A stretch of DNA of 64,000 nucleotides from Azolla caroliniana (Eukaryota > Plantae > Polypodiophyta). Within the stretch, counting starts at the first letter, position 1, and each line of letters opens with the position of its first letter. Positions 1 to 64,000 of this stretch are shown here, piece after piece. Both the position numbers and the translations under genes were made by a program. The notes under the pieces were generated by a model. It was not told where the DNA came from. It did no database searches and was given only the letters and a program-made list of their open reading frames with translations. The stretch lies in assembly GCA_043228905.1 (NCBI GenBank), contig JBHGNT010000001.1, forward strand, positions 7,316,001 through 7,380,000, read 5' to 3'.

Positions 1-82
1 GCTCCGGCATCTCCGTTTGACTGCTTCCGGTTCGGTCTCCTTCCAGTAACGGTTCCTCATCACTGAGGTTGACCGTAACTGG

Positions 83-167
83 TGTTGTAGGCAATGTCGT
101 CAGTGCGGAAGATCAAGAAGCACTCGATTCCTGTTTATTCCCTGCGTATGACAGAGTCATAGATCGT

Positions 168-204
<37 letters not shown>

Positions 205-375
205 CACAAAAGAGTCTTTATTTCATAAAGCAATAATACAACACCCAACCTCACAAAGAGGTTACAAGGTCACTATATATAGTGACCAACTTAGGGCAAC
301 TACCCTTTATGCTAATTACATAAATGGCCAACACGGGATAGTGTGAATACGTCCATTATACACATGTATTCGACA
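83..375 (-). repeat. Copia copy 1 3' LTR
   Basis: tgttgtaggc...attcgaca; contains a (GA)n tract and a TATATATA box; adjacent to the PPT. Confidence 0.97.
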
Positions 376-382
376 CTCCCCC
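376..382 (-). other. Polypurine tract of Copia copy 1
   Basis: Minus-strand GGGGGAG immediately before the 3' LTR. Confidence 0.85.
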
Positions 383-568
383 GTAATGGGCGTATACATG
401 GGTTATCTAAGATTACAGGTATAGACTTAGGTTCTCGGACATATCAGCTTTGTTCGAGTCGGCAGGGTCCGAAGGCAGAAGACCGAACTGGTCGGGTCGG
501 AACAGTTGAAGCCGATCATTAAGGAACTGATGTCGGTTGTCGGGAACCATCCTGCTCTGTGTCCGGCT

Positions 569-3500
569 CTAACCGGACTGGTTTGTCGTTACGCCCATCT
601 GATGCCGAAGAGACCGAAAACGGTCTGCCGAAAGACACTTGGTCATTCCATCTGCGACATTGTCGGTTGTGGATATTTTCTCTAGACCGATTTTCCCTGA
701 GATGACGCAGTCCCGAACGAAGTGATATCGAACGTCGATATGCTTGGAGGCGTTGTGGTGAACCGGATTTTTCGACAAGGCAACAGCACCTTGACTGTCG
801 CTGTAGACAACTGGAGCCGAGTCATGGTCGACTTGTCGAAACGTGTGCGCCAGCCGACCAAGCCATAAGGCTTCTTTTGCTGCGTCGGACGCAGCTACAT
901 ATTCTGCTTCGGTCGTTGAGGTCGCTGTGCATTCCTGAAGTTTCGACTTCCACGAGATTGCTCCATTGCCGAATTTGAAGCAGTATCCGGTTGTTGATTT
1001 TCGACTGTCTATACAGCCGGCGAAGTCCGAGTCGGTGTAACCGACTACGCCTGAGGTTCGGTTCGGACCGAAAAGAATGCCATGGTCTTTTGTGCCAGCC
1101 AGATATCTGAACACATGCTTGACTGCGTTCCAATGCGATCGGCCAGGATTGTGCATAAATCTGCTAACGACTCCTACGGCATGAGAGATATCAGGCCGTG
1201 TCGCGACCATCAGGTACATAAGGGAGCCGACTGCCGGTGCATACGGTACCGACTTCATATCTTCCCCCTCCGAACCGGATGTCGGGCAGTCTCGCTGAGA
1301 GAGCCGAAGATTCATGGGGAGCGGGGTTGAAGCAGATTTGGCTGATTGCATGTTGAAGCGTTCCAAGACACGTCCGATATAGTCGGTCTGAGACAAAAAA
1401 AGATGTCGTTTAGCGCGATGCCGACTAATCTTGATGCCAAGGATGTGTCGTGCCGGACCGAGGTCCTTCATGGCAAACTTCAACCGCAGTTGCCGAACGA
1501 GATCGGCAAGTTCGCCCGCGTGGCGTCCAGAAATTAGCATGTCGTCCACGTAAATGATGAGGAAGATGGGTGATCCATCTTGAGCTGTGTTGGTGAAGAG
1601 ACAATGGTCCTCATCGCTTTTGGAGAAGCCGATCGATTGGATGAAGTCGTCGAACTTCTTGTACCATTGTCGTGGTGCCTGTTTGAGGCCGTATAGACTC
1701 TTCCTGAGTCGGCAGACTAGATGTTCTTGGCCAGTTGCCACGAAGCCTTTCGGCTGCTCCATATAAATTTCTTCCTCGAGATCACCATGGAGGAAGGCTG
1801 TTTTGACATCTAGCTGAATCAGCTCCAAGTTGTCGGCGGCCACTACGCCGAGTAGAAAACGAAGGGTTGTCATTTTCACCACTGGTGAAAAAATCTCGTC
1901 GAAGTCGACGCCATATTCTTGTCGGAAGCCCTTCGCAACTAATCTGGCCTTGTACTTTGGGGTGGTCGAATCAGACGTCTCTTTTAGTCGATAAACCCAC
2001 TTGCAAGGAAGAGCACGTCGGTTCCTAGGTAATTCGACCAGATCCCAAGTCTTGTTTGCTCGAATGGAGTGCATTTCCGACTCCATCGCCAGATGCCAGG
2101 TGGCGGAATCGACAGATGTCGATGTTTCTTCGTAAGACGTCCGTTCGCCGGCGTCGGTGAAGAAAATTCCAGGAGAGTACCTCTCCGGAGGTTGCGACAG
2201 TCTCTCGGATCGTCGAGGTATGATTGGACTGGTCGCATCGGGTATCGAGGTCGGATGGTCCGAAACCGAAACATTCGGCTGTGCCGAGTCAGAGTTGTCC
2301 GAGTCGGTAGTATAAGGTTCAGCTACCCGTGAAGCTGACCGTGTGTTGAGAGCGGGGCCTTCTTGAAGGGTCGGCACATCGGAGAATGTTACCCTTCGGA
2401 CTTCGATCGGTTTTTCGACTGATGGATTCATAGCCGACTCGTTGAACACAACGTCCGAACTTCGAACGATTTGCCTGCGTTCGGGGTCCCAGAGTCGGTA
2501 TCCCATTTCGCCGTCTGATCCATATCCAAGGAAAATGCATTTCCTGGACCGAGGTGCAAGTTTTCGGCGATCATCTTTCGGAATAAGGGCGTACGCCTCA
2601 CATCCGAAGATCCTCAGCTTGTCGTAATTCGGCTTACTGCCGATCCATAGTTCCTGAGGAATTAGAAGTCCTAGAGGTCTACTTGGCGACATATTGATTA
2701 TGTGTACTGCCGTGAGTAGAGCCTCTGCCCAGAAGCCATCCGACAGTCCGGAGTGTTGGAGCATGGAAACTATCCTTTCTTGGATTGTCCGATTCATCCG
2801 TTCGGCAATCCCGTTTTGCTCCGGGCTGTGTGGTGCCGTAAATTCACGTCTGATGCCGCGTTGTCGGCAGAATTTGACGAATTCTTCGGATTTGAACTCT
2901 CCACCATTGTCTGTCCGAAAGCATTTCAGTTTTCGGCCGGTTTGATTTTCTACCATAGCGAGCCAATCTGAGAAGATCGAGAAGACCCGATCTTTAGTGC
3001 GAATTGGATAAGCCCACACCTTTCGAGTCGAATCGTCAATAAAGGTGACGAAGTAAGAGGCACCGCCAAGAGACTGATGCGGCATTGGGCCGCAGACGTC
3101 CGAGTGGACTAAATCGAGAGGTCTCGTTTCTCTTGGTGCTGATGTCGGGTGTGATGCGGCTACTTGTTTGCCATACTGGCAATGCTCGCAGAATTGATGG
3201 TCGGAGAAGGAGAGTTTGGGGATGTATCCGGCTCTAGATAGGTGCGTGATGCCGGCCTTGCTGAGGTGTCCTAATCTTCGGTGCCATAGTGATGACACAG
3301 GAATATCCATCAGAAACAGGTTACCCTCTCTGAGCGTAACATGTAACGGATACAGGGAGTGTATCTTGGGTCCTCTAGCAAGCAGGAGGTTCCCCCTGTG
3401 GAGTGTCCACCCTCCCGAAGAAAAACCGGCACGAATGCCGTCTTCATCTAGTTGTCCGACTGAGATCAATGGCCTTGAGAGCTCGGGTACATGTCGGACA

Positions 3501-4585
3501 TTGTGGAGTACAAGTGTAGAGCCACCTGCAAGGTTGAGCTCTACTGTGCCGATTCCGATGATGTCACAGTGTTGTGAGTTGCCGACTCGAACTGAGTCGG
3601 AGTGACGGATCGTATATTGCCGAAATTGGGATCGATGAGGAGTCACGTGAAATGACGCGCCCGAATCTAAGAGCCATGTGCTCGATTCTTCAGTCGTGAG
3701 TAGAACTTCTGATCCGACTGGATTTTCGATTGATAGTATATTCGGGTCGTCCGGTAGTACATCAGCTGAGAAGCTGACGTAATTGATCTCCTCATGACGG
3801 CCACTCTTCTTGTTGTTCTTGTTCTTGAGTGCGCGGCAGTCGGCTTTGATGTGTCCGGGTTTCTTGCAATAGTTGCAGATTCGGTTATCCCGTGACTGGC
3901 TCCGTCTTCGCTGATTGTTCGGCGGTCGTGAGGAATCTCTTCCTCGTATGTTCGATCGGTCTGTCGAACCTTGTACTACGTAAGCGTCGTCTGTTGAGTC
4001 TTTGGCAAAAGACTTTCTCCGAGCTGCTTCGGTCAGAATTGCGCTCGTGACTTCGGAGTATTTGACAGCCGTGGTTGACGCGTTGCACACGGTTGTGACG
4101 AAAGTTTCCCATGATGAGGGAAGGCTGCTCATGAGTATCATTGCTCTGAGTTCATCCTCGATTGCCGTCCCCTGTGACGAGATTTGGGAGCTTATGCTTT
4201 CGTACTCATTGAGGTGTGCTTGAACCGAATCGGATTCTTTCATCCGCAAGTTGTAGAGGCGCCGGATCAGAAACATCTTCGTTGCGGCGACCTTCTTTTC
4301 GTAAGTGTCCGACAGTGTTTTCCACAGTTCGAATGCTGTCGTACACGATTGCACCGTAAAGTATACCGATTCCGATAGGTGCATCCGAATCGTGGCGCGG
4401 ACGATTCTGTCCAGCTTCTGCCACTCAATTGGTTTGTATCCTTCTGGAGGTTCTTCATTTTCGATGGGATCGATTTGCCCCTTGACTATGAGATAGTCCT
4501 GCATTTGCTCCTTCCAGAAGTTAAAGTTCGATCCATCGAACTTTCGTAGACTCATTTCTGACGAGCCGGATGTTGATGCCATCAA
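569..4585 (-). CDS. Copia Gag-Pol polyprotein, 1338 aa (Gag, zinc knuckle, PR, IN, RT, RNase H)
   Basis: Motifs CNYCKKPGHIKADC, WLLDSGAS, WHRRLGH...CEHC, LVHSDVCG, YKARLVAKGF, YVDDML and YTDSDFAG in Copia order (IN before RT). Confidence 0.98.
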   Translation of the reverse strand: MMASTSGSSEMSLRKFDGSNFNFWKEQMQDYLIVKGQIDPIENEEPPEGYKPIEWQKLDRIVRATIRMHLSESVYFTVQSCTTAFELWKTLSDTYEKKVAATKMFLIRRLYNLRMKESDSVQAHLNEYESISSQISSQGTAIEDELRAMILMSSLPSSWETFVTTVCNASTTAVKYSEVTSAILTEAARRKSFAKDSTDDAYVVQGSTDRSNIRGRDSSRPPNNQRRRSQSRDNRICNYCKKPGHIKADCRALKNKNNKKSGRHEEINYVSFSADVLPDDPNILSIENPVGSEVLLTTEESSTWLLDSGASFHVTPHRSQFRQYTIRHSDSVRVGNSQHCDIIGIGTVELNLAGGSTLVLHNVRHVPELSRPLISVGQLDEDGIRAGFSSGGWTLHRGNLLLARGPKIHSLYPLHVTLREGNLFLMDIPVSSLWHRRLGHLSKAGITHLSRAGYIPKLSFSDHQFCEHCQYGKQVAASHPTSAPRETRPLDLVHSDVCGPMPHQSLGGASYFVTFIDDSTRKVWAYPIRTKDRVFSIFSDWLAMVENQTGRKLKCFRTDNGGEFKSEEFVKFCRQRGIRREFTAPHSPEQNGIAERMNRTIQERIVSMLQHSGLSDGFWAEALLTAVHIINMSPSRPLGLLIPQELWIGSKPNYDKLRIFGCEAYALIPKDDRRKLAPRSRKCIFLGYGSDGEMGYRLWDPERRQIVRSSDVVFNESAMNPSVEKPIEVRRVTFSDVPTLQEGPALNTRSASRVAEPYTTDSDNSDSAQPNVSVSDHPTSIPDATSPIIPRRSERLSQPPERYSPGIFFTDAGERTSYEETSTSVDSATWHLAMESEMHSIRANKTWDLVELPRNRRALPCKWVYRLKETSDSTTPKYKARLVAKGFRQEYGVDFDEIFSPVVKMTTLRFLLGVVAADNLELIQLDVKTAFLHGDLEEEIYMEQPKGFVATGQEHLVCRLRKSLYGLKQAPRQWYKKFDDFIQSIGFSKSDEDHCLFTNTAQDGSPIFLIIYVDDMLISGRHAGELADLVRQLRLKFAMKDLGPARHILGIKISRHRAKRHLFLSQTDYIGRVLERFNMQSAKSASTPLPMNLRLSQRDCPTSGSEGEDMKSVPYAPAVGSLMYLMVATRPDISHAVGVVSRFMHNPGRSHWNAVKHVFRYLAGTKDHGILFGPNRTSGVVGYTDSDFAGCIDSRKSTTGYCFKFGNGAISWKSKLQECTATSTTEAEYVAASDAAKEALWLGRLAHTFRQVDHDSAPVVYSDSQGAVALSKNPVHHNASKHIDVRYHFVRDCVISGKIGLEKISTTDNVADGMTKCLSADRFRSLRHQMGVTTNQSG

Positions 4586-5261
4586 ATTTGGTTTCGGTTG
4601 GCGAAGCTCGGTTCGGAGTTGACTACGAACCTTGAAGGAGTGCAGCCGGTTGGCTCACCCGATATCGTTCTAGTCGGATTTGAACCCGAGTCGGTTCGGC
4701 TTCGGATATATGTATTTGTTGAACTTGCTCGAATTGACTCCGGTAGCTTGAGGGACAGAACCGACTGGTCTTCCCGGATGTTGCCGAGTCGAAGTGAGCC
4801 CGGTTCGCTTCGGATATATATGCCGAATACCGATTATTGAAACCGATTATCTGGACCGATTCTGCTTCGGGTGGCTGCAGCGACGAGAGAGACAGATCCA
4901 CCTGATCCTCTCGAATGTCGATCAGCCGGATGAAGCACGAATTGGGGTTGTTGTCTTGAGACCGATCTGCACCGAGTGGTTACAACGAGCGGCGAGCAGC
5001 GTTTGTTGACTACTTCGGATGTCGTTTAACCGAATGGAGCACGATCGTGTCAATGATACACAAGGGGATTTCACCTCGAGCGGTTACGATCACAAGGAAC
5101 AGAGTACAACCTGATGGCTTACTCCAAGCAAGAGGATCTAACGCGATGAGGTGCAAAACCTCGTTTTTCTTTTGTTCTTCTTCTCTCTTTTTCGAATGAC
5201 GCAGGAAACCGAATGCTGAGACGACGGCCGACAGCGGATTGAAGGACCGACTACTGTGCAG

Positions 5262-5273
5262 GCTCTGATACCA
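5262..5273 (-). other. Primer binding site (tRNA-iMet), Copia copy 1
   Basis: Minus-strand TGGTATCAGAGC, 2 nt inside the 5' LTR. Confidence 0.95.
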
Positions 5274-5275
5274 GA

Positions 5276-5360
5276 TGTTGTAGGCAATGTCGTCAGTGCG
5301 GAAGATCAAGAAGCACTCGATTCCTGTTTATTCCCTGCGTATGACAGAGTCATAGATCGT

Positions 5361-5397
<37 letters not shown>

Positions 5398-5568
5398 CAC
5401 AAAAGAGTCTTTATTTCATAAAGCAATAATACAACACCCAACCTCACAAAGAGGTTACAAGGTCACTATATATAGTGACCAACTTAGGGCAACTACCCTT
5501 TATGCTAATTACATAAATGGCCAACACGGGATAGTGTGAATACGTCCATTATACACATGTATTCGACA
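5276..5568 (-). repeat. Copia copy 1 5' LTR
   Basis: Direct repeat of 83-375; followed by the TSD ACTGG. Confidence 0.97.
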
Positions 5569-8279
5569 ACTGGTTCTCGTTCTTTCTCTCCCCGGAGCCG
5601 GGACCTCTCGTAGCTTTCAAACTGGATCTGCGCCTCCAGCCTGTCGTCGTGCAGCTGAGCTACAAGTTGCCGGACTTGCTCTAGTTGGTCCTCTGCCAAG
5701 GCTTGAAAGTCTTCGGCAAGCTCATCCCTTATGCCGGTGAAGTCTTCGGAAGTCAGCATATAGCAATCATCTCCCTCCTTCCGCCGGTTCTCTACGTCAG
5801 CCCGGAGCAATTGGAGTTCCGCCGCGTTCGTGGCCCACTTGGTCCACCATTTGACGGAACCGTTGTCAATCAAGCTCTTGGTCTGGTTCAACCAGGCCCA
5901 CATTATATCTTGGATGCGACTTGCTCCCATTTGAGCTCTGCTTTCCACCACTTGTCGCTCCTCCTTCAACTGCTTGATGAGGTTTGCCGTATCCTCCGCC
6001 TGCTCTCTGTAGCGCGTCAGCTGCCCTTGATATGTCGTTTGCAGCCTCTGCAGTACCTCTGCCGCTCTTTCTTTTTCCGCCTGCTGTTGCCTGAGGAGCT
6101 CTGTCCGAACCTTCTCCGCCTCTTCCAACCGTCTTCTGTTTTCCGCTTGTTCCTTAGCGAATGCGGTTGCGGTCCGATCAACTGCTTGCCGGAGCTCATC
6201 CGTCCGTTCCTTGTGCTCCGTTTGCAACCGTTTATACTCCCGGTGCAATTGCTCAAATTCCTCCGTTTTTTGTTTGAGCTTGCCGTTGATCTGGCGATGG
6301 TTCCGGTCCTCCCGGTCCTTTACCTGCCGGAGTTCCTCTTTCAGGCTCTCTACTTCTGTTTCGGCGTTCCTCCGGAGCCTCTCCTTCTCTTGCAGCATTT
6401 TCTCCTTCTCCTCCTTGAGCCGGTCGTATGCTTGGTGGCCTTTCCGTAAGCTCTCCTCGGCCCGGCGTAGATTCTCAGCAGTCTTTTTGAGTTCTGCCTC
6501 CGCTGCCGTCTTCAATTCTCTTTCGCGGCTCCTCAGCGCTTCTTGGGCAGCTAGCTCATCCTTTAAATCCGCAAGCTCTTGGGCTTGTGCCGCATTTCTC
6601 TCCGGAACGGTTTCCGTTGCCGGGGTCTGATTGCTATGTACAGGGTGATTTGACACTTTATTCTGTACATTGCCCGGAGTCACCGGTGCTTGGACTTGTG
6701 TTTCCCTTGTGACCCTGTCCAAGTCTTGTTCAAGGCTCCGGATTCTGGACCGGGCCGTCTCTAGATCTACGGTTGTGACGAGCAACCGTTCCTGGTGCGC
6801 TCTCTCTTCCGCCTCTATATACTCGACCACTCCGGCGATTTGCTCGCCTACCCACCGTAGCCACATGCTACTGGTGCCCTGTTGCTGTACTGGTCGGGTC
6901 GGCTCATTCATCGTGGAATTGTCTGGCCTGATTGCCTGCATATGCCGTTCTGGTTCTACTCCTTGGCCGCCGTGTGCTCTGGCTGGGCTCGCAGGCTGTT
7001 GAGTTCCGGTTCTCGCCGTTTCCGGAGCCGTTGGACTGACTTCTTCTATAGAAGTCGACAAGACCGGTTCCCTACGGACCGGTTCCGGTTCTTCCCTTGT
7101 GGTTTGCTCAGGTTGAGTTGGGGGCGTTTCTGCCTCTCGCGGGTACGACCGCTCCCCTCCTGTCTCGGCGGTCCTACTTCTCGACCGTCGTTGGAGGTGC
7201 TCTTCTGGCTCCTCCGTTTCCTCTTCCTGTGTCACGGCATGTTTCTGTGCCGTCAAGGGTTCCGGTTCCTTCTGTCCTGGTCTCCGTAAGGTTATCTTGA
7301 CGGGTCGGACCGGTGACACCTCCTCCGGTTCTGGGACCCGTTTCTTCCCTTTCGTCGCCTTCGACGCCAGCAGCTGCTGTCGTTTGGACGCCGGCTTCGA
7401 GGTGCTTCCTTCCGATACTCTTGGCCGCTTCTTTGGCTGGACGGTCTCGACCGGCGGCACGAGCAATGTTATCCATTGAGCTACGGCGTGCCACAGCTTC
7501 CGGCCCTCCTTGCCGTCCTTCCCTCGTACCATGTCGATTGCCATGCACAACCCGTCTGCAATCAACACCGGCCAGTCCACCTTGACCCATTCATAGGTGG
7601 CTATGATCATCCCTGCCCGATTTTTTGGCATGACAGGGGGTCGGGGGTACACGTGACCGTACTCATGGAGCACTCGAGCTATCTCCCTGAATAGCGGATC
7701 TTCGCCGCCCTGCGTCCGATAGCCTTTGCCGGCAACAGAGTACTCACCGAAATATCGGGTGAGTTGCTCCGAGGTTGGGTTATCGATCTGAAAGATTCCT
7801 CCCTCCGGAAGGCCTGTTAGCGCGCGGATCGCTTCCTCGGTGATGACCTCTGTGGCGAGCTCCTTGATGACCCGGTCGGCTTCTCTGTGCGGCGGTGCCT
7901 CCATGATGGCCAAGAACCCCTCCAGTCCGTTTTGCCTGAACCATTTCCTGGCCGCTTCCGACAGTGTTTGTGGTTCCATGTCTGCTTCAAGGTCGAGAGA
8001 AGATGGCGAGGTAGAGTGGTGATGAGAGTGAGAGCGAGAGAGAGAGCGTTCTGAGCGCGGGGGTTCTCTGCGTGCAGGTTCGCGTTTGCTCAGCTTCCAC
8101 TGTCTTGGTGCTTCTGTGCTTCTTGGCTCGCGAAATGAAAAGGTCTCCATGCGTTCTGTTTCTTCTTTGTGCGTTTTGGCGCCTTTTTCGAGCATGCACA
8201 CGTCGTGTACCAATTTAGTATTAAGTAGCATGGCGTCTCTTAAATGCCCACTACGTACCTTTTCGCGCCTCGCTTTCAC
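5569..8279 (-). CDS. Gypsy extra ORF (ORF2): PMD/transposon-protein-like N-terminal region, disordered linker, long coiled coil; disrupted by the Copia insertion
   Basis: ORF track 5505-8279; the last ~19 codons come from the Copia LTR. The track start is GTG and the first ATG is at 8231. Motif ITEEAIRALTGLP; E/K/R/Q-rich heptad region. Continues in frame at 82-1 (PVTVNLSDEEPLLEGDRTGSSQTEMPE). Confidence 0.8.
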
Positions 8280-8302
8280 ACCCGTTCATACCTCGATTTT
8301 TA

Positions 8303-8306
<4 letters not shown>

Positions 8307-8344
<38 letters not shown>
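8307..8344 (-). repeat. A38 homopolymer between pol and ORF2
   Basis: T-run 8307-8344 on the + strand, flanked by AATGA on both sides. Confidence 0.9.
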
Positions 8345-8347
<3 letters not shown>

Positions 8348-8361
8348 GACGGTGTGTGACC

Positions 8362-11300
8362 TTACATATCCGTAGGTCCCTTCGGACCCTGACCGTTTTC
8401 CTTACGGGTTGCCGTGTCTTCCTTCGTCTCTACTACGGGTTCCCCGTCGTCTTTTTCTTCCGGATCGATCCGTACCGATCCCGGGCAGGTTCCTGGTGTA
8501 GTGCCGGTGAGCTGCATAAACGGGTTCTTTGGCATCGGTCCATTATAGGGCTTTAGTCGAAATCCATTCACCCACTTGCCTACTACTTCCCCGGCAAGTG
8601 TCCCTATCTGATAGGACCCGTTGTATTCCCGTGTCAGCCAATACGGGCCTGTCCATCTGAACCGGAGTTTACCCGGCATCTTGCCCATCCTCGTTTGGAA
8701 TACTAGCACCGGCTTTCCGATTTCGAACATTTTCTCATTACCTTTCCGGTGCCGGTCAACGAACGCTTTCCGTCGTCGTTGCTCCAGTTCCATGTGTAGG
8801 ATGCTGGCCAGCCGTTGCTCCTCCAGTTCGCATAGTGCTGCTAGCCGTATTTCCTCCGACTTCTTTTCATTCAGCCGTTCCCGTAGTTGGATCCGTAAGC
8901 TTGGTACCTGAAACTCGACCGGCATGACCGCTTCTAAGCCGAATGCTAGCCGGAACGGCGTTGTCCGGATACTTGTTTTGTATGCCGTTCGGTACGCCCA
9001 TAGCGCACTATGGAGCTTTGTGTCCCAATCCGTCCGGTTTTCGTTGACGATTTTGCGTAGAATGTTCTGCAGCGTTTTGTTGGTGGACTCCGCTAACCCG
9101 TTCGCCTGTGGGTAGTACGGTGTGCTCCGTTTATGAACCACGGCATAGAACGTTGTTAAGCTTTCCACTACCTGGCCGAGGAAATGCCCTCCTTGGTCGC
9201 TGATCAGTTCAATCGGACATCCATATCGGCACCAAATGTTCTCGTACAGGAATTTTGCTGTGGATGACGCGGTGTTGTCTCTCAGGGCCTTAGCTTCCAC
9301 CCATTTCGTGCAATAATCCGTTGCCACGATGACATAACGATTACCCGTTCTCATTGCTGGTGGCTTGAACGGTCCGACAAAATCCAATCCCCACTTCTGG
9401 AATGGCTCTAGTGGAAGTACCGGTTGGTGTGGCATCCGTGCTTGCTCCGTAGGCTGGCCCATTCGTTGGCATAGGTCACATTCCTTAGCATACTTGACGG
9501 CATCTTTTAGCGTCGTGGGCCACCATAATCCGCTCTGCCATACCTTTCTTGCCGTCGCTTCCCCGGCATAGTGTCCTCCGGCAACCCCACAGTGTGCTTC
9601 CCGTAAGATTACTTCTTTCTCGTCACTACGGACTGCCCGTCTCCATATTCCATCTGCTCCTTTGTGGTAGAGAGTGTCCCGTAACAGACAGAAATTGCGG
9701 CTCTGCACCGCCAGTCGTTTCCTCTCGTCCCGGTTCATTTCCTCCGGTGGCAGGCCCGTGCTTAGGAACTGGTGCATGTTTGTCAGCCATTTATCTTCTG
9801 ATGCCACCGTGTCGTCCGCTGCCGTTTCCGGGGTGATACGGAATAACTCCGCGTCCGGAAATTCATCCGCTACTCCGTCGCCTGGTTCTCCGGACTCTAA
9901 CCGGCTCAGGTAGTCTGCTACGGCATGCTGGATACCGGGCCGGTGAAAAATCTCGAATTCGAACTCCTGCAACAGTAAGGTCCAACGGGCCAACTTACCG
10001 GTCAGGGACGCCTTGGAAACTAAGTAGAGGAGCGCCGAGTGATCCACATGGAAGGAGAACTTCCTTCCCAATAGGTAGTGACGAAACTTTGTTACACTGT
10101 AGATCATGCCCAGAGCCTCCCGTTCCGTCGTTGAATAGTTCTTCTCCGCTTGGGACAGCTTCCGGCTGGCGTAATATACCGGCCGGTACCATTTGGGCTC
10201 CGTAAGCTGCATTAAGGCGCTGCCAATAGCGATGTCGGACGCGTCCACGAACACGTGAAATTCCTTGCTCCAATCCGGAGGCTGCACGACGGGTGCTTGC
10301 GATAAAAGAACCTTCAGGGCATTGTATGCCTTATCCTCCGTATCCGTCCATTGGAACGGTGTCCGATGTACCGCGGTGTGTAATGGTGTCGCCAAGTCCG
10401 CCAAGTGACGGAGCATCCGGCTGTGCCACCGGATTTGTCCTAGGAATCGGCTTAGTGCTTTGGCCGTTTTCGGCGCCGGTGCCCCTAGTATGGCGTTTAC
10501 TTTGTCCGGGTCGACCGCAATGCCCTCCTTACTTACGATGTGTCCCAGCAATATTCCACTTGAAACCCCAAAGATGCATTTTGCTGGGTTTAAGCTTAGC
10601 CGGTATAACCTACACTTTTCAAGGCATAACCGTAGGTGCTGCAAATGGTCTTTTCCCCGGCTATAGACTGCAAAATCATCCAGGAAAACTTGCATGAAGG
10701 CAGGGATGTATTCGCCGAAGATCTCCATGATAATTCGCTGGAAAGTTGCTGGTGCCGTTTTTAGGCCGAACATCATGACTTCTGCCACGAACACCCCCCA
10801 TTCGGTGACGAACGCTGTCTTTTCCTGGTCGTCCGGGTGCATCCGGATTTGATTGTACCCGCTGAACCCGTCTAAAAAGCTATAAACTTCATGACCGGCG
10901 ACGGCATCCAGTACTCCGTCCGTGAACGGAAGAGGGAATGCATCCGTAATTGTGGCGGCATTTAGTTTCCGGTAATCTACACACACACGGATTTTACCGT
11001 TCTTCTTTGGGACAACGACGATGGGGCTCAGCCACGTCGCTTTCTTTACCGGCCGGATAAAGCCCACTCTTAGGAGTTTGTCGATTTCCTCTTTTACTTT
11101 GGCGGCGTAGTTGGGGTTCATTCGATATCTTCGTTGCGCCACTGGTTTCGCGTCCTTGCCTAAGTGGATCTGATGCTGATATAATTGAGGGTCCAGCCCT
11201 CGCATGTCTTCGTATGACCAGGCGAATACGTCGCGAAACTCCGTGAGAAGTTTGATCATCGCCGCTTTATCTTCCGGCTTCATTTCTTTGGCGATGTGTA

Positions 11301-13995
11301 CCGGCTTTGATTCGTCTTTGCTTCCTAGGTTCACTTCGTCGAGCTGGGATGCTTTTACCCGTTGGGAAACGGCCATTTCCCGTTCCAACGCTTCCTGTGC
11401 TTGCCGTAATTCCCGAATCGCATCTTTGTCTGGTTCGGCTTCGGTGTCGTCCCGCTGCGGCAAGTATGCGGCTACGGCTTCAGCTACGTCAATCTCGAAG
11501 AGTGGTACGATCTTCGGATGTTCCTCCAAGTACTGGGCTTCTTCGTCGTCCGCCAATCCTTCAAGCATGTTCACACATTCCGCATACAGCGGTGTGCATT
11601 CCTTACCGTTGCTCGTCCGTGGTTGTGTCGGTACCCGGACCTTGGCTTTTCCGCGCCGGAAGGTAATCATATTTTTTCGCCAATTTTGCTTGATGTGTGC
11701 TGTTTTCAACCATGGTCTGCCCAGCAGCAGTGGGTACGCGCCTTGCGCCTGTAGCTGCAGCACTACAGCCGAGATGTGAAATGTGTGGCCTCCTATGGTG
11801 ACTTCCAATTTCCGTATTAAGCCCGTCGGCCGTACAGAGCTCGTATCCGCCATCCGTAGCCAGAACGGACATGGCTCCCATTCATGTATACCCAAGGCAT
11901 CACACGTGCGAAGGCTTATTACGTTCACTCCGGAACCTCCATCGATTACTGTGCCGGGAAGTTCGTGCCCTTTGACAATAGCTGTGATCACCGGACTACT
12001 AGTGTCCACCACCGTCGGTCCCTCCTCCGGATTCGAGAAAAGGACTGGTGCCGGTGGAGCTATACCGTCTGTCATGACCGTTTTTAGTCCTTCTGTGAAT
12101 CGCGGCACGAGCTGTAAGAGTCTTCCTAGTGGTAACGTGATCTGACATTCTTGTAGTGCTTGCCATGTCTCGTTTTCTGGGTGGCTACCGCCGGTACTCC
12201 CTATGGTCTTCGCCTTTTGCCGTTCCGCGTCCGCGACGTTTCTTTCATTGGCTTCCTTCACCCATTCCGTCGCCTGTTTTCGTATGGCCTCTTGTGTTTC
12301 CCATTCTTTGGCCATGCCTTTCGACCGTGTGGTTACTTGCTGTAAATCCGCCACCACCATATTAACTGCTGGTCGTTTCTCGTAGCTCTTTACCGGGCAC
12401 TGGTTACTGTAGTGGCCTTCCTGCCTGCAGTAGTAGCAGTACTCTTTACGGGTATTGCTGGATTCAGCATTGCTGGTAGCCGGAGTCGGTCCCGTAGCGA
12501 GTGGTGCGTTCTGTGCCGGTTGGCTCCTTGGGGTTCCATGTTCCGGGTCCCTAGGGTGACCACCTTTCTTGAAATTACGTTTCTTATTATTCTTATGTTT
12601 ATTTCGGTAGTCCGGTCGTGGTGGATCGTAAAATCGGGCGTAGTCCTCCTGGTGCCTTCGGTAACCAGGGGAATGGTCTCTGTCGTATTGCTCGTGTCGC
12701 CTGTTGGGCTCTCGATAACGGTCCGATCGCTCATACCGGTCGTAGTTATCACGCCGATTCCCTAACCGGCCATCATTCTCTTGCCTGTCTCCGTACCGGA
12801 CATCCTGTGCCGGTCGGTACCGGTTCATTTTTTGCCAACGATCTTCCTCTTCGTCTTGGCTGTTTCTTGGCTCGATCCGTCGGATGGGTGGTGCTTGTCG
12901 GTTTAACAGGTTATACTCGCACCGGTCCGTTGTATGACTCTTGGATTGACAAATCACACACTGAGTGCGCATGGTGCACTCTACTGCCGAGTGTCCGGCA
13001 TTCAAGCAGATTGTGCATTGAATTGCCTGCCGGAACCGGAGATCTTCCTCGGTGGGTAACGCCCGTTGCAGTGTTCCCAGCGTAAGCCATGAGCTTGTCT
13101 TTTCCATTTCTCTGACCCGGTCAATGACCTGATCGATGGTGCATCCTCGAAAGTCGATCACCGTACACACCGTGCGTAACGGTTCCCGGAGTGCGTTTAA
13201 AAATATCGTCCGTAATTCCTCCTCCGGGGGTGCACGGGCAAGCTGGCTATGCATTCGTTGGAAACGGATGACGAATTGGGGTATGCTTTCCCCTGCCTCC
13301 TGCCGGATCGTATAAAACAAGCCCACCATTGTCGTCTGGTCGACCTCCTTGTGGAAAAAATGCAAGAATTTTGCTTTTAATTCTGCAAATGTTGTGATGG
13401 TCGCCGGGTCCTGCGACCGCCGCCATCGTGTCGCTGGTCCCTCCAACGTGACTCCGAATTCCGCTATCTTCGAGCGTTCTTCTTCCTCCGGTGTCATTCG
13501 CTGGGACGTGTGATTTGCTTCCCATGTCTGCTCGAAGTCATCCACATGCGCTTCCGCATCCGGATCATCGCGGTACTTTGAGTATTGGAACGGCATGTCG
13601 TCGTCCAGTATTAAGCCGCGGTTTAGTGGCGTTTGTTGATATTTTTCCGGTTCTTTCTCCGGTTCGACTTCCGGTTCTTCTACCGGTCCTTTTTCCGGTT
13701 CTTTTTCCGGCTCTTCTTCCGGTACCTTTGCCGGCTCTTTCGTTGGTGTTAGTGGCTTTGCTTCTTCCACTTCCGGTGTTGGTGGGTTGAAGGCTTCCGT
13801 TTGCGATTCCGGATAGCCCTGGTTGAGCGGTTCCGGTTCTGGAGTCGGCACGGTATCCGACCCGTCGTCTTCCGGGCCGCCGGGGGTATCGTTGCTGCTC
13901 CGGTAGTTCGTGTGCACGCTGTATCCCCCTTCGGAATCCAATTCGTAGGCTGAAAAGGCTTCTGCCTCGTTTTCTCCGCTTGCCAGCGCCTCCAT
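8362..13995 (-). CDS. Gypsy Gag-Pol polyprotein, 1877 aa (Gag, 3 zinc knuckles, PR, RT, RNase H, IN)
   Basis: IDGGSGVN protease; RVCVDYRKLN and VFLDDF RT; FVDASD and YSTTERE RNase H; H-H-C-C plus WGLDFVGPF integrase; C-terminal GKLRFRWTGPY...VNGFRLKPY; no chromodomain. Confidence 0.97.
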   Translation of the reverse strand: MEALASGENEAEAFSAYELDSEGGYSVHTNYRSSNDTPGGPEDDGSDTVPTPEPEPLNQGYPESQTEAFNPPTPEVEEAKPLTPTKEPAKVPEEEPEKEPEKGPVEEPEVEPEKEPEKYQQTPLNRGLILDDDMPFQYSKYRDDPDAEAHVDDFEQTWEANHTSQRMTPEEEERSKIAEFGVTLEGPATRWRRSQDPATITTFAELKAKFLHFFHKEVDQTTMVGLFYTIRQEAGESIPQFVIRFQRMHSQLARAPPEEELRTIFLNALREPLRTVCTVIDFRGCTIDQVIDRVREMEKTSSWLTLGTLQRALPTEEDLRFRQAIQCTICLNAGHSAVECTMRTQCVICQSKSHTTDRCEYNLLNRQAPPIRRIEPRNSQDEEEDRWQKMNRYRPAQDVRYGDRQENDGRLGNRRDNYDRYERSDRYREPNRRHEQYDRDHSPGYRRHQEDYARFYDPPRPDYRNKHKNNKKRNFKKGGHPRDPEHGTPRSQPAQNAPLATGPTPATSNAESSNTRKEYCYYCRQEGHYSNQCPVKSYEKRPAVNMVVADLQQVTTRSKGMAKEWETQEAIRKQATEWVKEANERNVADAERQKAKTIGSTGGSHPENETWQALQECQITLPLGRLLQLVPRFTEGLKTVMTDGIAPPAPVLFSNPEEGPTVVDTSSPVITAIVKGHELPGTVIDGGSGVNVISLRTCDALGIHEWEPCPFWLRMADTSSVRPTGLIRKLEVTIGGHTFHISAVVLQLQAQGAYPLLLGRPWLKTAHIKQNWRKNMITFRRGKAKVRVPTQPRTSNGKECTPLYAECVNMLEGLADDEEAQYLEEHPKIVPLFEIDVAEAVAAYLPQRDDTEAEPDKDAIRELRQAQEALEREMAVSQRVKASQLDEVNLGSKDESKPVHIAKEMKPEDKAAMIKLLTEFRDVFAWSYEDMRGLDPQLYQHQIHLGKDAKPVAQRRYRMNPNYAAKVKEEIDKLLRVGFIRPVKKATWLSPIVVVPKKNGKIRVCVDYRKLNAATITDAFPLPFTDGVLDAVAGHEVYSFLDGFSGYNQIRMHPDDQEKTAFVTEWGVFVAEVMMFGLKTAPATFQRIIMEIFGEYIPAFMQVFLDDFAVYSRGKDHLQHLRLCLEKCRLYRLSLNPAKCIFGVSSGILLGHIVSKEGIAVDPDKVNAILGAPAPKTAKALSRFLGQIRWHSRMLRHLADLATPLHTAVHRTPFQWTDTEDKAYNALKVLLSQAPVVQPPDWSKEFHVFVDASDIAIGSALMQLTEPKWYRPVYYASRKLSQAEKNYSTTEREALGMIYSVTKFRHYLLGRKFSFHVDHSALLYLVSKASLTGKLARWTLLLQEFEFEIFHRPGIQHAVADYLSRLESGEPGDGVADEFPDAELFRITPETAADDTVASEDKWLTNMHQFLSTGLPPEEMNRDERKRLAVQSRNFCLLRDTLYHKGADGIWRRAVRSDEKEVILREAHCGVAGGHYAGEATARKVWQSGLWWPTTLKDAVKYAKECDLCQRMGQPTEQARMPHQPVLPLEPFQKWGLDFVGPFKPPAMRTGNRYVIVATDYCTKWVEAKALRDNTASSTAKFLYENIWCRYGCPIELISDQGGHFLGQVVESLTTFYAVVHKRSTPYYPQANGLAESTNKTLQNILRKIVNENRTDWDTKLHSALWAYRTAYKTSIRTTPFRLAFGLEAVMPVEFQVPSLRIQLRERLNEKKSEEIRLAALCELEEQRLASILHMELEQRRRKAFVDRHRKGNEKMFEIGKPVLVFQTRMGKMPGKLRFRWTGPYWLTREYNGSYQIGTLAGEVVGKWVNGFRLKPYNGPMPKNPFMQLTGTTPGTCPGSVRIDPEEKDDGEPVVETKEDTATRKENGQGPKGPTDM

Positions 13996-14164
13996 GGGTT
14001 ATCTAAGATTACAGGTATAGACTTAGGTTCTCGGACATATCAGCTTTGTTCGAGTCGGCAGGGTCCGAAGGCAGAAGACCGAACTGGTCGGGTCGGAACA
14101 GTTGAAGCCGATCATTAAGGAACTGATGTCGGTTGTCGGGAACCATCCTGCTCTGTGTCCGGCT

Positions 14165-17100
14165 CTAACCGGACTGGTTTGTCGTTACGCCCATCTGATG
14201 CCGAAGAGACCGAAAACGGTCTGCCGAAAGACACTTGGTCATTCCATCTGCGACATTGTCGGTTGTGGATATTTTCTCTAGACCGATTTTCCCTGAGATG
14301 ACGCAGTCCCGAACGAAGTGATATCGAACGTCGATATGCTTGGAGGCGTTGTGGTGAACCGGATTTTTCGACAAGGCAACAGCACCTTGACTGTCGCTGT
14401 AGACAACTGGAGCCGAGTCATGGTCGACTTGTCGAAACGTGTGCGCCAGCCGACCAAGCCATAAGGCTTCTTTTGCTGCGTCGGACGCAGCTACATATTC
14501 TGCTTCGGTCGTTGAGGTCGCTGTGCATTCCTGAAGTTTCGACTTCCACGAGATTGCTCCATTGCCGAATTTGAAGCAGTATCCGGTTGTTGATTTTCGA
14601 CTGTCTATACAGCCGGCGAAGTCCGAGTCGGTGTAACCGACTACGCCTGAGGTTCGGTTCGGACCGAAAAGAATGCCATGGTCTTTTGTGCCAGCCAGAT
14701 ATCTGAACACATGCTTGACTGCGTTCCAATGCGATCGGCCAGGATTGTGCATAAATCTGCTAACGACTCCTACGGCATGAGAGATATCAGGCCGTGTCGC
14801 GACCATCAGGTACATAAGGGAGCCGACTGCCGGTGCATACGGTACCGACTTCATATCTTCCCCCTCCGAACCGGATGTCGGGCAGTCTCGCTGAGAGAGC
14901 CGAAGATTCATGGGGAGCGGGGTTGAAGCAGATTTGGCTGATTGCATGTTGAAGCGTTCCAAGACACGTCCGATATAGTCGGTCTGAGACAAAAAAAGAT
15001 GTCGTTTAGCGCGATGCCGACTAATCTTGATGCCAAGGATGTGTCGTGCCGGACCGAGGTCCTTCATGGCAAACTTCAACCGCAGTTGCCGAACGAGATC
15101 GGCAAGTTCGCCCGCGTGGCGTCCAGAAATTAGCATGTCGTCCACGTAAATGATGAGGAAGATGGGTGATCCATCTTGAGCTGTGTTGGTGAAGAGACAA
15201 TGGTCCTCATCGCTTTTGGAGAAGCCGATCGATTGGATGAAGTCGTCGAACTTCTTGTACCATTGTCGTGGTGCCTGTTTGAGGCCGTATAGACTCTTCC
15301 TGAGTCGGCAGACTAGATGTTCTTGGCCAGTTGCCACGAAGCCTTTCGGCTGCTCCATATAAATTTCTTCCTCGAGATCACCATGGAGGAAGGCTGTTTT
15401 GACATCTAGCTGAATCAGCTCCAAGTTGTCGGCGGCCACTACGCCGAGTAGAAAACGAAGGGTTGTCATTTTCACCACTGGTGAAAAAATCTCGTCGAAG
15501 TCGACGCCATATTCTTGTCGGAAGCCCTTCGCAACTAATCTGGCCTTGTACTTTGGGGTGGTCGAATCAGACGTCTCTTTTAGTCGATAAACCCACTTGC
15601 AAGGAAGAGCACGTCGGTTCCTAGGTAATTCGACCAGATCCCAAGTCTTGTTTGCTCGAATGGAGTGCATTTCCGACTCCATCGCCAGATGCCAGGTGGC
15701 GGAATCGACAGATGTCGATGCTTCTTCGTAAGACGTCCGTTCGCCGGCGTCGGTGAAGAAAATTCCAGGAGAGTACCTCTCCGGAGGTTGCGACAGTCTC
15801 TCGGATCGTCGAGGTATGATTGGACTGGTCGCATCGGGTATCGAGGTCGGATGGTCCGAAACCGAAACATTCGGCTGTGCCGAGTCAGAGTTGTCCGAGT
15901 CGGTAGTATAAGGTTCAGCTACCCGTGAAGCTGACCGTGTGTTGAGAGCGGGGCCTTCTTGAAGAGTCGGCACATCGGAGAATGTTACCCTTCGGACTTC
16001 GATCGGTTTTTCGACTGATGGATTCATAGCCGACTCGTTGAACACAACGTCCGAACTTCGAACGATTTGCCTGCGTTCGGGGTCCCAGAGTCGGTATCCC
16101 ATTTCGCCGTCTGATCCATATCCAAGGAAAATGCATTTCCTGGACCGAGGTGCAAGTTTTCGGCGATCATCTTTCGGAATAAGGGCGTACGCCTCACATC
16201 CGAAGATCCTCAGCTTGTCGTAATTCGGCTTACTGCCGATCCATAGTTCCTGAGGAATTAGAAGTCCTAGAGGTCTACTTGGCGACATATTGATTATGTG
16301 TACTGCCGTGAGTAGAGCCTCTGCCCAGAAGCCATCCGACAGTCCGGAGTGTTGGAGCATGGAAACTATCCTTTCTTGGATTGTCCGATTCATCCGTTCG
16401 GCAATCCCGTTTTGCTCCGGGCTGTGTGGTGCCGTAAATTCACGTCTGATGCCGCGTTGTCGGCAGAATTTGACGAATTCTTCGGATTTGAACTCTCCAC
16501 CGTTGTCTGTCCGAAAGCATTTCAGTTTTCGGCCGGTTTGATTTTCTACCATAGCGAGCCAATCTGAGAAGATCGAGAAGACCCGATCTTTAGTGCGAAT
16601 TGGATAAGCCCACACCTTTCGAGTCGAATCGTCAATAAAGGTGACGAAGTAAGAGGCACCGCCAAGAGACTGATGCGGCATTGGGCCGCAGACGTCCGAG
16701 TGGACTAAATCGAGAGGTCTCGTTTCTCTTGGTGCTGATGTCGGGTGTGATGCGGCTACTTGTTTGCCATACTGGCAATGCTCGCAGAATTGATGGTCGG
16801 AGAAGGAGAGTTTGGGGATGTATCCGGCTCTAGATAGGTGCGTGATGCCGGCCTTGCTGAGGTGTCCTAATCTTCGGTGCCATAGTGATGACACAGGAAT
16901 ATCCATCAGAAACAGGTTACCCTCTCTGAGCGTAACATGTAACGGATACAGGGAGTGTATCTTGGGTCCTCTAGCAAGCAGGAGGTTCCCCCTGTGGAGT
17001 GTCCACCCTCCCGAAGAAAAACCGGCACGAATGCCGTCTTCATCTAGTTGTCCGACTGAGATCAATGGCCTTGAGAGCTCGGGTACATGTCGGACATTGT

Positions 17101-18181
17101 GGAGTACAAGTGTAGAGCCACCTGCAAGGTTGAGCTCTACTGTGCCGATTCCGATGATGTCACAGTGTTGTGAGTTGCCGACTCGAACTGAGTCGGAGTG
17201 ACGGATCGTATATTGCCGAAATTGGGATCGATGAGGAGTCACGTGAAATGACGCGCCCGAATCTAAGAGCCATGTGCTCGATTCTTCAGTCGTGAGTAGA
17301 ACTTCTGATCCGACTGGATTTTCGATTGATAGTATATTCGGGTCGTCCGGTAGTACATCAGCTGAGAAGCTGACGTAATTGATCTCCTCATGACGGCCAC
17401 TCTTCTTGTTGTTCTTGTTCTTGAGTGCGCGGCAGTCGGCTTTGATGTGTCCGGGTTTCTTGCAATAGTTGCAGATTCGGTTATCCCGTGACTGGCTCCG
17501 TCTTCGCTGATTGTTCGGCGGTCGTGAGGAATCTCTTCCTCGTATGTTCGATCGGTCTGTCGAACCTTGTACTACGTAAGCGTCGTCTGTTGAGTCTTTG
17601 GCAAAAGACTTTCTCCGAGCTGCTTCGGTCAGAATTGCGCTCGTGACTTCGGAGTATTTGACAGCCGTGGTTGACGCGTTGCACACGGTTGTGACGAAAG
17701 TTTCCCATGATGAGGGAAGGCTGCTCATGAGTATCATTGCTCTGAGTTCATCCTCGATTGCCGTCCCCTGTGACGAGATTTGGGAGCTTATGCTTTCGTA
17801 CTCATTGAGGTGTGCTTGAACCGAATCGGATTCTTTCATCCGCAAGTTGTAGAGGCGCCGGATCAGAAACATCTTCGTTGCGGCGACCTTCTTTTCGTAA
17901 GTGTCCGACAGTGTTTTCCACAGTTCGAATGCTGTCGTACACGATTGCACCGTAAAGTATACCGATTCCGATAGGTGCATCCGAATCGTGGCGCGGACGA
18001 TTCTGTCCAGCTTCTGCCACTCAATTGGTTTGTATCCTTCTGGAGGTTCTTCATTTTCGATGGGATCGATTTGCCCCTTGACTATGAGATAGTCCTGCAT
18101 TTGCTCCTTCCAGAAGTTAAAGTTCGATCCATCGAACTTTCGTAGACTCATTTCTGACGAGCCGGATGTTGATGCCATCAA
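14165..18181 (-). CDS. Copia Gag-Pol polyprotein, 1338 aa, copy 2
   Basis: Same as 569-4585 except T->A in SYEE(T/A)STS. Confidence 0.98.
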   Translation of the reverse strand: MMASTSGSSEMSLRKFDGSNFNFWKEQMQDYLIVKGQIDPIENEEPPEGYKPIEWQKLDRIVRATIRMHLSESVYFTVQSCTTAFELWKTLSDTYEKKVAATKMFLIRRLYNLRMKESDSVQAHLNEYESISSQISSQGTAIEDELRAMILMSSLPSSWETFVTTVCNASTTAVKYSEVTSAILTEAARRKSFAKDSTDDAYVVQGSTDRSNIRGRDSSRPPNNQRRRSQSRDNRICNYCKKPGHIKADCRALKNKNNKKSGRHEEINYVSFSADVLPDDPNILSIENPVGSEVLLTTEESSTWLLDSGASFHVTPHRSQFRQYTIRHSDSVRVGNSQHCDIIGIGTVELNLAGGSTLVLHNVRHVPELSRPLISVGQLDEDGIRAGFSSGGWTLHRGNLLLARGPKIHSLYPLHVTLREGNLFLMDIPVSSLWHRRLGHLSKAGITHLSRAGYIPKLSFSDHQFCEHCQYGKQVAASHPTSAPRETRPLDLVHSDVCGPMPHQSLGGASYFVTFIDDSTRKVWAYPIRTKDRVFSIFSDWLAMVENQTGRKLKCFRTDNGGEFKSEEFVKFCRQRGIRREFTAPHSPEQNGIAERMNRTIQERIVSMLQHSGLSDGFWAEALLTAVHIINMSPSRPLGLLIPQELWIGSKPNYDKLRIFGCEAYALIPKDDRRKLAPRSRKCIFLGYGSDGEMGYRLWDPERRQIVRSSDVVFNESAMNPSVEKPIEVRRVTFSDVPTLQEGPALNTRSASRVAEPYTTDSDNSDSAQPNVSVSDHPTSIPDATSPIIPRRSERLSQPPERYSPGIFFTDAGERTSYEEASTSVDSATWHLAMESEMHSIRANKTWDLVELPRNRRALPCKWVYRLKETSDSTTPKYKARLVAKGFRQEYGVDFDEIFSPVVKMTTLRFLLGVVAADNLELIQLDVKTAFLHGDLEEEIYMEQPKGFVATGQEHLVCRLRKSLYGLKQAPRQWYKKFDDFIQSIGFSKSDEDHCLFTNTAQDGSPIFLIIYVDDMLISGRHAGELADLVRQLRLKFAMKDLGPARHILGIKISRHRAKRHLFLSQTDYIGRVLERFNMQSAKSASTPLPMNLRLSQRDCPTSGSEGEDMKSVPYAPAVGSLMYLMVATRPDISHAVGVVSRFMHNPGRSHWNAVKHVFRYLAGTKDHGILFGPNRTSGVVGYTDSDFAGCIDSRKSTTGYCFKFGNGAISWKSKLQECTATSTTEAEYVAASDAAKEALWLGRLAHTFRQVDHDSAPVVYSDSQGAVALSKNPVHHNASKHIDVRYHFVRDCVISGKIGLEKISTTDNVADGMTKCLSADRFRSLRHQMGVTTNQSG

Positions 18182-18857
18182 ATTTGGTTTCGGTTGGCGA
18201 AGCTCGGTTCGGAGTTGACTACGAACCTTGAAGGAGTGCAGCCGGTTGGCTCACCCGATATCGTTCTAGTCGGATTTGAACCCGAGTCGGTTCGGCTTCG
18301 GATATATGTATTTGTTGAACTTGCTCGAATTGACTCCGGTAGCTTGAGGGACAGAACCGACTGGTCTTCCCGGATGTTGCCGAGTCGGAGTGAGCCCGGT
18401 TCGCTTCGGATATATATGCCGAATACCGATTATTGAAACCGATTATCTGGACCGATTCTGCTTCGGGTGGCTGCAGCGACGAGAGAGACAGATCCACCTG
18501 ATCCTCTCGAATGTCGATCAGCCGGATGAAGCACGAATTGGGGTTGTTGTCTTGAGACCGATCTGCACCGAGTGGTTACAACGAGCGGCGAGCAGCGTTT
18601 GTTGACTACTTCGGATGTCGTTTAACCGAATGGAGCACGATCGTGTCAATGATACACAAGGGGATTTCACCTCGAGCGGTTACGATCACAAGGAACAGAG
18701 TACAACCTGATGGCTTACTCCAAGCAAGAGGATCTAACGCGATGAGGTGCAAAACCTCGTTTTTCTTTTGTTCTTCTTCTCTCTTTTTCGAATGACGCAG
18801 GAAACCGAATGCTGAGACGACGGCCGACAGCGGATTGAAGGACCGACTACTGTGCAG

Positions 18858-18869
18858 GCTCTGATACCA
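18858..18869 (-). other. Primer binding site (tRNA-iMet), Copia copy 2
   Basis: Minus-strand TGGTATCAGAGC next to the LTR. Confidence 0.95.
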
Positions 18870-18871
18870 GA

Positions 18872-18956
18872 TGTTGTAGGCAATGTCGTCAGTGCGGAAG
18901 ATCAAGAAGCACTCGATTCCTGTTTATTCCCTGCGTATGACAGAGTCATAGATCGT

Positions 18957-18993
<37 letters not shown>

Positions 18994-19164
18994 CACAAAA
19001 GAGTCTTTATTTCATAAAGCAATAATACAACACCCAACCTCACAAAGAGGTTACAAGGTCACTATATATAGTGACCAACTTAGGGCAACTACCCTTTATG
19101 CTAATTACATAAATGGCCAACACGGGATAGTGTGAATACGTCCATTATACACATGTATTCGACA
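18872..19164 (-). repeat. Copia copy 2 5' LTR
   Basis: Third 293-bp copy of the same LTR; followed by CCATG. Confidence 0.97.
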
Positions 19165-22097
19165 CCATGCCCCATTGGGGCAAACCATACCTTCCTATAC
19201 TTTGAGCTAAAATGTGACACCTCCCACACCACCAACTCTAGTAAACCAACCCATCACACTATAATACATTTCACGCATGAGCTCGCGGACATCTACTCTC
19301 GACATGTTCAAGCCCATCTTTCCTCGTTTGATTCTTCCTTGCCTTTAGAGAACCTCACTACAGAACTCACACACATCCTTCACTCAGCCGCCACTAGTAG
19401 CTTCCCATACACGAAAGACTCCAATCATAGTAGAATAGGGTCTATGCCACAAAACAAGTGGTATGACGAGGATTGTAGAGAGTTGTATCGACAACTTAAA
19501 GTATCGCGACTCAGTGGTACTATCTCCTTAGTACAGGCTCGCAAAGAGATGCGCAAGATGACACGTCGTAAAAGACGAGCTTGGGAAGCATCTCAATATT
19601 GGGAACTCTATCATATGCTCATGAGTAGGGATTGTGCCCTTGCATGGAAGAGACTACGGGAACCGAGACCACAAACACCCATCGAGGATCCCAATATTTG
19701 GCACACATATACCGAGAGACTCTACCATGTCCCGAACCAACCACCCATTCCAATGCCCTCCACACCTCGACCTACCATGGGGACACTTTTCACGACCTCT
19801 AGGGTCACGAAGGTCATAAAAAAAAATTACAACATAGGAAATCCATGGACCACACAGGATTGCGAGCCGAGCACATCATATATGCTCGAGAGTGCCTAGC
19901 TCCCCTTCTCACTCTAATCTTCAACCGCGCCCTCGCCGAGGGTTTTCCACCACAATGGGCCATGAACACTGTGGCCCCTATACATAAAGGAGGGGACCCA
20001 ATGGACCCAAATACATATAGGACCATTATGATAGGTCATACGCTTGCTAAACTATATGGTGCAGTAATGGAAGCGGAGCTCAGTGATTATATGGAAACAT
20101 TAAGTCTTCGAGCACCTGAGCAGGCTGGCTTTAGACGAGCCTTCTCCACTATTGACCACATCTTCACACTTAGGTGCTTAATTGACCAAACAAAGGCTCG
20201 TAAGAAGAAACTATATTGTTGCTTTGTGGACTTTCGCAAAGCCTTTGATACAGTTCCTAGGGAGAGGTTGTTTGATAGACTTAAGAGCTTGGAGATACCA
20301 AATGACATGATTTGGGCCATTTATGCCCTATATGAGCAAGTCTATGGGCGCGTAAGATGCCCAGGTGGCCTATCCGATTGTTTCACTAGCACCATTGGTG
20401 TAAAACAGGGTTGCCCCCTATCACCGACTCTTTTTGGGATCTACATTGATGAGATCACTGATTTTATTGCTCGTAAGGGAGGCAAAGGAGTGGCTATTAG
20501 GGATACGCAAGTTAGTCTCTTACTCTACGCAGACGACATTGTCTTGCTCTCGGAGTCGGAACACGACCTACAAAAGCATCTTAATGCCCTAGATGACTTT
20601 TGTACACAACGAGGACTGGTAGTGAATCTAGCGAAAACTAAAGTCCTTATCTTTCATACATCGTCCAGAGTTAGGAGTAAATGTCACCTCATCCTCTCTC
20701 ATAAACTAGTTGAGGTGGTGGGATCTTATGTATACTTGGGAGTCACTTTTAGTGCTCGCTCAGGTAAATTCTCGATGACCCAGGCAGCCAAAGATAGGCT
20801 AACGAGAGGATATGCATCCCTCTCACTCTTAGAGAGACAATGCCACCAAGCATACTTTCAAGAGCCACGGACTAAGGGATGGCTTTTCGACTCATTAGTG
20901 ACCCCGTCCCTCATGTATGCATCAGTAGTATGGGCTCCAGGTCTACCATCTTTCATGTGGACGCAATTGGAGAGACCTTTAGTGGTGATGTTATCACGTC
21001 AACTCCGAAGCAAATCGACAGTACCACATGACATTATTAGAGCGGAGTTTAGCCTACCCCCGATGTTAGTAGAAGCACTCTTTCAAGTGGTAGCTTTTAT
21101 TCATCGGATACATAGTCAACCACAAGATAGGATATCCCGTCGAGCCTTTGAGGCATCCCGATCCTTACATGTATCTGGAGACACCAACTCTTGGTATAGC
21201 ATTGTGGTGAGTTGGTTATTTGCAAATGGCATAGACATTAATAACCTACCTCCCCTTAAGTACAACCATGGGACTGATCAAACTTTAATCTCTCGTGAAG
21301 ATCGTAATAAAGTGATACGCCAAGAAATATGGCAAATCTACACTCGATACAAATGGATCACCCCACGAGAGCCACTCCCATCTAAAATGGTGTACTATAA
21401 GGAACACTTCTTGCACTTTTCTAAGTTAGGGTTTATTACACGACCAAGATACCTAGATACTTTCTTATCAAATGCACTAAGGGTGGCCATTGGACAACTT
21501 AGGATATCATCTCACCAACTTGAGATTGAGAATGGTCGAGCTAATAGAATCCCTAGAGAGGAAAGGCTATGTAGGTTATGCCACATAGAGATAGAGGATG
21601 AGTATCACTTCACATGCAAGTGCCCAACTTATGCCGAGATACGGGCGGAATACCAAGACATACTAGGACCCTCTCCCACCCTCTCCAAACTATTAGATAC
21701 CCCGAGTGTAAAGAGACTAGGTAGGTATATCTTAGAGCTAAAACAACATAGGGAGGATAAATTACAAAGTGTTAATCATAACCCTTTTACTACTCATCAA
21801 CATGTACCTAGTGTAATTTTTCAGGAACATGGGGAGACGATGAATGTGGATACACTCATGCCGCTCGGCCTCTCCCTTGAGGAAGCAGAAATACAAAGAG
21901 CAACCAAACGTCCTCGGATGTTGGGCTTCAACACAAGTCAACGTGGAGTAGAAAAGATTAAGAAGATAAGGGAACGTGAGCTACGTCGACTCGAAGCTAT
22001 GGTTGGGGTACCTCTTACATGGGGACCACGGGCCACATCCACATCATGGCAACCCTTTGACCCCCCGCTTCTCTTCGAGAGACTTGGATGGAAATGA
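19165..22097 (+). pseudogene. LINE ORF2 (EN end, RT, CCHC) with one frameshift
   Basis: ORFs 19132-19899 and 19845-22097 join through the A9 run at 19818-19826. Motifs QAGFR, FVDFRKAFD, GVKQGCPLSP, LYADD, YLG, LRISSHQLEIENGR and CRLC...EDEYHFTCKC. Confidence 0.9.
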
Positions 22098-22332
22098 AAT
22101 TAGGCCTAGTATAGAATCATTCTCATTGTAGAACATGTTTTTTATATAGAACATGTTTGTTGTTTTCTTAGAACTATTTAGCTTAAACTCTATTTTATCT
22201 TATTTTTATTTTCGATGAATGGGTAAATATCCCATTTTTGTTGTACACCATTTGTCTCATGGGCCAATTTTGGCCTTAGAAGACGTTAATATATCTTTCT
22301 TTCTTTCTTTCTTTCTCTCTCTCTCTCTCTCT
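19165..22332 (+). mobile_element. RTE-X-like LINE, 5' part missing (cut by the Copia 2 LTR)
   Basis: End of an endonuclease-like domain (GANH, equivalent to SDH), RT, C-terminal CCHC, 3' UTR, and a (TTTC)n then (TC)n tail at ~22294-22332. Confidence 0.8.
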
Positions 22333-23556
22333 ATTTTTCTATCCTACTCTTGACCAATTTACCTCCACTGCCATGTTTTGCAATTCTCCATGTGAATACT
22401 TTCAAATTTATGTGGACATATTTAGTTTGAACTACAAATATATTTTGCTTTCTCAATATACTTCCGGTTCTAAATAGTGCAAGTGTAGCAATCCAAGATC
22501 CGAAGTATGCTTGGTCTAAATTAGATCTTCTTCATTATTGCTTGTGAGAACCAAATCATCCACATACAAAAGGAGTGTGTGCTTGAATGTTCTTCTTAGT
22601 GCATTTGGCAAATTTTGCCTTCAAATTGGACCTCATAACATTTTTAGTATGCTAACATTTCCCACTTTAAAACTCTAACGAGACCAAGGGGTGAGTCAAA
22701 ATACTTTGTAATATGGATAATTCGGATATAGATGCACATAACAATGGCATTCACATATCATAGATTGCTAGGAATCTACAAAATAAAGCAACAAAACTTG
22801 TGGCCAAAGTCTTTATTCATAATTCTATCAAACAATAATAATAATTGTAATGAATCATGATAGAACCATTATAATTAATTTAAGATGCCTTAAAGGAGAG
22901 TAATGCCTATTTAACCTAATCTGAATTGAAACTTGTGACTCAACCCTTGTAACTTAACAAAACACGAGGTTGACATTCCATCATGTACATGACAATTTGA
23001 AATGTAATGCCAATTTAATCTAATGCAACATGAAATCAACAATGTTGACGCCACATCAATGCACATAATGTAAAATGACAAGATATTATTCTACTTGTGA
23101 TAGACCATATAACCACAAAGGGTTGTAGATCCATCCACATCTGCACTACTATAAGTCAATATTATTCTTAATCTATAGAATTGATCGACATTGTTGTCAC
23201 ATGCCTATATGATGACCCAACCACTATCCATTCAACTTGGTGTTAGTAATATCATATTAATAATTGTTATGTAAATATTGACAATATTCACCATGGAACC
23301 TAATTTTCCATGGGAGAATCCTTCATACAAACTTGCATTAAAATATTATTAGTAGCTTGTTATGCACTACTTTAAGGAAGAGATTATCAATTGGTCAATC
23401 TAAACCACTGAAAGATGTTGATACAAATTTTTCATTATGTGCACCACACAAAATTTTCATTATGTGCACCACACGAATAGGGCTCAAAAGCATCGAATTA
23501 AAAAAAAGTAAGATTACTATATTTAGTTTCGAGCTTTAATCATCCAATGAGGTTTT

Positions 23557-25985
23557 TTTTTCCAAAGAAGAATATACTCCATTAGTTAAAATGACATATA
23601 ATGCACAACTTTAGACATTACCTACTTCCATATGGGCTACATCACATATTTATCTTACACTAAATAGCCCACATGCTTGTTCTCCATGTTTGTCGTGTCA
23701 TTCACGCCCCTCTATCATCTAATGGGAGGGGGGAACAACCATCTCGGTACTACGTACTACCATCGTATATCCACTCCAATTTCTGCAGCCATCCGGTGTA
23801 GTACACCATCGTTTTCTGAAATTCAGCCTCATTAAATCTGAAGCATCATCTGTTCCATCAATCCGCTCATATTGGGCCCTCAATGTAGTTATTAATGTGT
23901 GTCATATTAGCTTAATAGATTCTACTGGAGGCCGTTTGTTTGCTAAAAATACCCTGGTACATCTTGCGGTCCAAATGTTCCATATGATAATGGGTGCTAG
24001 CAACATCCATAGATCTTCAATTTTCTGCTTCTGGGCATTACTTCTAGGTGCATTGTTACTAACCATCAATCGAATAGTTCCATTCTCCCCTCTGTACACA
24101 GTTGTACATGTGCTATCAAATTTCTCTACGTCATCATCAAGACAATTCCAACAAGCATGTCCCCAATTGAGGGTAAATGAGCTAGAGGCATGGCAAAGCA
24201 ATCGTAATGCCCTTCTCCACACAATCGTAGCCTCATGACATTCCCAGAGACAATGGGAAATGCTTTCTAGTTGTCCACATGCACTACATCTAGGGTCTAC
24301 ATTAGGGCTTTAGCCCACGCCCCTACAGGCAAGGCTCTATGCACAATAAGCCATAAGCACATCATTATCTTGCGGTCACCGTTGTCATGCCATATCATTT
24401 TCAAGAATTTAGCTAATCTCCTTTCACTAATGCCCTCTTGTATCCAAATTTTACGAGCTGCAATATCTTTGTGTTCTTGTCTTAGGATAATTTGCCTCCC
24501 GATTTTCGTGTTGTACCTGAAAAATTGCACCAACTTGGCACCATCACTTTGACCTTGAGTTTTCCAGAAATACATTGTGGGGTCCCATGATAGCTTATTT
24601 GAATGCCCTTCTATTGGCCAACACACTGTCGTTGGTTTGAGCTTACTCGGCTTGGGGTCAACTATCATATCCTTTCGATTTTTTGCAAGTAACCTAATTG
24701 GCCTTTCAGTTTGATAGGCTAGTTGCTCACATATTACCATTCTATGCTCTATTTTGTAGTAGCATGCCTCATTAGATCCGACTTTCATTCCCTTAATTCC
24801 AATTAGATAATTTTCAGCATCGATGAGTCCTATCCATTCCATTTCAGAGGGACTTATGGCTGCATCTTCCAAGATATGCCTGTTGCATGCAAATGCATCT
24901 GTAATCCTCATTAGCATGCATTTACCCTTGTTTATCCTCCATATTCTAGCCTTTTGAGTGCCCACATCATTACATAGAAATCTCTTCCAATCTGCCAATG
25001 TATTCCCTTGGGCATTGATTAAATTGGCCCATTTGAAGCCTGCTTTTTGTCCTATCATCAGCACATCCACATCTCTAATTAATGGGTTACAAACAATAGG
25101 CATGTACATTCGAGCATATGCATCATTTCTCCACCTACAAACGATTCCCTTTCTTATTCCATTCCATGCCTTCATAATTCCAACAACACATATACTCTGT
25201 GTACATCCCTAGTATTTGGGTCGTATTTTTGGCACAAACCCCCAAAAGGCACTACTTGGCCAACTTCCACCATGTCTTGGCAACCACATCTTCCATCTGC
25301 GTCGTTAGAGAATTTTCCAAGGTGCCTCAGGTGGTTGCAAGCTCTTGACCACCAATTTGTCTAGCAAGGCCTTCATTTGCACCATAATATCTATTAGTCC
25401 CACCCCACCTTCACTTTTATCTTTTATGAGTGTAGTCCATGCAACCTTTGCACAAGCATGTTTTTCCTCTATGCCCCCCCATAAGAAATTTCTGATCAGC
25501 CTTTTTATCACTTTCATCATATTGTGGCCATTAGAACCTAATTTGCAATCACAATCTTGGCTGCAAAGGATAGTTTTCTTGCATTCCACCATATTAACTT
25601 CGCTTTTATTTTGTCCACAAGTAGAGTGTAGTGTTCTAAGTGATCAATGTCCATCCCAATTTTGAAACCCAAGTATCTAGTAGCTTCTCCTCTCCTCAAC
25701 CATATGAAATTAGGGTTTGGAGCCCAATTTACCATAGGCTTATTGCTAATCCAAATGCCCACTGATTTATTCCAGTTTATTTTCTCACCCAATTCCCTAC
25801 AAAACTCATTTATTGCACTTTGTTGTCTGTCCAAGTTGTTTGCATCCCCCTTAACATAGGTTGTTGTATCATCAACATATTCTGTATCAAGCATCATTCC
25901 TGCATCCTCGGGTAGGGGAAGGCCTTGTATTTGCCAATATCTATCACCAATCTGATAATCCAAAGTTTCCGCTGCAATAATGAAT
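23557..25985 (-). mobile_element. 5'-truncated, degenerate L1-clade LINE
   Basis: Fragments YVDD, RYLGF, RNFLWGG...KVAW...EGGVG and IWNIWTARC. Poly(A) seen as a T-run at 23553-23561. 15-bp TSD ATCCAATGAGGTTTT at 23542-23556 and 25986-26000. Confidence 0.9.
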
Positions 25986-26182
25986 ATCCAATGAGGTTTT
26001 GTGGTTGAGACAAAAAAATGACAACTAATTGTTTTGTGTGTGAATTTAAACCATACCAAAACAATCAATGCAACCACATAACCTACCCTTGCTCATCAAC
26101 TTGCCCTCGAGTTCACGGAATGTTATGATCAGAGGATATTAAAGATGAAACACACATCGATATAGTAATCTTGATATCATGT

Positions 26183-27904
26183 GGCCCAACAATAGGAGGA
26201 AAGTGGCTACCATCATTAAGATGGGGCTTTATTCAGAATTTTCATTTGTTTAAAACAACCTTATTAGAAGATAGGTTTTTTAATGGAATTCTCACAAGTT
26301 GGTCAACTGTTAAAAAGTTTCTAGTTTGGAAGGCGCCTTCGACAACGGATGACTTGTTGAGACAGCCCTTGACCTGGAACTTTTTCTTTTCAGATTCAAG
26401 GGGTTTTCTGCTTGGTAGCCGTCCTCGGTTGAATTGGGCTTCTATGGATGCATCAATAGCAGGTAATGTTCTATCATGGGGAGGCTATGTTATGAATCAA
26501 CCATTACAATCTTTGCCGACGCTTTCAGTTCGAGGAAGTGTTATTATGTGCAATGATATGCAAGTGGCATTGGGACAATTTATGGCTTCATGGTCCCCCT
26601 CTAGCAATCAGATTTGGTTTGGTTATTTCTCTCCTTTAAAAGTTATTTTAGGAGCTAAAGTAATTAACACTACGGGTGATGTAATATACTTTAATGTGGA
26701 TGATGATGGTAGGTTGTGGCATGTATTTTCTGAATCAGATGTGTGGATGTCCGCTAATGTTTCAGCGATTCGAGTAGTTGCAAGATCGGGAAAAAATGGT
26801 TCTTGGATCCACCCTTTCAAGGATGCTTACGATGTTGTTCATTGTGGGTTTTTAAAAAAAAACCGCTTTATAATTTGGATTGGGATCCAACTGATTATCA
26901 ATGGAAAAAACCGAATGCTAGTGGAAATGGTAAACACTTGGAGTTTTTCCGGTATTCAATTAAGCTAGGTAGAAATTTATTATTGCAATCAAAGTATAAA
27001 TGCCCTGTTGCCATGAAGCATTGGACTGCAAATAATGTGAATGCATTGCAACTTACAAAATTTTGGAAATGGTTGTGGAGTATGCGGTTGCCGAAAAAAG
27101 TGATTTGTTTTCGTTGGTTGTTGATGCATTATGCTCTTCCTGTTGGTGATTGGTTGAGGCAAAATCAACAATATGCTTGTGGAATGCATTGTGGTGCATT
27201 TACGGAATCTATTTTGCATTTGTTTTGGTTATGTCCCAAAATCAAGCAATTCTAGAGTAAATTGTTTTTATTATTGAGACACCATTATACTCGTTCTATC
27301 TTCTCGTGGGGTGTAGTATTATGGGGTGTCCTTCATGGAGATGTTATGAAGTATGAAACTATGCATGCTTCTCATGTTTTTCACTTTTCCAATGGGTACA
27401 TTTATCTCACTTCATTTCCATCTTTTATTCCACAGTTTAGAACTGAAATTTTGGTTATTTGGCGTACTATTACGTCATTAGCTCTTTGGACAATATGGAA
27501 AATGAGATGCGAGGTTGTTTTTAATAATGCTCACATACATCTCAGTACTATGCTTATTGAATTCTGGTTGTTATTTGTCCATACCATACGTGGACTATGA
27601 TGATCTGCAAGGTTCAACTGATGCTCAAAGGCAACGTCAAGTGGACTTTAAGAAACGGTGGTGAGGGCTTCACTTATTTTCAGATACGACTTCTGGTATA
27701 AAGTGGAATTATGCCATACCTTCTTTATTATTGCATAGCTTGTAGATTGTGCTCCATTTGTTCCTTATATGATATCATCTGTTTTATCAGATGTTGGTAT
27801 TAGCTTTGTATTACAATAGAGGTGAGATGAAATGTCTCCTTCTGTTTTCTATATGTACATTTCTCAACAATATACTAAGGCGTATCTTTCTTTTAAAAAG
27901 AAAA
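26183..27904 (+). mobile_element. 5'-truncated, degenerate L1-clade LINE (zf-RVT region)
   Basis: FWKWLW...PKKVICFRW, C...ESILHLFWLCP and LWTIWKMRC. A-rich tail. 16-bp TSD AATCTTGATATCATGT at 26167-26182 and 27905-27920. Confidence 0.9.
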
Positions 27905-29390
27905 AATCTTGATATCATGTCAATGTGATTCATGGATCAATTTCTACCCCTATAAAATCCATCATATTAATAAATGAAATACATAGAGACATCTTAAGCG
28001 GGTATGTCAAATGGCCACAATTTGAAAAGTTGTTTCCATTGGAGGTCATACAAATTAAACTCTCTAAAAAGACTCCAATTTTGGTACAATCACCCGACAA
28101 CTCTACTTTACGACCTGGTTTTATGACATCTATGAAAAGGTTTAGTTGGAACGATTGAAAGACACTTGGAAATATTTTCTTATGATAAAAGAAGGCATCA
28201 ATAATGTGAGGATGCATACCCTTCCTCTCATTAAGAAATCTTGTAGAGTTTATGAGAGTGAGTAGTGCATGAGAAATGTTTTTCTAGGAATATTATATCA
28301 TAGGCTATAGCTTGTAAAAAATATCACAATTACTCTTTTTTTGTTCACTTAAATAAAACATTGAATACATTTCTATGTGTGATTTATCGCATAAACAAAG
28401 GTATAGATGTTAGACATACAAGGAGAAAGAAATGAAATATTCTAGCCCTAGTGCAAGAAGACATTTGAACACTTCACATGTGATTGATTGAAATACTAGC
28501 ATGTCATGTTAAACTCGCTAGATCTATTCATAGAGCTTCTAGCATGCAATGTGGTATATTGACCCCTCATGAGTCAATCATTCGAGCTCCAACACTTAGG
28601 TATGAGTCGTGTTGGCCCCATCAAGGAGACTTGAATCAAGAATATATCTCATTTGCTTGTTGGTATGGAGTCCAAGTGGGAGAACACCCTATCATTGAGG
28701 AGACAAGCAAGAGCGCGTGTCACTTGTGTTTGAGAATACCAATGGAGTGAACTATTTCACTCAAGAACCATCTTCTCACACTGACTCTAAACATCTTGAA
28801 CAACTAATTAAGCGTGGTATTGAGAAACCTTAAGCTACAATTGTAACTCCATTAAGTGTGTAAAGTAATTAATCAAATATAACATAAGAAATCCATATAT
28901 AAACAATATACCCATTGTGAATTACATTGAAGCTCAAATATTGAATATGACAATTTAGGTTTGAACTTATAGCTTAAGGTGACGATCAAGGCTTGATGAA
29001 AGTGAGAGAACCAACAAAAACAAGATTGAGGCTATAACTCCATATAATATATGAAGAAGAAGCTCTAAAGAGAACCAAAACTGACCTTTGTAGTCTTTTA
29101 CATTATTTATGCCCTCTTGCACTATAGTCACAAGTTCCTTGTATGTAATCCCCCTTCTATTCGTATCTCAACTTATCTCTATGAGGTTCTAACTTCTCAC
29201 TACCTATTTCTACACCTTGTCCTCTCGCTTTTATAACCTAGAGACACCTATAAAAAAAGGAGGGGGTGGGAGACCGTGGGACCTTTATGTTAGCAAAATA
29301 TCACTAAATTTCTCCCCGAAATCAAAAGTTTACCTTTCTCCCCTAATTTTGAAAATTACCCCCAGGCTGCTCCTCAAATATCAAAACTAA

Positions 29391-29416
<26 letters not shown>
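29391..29416. repeat. (AC)n microsatellite
   Basis: Read directly from the sequence. Confidence 0.9.
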
Positions 29417-29421
<5 letters not shown>

Positions 29422-31310
29422 AAGACATACATGCACATGAAAGAGAAGTACAAGTGCACACATTTTTTTATTATAAACTACTGAAATATACATTCCCATT
29501 TCCACAAATACACACTTGCACACGTTCACACACACATATTCGTTGATTACATAGACATAGACATACAACGTTCTATAGTTACACACACAAATGGGATTAT
29601 GCCAATTACACCAGCCTCCCCCGTTGCACTCATATACCCATGGTATATGTGCATATTAAAACATAAACACCATTAAAAGTGCAACCACATACAAACCTCA
29701 AATAAACTAAAAATCACAATACATATAGAGGTGCAACCACATTTTACTCACACTTACAACATATCAACACTCACAAAATTCACACTTACAAGTGCACTGT
29801 TGTGAATGGAGGAGGGGATATCATCAAGGGCAACATTAATTGACATTCTACATGCATGGCTCTCGCAAACCTACCTAGGCAATGCCATGAAATCCAATTT
29901 TCTTGGTTTCTTACACACCCTTCTCACAAAATATTGTGAAATTGTGGGGCTTTTATTGAGGTCAAAGGAGAATCTCCAACAAGGGTGGCCATGGTCATGG
30001 GAGTGGTGGTATCAAATTTAGGGCATAATCTACATAATTTGTCGTAACAAGTTGAAGATGCAGATGGTGGTTTGCTTGTCAAGGTAAAGTATTCGGCTAT
30101 AATCATTTGTCGATGTAGTTGTGACCTTCATTTTTATTGCTTTGCAAGTGTATTGTGACGAGGTCACTCTATATTATTTATTTATATCATTATATATCAT
30201 CTTTTTTGTGGGGAATGGGGGGTTGTGATGTCAATGGAGGTGATCGTGGTGAGTTCTGAAGGTTTATTTGATTAGTGGTGTAGGGCTACTTTGTTTGGCA
30301 TTAGGAATAGTATCACCCTTGCGTTATGTTGGTTGCAATAATGTAGGAGGATGAAAAGCCAATAGGGGTGAGGGTGAAGTGTTGTTGATGTCTTCCTAAT
30401 TGATTTTTAGAGCTATCTACATCATTCAACGAGTCATCTATTGTTGTGACAGTGATTGCATGGAGTAATTTGAAGGGAAAGCATCTCCTCGATTCTATTT
30501 AAAGTGACTGAGATTTTTTTATTGTGGTAATAGATCAAAGGAACATTTCATTAGAAGAATTTGAAAAGTTCAATCTTGACTTTGTTGCAAAAATGAGAAA
30601 TCGGGTGCTCACATAATGTACACAATTTTCGTGACAAATGTAACTTCTCCATTTAACTTGAATAATCAAGGTGGATCAATCATCTCAATCAATACTTGCA
30701 AAGGAAGTAAGATATTGGCCACAATAAAATAAACTCATGTATGGTCTTATAGAAATAACAATAAATAAAGGAATGGACAACCCATGTAGATAGCTCGCCA
30801 ATGCATATTTCATTAAACAATTATGTAAAGCTGAACTCTTTTGCATGAAAATGGGTGTTGATGACCATCTTTAGTCATTGTTGATGAGCTAATATCTATG
30901 TATGCGTGCATGCCTCCTTTCCATTTGATAGACTTTAGGATTTAAATAAGAATATTTTGTAGCCACACCCGATATGTATCAAATTGTTCATGTATTTGAT
31001 GGAAACAAACTAGATGTTGAGTGACCTAGGTGGTTTAAAAATATTGAAGAGAAACCATTTTTTGAGCTTCATGATTGTTTTGGGGTCTCTTAGAAAGCTT
31101 TTATATAAGTAGAGTGTGAGAGCTCATCAACAAGAGGAGCTTAGAGGACATATAGAGAGCATCGAAATGATGGAAGCTAGAGAAAATGAGTGGTAGAAAT
31201 TTAAAGTGAAAAGTATGGAAGTTGTTCGCCACACGCTCCTTTGGGTGCATACTTTTCAACATGTGTGGCCCACAACTGGACACTACTATCGAGATTTGAA
31301 ACTAATACTA

Positions 31311-31354
31311 TTGTTGTTGTTGTTGCTACTACTACTACTACTACTACTACTACT
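31311..31354. repeat. Compound (TTG)n(CTA)n microsatellite upstream of the bZIP
   Basis: Read directly from the sequence. Confidence 0.9.
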
Positions 31355-31823
31355 AATATCAACTTGGTTTGACATGATTCCAAAGTTAGGGAGAGAGCGA
31401 GTCGGTGTGTTGTTGACTACGAATGTTAAAGAGGTCTCCGATAGAGTTTGTGCAATGAAGCAGAAGTCTGTTTTTTTGTTGGCGGTGTTCTGTCCGCGCG
31501 GACGGCCGGCCGGCCTTGTGTTGCCCCCAATATTCTTGATGGACTCTCTTTCTCTTTGGAAGCCCCCCCCCACCACGACAAACTTACTACAAAGTATATA
31601 ACCCTTACAACAGACAAAAGAGAAGATCCGGGCGCTCAGTGTGAAACCGGAGGAGAGAGAAAACACACACAACAGAGTAGAGAGAGAGAGACACACACAC
31701 ACAGATGTCCTCATCTCTGTCTCTGTCTCTGTTTCTCTCTCCTTCCTTCGGTCTGCGCTCTGCAGAGCGTGGGCGGGGCTCGTGGAACAGCGGAAGGAGG
31801 AGGAGAGACTGAGCAGAGAAGAT

Positions 31824-32705
31824 ATGGCGGACGAAGGAGAGACGAGCGATTGCGGGGACAACCACAATGGCGATGGCAGCCACCACAGAGACAGCGGGGA
31901 CGACGTGTTCGGAGAGTGCAACGATCTGTCGAGCATGATGATGATGAGCATGGAAGAGCGAAGCTTCCTGGACGATCTTCTCAAAGGTACTCCTAACACC
32001 ACCACACACGCTTGCACCCACACCCACACGTGCAACCCGCCCGGCCCTAGCAACCTCCCACATACCCACACGTGTGTCCACACCCACAGTACCCTCCTCT
32101 TCACCTCCCACGAACACGAAGAAGGAACCACCACAACCACGGGTGATTCCGAAACCCTAATCAGGGACAGCCTTGACCACAAATTCCATTCCTCCGATAC
32201 CTGTGTCTCCCGTTTCCCTAAGAAAAGACCCTTGGGCAATCGTGAAGCCGTGAAGAAGTATAGGGAGAAGAAGAAGGCTCATATCTCTTACCTCGAGGAG
32301 CAAGTCCAACAGCTTAGGTCTTTAAATCAACAGCTCATGAAGAGGTTGCAAGGGCAAGCTGCCCTTGAAGCTGAGGTCTCTCGGCTTCGGAATGTTCTCG
32401 CCGAGTTTCGAGGCAGAATTGATGGAGAATTAGGCGGCATCCAACACCCGAAGGATTCGAGAATTGTGAGATCTCTTCATGGCGGCTATGTGCTGAACTC
32501 TTTTAGTGTCCCTTGTGGTGGAACCGATGTGCCTTGTCTTCACCCTCTCCTCAATGAAGAAAGGGTGTCTTCTCCCGTGCAAAATTCTGTTTTATCATGT
32601 CCAAAAGCAAACACTAGCTGTGACAGGAAACCAGAAGCTCGAAAAAGGAAATCTGGGACCACAAACACAAAGGGCTCGGCTTCGGTCACAGATTATACCG
32701 ATTGA
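31824..32705 (+). CDS. bZIP23: F-group bZIP transcription factor (bZIP19/bZIP23-like zinc sensor), intronless, ~293 aa
   Basis: Cys/His zinc-sensor motif CTHTHTCNPPGP...HTHTCVHTH, basic region KKRPLGNREAVKKYREKKKAH and a leucine zipper. First ATG at 31824 (the track ORF starts at a GTG). Confidence 0.93.
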   Translation: MADEGETSDCGDNHNGDGSHHRDSGDDVFGECNDLSSMMMMSMEERSFLDDLLKGTPNTTTHACTHTHTCNPPGPSNLPHTHTCVHTHSTLLFTSHEHEEGTTTTTGDSETLIRDSLDHKFHSSDTCVSRFPKKRPLGNREAVKKYREKKKAHISYLEEQVQQLRSLNQQLMKRLQGQAALEAEVSRLRNVLAEFRGRIDGELGGIQHPKDSRIVRSLHGGYVLNSFSVPCGGTDVPCLHPLLNEERVSSPVQNSVLSCPKANTSCDRKPEARKRKSGTTNTKGSASVTDYTD

Positions 32706-33099
32706 TTGATTGATTGATTGACACTTTAATACATTTGACTGCTTCATTGATATACCATATTTTGCTTTGCTCCATCACAGTGATGCTCTATCTCATATGA
32801 GCATGTTTTTCACCCTCACATTTTCTTCATCATTTAATCAATCCATCATTGATGATCGGTTTAACATCCTGTTTGAGGATGTTTATTTCTCGGTATCCAC
32901 ACCGTTTAAGTGATTTTTAAAGCATCTTTAGTCTATTTTTTAGGCAAGTAGCAAAATTGTCGAGAATGATCGCCAAAAGCTCATTGCAAATTATTTGGGG
33001 CTAACAAAATGTCTGAGGTGATCGATCGAATGCTGCCAAATGCTGTTCTAAAGTTGGCGAACAACTGGCTTTGTTGTTGTGTGATGTCGAATTGTCAAG

Positions 33100-33111
33100 G
33101 CTCTGATACCA
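33100..33111 (-). mobile_element. Isolated tRNA-iMet PBS, probable LTR-retrotransposon remnant
   Basis: GCTCTGATACCA followed directly by TG; no coding remnant recognised. Confidence 0.45.
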
Positions 33112-33703
33112 TGGAAGAGATTATCTTGACATGGATGATTGTTTCAAGTTGCGAACTTGAGGATGAGTTCTCGCAGGACTCTAACTGGATTCAATAATTG
33201 TTGTTGCGGGTATTATCTGGGGAGGATAAAAAGTTAATGAGAAACAATCTTGTATGACTCTTAACAAGTCAGACCAATGCTAATAGAATGTAATTAACAA
33301 GGGGTTTTCTAAGTCATCTTCATTACTGACTTTAGACAAAGACTACAGTTGAATATGACATGTGCCTATTTATTTTACTGCAGAATTTTCATTCCATAGC
33401 CAGTTGAGGTTCTTAGGCTATTGATGGTGTCTAGTTTAAGTTTTATTTAGGAATACGCGCTCATCAGGAGAGGTCAGAAGTTATTGAATTTCGACCTTTT
33501 CCTGAAAAGAGATCTAGGTTACCAGATTGGTGATTTTGCCAAGTGTTATGTGCACATTTCGTATTTCTTAAAGTTTTATTTAGACTTTTGGTTGCATTTA
33601 TTATTACATAAAGCTGCGTGCATGAGAATTAGGGCTGGGATTATCTCAATCAGGGTTGAGGTTATATTTTGCACATCCAACAAATTTGACCTGCATCTGT
33701 CAT

Positions 33704-33867
33704 ATAGAGCCTGTTAGGTTTCTTTGATTTTGAAGTCATATTTTGATAATTGTTATGATTTGTAATTCATATTCTGTTATGTAGAGCCTGTTAGGTTCCT
33801 TTGATTTTGAAGTCATGTTTTGATAATTGTTATGATTTGTAATTTGAAAGCAATTCATATTCTGTTT
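33704..33867. repeat. ~78-bp tandem duplication
   Basis: agagcctgttaggtt...gatttgtaatt occurs twice. Confidence 0.85.
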
Positions 33868-34469
33868 CTGAAGATACATATGTGAATATTCAAAGTTTTT
33901 TATGAATCAGAAAGTTTTTGCACTCCCTAAAGGGGCAATACAATAGGAATTTTGAAATTAGAGTGAGAACTCAGAAGAAGGTGATTAGGTTGAGAGGTAT
34001 GATATTTGTTCTGGAAGCACTTCATGGTCAAAGATTTCTATGAATCAGTAAGATTTTGGTCACCCTAGAAGGACAATGCAATGGAAATTTTGAAATATGA
34101 GAGAAAACTCATAACATGAAAACTGGTTGTGCATAGGGTAAACCATCTTTTTGGCAAACTGCTTGTCATAGGAATCTATTTCTTTATGGAGTCTGAATGA
34201 AATTGGTACTTGTGCAACAGGTAAGTATCATATTTTTGGGGATTGACAAAGGACAATGCCCATGTAGATGGTCTAGAAATTATCCTTGATGTTCTGTGCG
34301 GTGTGATTATGAATTAATATTGATGATTCATAACTTGGTGGTGATAAGGTAATGTAGTTACTAGTGATTATAAATTAATGTTGATTTATTGAATTATAGT
34401 TGGTGTTAAGTTGTGGGCTAATATATGTGATTTATCAATGTACTATTTGTGCCTCACAAACGATCAGAA

Positions 34470-34590
34470 GGGCAATGTAACCATCACGTTTTGCTAATAT
34501 GATACATTAAGCAAAGTTTGTTATCCCTAGGGCAATGTAACCATCACGTTTTACTAATATGATACCTTAAGCAAAGTTTGTTATCTCTAG
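34470..34590. repeat. 60-bp tandem duplication
   Basis: gggcaatgtaaccatcacgtttt...gttatc occurs twice. Confidence 0.9.
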
Positions 34591-36389
34591 ACGATACATT
34601 TGTTAAATTGAGCAACCCCAAATTTCATTTTTGTATGTACTATTTCACTTTCAATCACTCTTCGAGTAGTACATTTCATGTTGATTTCCATAGATGATCT
34701 ATGGTTAATGCATATTTTCTCAAACACATGACATGGTCATTCTTCAAATGTTTGAGCATCGAACCTAAAGATGAAACAAGAGGTTACTTTAGTTTGGGGC
34801 TTTCCTGACAATATTAACACAAGTGGATATCATTGTAATCTCTTAGGTTTGTATCTATGTAATAGAATACTTCTCGGGTGTTTCTGTGTGTCTCTTCCCC
34901 TATATCAATATATCTAATGCTCCCACATGCTTTGAGAAGACAAGCAAAAGTGTCATCATTACATTTGTCGATAATTATTGAAAGTTCCATGATTCATTGT
35001 CTCTTGGGCATAATTGTAAAAGAAAACATCTTAGGATACATACCTTCATAGGTTTCGAAAACTTATTGAACACTTCACGAGATTTGATGTCCACCATTTT
35101 TATTGCCCAAAATAACATTTCGTTCCAATTATTCCTAGCATGTATTCTTGTTGCCTCAAGAATTTGATGGAACCTAATAGAGGCTTGTGGTTCTAAACCG
35201 TCTATTGTTGTTTACGATATAATTCTTCTCTTACCATATTCAAATTATGTGTAATAATTATATTCAAACCCCCATCATTGAGTTTTTCTTGGACCAAATA
35301 TATTTTTTGAATCCATGCATAATAGAGATCTAGTTAATTTGTGTCAGAAATGTCAAGGGTACTACACTACTTGAATAGGAAACAAAAATAATCTAATGCG
35401 GGGTAATGATAATAAACAACACAAACATAACAAAAAGAATGCACAATGCTCCACAATTTTTATTGTGGAAGACCCTCTAGGAGGGATAAAAGGCCAAGGG
35501 ACCAAGTTCAGAAAACTATCCACCATTAGCCAATAAAGGGCACAATGGTGTCATATTCTAAATAAACCAGAGTGTTACATGGAAAACACAACTACTCATA
35601 GGATTCCACTATGCACATCCTTTGAGCCTTCCCGTTTTACCATGTGCCATATTGACAATCGTTCTTTGATCGTGTCTTTTGATGAGCATACACTTACTCT
35701 CTTTTGTGCATGACATTGTCACATAATTTATCTATTGTGAATCTCCTAATGATCATTCTTTAGTCCTACTCGTTGTTTTTAAGAGCATGCCATCGATAAA
35801 TCCAAATCTTTTTTGCACAACTTCTATATCATTTCCCCCCATGCTCGTCAACTCTAATCGTTCCACATTGATTAATCTCATTCCCATAATCAACGTTGAG
35901 GGATTGGCATGGGTGTTTTGCTAGGGAAATTCTTCAATGTCCATGTGAAGAACAATACCCTTGCAACGATGAGCGATTAGCATGGGTGTTCATGTACCTA
36001 GTGGGACATGAACCGACCACAAAGCAAGAGTTTAAAAGGCACAAGGTTTACTACTTGACTAAGACTCGTTGTATTAAATTGAGGGAAAACCTCGTAAACA
36101 CCACTAAGGTCATCTTTACTTTCCCAAATGGCCATAAGTTTTCACCATTTCCACATGAAATCCACACTCAGCCCCATCAAGTTTCGAGAGAAAAGTTGAT
36201 TCATCGCATTTTCCTCTCTGTAGGGGAGGCGTTGACATACGGCAAAGATTCAGGGGTAATTTGGAAAATAAAGAAAATCCTTTGAAAGGGCATTTGTGAG
36301 GTTTCCCCTAATTCTAGTTCTAGCTGAGAAACAAGGCCCAGAACAGGGGATTCCAGAAGAAGAAGAAGAAGAAGGTTTCTTCTGTTTGA

Positions 36390-38318
36390 ATGGCGTGCAA
36401 TGTTTGCAGTTTCTTCAGTGCAGAGCTGTTCATCAGGGATCCCTCTCTTTGTCACCCATGTAGCTACTACACCAACACAAACAGTAATAAGGTAAGTCAT
36501 CCTCATGGCATCATTGCACTCCTCCATTCCAATGAAATTCCAAACAGAGAAGGTAACAATCAGAGAAGAATAAGCCTATGGAGATTAAATTGTCTGGTTC
36601 TTGATGAAGCCAAGATGGAGGAATTAGCAAGTCCCAGGGTCGAGTTTCAATCCCTTTTGGATTTGCTTGTATTATGTGGAAAACACAAGGATATAGTTAA
36701 AGCTAGAAAGTTGCATTCTCATATTCTCGAGAACAAACTTTTCCTGAACAACCCTTGCATCCACAATGCCATCCTTAGTATGTACACAAAATGTGGGGAG
36801 ATCGAAGAAGCGCAAGAAGTGTTCGAAAAGCTTCCTATACGGAACATTGTCTCTTGGAATACACTCATTTCAGGCTATACTCTCTGTAGCCGTAATCATG
36901 AAGCATTGGATTGCTTCAAGAGAATGATCAGAGATGATGGATTCACCCCAAATGCAGTCACATTCCTTTGTGTCTTGAAAGCTTGTGGAAGCACTGGCTT
37001 ACTTGAAGCCGGACAACAGATACACCAAATGGTGACCGCTCAACGAGGGTTATTAAGGAAAAATGTTAAACTTGGTAACGCATTGGTGGATATGTATGCC
37101 AAATGTGGCATGATTCATAAAGCACGAGAAGTATTCTACGAACTCCCGGTTCATGACGTTATTTCGTGGAATTCACTTATATCTGGATATGCTGAACATG
37201 GCCTTCGTGATGAAGCTCTGGATTGCTTAATGCATATGCAACATGAGGGTATATCTCCCAATGGGACCACCTTGGTTTGCCTTTTGAAAGCTTGCCATGG
37301 GTCAGAGTCACTTACTACGGGAGAGAAGATACATTCTGAGGCCGTTAAGAGCGGTTTATTGGGGGAAAGTGTTGTTTTAGGAAATGCGATCATAGACATG
37401 TATGTGAAGTGCAATATGCTCGAGAAAGGGAAAGGAGTGTTTGAAGACGAGCTCCTGGAACGGGACACGGCCTCTTGGAATACGATGATCAACGGATATT
37501 CACGACATGGACTCGATCATGAAGCAGTGGGCTTGTTCCTCCGGATGCGAGAGGAGAGGCACTCCCCTCCGAACGCAATCACTTTTGTTTGTGTTCTGAA
37601 AGCATGTGGAAGCATTGGATTTCTAGAGATGGGAGAAGAGATACATACCGAAGTGAGTAAAGGAGGAGTGATAAAGAGAAACATTATCCTCGGGAACGCT
37701 CTTGTAGACATGTATGCAAAATGTGGCATGCTTGGATATGCACAACAAGTGTTCGATGAGCTCCCAGTAAGGGATAGCGCATCTTGGAATGCATTGCTTG
37801 CAGGGTATGCTCAATTTGGTCTCTCTAAAATGGTGTTTTGCTTATTCATAGAAATGAATGCACAAAATGTGGTTCCAGATCTTATTACATTCCTTGTTCT
37901 CTTGAATGCATGTAGTCATTCAGGTTTAGTAGAAGAGGGGCAAGTGATGTTTGATGGTATGCATGATGTTTACCAACTCCCTCCAACATTAGAACACTAT
38001 GCTTGCATGGTAGATCTATTTAGCCGAGCAGGATACTTCGAGAAAGCCGTGCTTGAAATCGATAAGGTTTCAGCTTTTGAACGTCTCCCACTCTGGTGGA
38101 GTCTTTTGGGTGCTTGTAGCAAGTGGCTAAATGTGGAGGTTGGGAAATGGGCCTTTGAGCAAGCAGTAGAGGTGGACCAGAAGTGTGCCGACACATATAT
38201 ATGCATGAGAAATATATATGCGGCTGCTGGTATGCTCAATGAAGCCGAAAAGATAGAAGCCGAGAGAATGAAAAATAAATTTTGGAACCCAGAAGTACAA
38301 CAAGAATGCTTATACTAG
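36390..38318 (+). CDS. PLS-class PPR protein with E domain, no DYW (organellar RNA-editing factor type), intronless
   Basis: Repeated NALVDMYAKCG / VSWN.LI.GY / TF.C.LKAC triplets, LNACSHSGLVEEG, EHYACMVDL and W.SLLGAC. Confidence 0.93.
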   Translation: MACNVCSFFSAELFIRDPSLCHPCSYYTNTNSNKVSHPHGIIALLHSNEIPNREGNNQRRISLWRLNCLVLDEAKMEELASPRVEFQSLLDLLVLCGKHKDIVKARKLHSHILENKLFLNNPCIHNAILSMYTKCGEIEEAQEVFEKLPIRNIVSWNTLISGYTLCSRNHEALDCFKRMIRDDGFTPNAVTFLCVLKACGSTGLLEAGQQIHQMVTAQRGLLRKNVKLGNALVDMYAKCGMIHKAREVFYELPVHDVISWNSLISGYAEHGLRDEALDCLMHMQHEGISPNGTTLVCLLKACHGSESLTTGEKIHSEAVKSGLLGESVVLGNAIIDMYVKCNMLEKGKGVFEDELLERDTASWNTMINGYSRHGLDHEAVGLFLRMREERHSPPNAITFVCVLKACGSIGFLEMGEEIHTEVSKGGVIKRNIILGNALVDMYAKCGMLGYAQQVFDELPVRDSASWNALLAGYAQFGLSKMVFCLFIEMNAQNVVPDLITFLVLLNACSHSGLVEEGQVMFDGMHDVYQLPPTLEHYACMVDLFSRAGYFEKAVLEIDKVSAFERLPLWWSLLGACSKWLNVEVGKWAFEQAVEVDQKCADTYICMRNIYAAAGMLNEAEKIEAERMKNKFWNPEVQQECLY

Positions 38319-39015
38319 TTGTGCATGGCTTTTACCACTGTCGAAGTGCATTCATTTATACATCTGTACATGGCTATCAATCATGTCACTACCAATGCTT
38401 AGTACATATGACACTTTGATAAAGCTGAAAAAAGTTATTATCTTTTTCCCACAAGCATTCTCCAGTCTAATGCTGAAAGCTCATACTTACGAGATTGGAC
38501 CTATAGTGTATGAATGAGGTTAATGAATCCTACAAATAGGATTGGGCTGATTGTATGGAATGCCAACCATTGAGCCAAAGTGTATTACATGTATAGTTTG
38601 TATACTATTGAGTAGTAGGATGTATGCAGAAGACTCACAATAAATTGTGGAACCCAGAAGTACAACAAGAATGCTTATACTAGTTGTGCATAGCTTTTAC
38701 CACTGTCGAAGTGCATTCATGTATACATCTGTACATGGCTATCAATCATGTCACTGCCAATGCTTAGTACATTGGCCGTGTCTGACAGTTCAATAAAAAT
38801 GAAAAAAGTTATTATCTTTTTCCCACAAGCATTCTCCAGTCTAATGCTGAAAGCTCCTACTTACGAGATTGGACCTATAGCGTATGAATGAGGTTAATGA
38901 ATCCCACAAATAGGATTGGGCTGATTGTATGGAATGCCAACCATTGAGCCAAGGTCTATTACATGTATAGTATGTATACTATTGAGTAGTAGGATGTATG
39001 CAGAAGACTCACAAT
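38283..39015 (+). repeat. ~360-bp tandem duplication of the PPR 3' end and 3' UTR
   Basis: Units 38283-38641 and 38648-39015 both start tggaacccagaagtacaac and end gaagactcacaat. Confidence 0.92.
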
Positions 39016-40756
39016 TTTGTGAAGTTGCCCTTGCTCACTTAAAAAGTGTGTTGAATTTTCAAACTCCTTGGTTGGACATGTTTACAGAATTCAAGAGAAT
39101 CATTTCAAAATTTCTACTCAATTTTAAAAAAAATAAAAATAAAAATGCTCCATTGGTATTAAAATTAACAATGCCAAAGGCAATGTACAAATTGTACATA
39201 ATAGTTTCCACTCCATAATATATATTATCAAAAAAAAGGACTAACTATCAACGATGGCATTTGGCAAGACACAGCCTTTGCCAACACCACCTTAGCTACA
39301 ACAAGTTAGGATTCCATGAGACCATATCTGTAGTACGAAGTGTTTGAAACTCATCTTCAATTGGCCCTTGTTATGACCTCTAAAAACCTTTCATGTTGCA
39401 GCCAACATTGGCTGAATGTGATTCCGCATATATACTAAAGCTCTTTGCTCCATCCATACTCAACATGTAACCAAATTCTTGTCACTTGAGATCAAACGTG
39501 ATGGGCCGCCTTGGATAGCGATCATCTATCATCTCCCATATCGAATGGCCGCTTGAGATAAAACGTGAATTTCCTACACATCTGTGGAATTATCTCATGC
39601 ATGAAAAAGAAAACTCAGACTATTATTGCGAATGGTGCATCTGTCAAACACTCGACCTTGGATGGAGAGTAAAGCACGGTTGAGGAAAGATGAAGCATGA
39701 GGGACAGACTATTAATCATTTAGTGTTATTCTTCTGGAAGATATGGGGCACCTCTTCTAGCATGGATTTTGACAAAGGGACATTCAATATTGTGAATTAT
39801 TAATATTTTGGGGATCTGGCTGAGGGGCAGTTAAGCATAAAGTGTAGAGTCCTCTAGAACTCTGACTAAGGGGCATTCAATCATAAACTAGAAATCCTTG
39901 AAAAGGCTCATTACCCTGAATCAACCCTACATGTAAAGCTTAGGCTATAAATTGACATTGGTTCTCGATTTAATGTGTCAAACTCGGCCTTCCAAGTTCT
40001 ATCATGTAAAATTCAGAGAATTATGATTCATTATTGCGTCGTTATTCGGTCACACAGCACGTTGAACATTTGTACATAGGGAAACACAGAAATCTGAAGG
40101 TATGTCTTGCATGTAAGTTGTTGTCAATGTCCATCACTGTTAATATGGCTTAAGGCATGTCTGACAGGTAAGAATGAGTTTGACACTGTTGATATCCATT
40201 CTTTACTGCATCAAGAGTTGGTAAGATATTGGTATGCCAAGATTGCTCATGACAAGCAACTTATTTATACTTCGATTGCAAGAAAAGTTTGGATATTGAT
40301 AGTTAACCATGGGCAAATCAAACATGATATCCTTCGATTGATGACAAGTAACTAATAGTGTACTCACTCGGAAGGAGCAAGCCAATTCTCATTATCTTTG
40401 TAATAATGGAATGTGATTATTTGTTTCTCAATCTGTTCTATTGTCTTAAGAAAATGGTACAAGGCCGCACACACACAGACACAGGTATATGTGTTGTGCT
40501 TGTGTAGAGGACCTTCAAAACGCCCCTCCCCTCCCCAACCCAAAAATGGAAAACAGAAAAAAAAAGCAAAAGAAGTAAATATATGGATAATTTAATAGGA
40601 TAAAAAGCCTTGGCTTTCTTCATTATTTAGAAATAAAAAAGCAAAAATAAATAAAATAAAATAGATTTGATTTATTTCTTTGCGTTCCCAGAAAAGCTTA
40701 ATATGCATGCATAAATTGATGCATGCATGAATGTATTCTATGGATGGAAAGCTAGC

Positions 40757-40764
40757 TATAAATA
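40757..40764 (+). promoter_or_regulatory. Probable TATA box of the CAD-like gene
   Basis: TATAAATA ~130 bp upstream of the ATG at 40889. Confidence 0.55.
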
Positions 40765-40888
40765 CAGAGGGTGTACCTAGTTCGGCTCAAGATCAAACAA
40801 AAAGTGATCAAAAGCCGCTCCTTAATTCTATTCTATCTAGATCTGTTTCATCATTAAAAACATTACAGAGAGGAGGACAGAAGAAGAC

Positions 40889-43463
40889 ATGGAAGCTCAT
40901 GGATATGCTGCCAACGATTCTTCTGGCACCCTTTACCCTTTCTCTTTTACTCGCAGGTTTATCCCCAATCCCCAATCACTAATCAACAAATGTCTAATGA
41001 GCAGTCATGAATCCGTAATTCATGACTGATAACCTATAAGCCATAAGCCTATATTCACAATCTCTTATGAACTATCACCAGTTATTAATCTCTAACCATT
41101 TAACTACTAAATTAGTAATCACTAGCCACTAATAAACAATCACTAAGCATTAATTACGAAATTCAGTAACCAATCACCAATCACTAACAATCCATAGATA
41201 ATTGCATATTTGCAGCTCATTAATCAAAACATTAGATTGACCACCGTACTAGAGTTGTATGATAATAGTAAAATTGATTCCTTACCACAGATACTACATA
41301 TTGATAAGGATGTAAGGGTTGTTGGCAATTATAATTAAGCATCGTGATTACTGTTGTTTACGAATAAGTAAGAATTATGGTGTAGTTAATCAATTGATTC
41401 CAGGGCGACAGGGGCTGAGGATGTGACATTGAAAATCACTCATTGTGGGATGTGCCACTCTGATCTCTCGCAAATTAAGAATGAATGGAGGGCATCCCAA
41501 TACCCGGTCGTCCCAGGGTAAAAGCAATCGATTACTTACTTGTAAATCTTGGATTTGAGGACAGATCATTAAGATATTTCTAGTACAGTTCTGAAATTAT
41601 ATACATATTTCTGTAATTGCAGGCATGAGATCGTGGGCATCGTTATCGAGGTCGGTGCAAATGTAAAGGATTTCAAGGTGGGGGACCATGTAGGTGTTGG
41701 ATGCATGGTTGGCTCATGTGGGGAATGTGAGGCATGTGACAATAAGGTCGAACAATTCTGCAAGAGAATCGTGTGGACCTATGGTAGTGTCGACATGGAT
41801 GGCTCCCCAACTTATGGAGGTTATTCCAATGTGATAGTGGTCAACCACAAGTAAGTTTATATACATATCCCATAATGTGGCTTCATGTGGCATAATCCAT
41901 GTTGCCTTTTTGTTGGAATTCAATCATGTAGATGAACATTAACTGTTTTGTTTGTTTAAGAATTATGTCTAATGTGGCATCAAATCGGCCATGATGAGAG
42001 TACAAGGGAATCCGTTGGTATATCCAACACAACTTTTGTATTTCTTATGATTTTATAATACCAGGGCGTATCTTTTTGTCAAAAAAAAAAACACAATTTA
42101 TGTCTAATGTGGCATACTTCATGTTGCCTTTTTGTTGGAATTCCGTAATTTAAACTTTTCATGTAGATGAACATTAACTGTTTTTTTTGTTTTAAGAATT
42201 TTTTTGTTCTACAAGGAGTTCTAAATCATCCTTACTTACAAACTTGATCACATAGCTTCCTATCATCGCAAAAGTTATTGATCTTTCCTTGATAAAATGA
42301 TGGGGATAAAAGTTAGGTTTCTGTTACCTCCTTTTGGTAGGTTCTTGTTGAGAGTTCCCGACAACCTACCGTTGGATGGGGCTGCACCATTGTTATGTGC
42401 AGGAATCACGGTGTATAGCCCAATGAAGCACTTTGGAATGACACGCAAGGGAGCGAAGCTTGGTGTCGTGGGCTTGGGCGGCTTGGGCCATATGGCAGTG
42501 AAATTCGGAAAGGCATTTGGTTTGGAAGTGACTATCATAAGCACATCTCCCCACAAAGAGAAAGAAGCTCTTGAGATCTTGGGTGCCGACCACTTTCTTG
42601 TGAGCAAAGATCCTCAGCAATTAAAGGTTAGTGTAGATCAATCCATGAAAAAGGTTTGGGTCTGGGAACTTTTTCTTGTCTAGTTGTAGGAGAGGATCCA
42701 CATTTGGGAAATACCGGGACTCCTTATTTGGGCCTAGTAAGAAAGTCACAATAGATAACATTTGGATCTGTCCCCATGGGGAAATTGCCTTTAACATACC
42801 TTAATGTTTGTCGAAGAGAAACACGATGTAACACTCACTTTGATTTAGTTTGTAGTTCATGCTACATGCATGTTTTGTTCTCCACTCTACACACTTGTGT
42901 GCATACATAAAGGTCTCATAAGTCTCTTTGCTTGACTGTTGATTTATTATCTTATCCTTTGTAAGGGAGCCTCGGGGAGCTTGGACTACATCATTGACAC
43001 AGTCTCTGCATCTCATCCGATCGAACCTCTTTTGGGCTTGCTAAAGATCGATGGAAAAATGGTGCTGGTTGGAATTCCTCAACTCCCATTGCAAATCCAT
43101 CCGGGACCTCTTATATTTGGTGATTTAATATTTTCTTTCAAATATTATAGAGCTAAACCAAATTAATTAATAAACTTAATAAATGTTAGGCTCGATATTT
43201 TTAAGTGATTTGTTATATGTATATAACTAGGGAGAAGATCGATTTCTGGGAGTTGCATTGGAAGTGTGGAGGAGACCCAAGAGATGCTTGATTTTTGTGG
43301 GGAGAAGAACATAACGTGTACGATCGAGAATGTGTCCATGGATAATGTGAATGTGGCGATGGAACGCTTGGCCAAGTCAGATGTTCATTACCGATTTGTT
43401 TTGGACATTGAAAAAACCCTCAAATTAGAGGTCAAACTAGAAGATCTAAAAGTCATAGCCTAA
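40889..43463 (+). CDS. CAD: Cinnamyl alcohol dehydrogenase-like, Zn-dependent medium-chain dehydrogenase, 360 aa, 6 exons (40889-40956, 41404-41517, 41623-41850, 42341-42626, 42966-43119, 43231-43463)
   Basis: CHSD, GHE, structural-zinc C-x2-C-x2-C-x7-C, PLLCAG, GLGGLG, ISTS and YRFVLD. GT-AG introns with consistent phases; CDS 1083 nt. Confidence 0.93.
41981..42091 (+). mobile_element. Short poly(A)-tailed retro-insertion (L1 3' tail) in CAD intron 3
   Basis: A11 tail. Direct repeat TTATGTCTAATGTGGCAT at 41963-41980 and 42098-42115. The end resembles the 3' end of the L1 at 26183-27904. Confidence 0.65.
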
Positions 43464-44290
43464 GTGGCAAGACTTGATTTTCTCTAATACTAAATTATCA
43501 TTTTATGTTTTGATTCTTTGGGAAGGGTCTATGTTACTTTGCAAGTAATACTAAATTATCATTTTATGTTTTGATTCTTTTTTTTTATACTACTTTAGTA
43601 TTTTTTTATCTTTGGCTCGCCCAAAGGCTACAACTCACACGAAGTCATGTTTTATTAGCAGTACATAGTCCATCAGGGGGTGTACCGAATGGTATGAGTG
43701 AGATACATGCACAGGATGACCTCTAGGATATGATGAGACTCGCACCACGTTCCATCATGCAACTTGTAGACAAGGGTCTATGTTACTTTGCATATTTATT
43801 ATCTTTCCCTCATGCAACTTGATTCTTTGGCAAGGGTCTATGTTACTTTGCATATTTATTATCTTTAATGTTATGGATGCATCGTTTATTCCAAAACATT
43901 TGGATAATAGAGATTGTATTATATGTATATGATATGAGATTTGTTAATGTTGAATACAGGGGAACAATCAATTCATGGGACCAAGACAAAACATTTAAGG
44001 GATTTTATCATCCCAAAAAGGTTTTAGAGACCGAAGCTATGTGCTAAGTTGCCTATGAGCCTAGTGAATTTGGAATTTCCCTAGCTTGGACTAATTCTAT
44101 GTATCCTTGTACTTGAACATTATCAAAAGCACATTCTTCTTGTAGAAGTGAGAGAAAATGTTCTCTAATGAGTTCATATCATAAGCATTCCAATTGTACA
44201 TGTGCTTCATCTTCCACGTCAAAAAGTTTGCCACAACAAATCCCCCTTTTTATGTGAACCCATCCAAAAGTGGAAATATTGCTTCGCTTC

Positions 44291-45110
44291 TGTGGTGCTA
44301 TAGGAGTAGTGATGTATGTATATATATGACTGAAGTTTGTTTAATCTAACTTTTCCTCCTTTTCAGGTAGAAATTTATATGCTTAGAATGAATTTCAACT
44401 TACTTGGTCCTCATCCTTTGGTTTGAAGTTCATTGTAGGAAATCATTTTATAAAGAGTTGAAATAAGAATCTCATGGGCCTCAATTGTGGCAATTCGGCC
44501 AGAGCTTCTAACGTGTGCCATTTTTATATATTAATGTCAACAAGGATGAGAACTTGGTTTTGTGTTGTGCTATAGGAGTAGTGATGTATATATATGAAAC
44601 TTTGTTGAATCTAACTTTTCCTCCTTTTCAAGTAGAGATTTATATGCTTAGAAAGAATTTCAACTTGGTTCGTCCTCATCCTTTGGTTTGAAGTTCATTG
44701 TAGGAAATCATTTTCTAAAGAGTTGAAATGACAATCCCATGGGCCTCATTGTCACAAATTGCAATTTGACCACGGCTTCTAACACGTACCACTTTTTATG
44801 TATTAATGTCAACAAGGATGAGAACTTGCATTTGTGCTTGTGCGGTGCAATAGGAGTAGTGATGTATATATAATTGTTGAATTTAACTTTCCTTCCTTTT
44901 CATGTAGAGATATTTATATGCTTAGAAAGAATTTCAACTTGGTTGGTCCTCATCCTTTGGTTTGAAGTTCATTGTAGGAAATCATTTTCTAAAGAGTTGA
45001 AATGAGAATCTCATGGGCGGTTGGGCCTCATTGTCACATTATGACAAGAGCTTCTAACATGTACCATTTTAATGTATTAATGTTGACAAGGATGAGAACT
45101 TGCTTTTGTG
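44291..45110. repeat. Three tandem copies of a ~275-bp unit
   Basis: gtgc(t/a)ataggagtagtgatgta recurs at ~44291, 44563 and 44841 with colinear downstream sequence. Confidence 0.9.
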
Positions 45111-45807
45111 CTCTATTGGTACACATACTCTGGGGACTACCATGCATATATTCTTGATTTCAAGTATGATACACATAAATTATCCATACTCTTATTAAAT
45201 CTTGATATTACATCTTTGTGTGGAGTCTTTAACAACATATGTGGTAGTTGCAATCCTAGGAATCGACGCATAAAGCTTGTCATCTCAACTTATCCTATCA
45301 CTGAAATGTTTCAACCGTAAACTTCAATATATAACATCTTTTGGAAACAATAGACTCGATGATTTCCTTACCAATATATGGGGTAACATCTTGTTATCCT
45401 AAGAAACAAAGCATAAACCATCTCATCTCAAATCTTATTGTCTCTAAGATGTTGCGATATCGCACTTAGCATTGTTTACCAACAATGAACTCAAAGAGAC
45501 CATGATTACTTTTCTCTTAGTGAGCTCATTAGTTGACTATGAATAAGTAACACCCTTGGTACACCCACCTTCTAGTAATGGGAGAACTTGTTCATGTTCA
45601 AATTAGGGTCCTTCTATCACCTTAACATCACCAAATGTAGGCAGCTTGTGGTTCATGGACATCAATCTTCTTTTACTAAAGACTTTCTTTTTTATCGACG
45701 TGTCCACATTCACTCAATGGTGATATTCTAGTCAGTCAATTGTTTAGTAAATTTATTGACGTGTCTTGGGAAATGCCGAAAAGTCTATTGTAGTAGCCAC
45801 CCATGCA

Positions 45808-45995
45808 CTATCATTGCCTCCTTTCTAGTTATTGCACATCGTAACTATAGATCCTTTGTTGGTTGTGATATGCTACCATTGCTTCCTTTCTAGTTACGGC
45901 ACACCCCTAACTCTAGATCCTTTGTTAGTTGTAATATGCTACCATTGCGTCCTTCCTTCTTATGGTACACATTATCTCTAGATCATTTGTTGTTT
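45808..45995. repeat. ~3 x 59-bp diverged minisatellite
   Basis: cta(t/c)cattgc...tagatc(c/a)tttgtt repeated. Confidence 0.75.
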
Positions 45996-47018
45996 GTGAC
46001 AAATCTTCACTTATCATAGGTCGGTTTGGCACTTCATTCTCTCTTAGCATTGTCCACTTTTATCCCCCAACACCTAGCCTACTTACCTCTGTAATGTTTG
46101 CCCTCTTAACATTATTGGTTCCTTGGACACTCGCAACAAGCATCCCTATATTTATTATGTTAAAATTGTTGTTCTTACTTTTGAGTCCAAATAAATGTAA
46201 TCAAATCACTTTGGCATATAGTCGTCAAAAAATTAGAGTATCATATCGTAGTTGAGTACTATGACACATTGGCCAAAGGAAGAAATACTGAGAAACATCC
46301 ACGAGAAAGACTAATTGTTTGCTATTGACTTTACTTTCTTGATATCACTCAATTTTCAGCATGTTGGTGGTGTTTTCGTAAGTAGTATTATGCATGTCTA
46401 ACCAAATACTCACAGAGACACATTACGTCTCCTTGGAGTCCTCCAAGGGATGTTGAGTTGAGGATATCATAATGCTATCTTGGAGCTCAATATCCTAACT
46501 ATTAGGCTAAGCAATAAGGGACACACAACCTCTCTCCACTCAATCTCTCACACATGCATCACATCTTTCTCGGGAGCGGATGATGATGATGATGAGAATA
46601 AATTAATGGAGTATTATATTACAATACTTGAAAATTCTAATGATAAAAGAAATGATGATATCAAGTTGCCTATCGCTCTTTGCATGTCAAATTGCCTATT
46701 GCTCTTTGCATGTCAAGTTGCCTATTGCACTTTGAATATCAAGTTGCCTAACAAACTCATTTACATTCAGTAGTAAATGTGATGCACCAAGGACTACAAG
46801 GAATGAATGGGACCACTATGTCAAAAGTCCTAGGACATTCAAAGGATGAAGGATCTATGATGTCAAGGAATACGTCCCAATACATGTTCTTTTTTAAATA
46901 AGCTTTTGAAGGTTGTAAGTGGGAGACGATACTTACGTGCATATCTCAATTTATGAAATCAAGCACAACTAAAATCTTGGTAGTAGCACAAACACATATT
47001 TTAAATTGTAGTGAAGCA

Positions 47019-47766
47019 TAGCAATCGGCAACGGTTTGAACCAAACCGAACCACTTAATGATTAAAACGGTTTGGTTTGGTTTGAGCCTTTATCGGCATA
47101 ACGGTTTGAAATTGTGGTTACTGAAAGATCTTCCCAAATAATTTCGAAAATTTGGATAGAGTTTGTGCATAATCTTAGAGGGTTGTTGGATAGTATAAAA
47201 GGTAATACGCACCAAGCGGAGCTTACACGTTTGGAGTTTTATGTCATCTGGGACATAGGTATATTTTATAGACGGCTTGTTGATAAGGTGGAGTGGTTTT
47301 ACTCAGCACCAAAGTATTTATTTAAGCCGATGGTTAGAATTTAGAAAAATACAGGGGATCTGTGGTATATCTTGTATGTATAGCCTTATGGCGTTTTCTA
47401 ATACTAATGTAGTATCTTTTTTTGGAAAAAAAAACCGTGGTTCAAATGGTTTGACGATTTAGGATTGAAAATTGAAAATTTTCTTAATTATTTTTTTGAA
47501 ACTCCAAAGCCTAAATTTGATATTTTAAGAAAAAACTTTAAATTTTTAAAATAAAAAAGTGTAAATTTTGAAATTTGACCTAACTTTGAAACCGAAACCG
47601 AACTGCAAAACGATGGTTTTAACGGTTTAACAATTTGGAAATCTCTAAAACCGTTTGGTTTGAGTTTAATTTTTTGTAATGATTCGGTTTAAATGGTTTC
47701 GAGGTTCAATTCGATTTAAGTTTCATACAATACTCTCGAACCGAACCGAACCATGGAAGATGGTTA
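47019..47766. mobile_element. Putative non-autonomous hAT-like element with AAACCG/CGGTTT subterminal repeats
   Basis: Clustered aaccgaacc/ggtttggttt motifs; degenerate terminal inverted repeats (~13/20); flanks gaagcata and gaaacata. Confidence 0.45.
47120..47434 (+). mobile_element. L1 3'-end fragment nested in the hAT-like element
   Basis: IWIEFVHNLRG resembles FWLLFVHTIRG of the L1 at 27.5 kb; A9 tail at 47426-47434. Confidence 0.65.
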
Positions 47767-49862
47767 GAAACATAAAGGCTTCCCATAGCATGTCAAGCAA
47801 CGGATATTTTATATTCTTAAAAGCAAATACACACCCATGTGAGACGGTCCAAAACAACAAATGCAAAATGAAAAGACCAAGCACGAAACATAAAATTATA
47901 CAAATATTTAAATAAACATATGAAAACAAACAAACAAATACCAAAACATACAAAATACATACAAATAAATATAATAAAGTACAAAAATTAAGTGGAGATA
48001 AAAATACATAAGTATGATGGAAAGGATCATTCAAAGGTAAACGAAAACAGAAATAGAAAAGGATAATAGGATACAAGATATCATATATGAGATATGGGAT
48101 ACAGCTAAAGATGTTACATATACAAAGATAATGGTATAGAACAAAATTCAAGTAAGGGAACATAGACAAATGCAAAACACAAAATACAAAGACAAATTGG
48201 TGGGGTGAGGTATGCACATAATACACCTATCCATTATTTTCTTCTTGTGAATGCAATTGGGCAAGAAGGAAAAGGAAAGGGGAGGTGGTTTGCGTGGGGG
48301 GAGGCGAATATGGCGACTATCTTTTTACGAATAACAATCATCATCATTATTATTAATGTTATTATAATTATGTGCATGTGCATACATACATCGATAGAAT
48401 TAACAGATTGAAGACACCAAACTAAAAGAAAATTAGAATACGACGACATCATGGGCGGATCTGATGGAGCCGAAAGTCAATGATTAACCTTCATCCAACA
48501 ATGGTCTGGTCGTCCTCTCCCTCTCTTGAGTCAGTGGGCTTCCACATAAGATGGAACTATTAAGTCATTTCTAGGATTTGTATATAACATTCTCAGCTGT
48601 AAATTTTTATTACTAATAGAAGAAGTTTTATTTTTGGGATAAAAAACAAGAAAAAGAAAAAAGAAAATTGGAATAAGAAAAGAAACCAATATACCTCTAG
48701 AAAAGTATCTTACATTTCGTAATCGATCTATCTGTATTATGTAGAATTGTAGGGCCCCAAATCCCAATGCTAATTCCATTCCTACGTATGTCGAGTTGTA
48801 TTTATTTTAGTTGCGGAGCACTTTGCATGGGAAACCTAACCGAAGGGGGGGGGGGGGAGGGTTTAATAAATTTAATAGAGACGGGCATTACCCGGATCAT
48901 TACATATTTATGTGTGTTTAATCAAAGTCAATGCTCCTTTACCTGTCTTTCCAACTTATGTATTATTCTCATGGTGGGGGGTGCGCAAGCACACACACAC
49001 ACACACACAGATACTATATACATAATGTACATATATTTATGCATGCATGATATATGTAATATGTAATGTAATTATGAATGTATGTAACGTGTGTGAGTTA
49101 GTGGCAATTGGGATACAGTCAAGTCATTGGGTGTTCTCAAGATTAGTCTTCAGTATACATATATCGGGAGGTATGTATGTATCAGGATGTATGTGTGTAT
49201 GTATGTATGTATTGTATGTGTGTATCAGGATGTATGTATGTATGTATGTATGAGGATGGCTTGCATAGTCAATGGCTTCGCGCCTATAAATACTTACTTA
49301 CTTACATGCAATACATACATAAATAGATAGACAGACAAATCCATCGTGTGTGTGTGTGTGTGTGTGTGTGCAGTGTGAGCGCGCGCTGGTATTTGTATTA
49401 CAACGAGAACGCAGAACGCAAAACGCAAATAAAGAAGCGGTAGCACCAAGAAGAAGGACTACTTTGGTGGACATGCTTATGTCGTGCCTGTTCTTCTTCT
49501 GATTTCCTGCTGTGTTTCTTTTTGAAACGCAGAAGAGAAGAAGAGAAAAAACGCCAGGAAGCGGAAGAGAAGAGGTAAGAAGAAGAAGAAGAAGAAGAAG
49601 GAACGGAGGAGAGAGAGAGAGAGAGAGAGGCCTAGAAGAACGCAGGGAAGGAAGGAAGGTAGGCAAACTCTATAAGGCTGGAAGTGAAGGAAGAGACGAG
49701 AAGGAAGGACTCTCCATCTGCAAATATATATCCCATCAATCATCCATTGTAATATATTATAGTCCATGTTTATATGTATGTAGCCTCATTTCGAGCTAAA
49801 GTCTGCTCTCATAACCTTCTTTCCTCCATCGTCGATCCGGCAGAACTTATCAATCAAAGGAA

Positions 49863-52800
49863 ATGATGGAGAAATCTCTCCAGGTAACCACCAATCTTAT
49901 TGTTCTTCTTCTTTCCTCTTGTTTCACTAACACCAGGAAACATCGTAATCTTCTTCTTCTTTGCCATTATCATTCTCATTATCATCACCTGAATCTTCTT
50001 CTTCTTCACCGTTATCATGATTATCGTCACCGTATTCATGGTGGTTATCATGGTCATCTTTTCATTAGCCACGATCTCATCATCTTTAAGATTATCACTA
50101 TCGTCAGTCACCGACCCTACCATCACTTTCACCATTGCCATCTTCTTCTTCTTCTTTACTGACTTTATTCCATGCTTTCATCTCATACTCTTAGAAAGTT
50201 ACCTGCACCATTTCCTCTCTTTTCAGTCTACTTCATCCCGTTTCTCTCATTTCGTCAATACCGCAGCTAGTAAACACCTGCACCATTGCACAGGCTTTTC
50301 ATGTGCGATTTTCTTCTTCTTCACCCGTCTTCTTCATTATGTATTTCTTTTCTCATTTCACTGCGTTACTGCCTCATTCTGAAAGCATAATTCCGTTTTC
50401 TTTTTCTTCTCCATCATTTTATCAATACTAGACCGCCGTCTTGCGCAGTTTGACTTATTTCGCCAACTTCATTAGTTTCAGCAATTATGCGCTCTTCCTC
50501 TCGCACTGTTCGTTACATCATCCTTTTCTTCGAATTTCCTGTGAAAATATCTATTTTCCAATATAGAATAACGGTGGATGCAGCTAACTACATAGTTCCT
50601 TACTAAAACGTCTCCCTTGATTGCATATACTAATTTCGTATCAAAATGATTGTTTTTCAAAATACTGTTGTGGAGTGGGATATAATCGCATAGTCTTCTA
50701 TCAAAATGTCTCCCTTGATCGCACTCCCTAATCAAAATATCTGTCCTCCAAAACATAGCTGCATGAAACGATGTTTCCTGGATTTATATAGTAAATTAAA
50801 TGCTCTGTGAAGGTTCTAATTGATGAATGCGAATAGTTAATCCCATATCCTCCGTTATGTTTATCTCTGTTGAAATATTTTAATTTAACAAAGTAAGGTA
50901 AATGCCTGTTTCCAAAAACATCGTTCTTGAGATTTCAATGTAATAATATTCTCACAAACAAGATCTGTCCCAAAATTGCAAAAACGATTGTAAGTTGTTC
51001 ATTGTTTGCTATAAATATATTGCCTACATATTATATAGGTAAACTCATCTATCCAAGCAGGTGTATGTGTTTTGGAAAATTAGTAATGGGAATAAACTAT
51101 TAAGTATCTTTGACAGCTCTGACCAGTATATTATATATATGTATGTATGTATGTATATATATATATATGTATATATACGTATATACACGGATATGCTTAG
51201 ATGAGTTGGAAAGGTATTGTCGATGTATCTGAATTGGGGTTAAAATACGTATAGCTGACAACAAAGGTTTTCTGTGTGTGTGTGTGTGTGTCCAATTGAA
51301 TAGGCCTCATAAAGTTACTAAGTTTAGTGGAATATCTGACAAATTTACATATATAGATCAGTAAGGTTCAAATTAAATGGTAAGTCATGCAGGCAAATGT
51401 GTATGTGCTCAAATATGCTTCAAAACCATAAGTTAGGTACGGAAGGTTGATTTGTTACCATATGGTTAATCCTATTGTAGTTTAGGAAGGCCTCAAAGTT
51501 TGTGTCAACAACCATATGATTTAACTTTTTGCTTAAATGATCTAGAAAAGTAACTTGGCTAATCTTTCATGAAGCGACAGCAAATTAACTTGCACTATAT
51601 TTGGCAACCCTCATGCCGTGAGGAAGGTTTAGGAACGTAAATACTGGTGACATATGTCATTTCTTGGTTGCCATTGCAACACAATTTTCGAGGTCATCGT
51701 AGGTAGTTAGAATGGGGAGGCAAGGTAGATAGAAGATATCATCTATGTGAGCCTTTGCATGAACCCCACTGCTCGTTTCCTTTCTAGGTCCCACTTTGAA
51801 TGTATATTTTCTCGTACGTTCTATAAGCTATTTGAGCAAGACATGATTCTATATATAAATGTGTTTCTGCAGGATCACGGATTAGCATTCAGGCACAAAG
51901 AAGCTAATCATTTACTTATCCGTCAAGGTAACAAGTTTTCATATGTCCTCGTTCCATCACTGTCATCCAATTCAGAGAAGGAACTTGAGCTCTGCTTCAC
52001 TGACCATAGTAGCACCAAATGGAATCCTACGAATGAGCAGTGTTGTCTTAGGGAGGTGGATCACGTTCATGCTCATGTTCACAATGGGGACTTGGTAGAA
52101 GACATTCTTTTGGAAGAGGTAACAACATTACGCGCCACAGTTCAAAGTGTATTATTATTACAGATGAATTAGTTTTGTTCACTTTCATGATCATGTTCAC
52201 TATTCTTTTGGACTATTTTGCAATAAATAGCACATAAAATATTATTATTGAGCGTGTCATAGAAGAATTAGCTTTATTCTTTAATATTAGAGCCACTTTT
52301 TGAAAGGCAGCACTATCGTTTCCAACTTTTAGCCTCGTTGGAAGAAAAGAAAAAATGTCAACGTGTGTATGGTTTCAAAAGTCTAACATTAAGAAGGGTT
52401 TTGCTAACGAACACTGATATTGAAAACCTTTCTTAAGAAATCAATTCACAACAGTGAGATGCTGTAAAACACAAGCTTTACCGCACACCATGTTTACATA
52501 TTTGAATGAGAGATAGTTTGTGGGACATGTAAAGTCTCTTATACAGCACGCAATTTTCTTATTTGTCTCATTAACTGGTTTCTCTTCCATCTTCTTTTGA
52601 TGATGTAGTGTATGGATGGATCAGGATGTTCTCTTCCTTTCCCATTCGATTTCTCAAGTTCTTGCATGAAAGCTCTATCAGATGGCATTGATAAACATCA
52701 TGAACACAGAGAGGATGGTCATCATGTGCATGGGGAAGGGTGTGATCACGAGCAAATTCTCCATAGAGATCATTTAGATTGTTTAATGCCCATGAGTGAT

Positions 52801-55800
52801 GGTTCCTTTATGTTGAGCCATGGACATTTAAGTGATGGTGAATCTCATGAGCACGGACGCCTTGTAAAAGTTGGAGAATCACAAGGAAGATCAGGAAAAT
52901 GTTCAAAACGTTTCTTTGATTTGTTTCAATACCAGTGTCCCCACAATAACAGTACTAATATAGATGGTTTAATACATAGGACCTCTGCAGCTGCCTTTGT
53001 GAAGTGCTTACATTGTAGTTCTGATCCTGAAATTGTAGAGTTGTCTGATGTAGTAAAACCTCTATTAGAAGAAGAACAAATTATGATACCCATAGATCAT
53101 AGGGTTGAACCAATAAAATTGACAAAAACCGTCATAGATGTGCTAGGGATTTGTTGTCCCGCAGAAGCTCCTCTAGTAAAGAAGCTTCTTGAACCTGTAC
53201 CTGGAGTTCAAGAAGTCTCTGTGAATGTTGCAACAAAGACAGTGACAGTGCATCATGACACAATAACAGTGCCACCTTTGAGACTAGGTATCAGTTCTCT
53301 TAACTTTTTTGCTTAAAATTGCTATAATTGATTATAATATGCTAAAACACTAAGTTACCCCTCACATTTTGGCAATTTATCAGACTACCTCTTAAGTTTA
53401 AAAAAACTACCAGAATATCCCTCGGATGTAGTATTTCTGTACTAGAGGGGAGTATTCTGTTTATTTTAAGTACTTAGAGGTGCTCTGGTAAATACCCAAA
53501 ATTTTAGGAATATTGTGGTGTTTCTCATGTTTAGTCTGGATCTGATTGATTTATTAATAACATTGTTTTTTCTATGAAAACCAGTGAAAATATTGAATAG
53601 TGCGCAGCTAGAAGCCAGCATTCATGTGTCTGGAGAGTGGAAGGCTGGGCACAAATGGCCATCACCGTATACTATTGCTTCTGGACTATTATTAGCTATA
53701 GCACTTTTCTCCTATATATATCATCCACTGAAATGGTTGGCCGTAGGAGCCATAGCAATCGGCATACCACCTATACTAGTGAAGTGTTTCGTATCTTTGC
53801 GACGATGTATACTAGATATAAACATTCTGATGATCATAGCAGGCAAGCAATGTTTCTCCTATGTTAGTAAGATATTACACCTTAAATATCTCATTATTGA
53901 AGACTCATATAGTAATGATTTTTCGATGAACCCAGTGATTGGTGCCGTTGCTCTTGGAGATTACCTAGAAGCGGGTGCGATTGTGTTTCTTTTTACATTT
54001 GCAGAATGGCTAGAATCAAGGTCTAGTGATAAGGTATGCACCATATTCGGTTGGATCATTGACAATACAGACACATGAAGTTTTAGACAATTGCTAGAAT
54101 TAAGATTTAGGGATAGGGCATGCATATACTCTGTTGTCTCATTAACCGTTTTCTTACATAGGGAAGGGACCACATTCCCGCATAAATAAAGGGTCTAATG
54201 TTCAACATTAAGACCTTTTTCAAATAAGACACCATACTGATGTCATATCCATCATTGAACATGAATTGATCACAGGCCCGGCTAGCAATATCTTCGGTGG
54301 CAAGCTTGGCTCCTCAGGATGCAGTTCTTGCTGACAGTGGGCTAAGGGTTCCCGTAGCAGAGGTCAAAGTTGGGACAAGGATTTGCGTCAAAGCAGGAGA
54401 ATCAATACCGATTGATGGTATCATTGCCTCAGGGAGCAGTGCAGTTGATGAGAGCAGTTTAACTGGTGAATCATTTCCCATAGAGAAAGAGATTGGAGAA
54501 CGAGTTTGGGCAGGCACAATCAATATCACAGGTACATAATGTTTGCAATAATCTGGTATTCCTGACGATTTCTGAAATTATATCAATCCTGGACTTATTT
54601 TGAAAATACCATGAATATGATATACCTCACTTTCTGTGTGCGTATGTTTGAGACAATTTATTGCCTTCCACGTTGATCTGACATTAAACAGTTTTCACAA
54701 AATGACTGCTGTTTTGTTTTGTAGTTTTGAGATTATTGTGCTGCTTTTCAGGATTCATATGCATTGAAACATCGGCTTTGGCTGAAGACTCTGCGGTAGC
54801 AAGGATGATAAGACTAGTGGAAGATGCTCAAACTCAAAGATCTCACATGGAGCAGCTAGTAGAGAAGTGTGCCAAAATTTACACCCCAGGTAAATATGTC
54901 CGTGTGCAAGGATTTGAATGTATCACCTAGTTTTATTATCTCTCTATCAAAACATGATTGCACCGTTTAATTTCTGGTGTTAAGCGTCTAAGAGCCTAAT
55001 AGGATATATTTTTCCCATTTCTTATTACTTCTCTGCATTTGTGCAGCTGTAGTGATTGTTGCTGTAGCTGTTGCAGTTATTCCAGTGATTGCCCATGCAC
55101 ATAACGTAAGTCATTGGTTGTATTTGGCACTTGTTCTTCTGGTGGTTGCTTGTCCTTGTGCTTTGGTAATCTCTACACCTATTGCAACCACATGTGCGAT
55201 TGCACAAGCGGCCCGGGCAGGGCTTATTATTAAGGGCGGAAAACATTTGGAGGCTCTTGGCAAAATCAAAGTCCTCGCGATGGACAAGACTGGCACTCTA
55301 ACCGAAGGCATTTTCCAAGTGGTGGAAATGCAACCATTGACAGAAAAAGTGGATACACAGACACTCTTGCACTGGTAAATATTAGCTATCCAATATGAAG
55401 GTATTTGGAAGCTTCCCAATATCGAGCTAATATTAGGTTCTACATGCTTCCTAGGGTTTCATCTATCGAAAGCAAATCAAGCCATCCCATGGCCTCTGCT
55501 ATAGTAGACTACGCAAGGCTGCATGGAGCTGAACCAAATGGTGATGTCATTGATTTTACAATACTAGTAGGAGAGGGTGTGGGTGGTAAAGTGGATGGCC
55601 ATGAAATTTGCATTGGGAACGAGCGTTTGGCTGACAGACTACGATGGACGGAAGGTTGTTAAATATATCTGCCTCATGTGTTCTCATAAGTCACCCACTG
55701 TCATAAAATAATACCGAATATGATACTTTCTCTCTTTCTTTTTTGGGTTTTTGTATAGCTGAGATTGGCAATTCTTCTCTTCTGGATAGCTGGAGAATCC

Positions 55801-57730
55801 AGGGTCTGACAATCTCCTGGGTTAGTGTCGATGGTGTACCTCATCTAATCCTCGGTGCAGGGGACCAGCTTCGAATAGAAGCAGTTGAAGCGTTAAAAAG
55901 CATCAGGGTATGACTCTTGGCCATTCTGTAAAGTGTTAATTTGGATGAGGAATCAAGGGTAAACGTTGTGGACGATTTGAATCCTTCTAGCTTTTTAGGT
56001 TTGTTGGTACTGCAGTTTATGTAGGGCTTTGCTTGAAGTTTAAAGGAATGTCTTGAAGAGAAAAGTGAGAAGCAATCATACCGTCGTAGTGTACCTAATA
56101 TGAAATCATTTGTATATATAAAACAGAATCTAGGCATCCGGATAGCAATGCTTACTGGAGACAGCGAGGCTGCAGCTAGTGTTGTACATGGGAAGGTAAA
56201 TCTAAAAACGTTGAAGTTTACAGATGATGAATATAACCGTCTCTTCCCTTTGTATGATAAATGTGATGTACTAAAACATTTCAGCTCGGAGAAATTGATG
56301 TACATGCACGGTGTCTTCCCGAACAAAAAGTCAAAGTGATTCAAGAATTGAAAGCAATAGGTAGGACAGGTATGGTAGGTGATGGTATAAATGACGCACC
56401 AGCATTAGCTGCTGCCGATGTGGGTATTGCCATGGGTGTTGCTGGGACTGCAATCGCTATGGAAACAGCAGATATTGCATTGATGACAAATGATCTAAGA
56501 AAGCTCAGTATTGCTGTTAAGCTTGCTAGAAAAGCTCGAGGCAAGATCCAACAAAACATCATATTATCGATTACTACCAAGATCATAGTTTTGGTTCTTT
56601 CGCTGGTAGGATATGCATATCTTTGGGTGGCAGTTCTTGCTGATGTAGGTACTTGTTTAGTAGTGATCTTCAATAGTATATTATTATTGGAAATGAAGAG
56701 AGATGGATCTCTGATCGGTCATAAGCATCACAATAAGGAATGCCACACTAATAATTGCTGCTCAAAAAATGTAAATACTTCGGCTCACAATGGGGAAGGG
56801 ATAGCATGCATGAGCAGTGAAAGAAGCCACACAGACGCCAATCAAATAGATTTGGAAGCCAATTACTGCTTTGAGAAATCATGTTGTGAGAGTATACACA
56901 GTGGAGTCAGGAGGAGGGTTGGCTCCCGGGATGGTTTGTCATGTGACAAGAATTGTCATGAAGTAGCAGGAGGCTCTCCATTCGAACATGACTCCTGTTG
57001 CAGAAAGACAGGTGAGACTGAAAAATGTACGAAAATCCAACCTAAATGTTGTCAGAAGAAAGCCACGAAAAAACAATGTAGTAGTAAAAAACATAAGAAC
57101 CATAATCATCATGATCACAACCATGAAGAAATATGTCATCAGTTGAATGGGACTGCAAACACTAGTTCTAATCATGCTGCTTCTGCTGAATGCTGTGATA
57201 TCACGTCATTGAAGGATCAAACGCACTACAAGGATGCAGATTTCCTTATTCATGATAATAGTGAATCAGCTTTGGTTTTCCATGACCATGGATGCGTATC
57301 CAATGGGAAGGATAAGTCTGGCGGAAAAGCTTGTTGTAGAAGCTCAATCCATGGATCAGTTGATCGATACGATCACAAGGAAAACTTCAACCCATCGACG
57401 AAAAACTGGGATTCCAATGCTCATAATGTGTCAACAACGTGCGGCTTTATATCTTCTGGGGATGAAGCGTCATGTGGATTGATAAATCTGCAAGCAAGCT
57501 GTGTCAGAAATAATGAATTAAGTGAGACATCATTACAAGGGAGGTGTAGAGGAAGTGATGATGAGGAAAGAGGATATGGGTGCAGTCACATTCAATTAGG
57601 TGAGGCAAATGGGTGCGGAAGCCATGGTAATGAAGGAGTTCAAGCAAATATTTTGAAGGATTCTTGCCCAGCCACCATCTCTACACAACACACCAAAGGA
57701 TGTGAAAATGGGGGATGCTGTGATCACTAG
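49863..57730 (+). CDS. HMA2: P1B-2 Zn/Cd-transporting ATPase (HMA2/3/4-like), ~1295 aa, 12 exons (49863-49883, 51873-52118, 52609-53287, 53585-53842, 53936-54033, 54276-54531, 54752-54889, 55047-55374, 55455-55654, 55759-55907, 56127-56195, 56285-57730)
   Basis: CCPAE metal-binding domain, TGES, CPC, DKTGT, HP, TGD, GDGINDAP, TM7 Lys, TM8 LADVG and a Cys-Cys/His tail. Exon phases are consistent (3888 nt). Exons 1-2 rest on splice signals and phase only. Confidence 0.9.
53345..53523. mobile_element. Foldback / Mutator-like MITE in HMA intron 3
   Basis: Two ~80-bp arms are imperfect reverse complements (aaacactaag...cagaatatccctc versus gaggggagtattctg...gtggtgttt); no clear TSD. Confidence 0.6.
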
Positions 57731-58898
57731 GCCTAGGCCCATGTGTTTGTGTATATGTAGTGTGTTCATGCCCAGAACAACCATTTGAATATATTGGATA
57801 TGGAAGGCCACCCAAGAGAGACAAAATAAAACTTATGTATTGCAATGGTTTATAAGGATGGTAAAAAGAGAAAACAAACATTAAATTCTTGATTCACTAT
57901 TTGATAATTAGGCACTAAAAAAGCTCGTTGAGAAAGGTTATTGCTAGACAAAATTCTAAACACATTGCCTACTCAACAATGCTAAACTAAATTCTCTTCG
58001 ACAATCTGTAAAAACATTCAAATCAAATCAAAATTACAACGGTATTTGATCATTTATAAATTTCACATCAAACTATTGGAAGTCTGTACTTCAAATGTAT
58101 TATACGTTACACCAGCATTTCAAACAACATGAGGAAATGTTTCATTGAAGCAAATACCATCTGGTTTTTAGCATATCCCTATTTTTTAGCTCTTGCATAC
58201 ACCTTTGTTCCCTATGGCTTTTCTTCCTTGTGATAGTGGAACAATATCTCATGTCGTATTTTTATGGAGAGCTTTAATTTCTCCATGCATTGTTGCCATC
58301 AAAAGAAAGCCCTTTCTCTTTGTAGCTTCATGGAAAGTTGGTGGTTATCCATCAATTTTTTGGATAGTGCAAAATATTTTCCCTTATGTAAAAGTGACTA
58401 TCAAGTTTCTTCTCTCGCGTCCCTAGTTACCTCATGAACTTCTTTGTGGAGTTTTATTCAAAACAATCATGAACTTCTTCGTGCTCTTGAACCTGTGTTA
58501 TTCAACATTCTCTGTATTATTACCTCAAAACAATCTTGAACTTCTTATTCTTGAGTTATATCTTCCACCTAAATCACATTGTCCTTTGATTTAGTTTATG
58601 AGGTATTATCATCTTCATTTTCTTGAACCTTGTAGCCTAAACCTTAAAACCATGCATAGAAGAGCTTGGTGATCTCTACAACTTGTTAATCTAAATATTG
58701 ATCAACAAAATTAATATTTCTTTGTTATGTTACTACTACCAAAAGAAAATAGAACTAATAATGATTACAAAGTCACTCTTTCAATTCTCCCATGTTCTTT
58801 TATAGCTAAAATGAAGTTAACACCTTAATTATTGTTTTCATATTAGATAGATGGACATTTTTTAGTGTTTATAGAGAGGCCAATAATAACCCATAGGA

Positions 58899-59248
58899 CC
58901 TAATTTCATAGATTTTCCTAAGAAAGTGTATATATATGAATGATGCATACAAATATGGGCTCAAGCTTCTGGTTGTCTCTTAGGTATTTCATTGAAGTTA
59001 TCACCGCTCTTATTATGTCATAGATTTTCTTGATGTGCGTCTCATTCATAAGAAATTATATTCATTCCCTGAAGTATTCCTAATTTCATAGATTCTCTTG
59101 ATGTGTGTCTCCTTCCTAAGAAATGGTATTCATTCTTCGAATTATACAAAGTGTATATGTATGAATGAGGCATACAAATGTGAGCTCAAGATTCTAGCTT
59201 GTCTCTTAAGTATGGGACTCGAGTTATCACCCCTCTTATTATGTCATC
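58899..59248. repeat. Diverged ~180-200-bp tandem duplication
   Basis: cctaatttcatagatt and gttatcacc(g/c)ctcttattatgtcat each occur twice, in the same order. Confidence 0.75.
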
Positions 59249-60536
59249 GTACAGTGTACTATATTGCAATCATCTCCCTATGTTTGTTATCCATATAAAT
59301 AAGGTTTGTTGTAAAAGGAAATTCACCATCAACAAATTGGTCGACCACTAAATGTGTGTTTTGTCCTAAATATTTCCTATTTATGATTAATAAACCATGA
59401 ATCAACCCTAAGAAGCGTTTATAGAGTATTAATTATGTAAAAGTCTATTAGATTTGAAAATATTAGTGGTGAATGGGTAATTCCAAAAAATTAAGCAATT
59501 TCTATTATTTTATAAAATTGAAGAGCATCCAAGTTACTTGTTATGAGTTGCTTTTACCTATACATACTATGATCAGATGGAAAATAGAGATAAGCCCAAC
59601 TAGAGAGAGACTATAGATAAGTTCGGTACCTATTTTCTTGATTATAATATTACTTTAAAAGCATTAGTCTCCATATTATATCTCCTTGAAGATTCTTTAG
59701 ATTGTCTTTTTGAAGTGTATGAATATCACGAGGAGCTCGATAGATTGACAAAGAGAATATATTATCATGCTTGAAGATCAAATATGGCCTATGAGAGAGA
59801 GACAACCATGTGAACTTTATACATTATGCGTTAGAATATTTATATATTCTTGGTCAAGTACTTTAAAGGACATCTATAGTAAAGAAGCCATTCTATTGAC
59901 TCTTTTCAGATGTCTTTGAAAATATTTTCTATATAACCCTTATATTATTAATTCTTTTTTAATAGATGCGATCTCATTTGAATTACATGAGTACTGACTT
60001 GATGAAATAAAATGGTTTTTTCCAATTCCTAAACACATGATCCCTCATGGCTACTCTAGTAACTTCAATTTTAATGATATAAAGAAATCCCCATCACTAC
60101 ATTCACAACAAAGCAACAAAAGAAATTGTGCGAATGTTAGAATGGTCGGACAGAAAACGGATTAGTTTTTTGTTCGGAACATGTGAGATCAGCACAATAA
60201 TGTGTGGATTGTTTATCGTTGGCAAACATTTTCAGATAGACAAACTACATACTACATTTCATAGTTGTATACTTCACACACATAGAATGCATGCAATGGT
60301 CTAGCTTTAGAGCTCCCATCTCCATCTTGCTAGTCTTATTATTTAGATTCCTTACCTTTTGTATCTTGTCATTATCTTTTGTTCTAGATACTTGGAGCAT
60401 ACACTCTCATTACCACTAACTCTAAAGTCTCTTTTGATTATCTTTACCTTTTATATATGATTTGTCATTTTTTTTGTTTTAGATACACGGCACACACATT
60501 AGTACATGCTTTGACTCATATGCTACGTTTGATCTT

Positions 60537-60546
60537 GTGTCGACAT
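60537..60546. promoter_or_regulatory. Perfect match to the zinc deficiency response element (ZDRE, RTGTCGACAY)
   Basis: GTGTCGACAT, intergenic between the HMA stop and the Elongin-B-like gene; function unproven. Confidence 0.3.
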
Positions 60547-61327
60547 AAAACAATCCCCCCCTCCTCTCTTTCTCTCTCTCTCTCTCTTGCATTAATTGAA
60601 TACCATACAATAAGGGAATGGACAATATCACACAATCACTATATGTATAATGTTAAATTTGAAGATATATTCATTATATTTCCTTTTTGGTTTGATCTTA
60701 TCAGTTGCAACCATAATACTTCATTTGCACACCTTCCCACATCCTCTATTTCTCAATATTTCTCTAGCTTTTTCTTCTAAACAAAAATAATATTAGTGAC
60801 CTCAAAAAATGTTAAAGTGGAACATACATATAGCATGTGCCCCCTTTGAATGGTGGACGGAGATGGCTAGACTACCTCTTGTTTTCTGTAAAGGGTATTG
60901 TATGAATTGAATATAATATAGAGCTCATACATCCAATATATGTACATCCACTTCAACATATATCCTTCCCACGGTTCGATCTTATCAGTAGTTACCACAT
61001 ACAAGATGTACATGTGTGATATATGTATTATTCCCTCCATGTTTTATCATTATTTCGAGTTATCTTTCATTTTCCTATCTATATTATTCTTTATTTATAG
61101 AAGCACAACAAAACAATACATCTTGTATAATCAAACAAGAAAGAATTGGAAAAACAAGTATTTTCTATTGGTTTAGAAAAAAGCTTTTCCATGAACCTTA
61201 CATTTTATTTTATTTTATTCCAAAAAATCCATGAACCTTACATTAATGTGGAGAACAATAATCATCATCACATAAAGCGTAAGGTTAGAATGGGATGTTT
61301 GATAATATTGCTTGCAATTTTGTTTAG

Positions 61328-61390
61328 GTAATTGGCAATGAGAGGACATTGATATCGCGAACATGATTTATTAAAAAGAAGATTCTAAGT
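61328..61390 (+). pseudogene. Orphan degenerate copy of the last exon of the Elongin-B-like gene
   Basis: ttgcaattttgtttag|gtaattggcaatgagaggacattgat aligns with 63607-63686; TGG->TGA stop plus a further TAA. Confidence 0.8.
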
Positions 61391-61943
61391 TATCAATCTC
61401 GTATATCGATGTAGCCACAAGTGTAGTTTACGTTAACACGTCTAAATTCGCTTTATGTTTTCTTACTTTATTATTTATATTTGTTTATTGAGTTAGGTTT
61501 TGTTAATTGATGTTTTGATCACTTGTTAGAATGGAATGTTCAAATAAAATTCCAATGTTCTGGGAGCTACCATCATTGTTACCCCTTCTCATTACAATAA
61601 AATACAATGCCACCAGAAATAATACATTGTCGTTTTGATTCAGTTTCATTTTTATTTTGGATTTCAAGTAAATAAAGCGAAGTTTACAACGTCATTAAGT
61701 TGTATAAGCTTATGCTAAATTGTTTGAAATAAGATACATATATAATTTATGACTTTGTACCAAGGTATCTTAGATTTATTTTTCACTTTTTGATGGGGCC
61801 TATAAGGTACAGTTGATTGATAGGGAGTGATTGGAACTTATCACATATTGGCTATAAAAGACGAGATTATCATATAGGAGCTAAGGTAAAGGGTCGCTGA
61901 CGATTTGTAGCTCTTGAAGTGATTTACAAGAAAATTTGGTAGT

Positions 61944-63686
61944 ATGGTGAGTATGGCTAGAAATCATGGTCGTGCTTACTATATGCTCCCATTGCAATGA
62001 TCATTATCTGAACTTCTATGTATGCCAGGCTATGTATGTTCGAGTCAAGAGACAAAAGACCACATACTTTATACGTTGCAATCCCTTTGACAAGGTGCAA
62101 GACGTCAAGTCCAAACTTCATGCACTCACACATTATGCTATTGGAGATCAACGACTCATACTATTAGACTCGCATCATGTTCTTGTCGATGCATGCATGT
62201 TATCTCATCAACAGGTATTTTACCATCATTTAATATTATATTTATGCTTTGTGATATCGTACAAAATGTAGTTTTATGATGATACTCTCTTAATAAGTGC
62301 AATATTAATTAGAAGGTTCCCTACTATGTTGAGGATACAAAGCTTGAATGAGAAGTATCATGTTTTTATCCTAATAAATTGCAAGCTTGTAACAAAGCAT
62401 GTTTGGGATATACAAAACTCAAAGGAAAATTCTCTTTAGAAAGTAGACTTACATAGCTTTGTAAATATAGGACACGAGACTTTTCTAATGATTCAATCTA
62501 ATGACCTCTTTGTATCAAAAGCTCACATTACCGTAATAATCTAAATGTGGCCCCATTCTCATCACATTAAACCTCATTATTTTGATCAATAGAACTAGTG
62601 TTTATTGCTACAATTTTTTATGGTTTTGGTTTTGGTAAAATGTCTTCATTCTCTCAAATAAACTCAATATGAATTGTCATTAGGACCGTGCCTGCAACCT
62701 TAATGACTAGATATGGTTCATGTCTTCTTTTATAAACTTGGTATTTGAACGTATGTTATATACTTCAATGGCCAAACTCTATTTGGGTGTGACACTAAGG
62801 AGAATTATAGATAGTAAATGTTCATGCTTATTGAAAGTAATGGCCATGTAGACATCAAAACCCAATTTATTCAAGTAGGACCCAATATTATGATATATTG
62901 ACATACCTTTGGCCTCCTCTCTTATACAAGGGTTTGTCAACTTTCTTGGATGTTTTAAACTCTTCAAAACAAAGCCTAAGGGAAATTGAATAGTTGTAGT
63001 TATTCATATTTGCCCCCATCAAGGATCATGTCTAAATGACCCTAATGTAGTTGGAATAGGTGTATAACTCTAATCTAAGTTACGGATATTGTTGTCAATT
63101 ACTACCTTTAAAACACACTTTGAGGATCATTATTGAATTATTCATAGTTGGAATAGGTGTATGATCCCAATCTAAGTTATGAATGTTGTTGTCAATGACT
63201 ATCTTTGAAACATACTTTAAGCGTTGCTCTTTTCACAATATTTGTTATACGCATGCAATTGGCACATTTACTACGAACATGCTAATGAACAATTGAAGAT
63301 GAAGTAACGTTAGAGACATGCATTATTCCCTATAGAATGGAGATAAAGATGATAAAGTTATTATGTTGTTATATTCAACATGATGTTTTGATTTTGATTT
63401 CCATCATAGCTTCCATATTATTCATATTGAGTAGAGTCAACTTACTTGTACTTTCTTCTACTTAAGCAACTAATCTATGTCAATCTTTTTCCTAGGTTGA
63501 AAATGGATCAGTTTTAGCTTTAACTTTGAGGAAAGGTAAGAAATGTCTATACAAGATTGTGTAAAACAACATGTTTTTTCCTAATTTTATATCTGATAAT
63601 GTTGTTTGCAATTTTGTTTAGGTAATGGGCAATGGGAGGACATAGATATTGCAAACATGAATAATTACAAAGAAGATTCTGATTGA
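61944..63686 (+). CDS. Elongin-B-like ubiquitin-fold protein, 97 aa, 4 exons (61944-61946, 62029-62214, 63496-63535, 63622-63686)
   Basis: MAMYVRVKRQKTTYFIRC...DQRLIL...Q|VENGSVLALTLRK|GNGQWEDIDI; canonical splice sites; TATAAAA at 61853. Confidence 0.85.
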
Positions 63687-64000
63687 TCAATCTCATACAT
63701 CTATGTCAGCACATATAGAGTTTGCTTTAGTAATAAAATATCTTATCCTTTGCCTATCTTATAAAGAAGATCTAACTTGATCTTTTCCCTCCTTTCATAA
63801 TCCCAAACTTAAAAACATCTGAATTCACTTTTTTGCTTTTTTTTATCTTATTATTCACTTATGTTTTGTTAATCAATGTTTTTATTTATTTATTCACTTA
63901 TGCTTTGTCTCAATGTTTTAATTTGTTTATAGCGGCAGAACAATGTTCCCTTTCTAGTGACTTTGTGACTAAAATATGCCAATTAGAAAGTATGTTATTC

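Follow-up and report, generated by a model that had tools for sequence, protein, structure and literature searches.

Truncated LTR retrotransposons that arise by illegitimate recombination, very young ones included, are the rule in plant genomes (PMC1940013). Captures of foreign sequence mediated by LTRs have also been documented, and these show a median microsimilarity of about 6 bp (Tan et al. 2016, PMC5131818). Complex elements of the LTR-int-LTR-int-LTR type are made by template switching or by unequal recombination (Sabot and Schulman 2007, PMC1950507). The locus described here lies in a stretch of DNA of 64 kb, which was analysed as a whole and is called the window below. In it a Ty1/Copia element runs directly into the gag-pol frame of a Ty3/Gypsy element (Table 1). 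To judge from the comparison with relatives, and with a probability of roughly 0.78, the junction is the scar of a deletion after integration, which fused a 3'-truncated Copia to a 5'-truncated Gypsy of the same orientation. The route would have been illegitimate recombination or end joining.

Table 1. Positions of the elements at the Copia-Gypsy junction and of their neighbours in the window.
Feature	Position	Strand	Basis or remark
Copia copy 1, complete, nested in Gypsy ORF2	83..5568	-	LTRs, PBS, gag-pol, PPT, TSD
Gypsy ORF2, extra ORF downstream of pol	5574..8279	-	homologous and collinear in relatives
A38 tract between pol and ORF2	8307..8344	-	A19 at the homologous place in L001
Ty3/Gypsy gag-pol, 5'-truncated, frame open over 1877 codons	8362..13992	-	Pfam and relatives
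Copia-Gypsy junction, CATGG	13992..13996	-	CATG, last Copia bases; G, first Gypsy-matching base
Ty1/Copia copy 2, 3'-truncated	13993..19164	-	match to copy 1 and Pfam
5' LTR of copy 2, 293 bp, TG...CA	18872..19164	-	100% identical to both LTRs of copy 1
Pentamer beside the 5' LTR of copy 2, presumed TSD	19165..19169	-	CATGG on the minus strand, CCATG on the plus strand
LINE fragment flanking the 5' LTR of copy 2	19170..22332	+	RVT_1 match

The window contains two Copia copies. Copy 1 has every feature of a complete Ty1/Copia element that was tested: two identical LTRs of 293 bp each (83-375 and 5276-5568), a PBS and a PPT, and a perfect 5-bp TSD, CCAGT (5573-5569 and 82-78); its gag-pol occupies 569-4585. 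By this structure it is an independent simple insertion. A reading of both copies as one complex element was ruled out, because copy 1 is a simple insertion with a perfect TSD of its own.

Copy 2 aligns with positions 397-5568 of copy 1 over 5172 bp with 4 substitutions. As originally predicted, the match ends at a CATG (13996-13993, minus strand), and the sequences diverge beyond it. Copy 1 runs on past its CATG with 21 bp that include the PPT and then enters the LTR; these last 21 bp of the internal region and the 293-bp 3' LTR are missing from copy 2, in agreement with the reported absence of the PPT and 3' LTR. The 5' LTR of copy 2 is followed by TC and by a tRNA-iMet-type PBS at 18869-18858. 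The gag-pol ORF of 1338 aa (14165-18181, minus strand) is intact and has its Pfam domains in the Copia order: Retrotran_gag_2 at aa 40-191, rve at 487-588 and RVT_2 at 844-1089. The 3' UTR measures 169 nt from the Copia stop codon to the junction ATG, not 168 bp as had been stated. The TSD is visible only as the pentamer flanking the 5' LTR, where the CCATG noted earlier was found, and is possibly retained at the junction. With its 5' LTR and PBS present and its PPT and 3' LTR absent, copy 2 is a truncated, not a complete, Ty1/Copia member.

On the other side of the junction, an intact Gypsy gag-pol had been described that begins at the junction ATG. The frame itself is there: it is the longest ORF of the minus strand (13995-8362, 1877 aa), it starts at that ATG (13995-13993) and it has the Ty3/Gypsy domain order (Retrotrans_gag 182-271, zf-CCHC 519-534, RVT_1 995-1153, RT_RNaseH 1241-1345, rve 1530-1629). 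It was compared with 23 loci of the same Gypsy lineage, 70-90% identical, which come from metagenome assemblies and not from this genome; in 20 of these 23 the match begins at residue 1. The closest relative, L001 (90% DNA identity over 6878 bp), carries an intact ORF of 1936 aa. Its start lies upstream by 74 codons, and a PBS precedes this ATG by about 30 nt. Homology between the window and L001 starts only at position 320 of L001, which is codon 75/76, and residues 1-1876 of the window's ORF match residues 75-1935 of the L001 ORF at 92.9%. L001 and L005 both show the LTR end, the PBS, about 30 nt, the ATG and then the 74 additional codons. These N-terminal 74 residues are conserved in at least seven independent relatives (P0001/4/5/7, P0024, P0072, P0086). 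The Gypsy 5' LTR and PBS had been reported absent, and neither a Gypsy LTR nor a PBS was found anywhere in the 64-kb window, nor was any trace of the missing Gypsy 5' part; a Gypsy 3' LTR would be expected left of the window.

Homology switches abruptly at one point. Copia ends at 13993, Gypsy homology in BLAST begins at 13992 for L001 and at 13991 for 12 other relatives, and both sides are truncated compared with intact relatives. At the break, 13 relatives show CCTC[G/C]AGGC and the window has CATGGAGGC. None of the 13 relatives that cover the site has a CATG there, and the same junction is absent from all 13 of these related loci. Because the relatives read CCTC[G/C]AGGC at this place, the junction ATG, which had been taken for the native start of the Gypsy, is on the alignment part of the Copia 3' UTR and falls in frame by coincidence. 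It is indeed the first ATG of the ORF, as claimed, but partly in a trivial way, an in-frame TAA in the Copia UTR (14001-13999) lying two codons upstream. Since the ORF of the relatives starts 74 codons further upstream and the ATG is Copia sequence, the Gypsy is evidently 5'-truncated, without 5' LTR, PBS, leader and first 74 gag codons, and is not an intact cassette. It is much less likely that it represents a Gypsy subfamily with a natively shorter N-terminus.

The A38 tract and ORF2, which follow pol, had been counted among the parts of a composite element. Both belong to the Gypsy lineage. ORF2 is homologous and collinear in L001, L005, L022, L014, L019 and L007, and L005 carries it intact, with 978 aa, at 3394-6330. 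In the window it is split by Copia copy 1 and resumes in frame at 77-1, up to the window edge. ORF2 has no Pfam match, and look-ups for it and for the upstream ORF of the LINE gave weak leads only. Judged from the relatives, this lineage normally carries both the A-run and ORF2, and neither is extra cargo; the A38 is, by the same comparison, a native homopolymer of the family, variable in length. The A-run and ORF2 being native and collinear in relatives, the Gypsy-A38 and the head-to-head LINE were rejected as a twin-priming-type retrocopy of a polyadenylated Gypsy mRNA.

Copy 2 integrated beside the LINE fragment, which holds an RT ORF, frameshifted once, and terminates in a (TTTC)n(TC)n microsatellite. 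The 5' part of the LINE is missing from the window, and no Exo_endo_phos match to an endonuclease domain was obtained in the fragment or elsewhere in the window. Two other arrangements of the LINE were considered and rejected. In one, the first 130 aa of the Gypsy ORF would be an antisense LINE endonuclease and the flanks of copy 2 would be contiguous LINE. The plus-strand ORFs beneath 12618-13953 have no Pfam match even at E=10; the 130 residues have a Gypsy-like composition, and Gypsy homology extends right to 13992. In the other, the LINE would have inserted into the Gypsy, whose 5' part would then lie beyond the LINE on its right; no such part was found there. The AT-rich DNA right of the LINE 3' end does not match the LTR, the leader or the first 225 bp of any relative, and the sole hit is a microsatellite.

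The junction pentamer CATGG is identical to the pentamer flanking the 5' LTR of copy 2. The LTR end and its flank, AACA+CATGG, and the UTR context, AACC+CATG followed by G, agree at 8 of 9 positions. Had the ends been joined bluntly at random, the identity of the pentamers would arise with P of about 0.001 and the agreement of the 9-mers with P of 0.00018. No other CATG occurs within the final 400 nt of the Copia internal region. At the junction itself, Copia (CCCATG, then TATA beyond the break) and native Gypsy (CCTC[G/C], then AGGC) share 0-1 nt. A CATG is missing from native Gypsy at the break and so does not count as microhomology between Copia and Gypsy. Of the proposed microhomology deletion between neighbouring elements, the deletion is the best-supported class of explanation, and the microhomology, as proposed, falls away. 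What remains is a blunt join, or else a CATG repeat that the Copia UTR shares with the target-site duplication of Copia.

The deletion might accordingly have followed one of two courses. The first, to which slightly less than even odds can be given, is one deletion event, 1.5 kb or longer and bluntly joined (0-1 nt), in which the Copia 3' end would have been lost together with the target-site copy downstream of it, the 5' part of the LINE and the 5' end of the Gypsy. In the second, which is tentative and has the odds clearly against it, Copia would have inserted at a CATGG where a truncated LINE and a truncated Gypsy already abutted, and 318 bp would then have been lost between the CATG of the 3' UTR and that of the downstream target-site copy. 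Since the junction CATGG equals the 5' flank CATGG, there is a hint that the loss may be only these 318 bp between two CATG repeats. The direct repeat at the deletion ends is 0-1 nt if the deletion reached the Gypsy, and 4 nt (7/8) if its ends were the CATG of the UTR and that of the downstream target-site copy. The Gypsy frames being still open throughout 8.4 kb, a deletion also demands that every event was very recent. Under either course the locus is a dead-end rearrangement and not a replicating element. With the loss of the Copia LTR that serves for polyadenylation, transcription begun in the Copia 5' LTR might continue into the Gypsy ORF. The coincidence of the two CATGG pentamers stays unexplained by the single large deletion. 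The 318-bp loss requires that Copia landed 0-1 bp from an existing LINE/Gypsy junction (about 1 in 1000), and one extra rearrangement.

It is improbable that the junction is an error of assembly, in which a complete Copia locus and an unconnected Gypsy locus were stitched into one contig. Assemblers have difficulty with two Copia copies at 99.92% identity that lie 8.4 kb apart, and a CCATGG palindrome is present at the junction; nothing specific, however, supports an artefact. Assembler path errors arise inside long shared repeats and swap their flanks, whereas only 0-1 nt are shared here and the break falls between the Copia UTR and the middle of the Gypsy gag. A ligation chimera at a CATG or CCATGG site is unsupported, since these are absent at that place in the Gypsy relatives. 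There is no N run in the window, and the four substitutions that distinguish the Copia copies are kept.

The original prediction also offered the capture of a whole Gypsy cassette by a Copia. During Copia reverse transcription the RT, after copying a co-packaged Gypsy RNA, would have returned to the Copia RNA just upstream of the PPT, giving one integrated unit of Copia 5' LTR, Copia gag-pol, Gypsy gag(delta-N)-pol-ORF2, and Copia PPT and 3' LTR. The locus would then represent only the 5' half of this unit, whose far end would lie left of window position 1. The whole would measure about 15 kb, would have arisen by two template switches inside a Copia particle and would carry two polyprotein genes of different superfamilies between Copia LTRs. 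The common orientation of the two elements, the join only 21 nt upstream of the Copia PPT/LTR and the fully open Gypsy frames all agree with such a chimera, foreign-RNA capture by LTR-mediated template switching is documented (PMC5131818), and plants have complex LTR elements formed by template switching (PMC1950507). It is nevertheless very improbable. The captured Gypsy is not a whole cassette, lacking 74 codons, its ATG is Copia sequence, and the microsimilarity at the junction, 0-1 nt, falls short of the median of about 6 bp for documented captures (PMC5131818). Nor would a chimera be expected to repeat the 5' flank pentamer at the junction. Nothing points to a second switch point or to more copies; within the 64-kb window no second copy of the junction was found. 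The prior is, moreover, far below that of a deletion.

Equally hard to credit is the capture of a broken Copia cDNA at a chromosome break, or its integration at one end with end joining at the other, by which a linear cDNA with a processed 5' LTR end and a degraded 3' end would have joined the LINE end to the Gypsy end in one repair event: the 5' LTR end is exact (TG), the other end stops in the 3' UTR with a blunt join, both flanks are truncated elements themselves and Ty1 cDNA capture at breaks is known in yeast, but a rare intermediate is required, the repeated CATGG is unexplained and no feature tells this event from the single large deletion.

Read as the product of a deletion, the locus is an ordinary scar of an already known kind in a transposon-rich plant genome and not a new two-family hybrid. 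Its biological weight is small; it adds one more case of plant genomes rapidly cutting down young retrotransposons. For annotation, it teaches that two ORFs abruptly joined at an ATG can mimic an engineered fusion, and that comparison with intact relatives exposes both the ATG borrowed from the UTR of a neighbour and the N-terminal truncation of the downstream ORF. The repeated CATGG is a small puzzle. If the 318-bp loss were true, the locus would be a clean example of LTR removal in which a 4-bp internal repeat recombined with the target-site duplication of the same element.

Each of the described systems resembles the locus in part. Like the complex elements of Sabot and Schulman (2007, PMC1950507), it holds, within 19 kb, three LTRs without any difference between them and two internal regions, all from a single family and in a single orientation. 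Unlike in those elements, the Copia copies share no LTR, 8.4 kb of Gypsy lie between them and copy 1 has its own TSD, CCAGT, in the Gypsy ORF2; for these reasons the two copies are separate insertions. Like the chimeric retrocopies made by template switching (PMC5131818, where maize Bs1 is cited), the locus has a 5'-truncated foreign sequence in sense orientation after the internal sequence of an LTR retrotransposon, but it is without microsimilarity at the would-be switch point, and the cargo would be more than 8.4 kb of another retrotransposon instead of a partial mRNA. The truncated LTR retrotransposons of rice (PMC1940013) have likewise lost one LTR with the adjacent internal sequence, are abruptly joined to neighbouring DNA with little or no microhomology, and include very young copies in nested, TE-dense surroundings. 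The locus differs from them in that both partners are otherwise coding-intact, belong to different superfamilies and lie in the same orientation, and in that the join creates an in-frame ATG, which gives it the look of a designed fusion.

The Copia-Gypsy junction is genuinely present in the sequence, where the coordinates and description of the original prediction are correct, and it is most likely the commonplace scar of a deletion that joined two truncated retrotransposons. The order of the elements in the left third of the window was established by self-comparison and direct reading of the sequence. The two LTRs of Copia copy 1, the complete element, are identical to each other and to the LTR of copy 2, its 3'-truncated sister, and the copies differ by 4 substitutions in 5172 bp. 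Copy 2 has neither the 3' LTR nor the final 21 bp of internal sequence, in which the polypurine tract (PPT) lies. Its own 5-bp target-site duplication marks copy 1 as an ordinary nested insertion.

Features of the window; the left third is listed 5' to 3' along the minus strand
Feature	Position	Strand	Remark
LINE fragment	19170-22332	+	outermost, before Copia copy 2
CATGG	19169-19165	-	adjoins 5' LTR of Copia copy 2
Copia copy 2 5' LTR, 293 bp	19164-18872	-	
Copia copy 2 TC and tRNA-iMet-type PBS	directly 3' of 5' LTR	-	
Copia copy 2 gag-pol, 1338 aa	18181-14165	-	
Copia copy 2 3' UTR, 169 nt	ends at 13993	-	last bases CATG, 13996-13993
Gypsy gag-pol ORF	13992-8362	-	
A38	8344-8307	-	between Gypsy pol and ORF2
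Gypsy ORF2	8279-5574	-	then CCAGT
Copia copy 1, complete	5568-83	-	CCAGT on either side
Gypsy ORF2, remainder	77-1	-	beyond second CCAGT to window edge; same frame resumed
bZIP-domain ORF	31641-32705	+	
PPR protein, 642 aa	36390-38318	+	intronless, E motif
HMA-domain exon of heavy-metal ATPase	52612-53316	+	named in original prediction

The CATG that holds the junction ATG also occurs in the 3' UTR of copy 1, so the ATG at the join derives from Copia. Two codons before it, at 14001-13999, stands an in-frame TAA, and any ORF finder therefore reports the first ATG after this stop. The only real coincidences are that this first ATG sits at the join and is in frame. At the break, ...CCCATG is followed by TATA in Copia and ...CCTC[G/C] by AGGC in native Gypsy; the window has ...CCCATG-G-AGGC. 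Gypsy homology begins at 13992/13991; the G at 13992 matches the Gypsy relative L001, and the join is blunt if this G is Gypsy.

A word search with residues 1-330 of the Gypsy ORF found two full-length relatives. The proteins of the cluster (P0001, P0004, P0005 and P0007) all open with a conserved 74-aa segment absent from the window's ORF. With the first 350 aa as query, a full HMMER scan added the closer fragments P0072 (83% identity) and P0024 (76%), in both of which residue 75 pairs with window residue 1 at the alignment start. A scan of ENA metagenome assemblies (ERZ10344xx) with an alignment of these N-termini yielded 23 loci of this lineage, which are not the Azolla genome's own copies and have 67-90% DNA identity to the window. 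Closest of the 23 is L001, with 90% identity to window 13992-7183 across 6878 bp. Its intact ORF of 1936 aa starts about 30 nt past the PBS, which follows the LTR end, and its residues 75-1935 align with window residues 1-1876 at 92.9%. Thirteen relatives carry CCTC[G/C]AGGC at the break position and none of them has CATG there. The missing Gypsy LTR, leader and first 225 coding bases have no match anywhere in the 64 kb. The conserved start, the L001 alignment and the absence of the 5' part indicate that the window's Gypsy is 5'-truncated inside gag; the ORF is thus not the intact one of the original prediction, and its ATG is not the native start.

Two histories of deletion after integration, taken together, would probably account for the junction (probability about 0.78). 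The CATGG at the junction has the same five bases as the pentamer adjoining the 5' LTR of copy 2. Once the last four LTR bases are added (AACA+CATGG), 8 of 9 positions agree with the UTR context (AACC+CATG+G), and the final 400 nt of Copia interior contain no other CATG. A random blunt join between Copia interior and Gypsy would give such a match with probability 0.001 for the pentamer and 0.00018 for the 9-mer. The match is expected under the first history, in which a complete Copia with CATGG at both ends would have lost 318 bp between the CATG of its UTR and that of the downstream target-site copy. The truncated LINE and truncated Gypsy would already have abutted exactly at the insertion site, roughly a 1-in-1000 coincidence that needs one extra rearrangement. 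In the second history, one larger deletion of at least 1.5 kb would have removed the Copia 3' end, the target-site copy, the LINE 5' part and the Gypsy 5' end; this takes fewer events, yet leaves the pentamer match to chance. Both are compatible with the data. One model of the original prediction had the deletion use CATG as a microhomology common to both elements, which fails because native Gypsy has no CATG at the break.

Mis-assembly is unlikely, as the break lies outside any shared repeat and relatives have neither CATG nor CCATGG on the Gypsy side. It is most improbable that reverse transcriptase (RT) template switching produced a chimeric Copia-Gypsy element: the supposed hallmarks, an intact cassette and a native ATG, are refuted, and the join, if blunt, argues against microsimilarity-guided switching, documented junctions having a median of 6 bp in common (PMC5131818). 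It still stands solely because the sequence that would test it decisively falls outside the window. An equally slight chance goes to a broken Copia cDNA having been captured at a chromosome break, a history indistinguishable from the large-deletion variant.

The order gag-pol, A38, ORF2, as listed in the original prediction, is the normal interior of the family: L001 has A19 (5925-5943) at the position of A38, and ORF2 is collinear with pol in six loci (L001, L005, L022, L014, L019 and L007), being intact in L005 (978 aa). The window's A-run has TCATT on either side. ORF2 is a conserved third ORF downstream of pol, of about 980 aa (window 5574-8279 plus 1-77, minus strand; L005:3394-6330). Its product has an acidic, proline-rich middle and a long coiled-coil in the C-terminal half; it has no Pfam match, and the atlas gives weak leads (score 0.75-0.78) to plant transposon-associated proteins (PMD, Transposase_28). 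With a gap of about 0.9 kb between ORF2 homology and the next gag start in the relatives' contigs, the window's Gypsy should end about 0.5-0.8 kb left of position 1, where its own pre-LTR region also lies. In the relatives (L005:6400-6470, 6905-6935; L001:40-65) a CCA ends two bases before the LTR start (TG...), no purine tract is obvious just before the LTR in L005 or L001, and the PBS past the LTR begins TGGCGACCACG. This resembles an arrangement in which a tRNA 3' end replaces the PPT. In the metagenome contig L019 (4447-4741), a related Gypsy has, inside the N-terminal part of its gag, a Copia LTR in opposite orientation that shares 75% identity with the LTR of the window. It is an independent instance of this Copia lineage entering this Gypsy lineage, with a different junction.

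The LINE flank carries plus-strand ORFs at 19132-19899 and 19845-22097 with an RT domain; an endonuclease domain is absent from them, antisense to the Gypsy N-terminus and elsewhere in the window, which bears out the earlier statement that the LINE 5' part is missing here. One frameshift near 19845-19899 breaks the frame (19132-22097), and a Cys/His knuckle closes the ORF. The LINE terminates with a (TTTC)n(TC)n repeat (22297-22332), and the AT-rich DNA beyond has no Gypsy similarity. A second, degenerate RT fragment (24297-26077, minus strand; weak RVT_1 match, E=2.5e-4) does not resemble the first LINE at the nucleotide level. Host genes sit right of the transposon cluster. Self-comparison revealed tandem duplications at 38274-39015, 44288-45112 and 33696-33844, whose repeat units are about 365, 272 and 77 bp long and 85-94% identical.

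Template-switch chimeras and complex LTR elements have been described (PMC5131818; PMC1950507), and the window's locus differs from them in their testable features. In plants, truncation of very young LTR retrotransposons and deletion by illegitimate recombination are the norm (PMC1940013).
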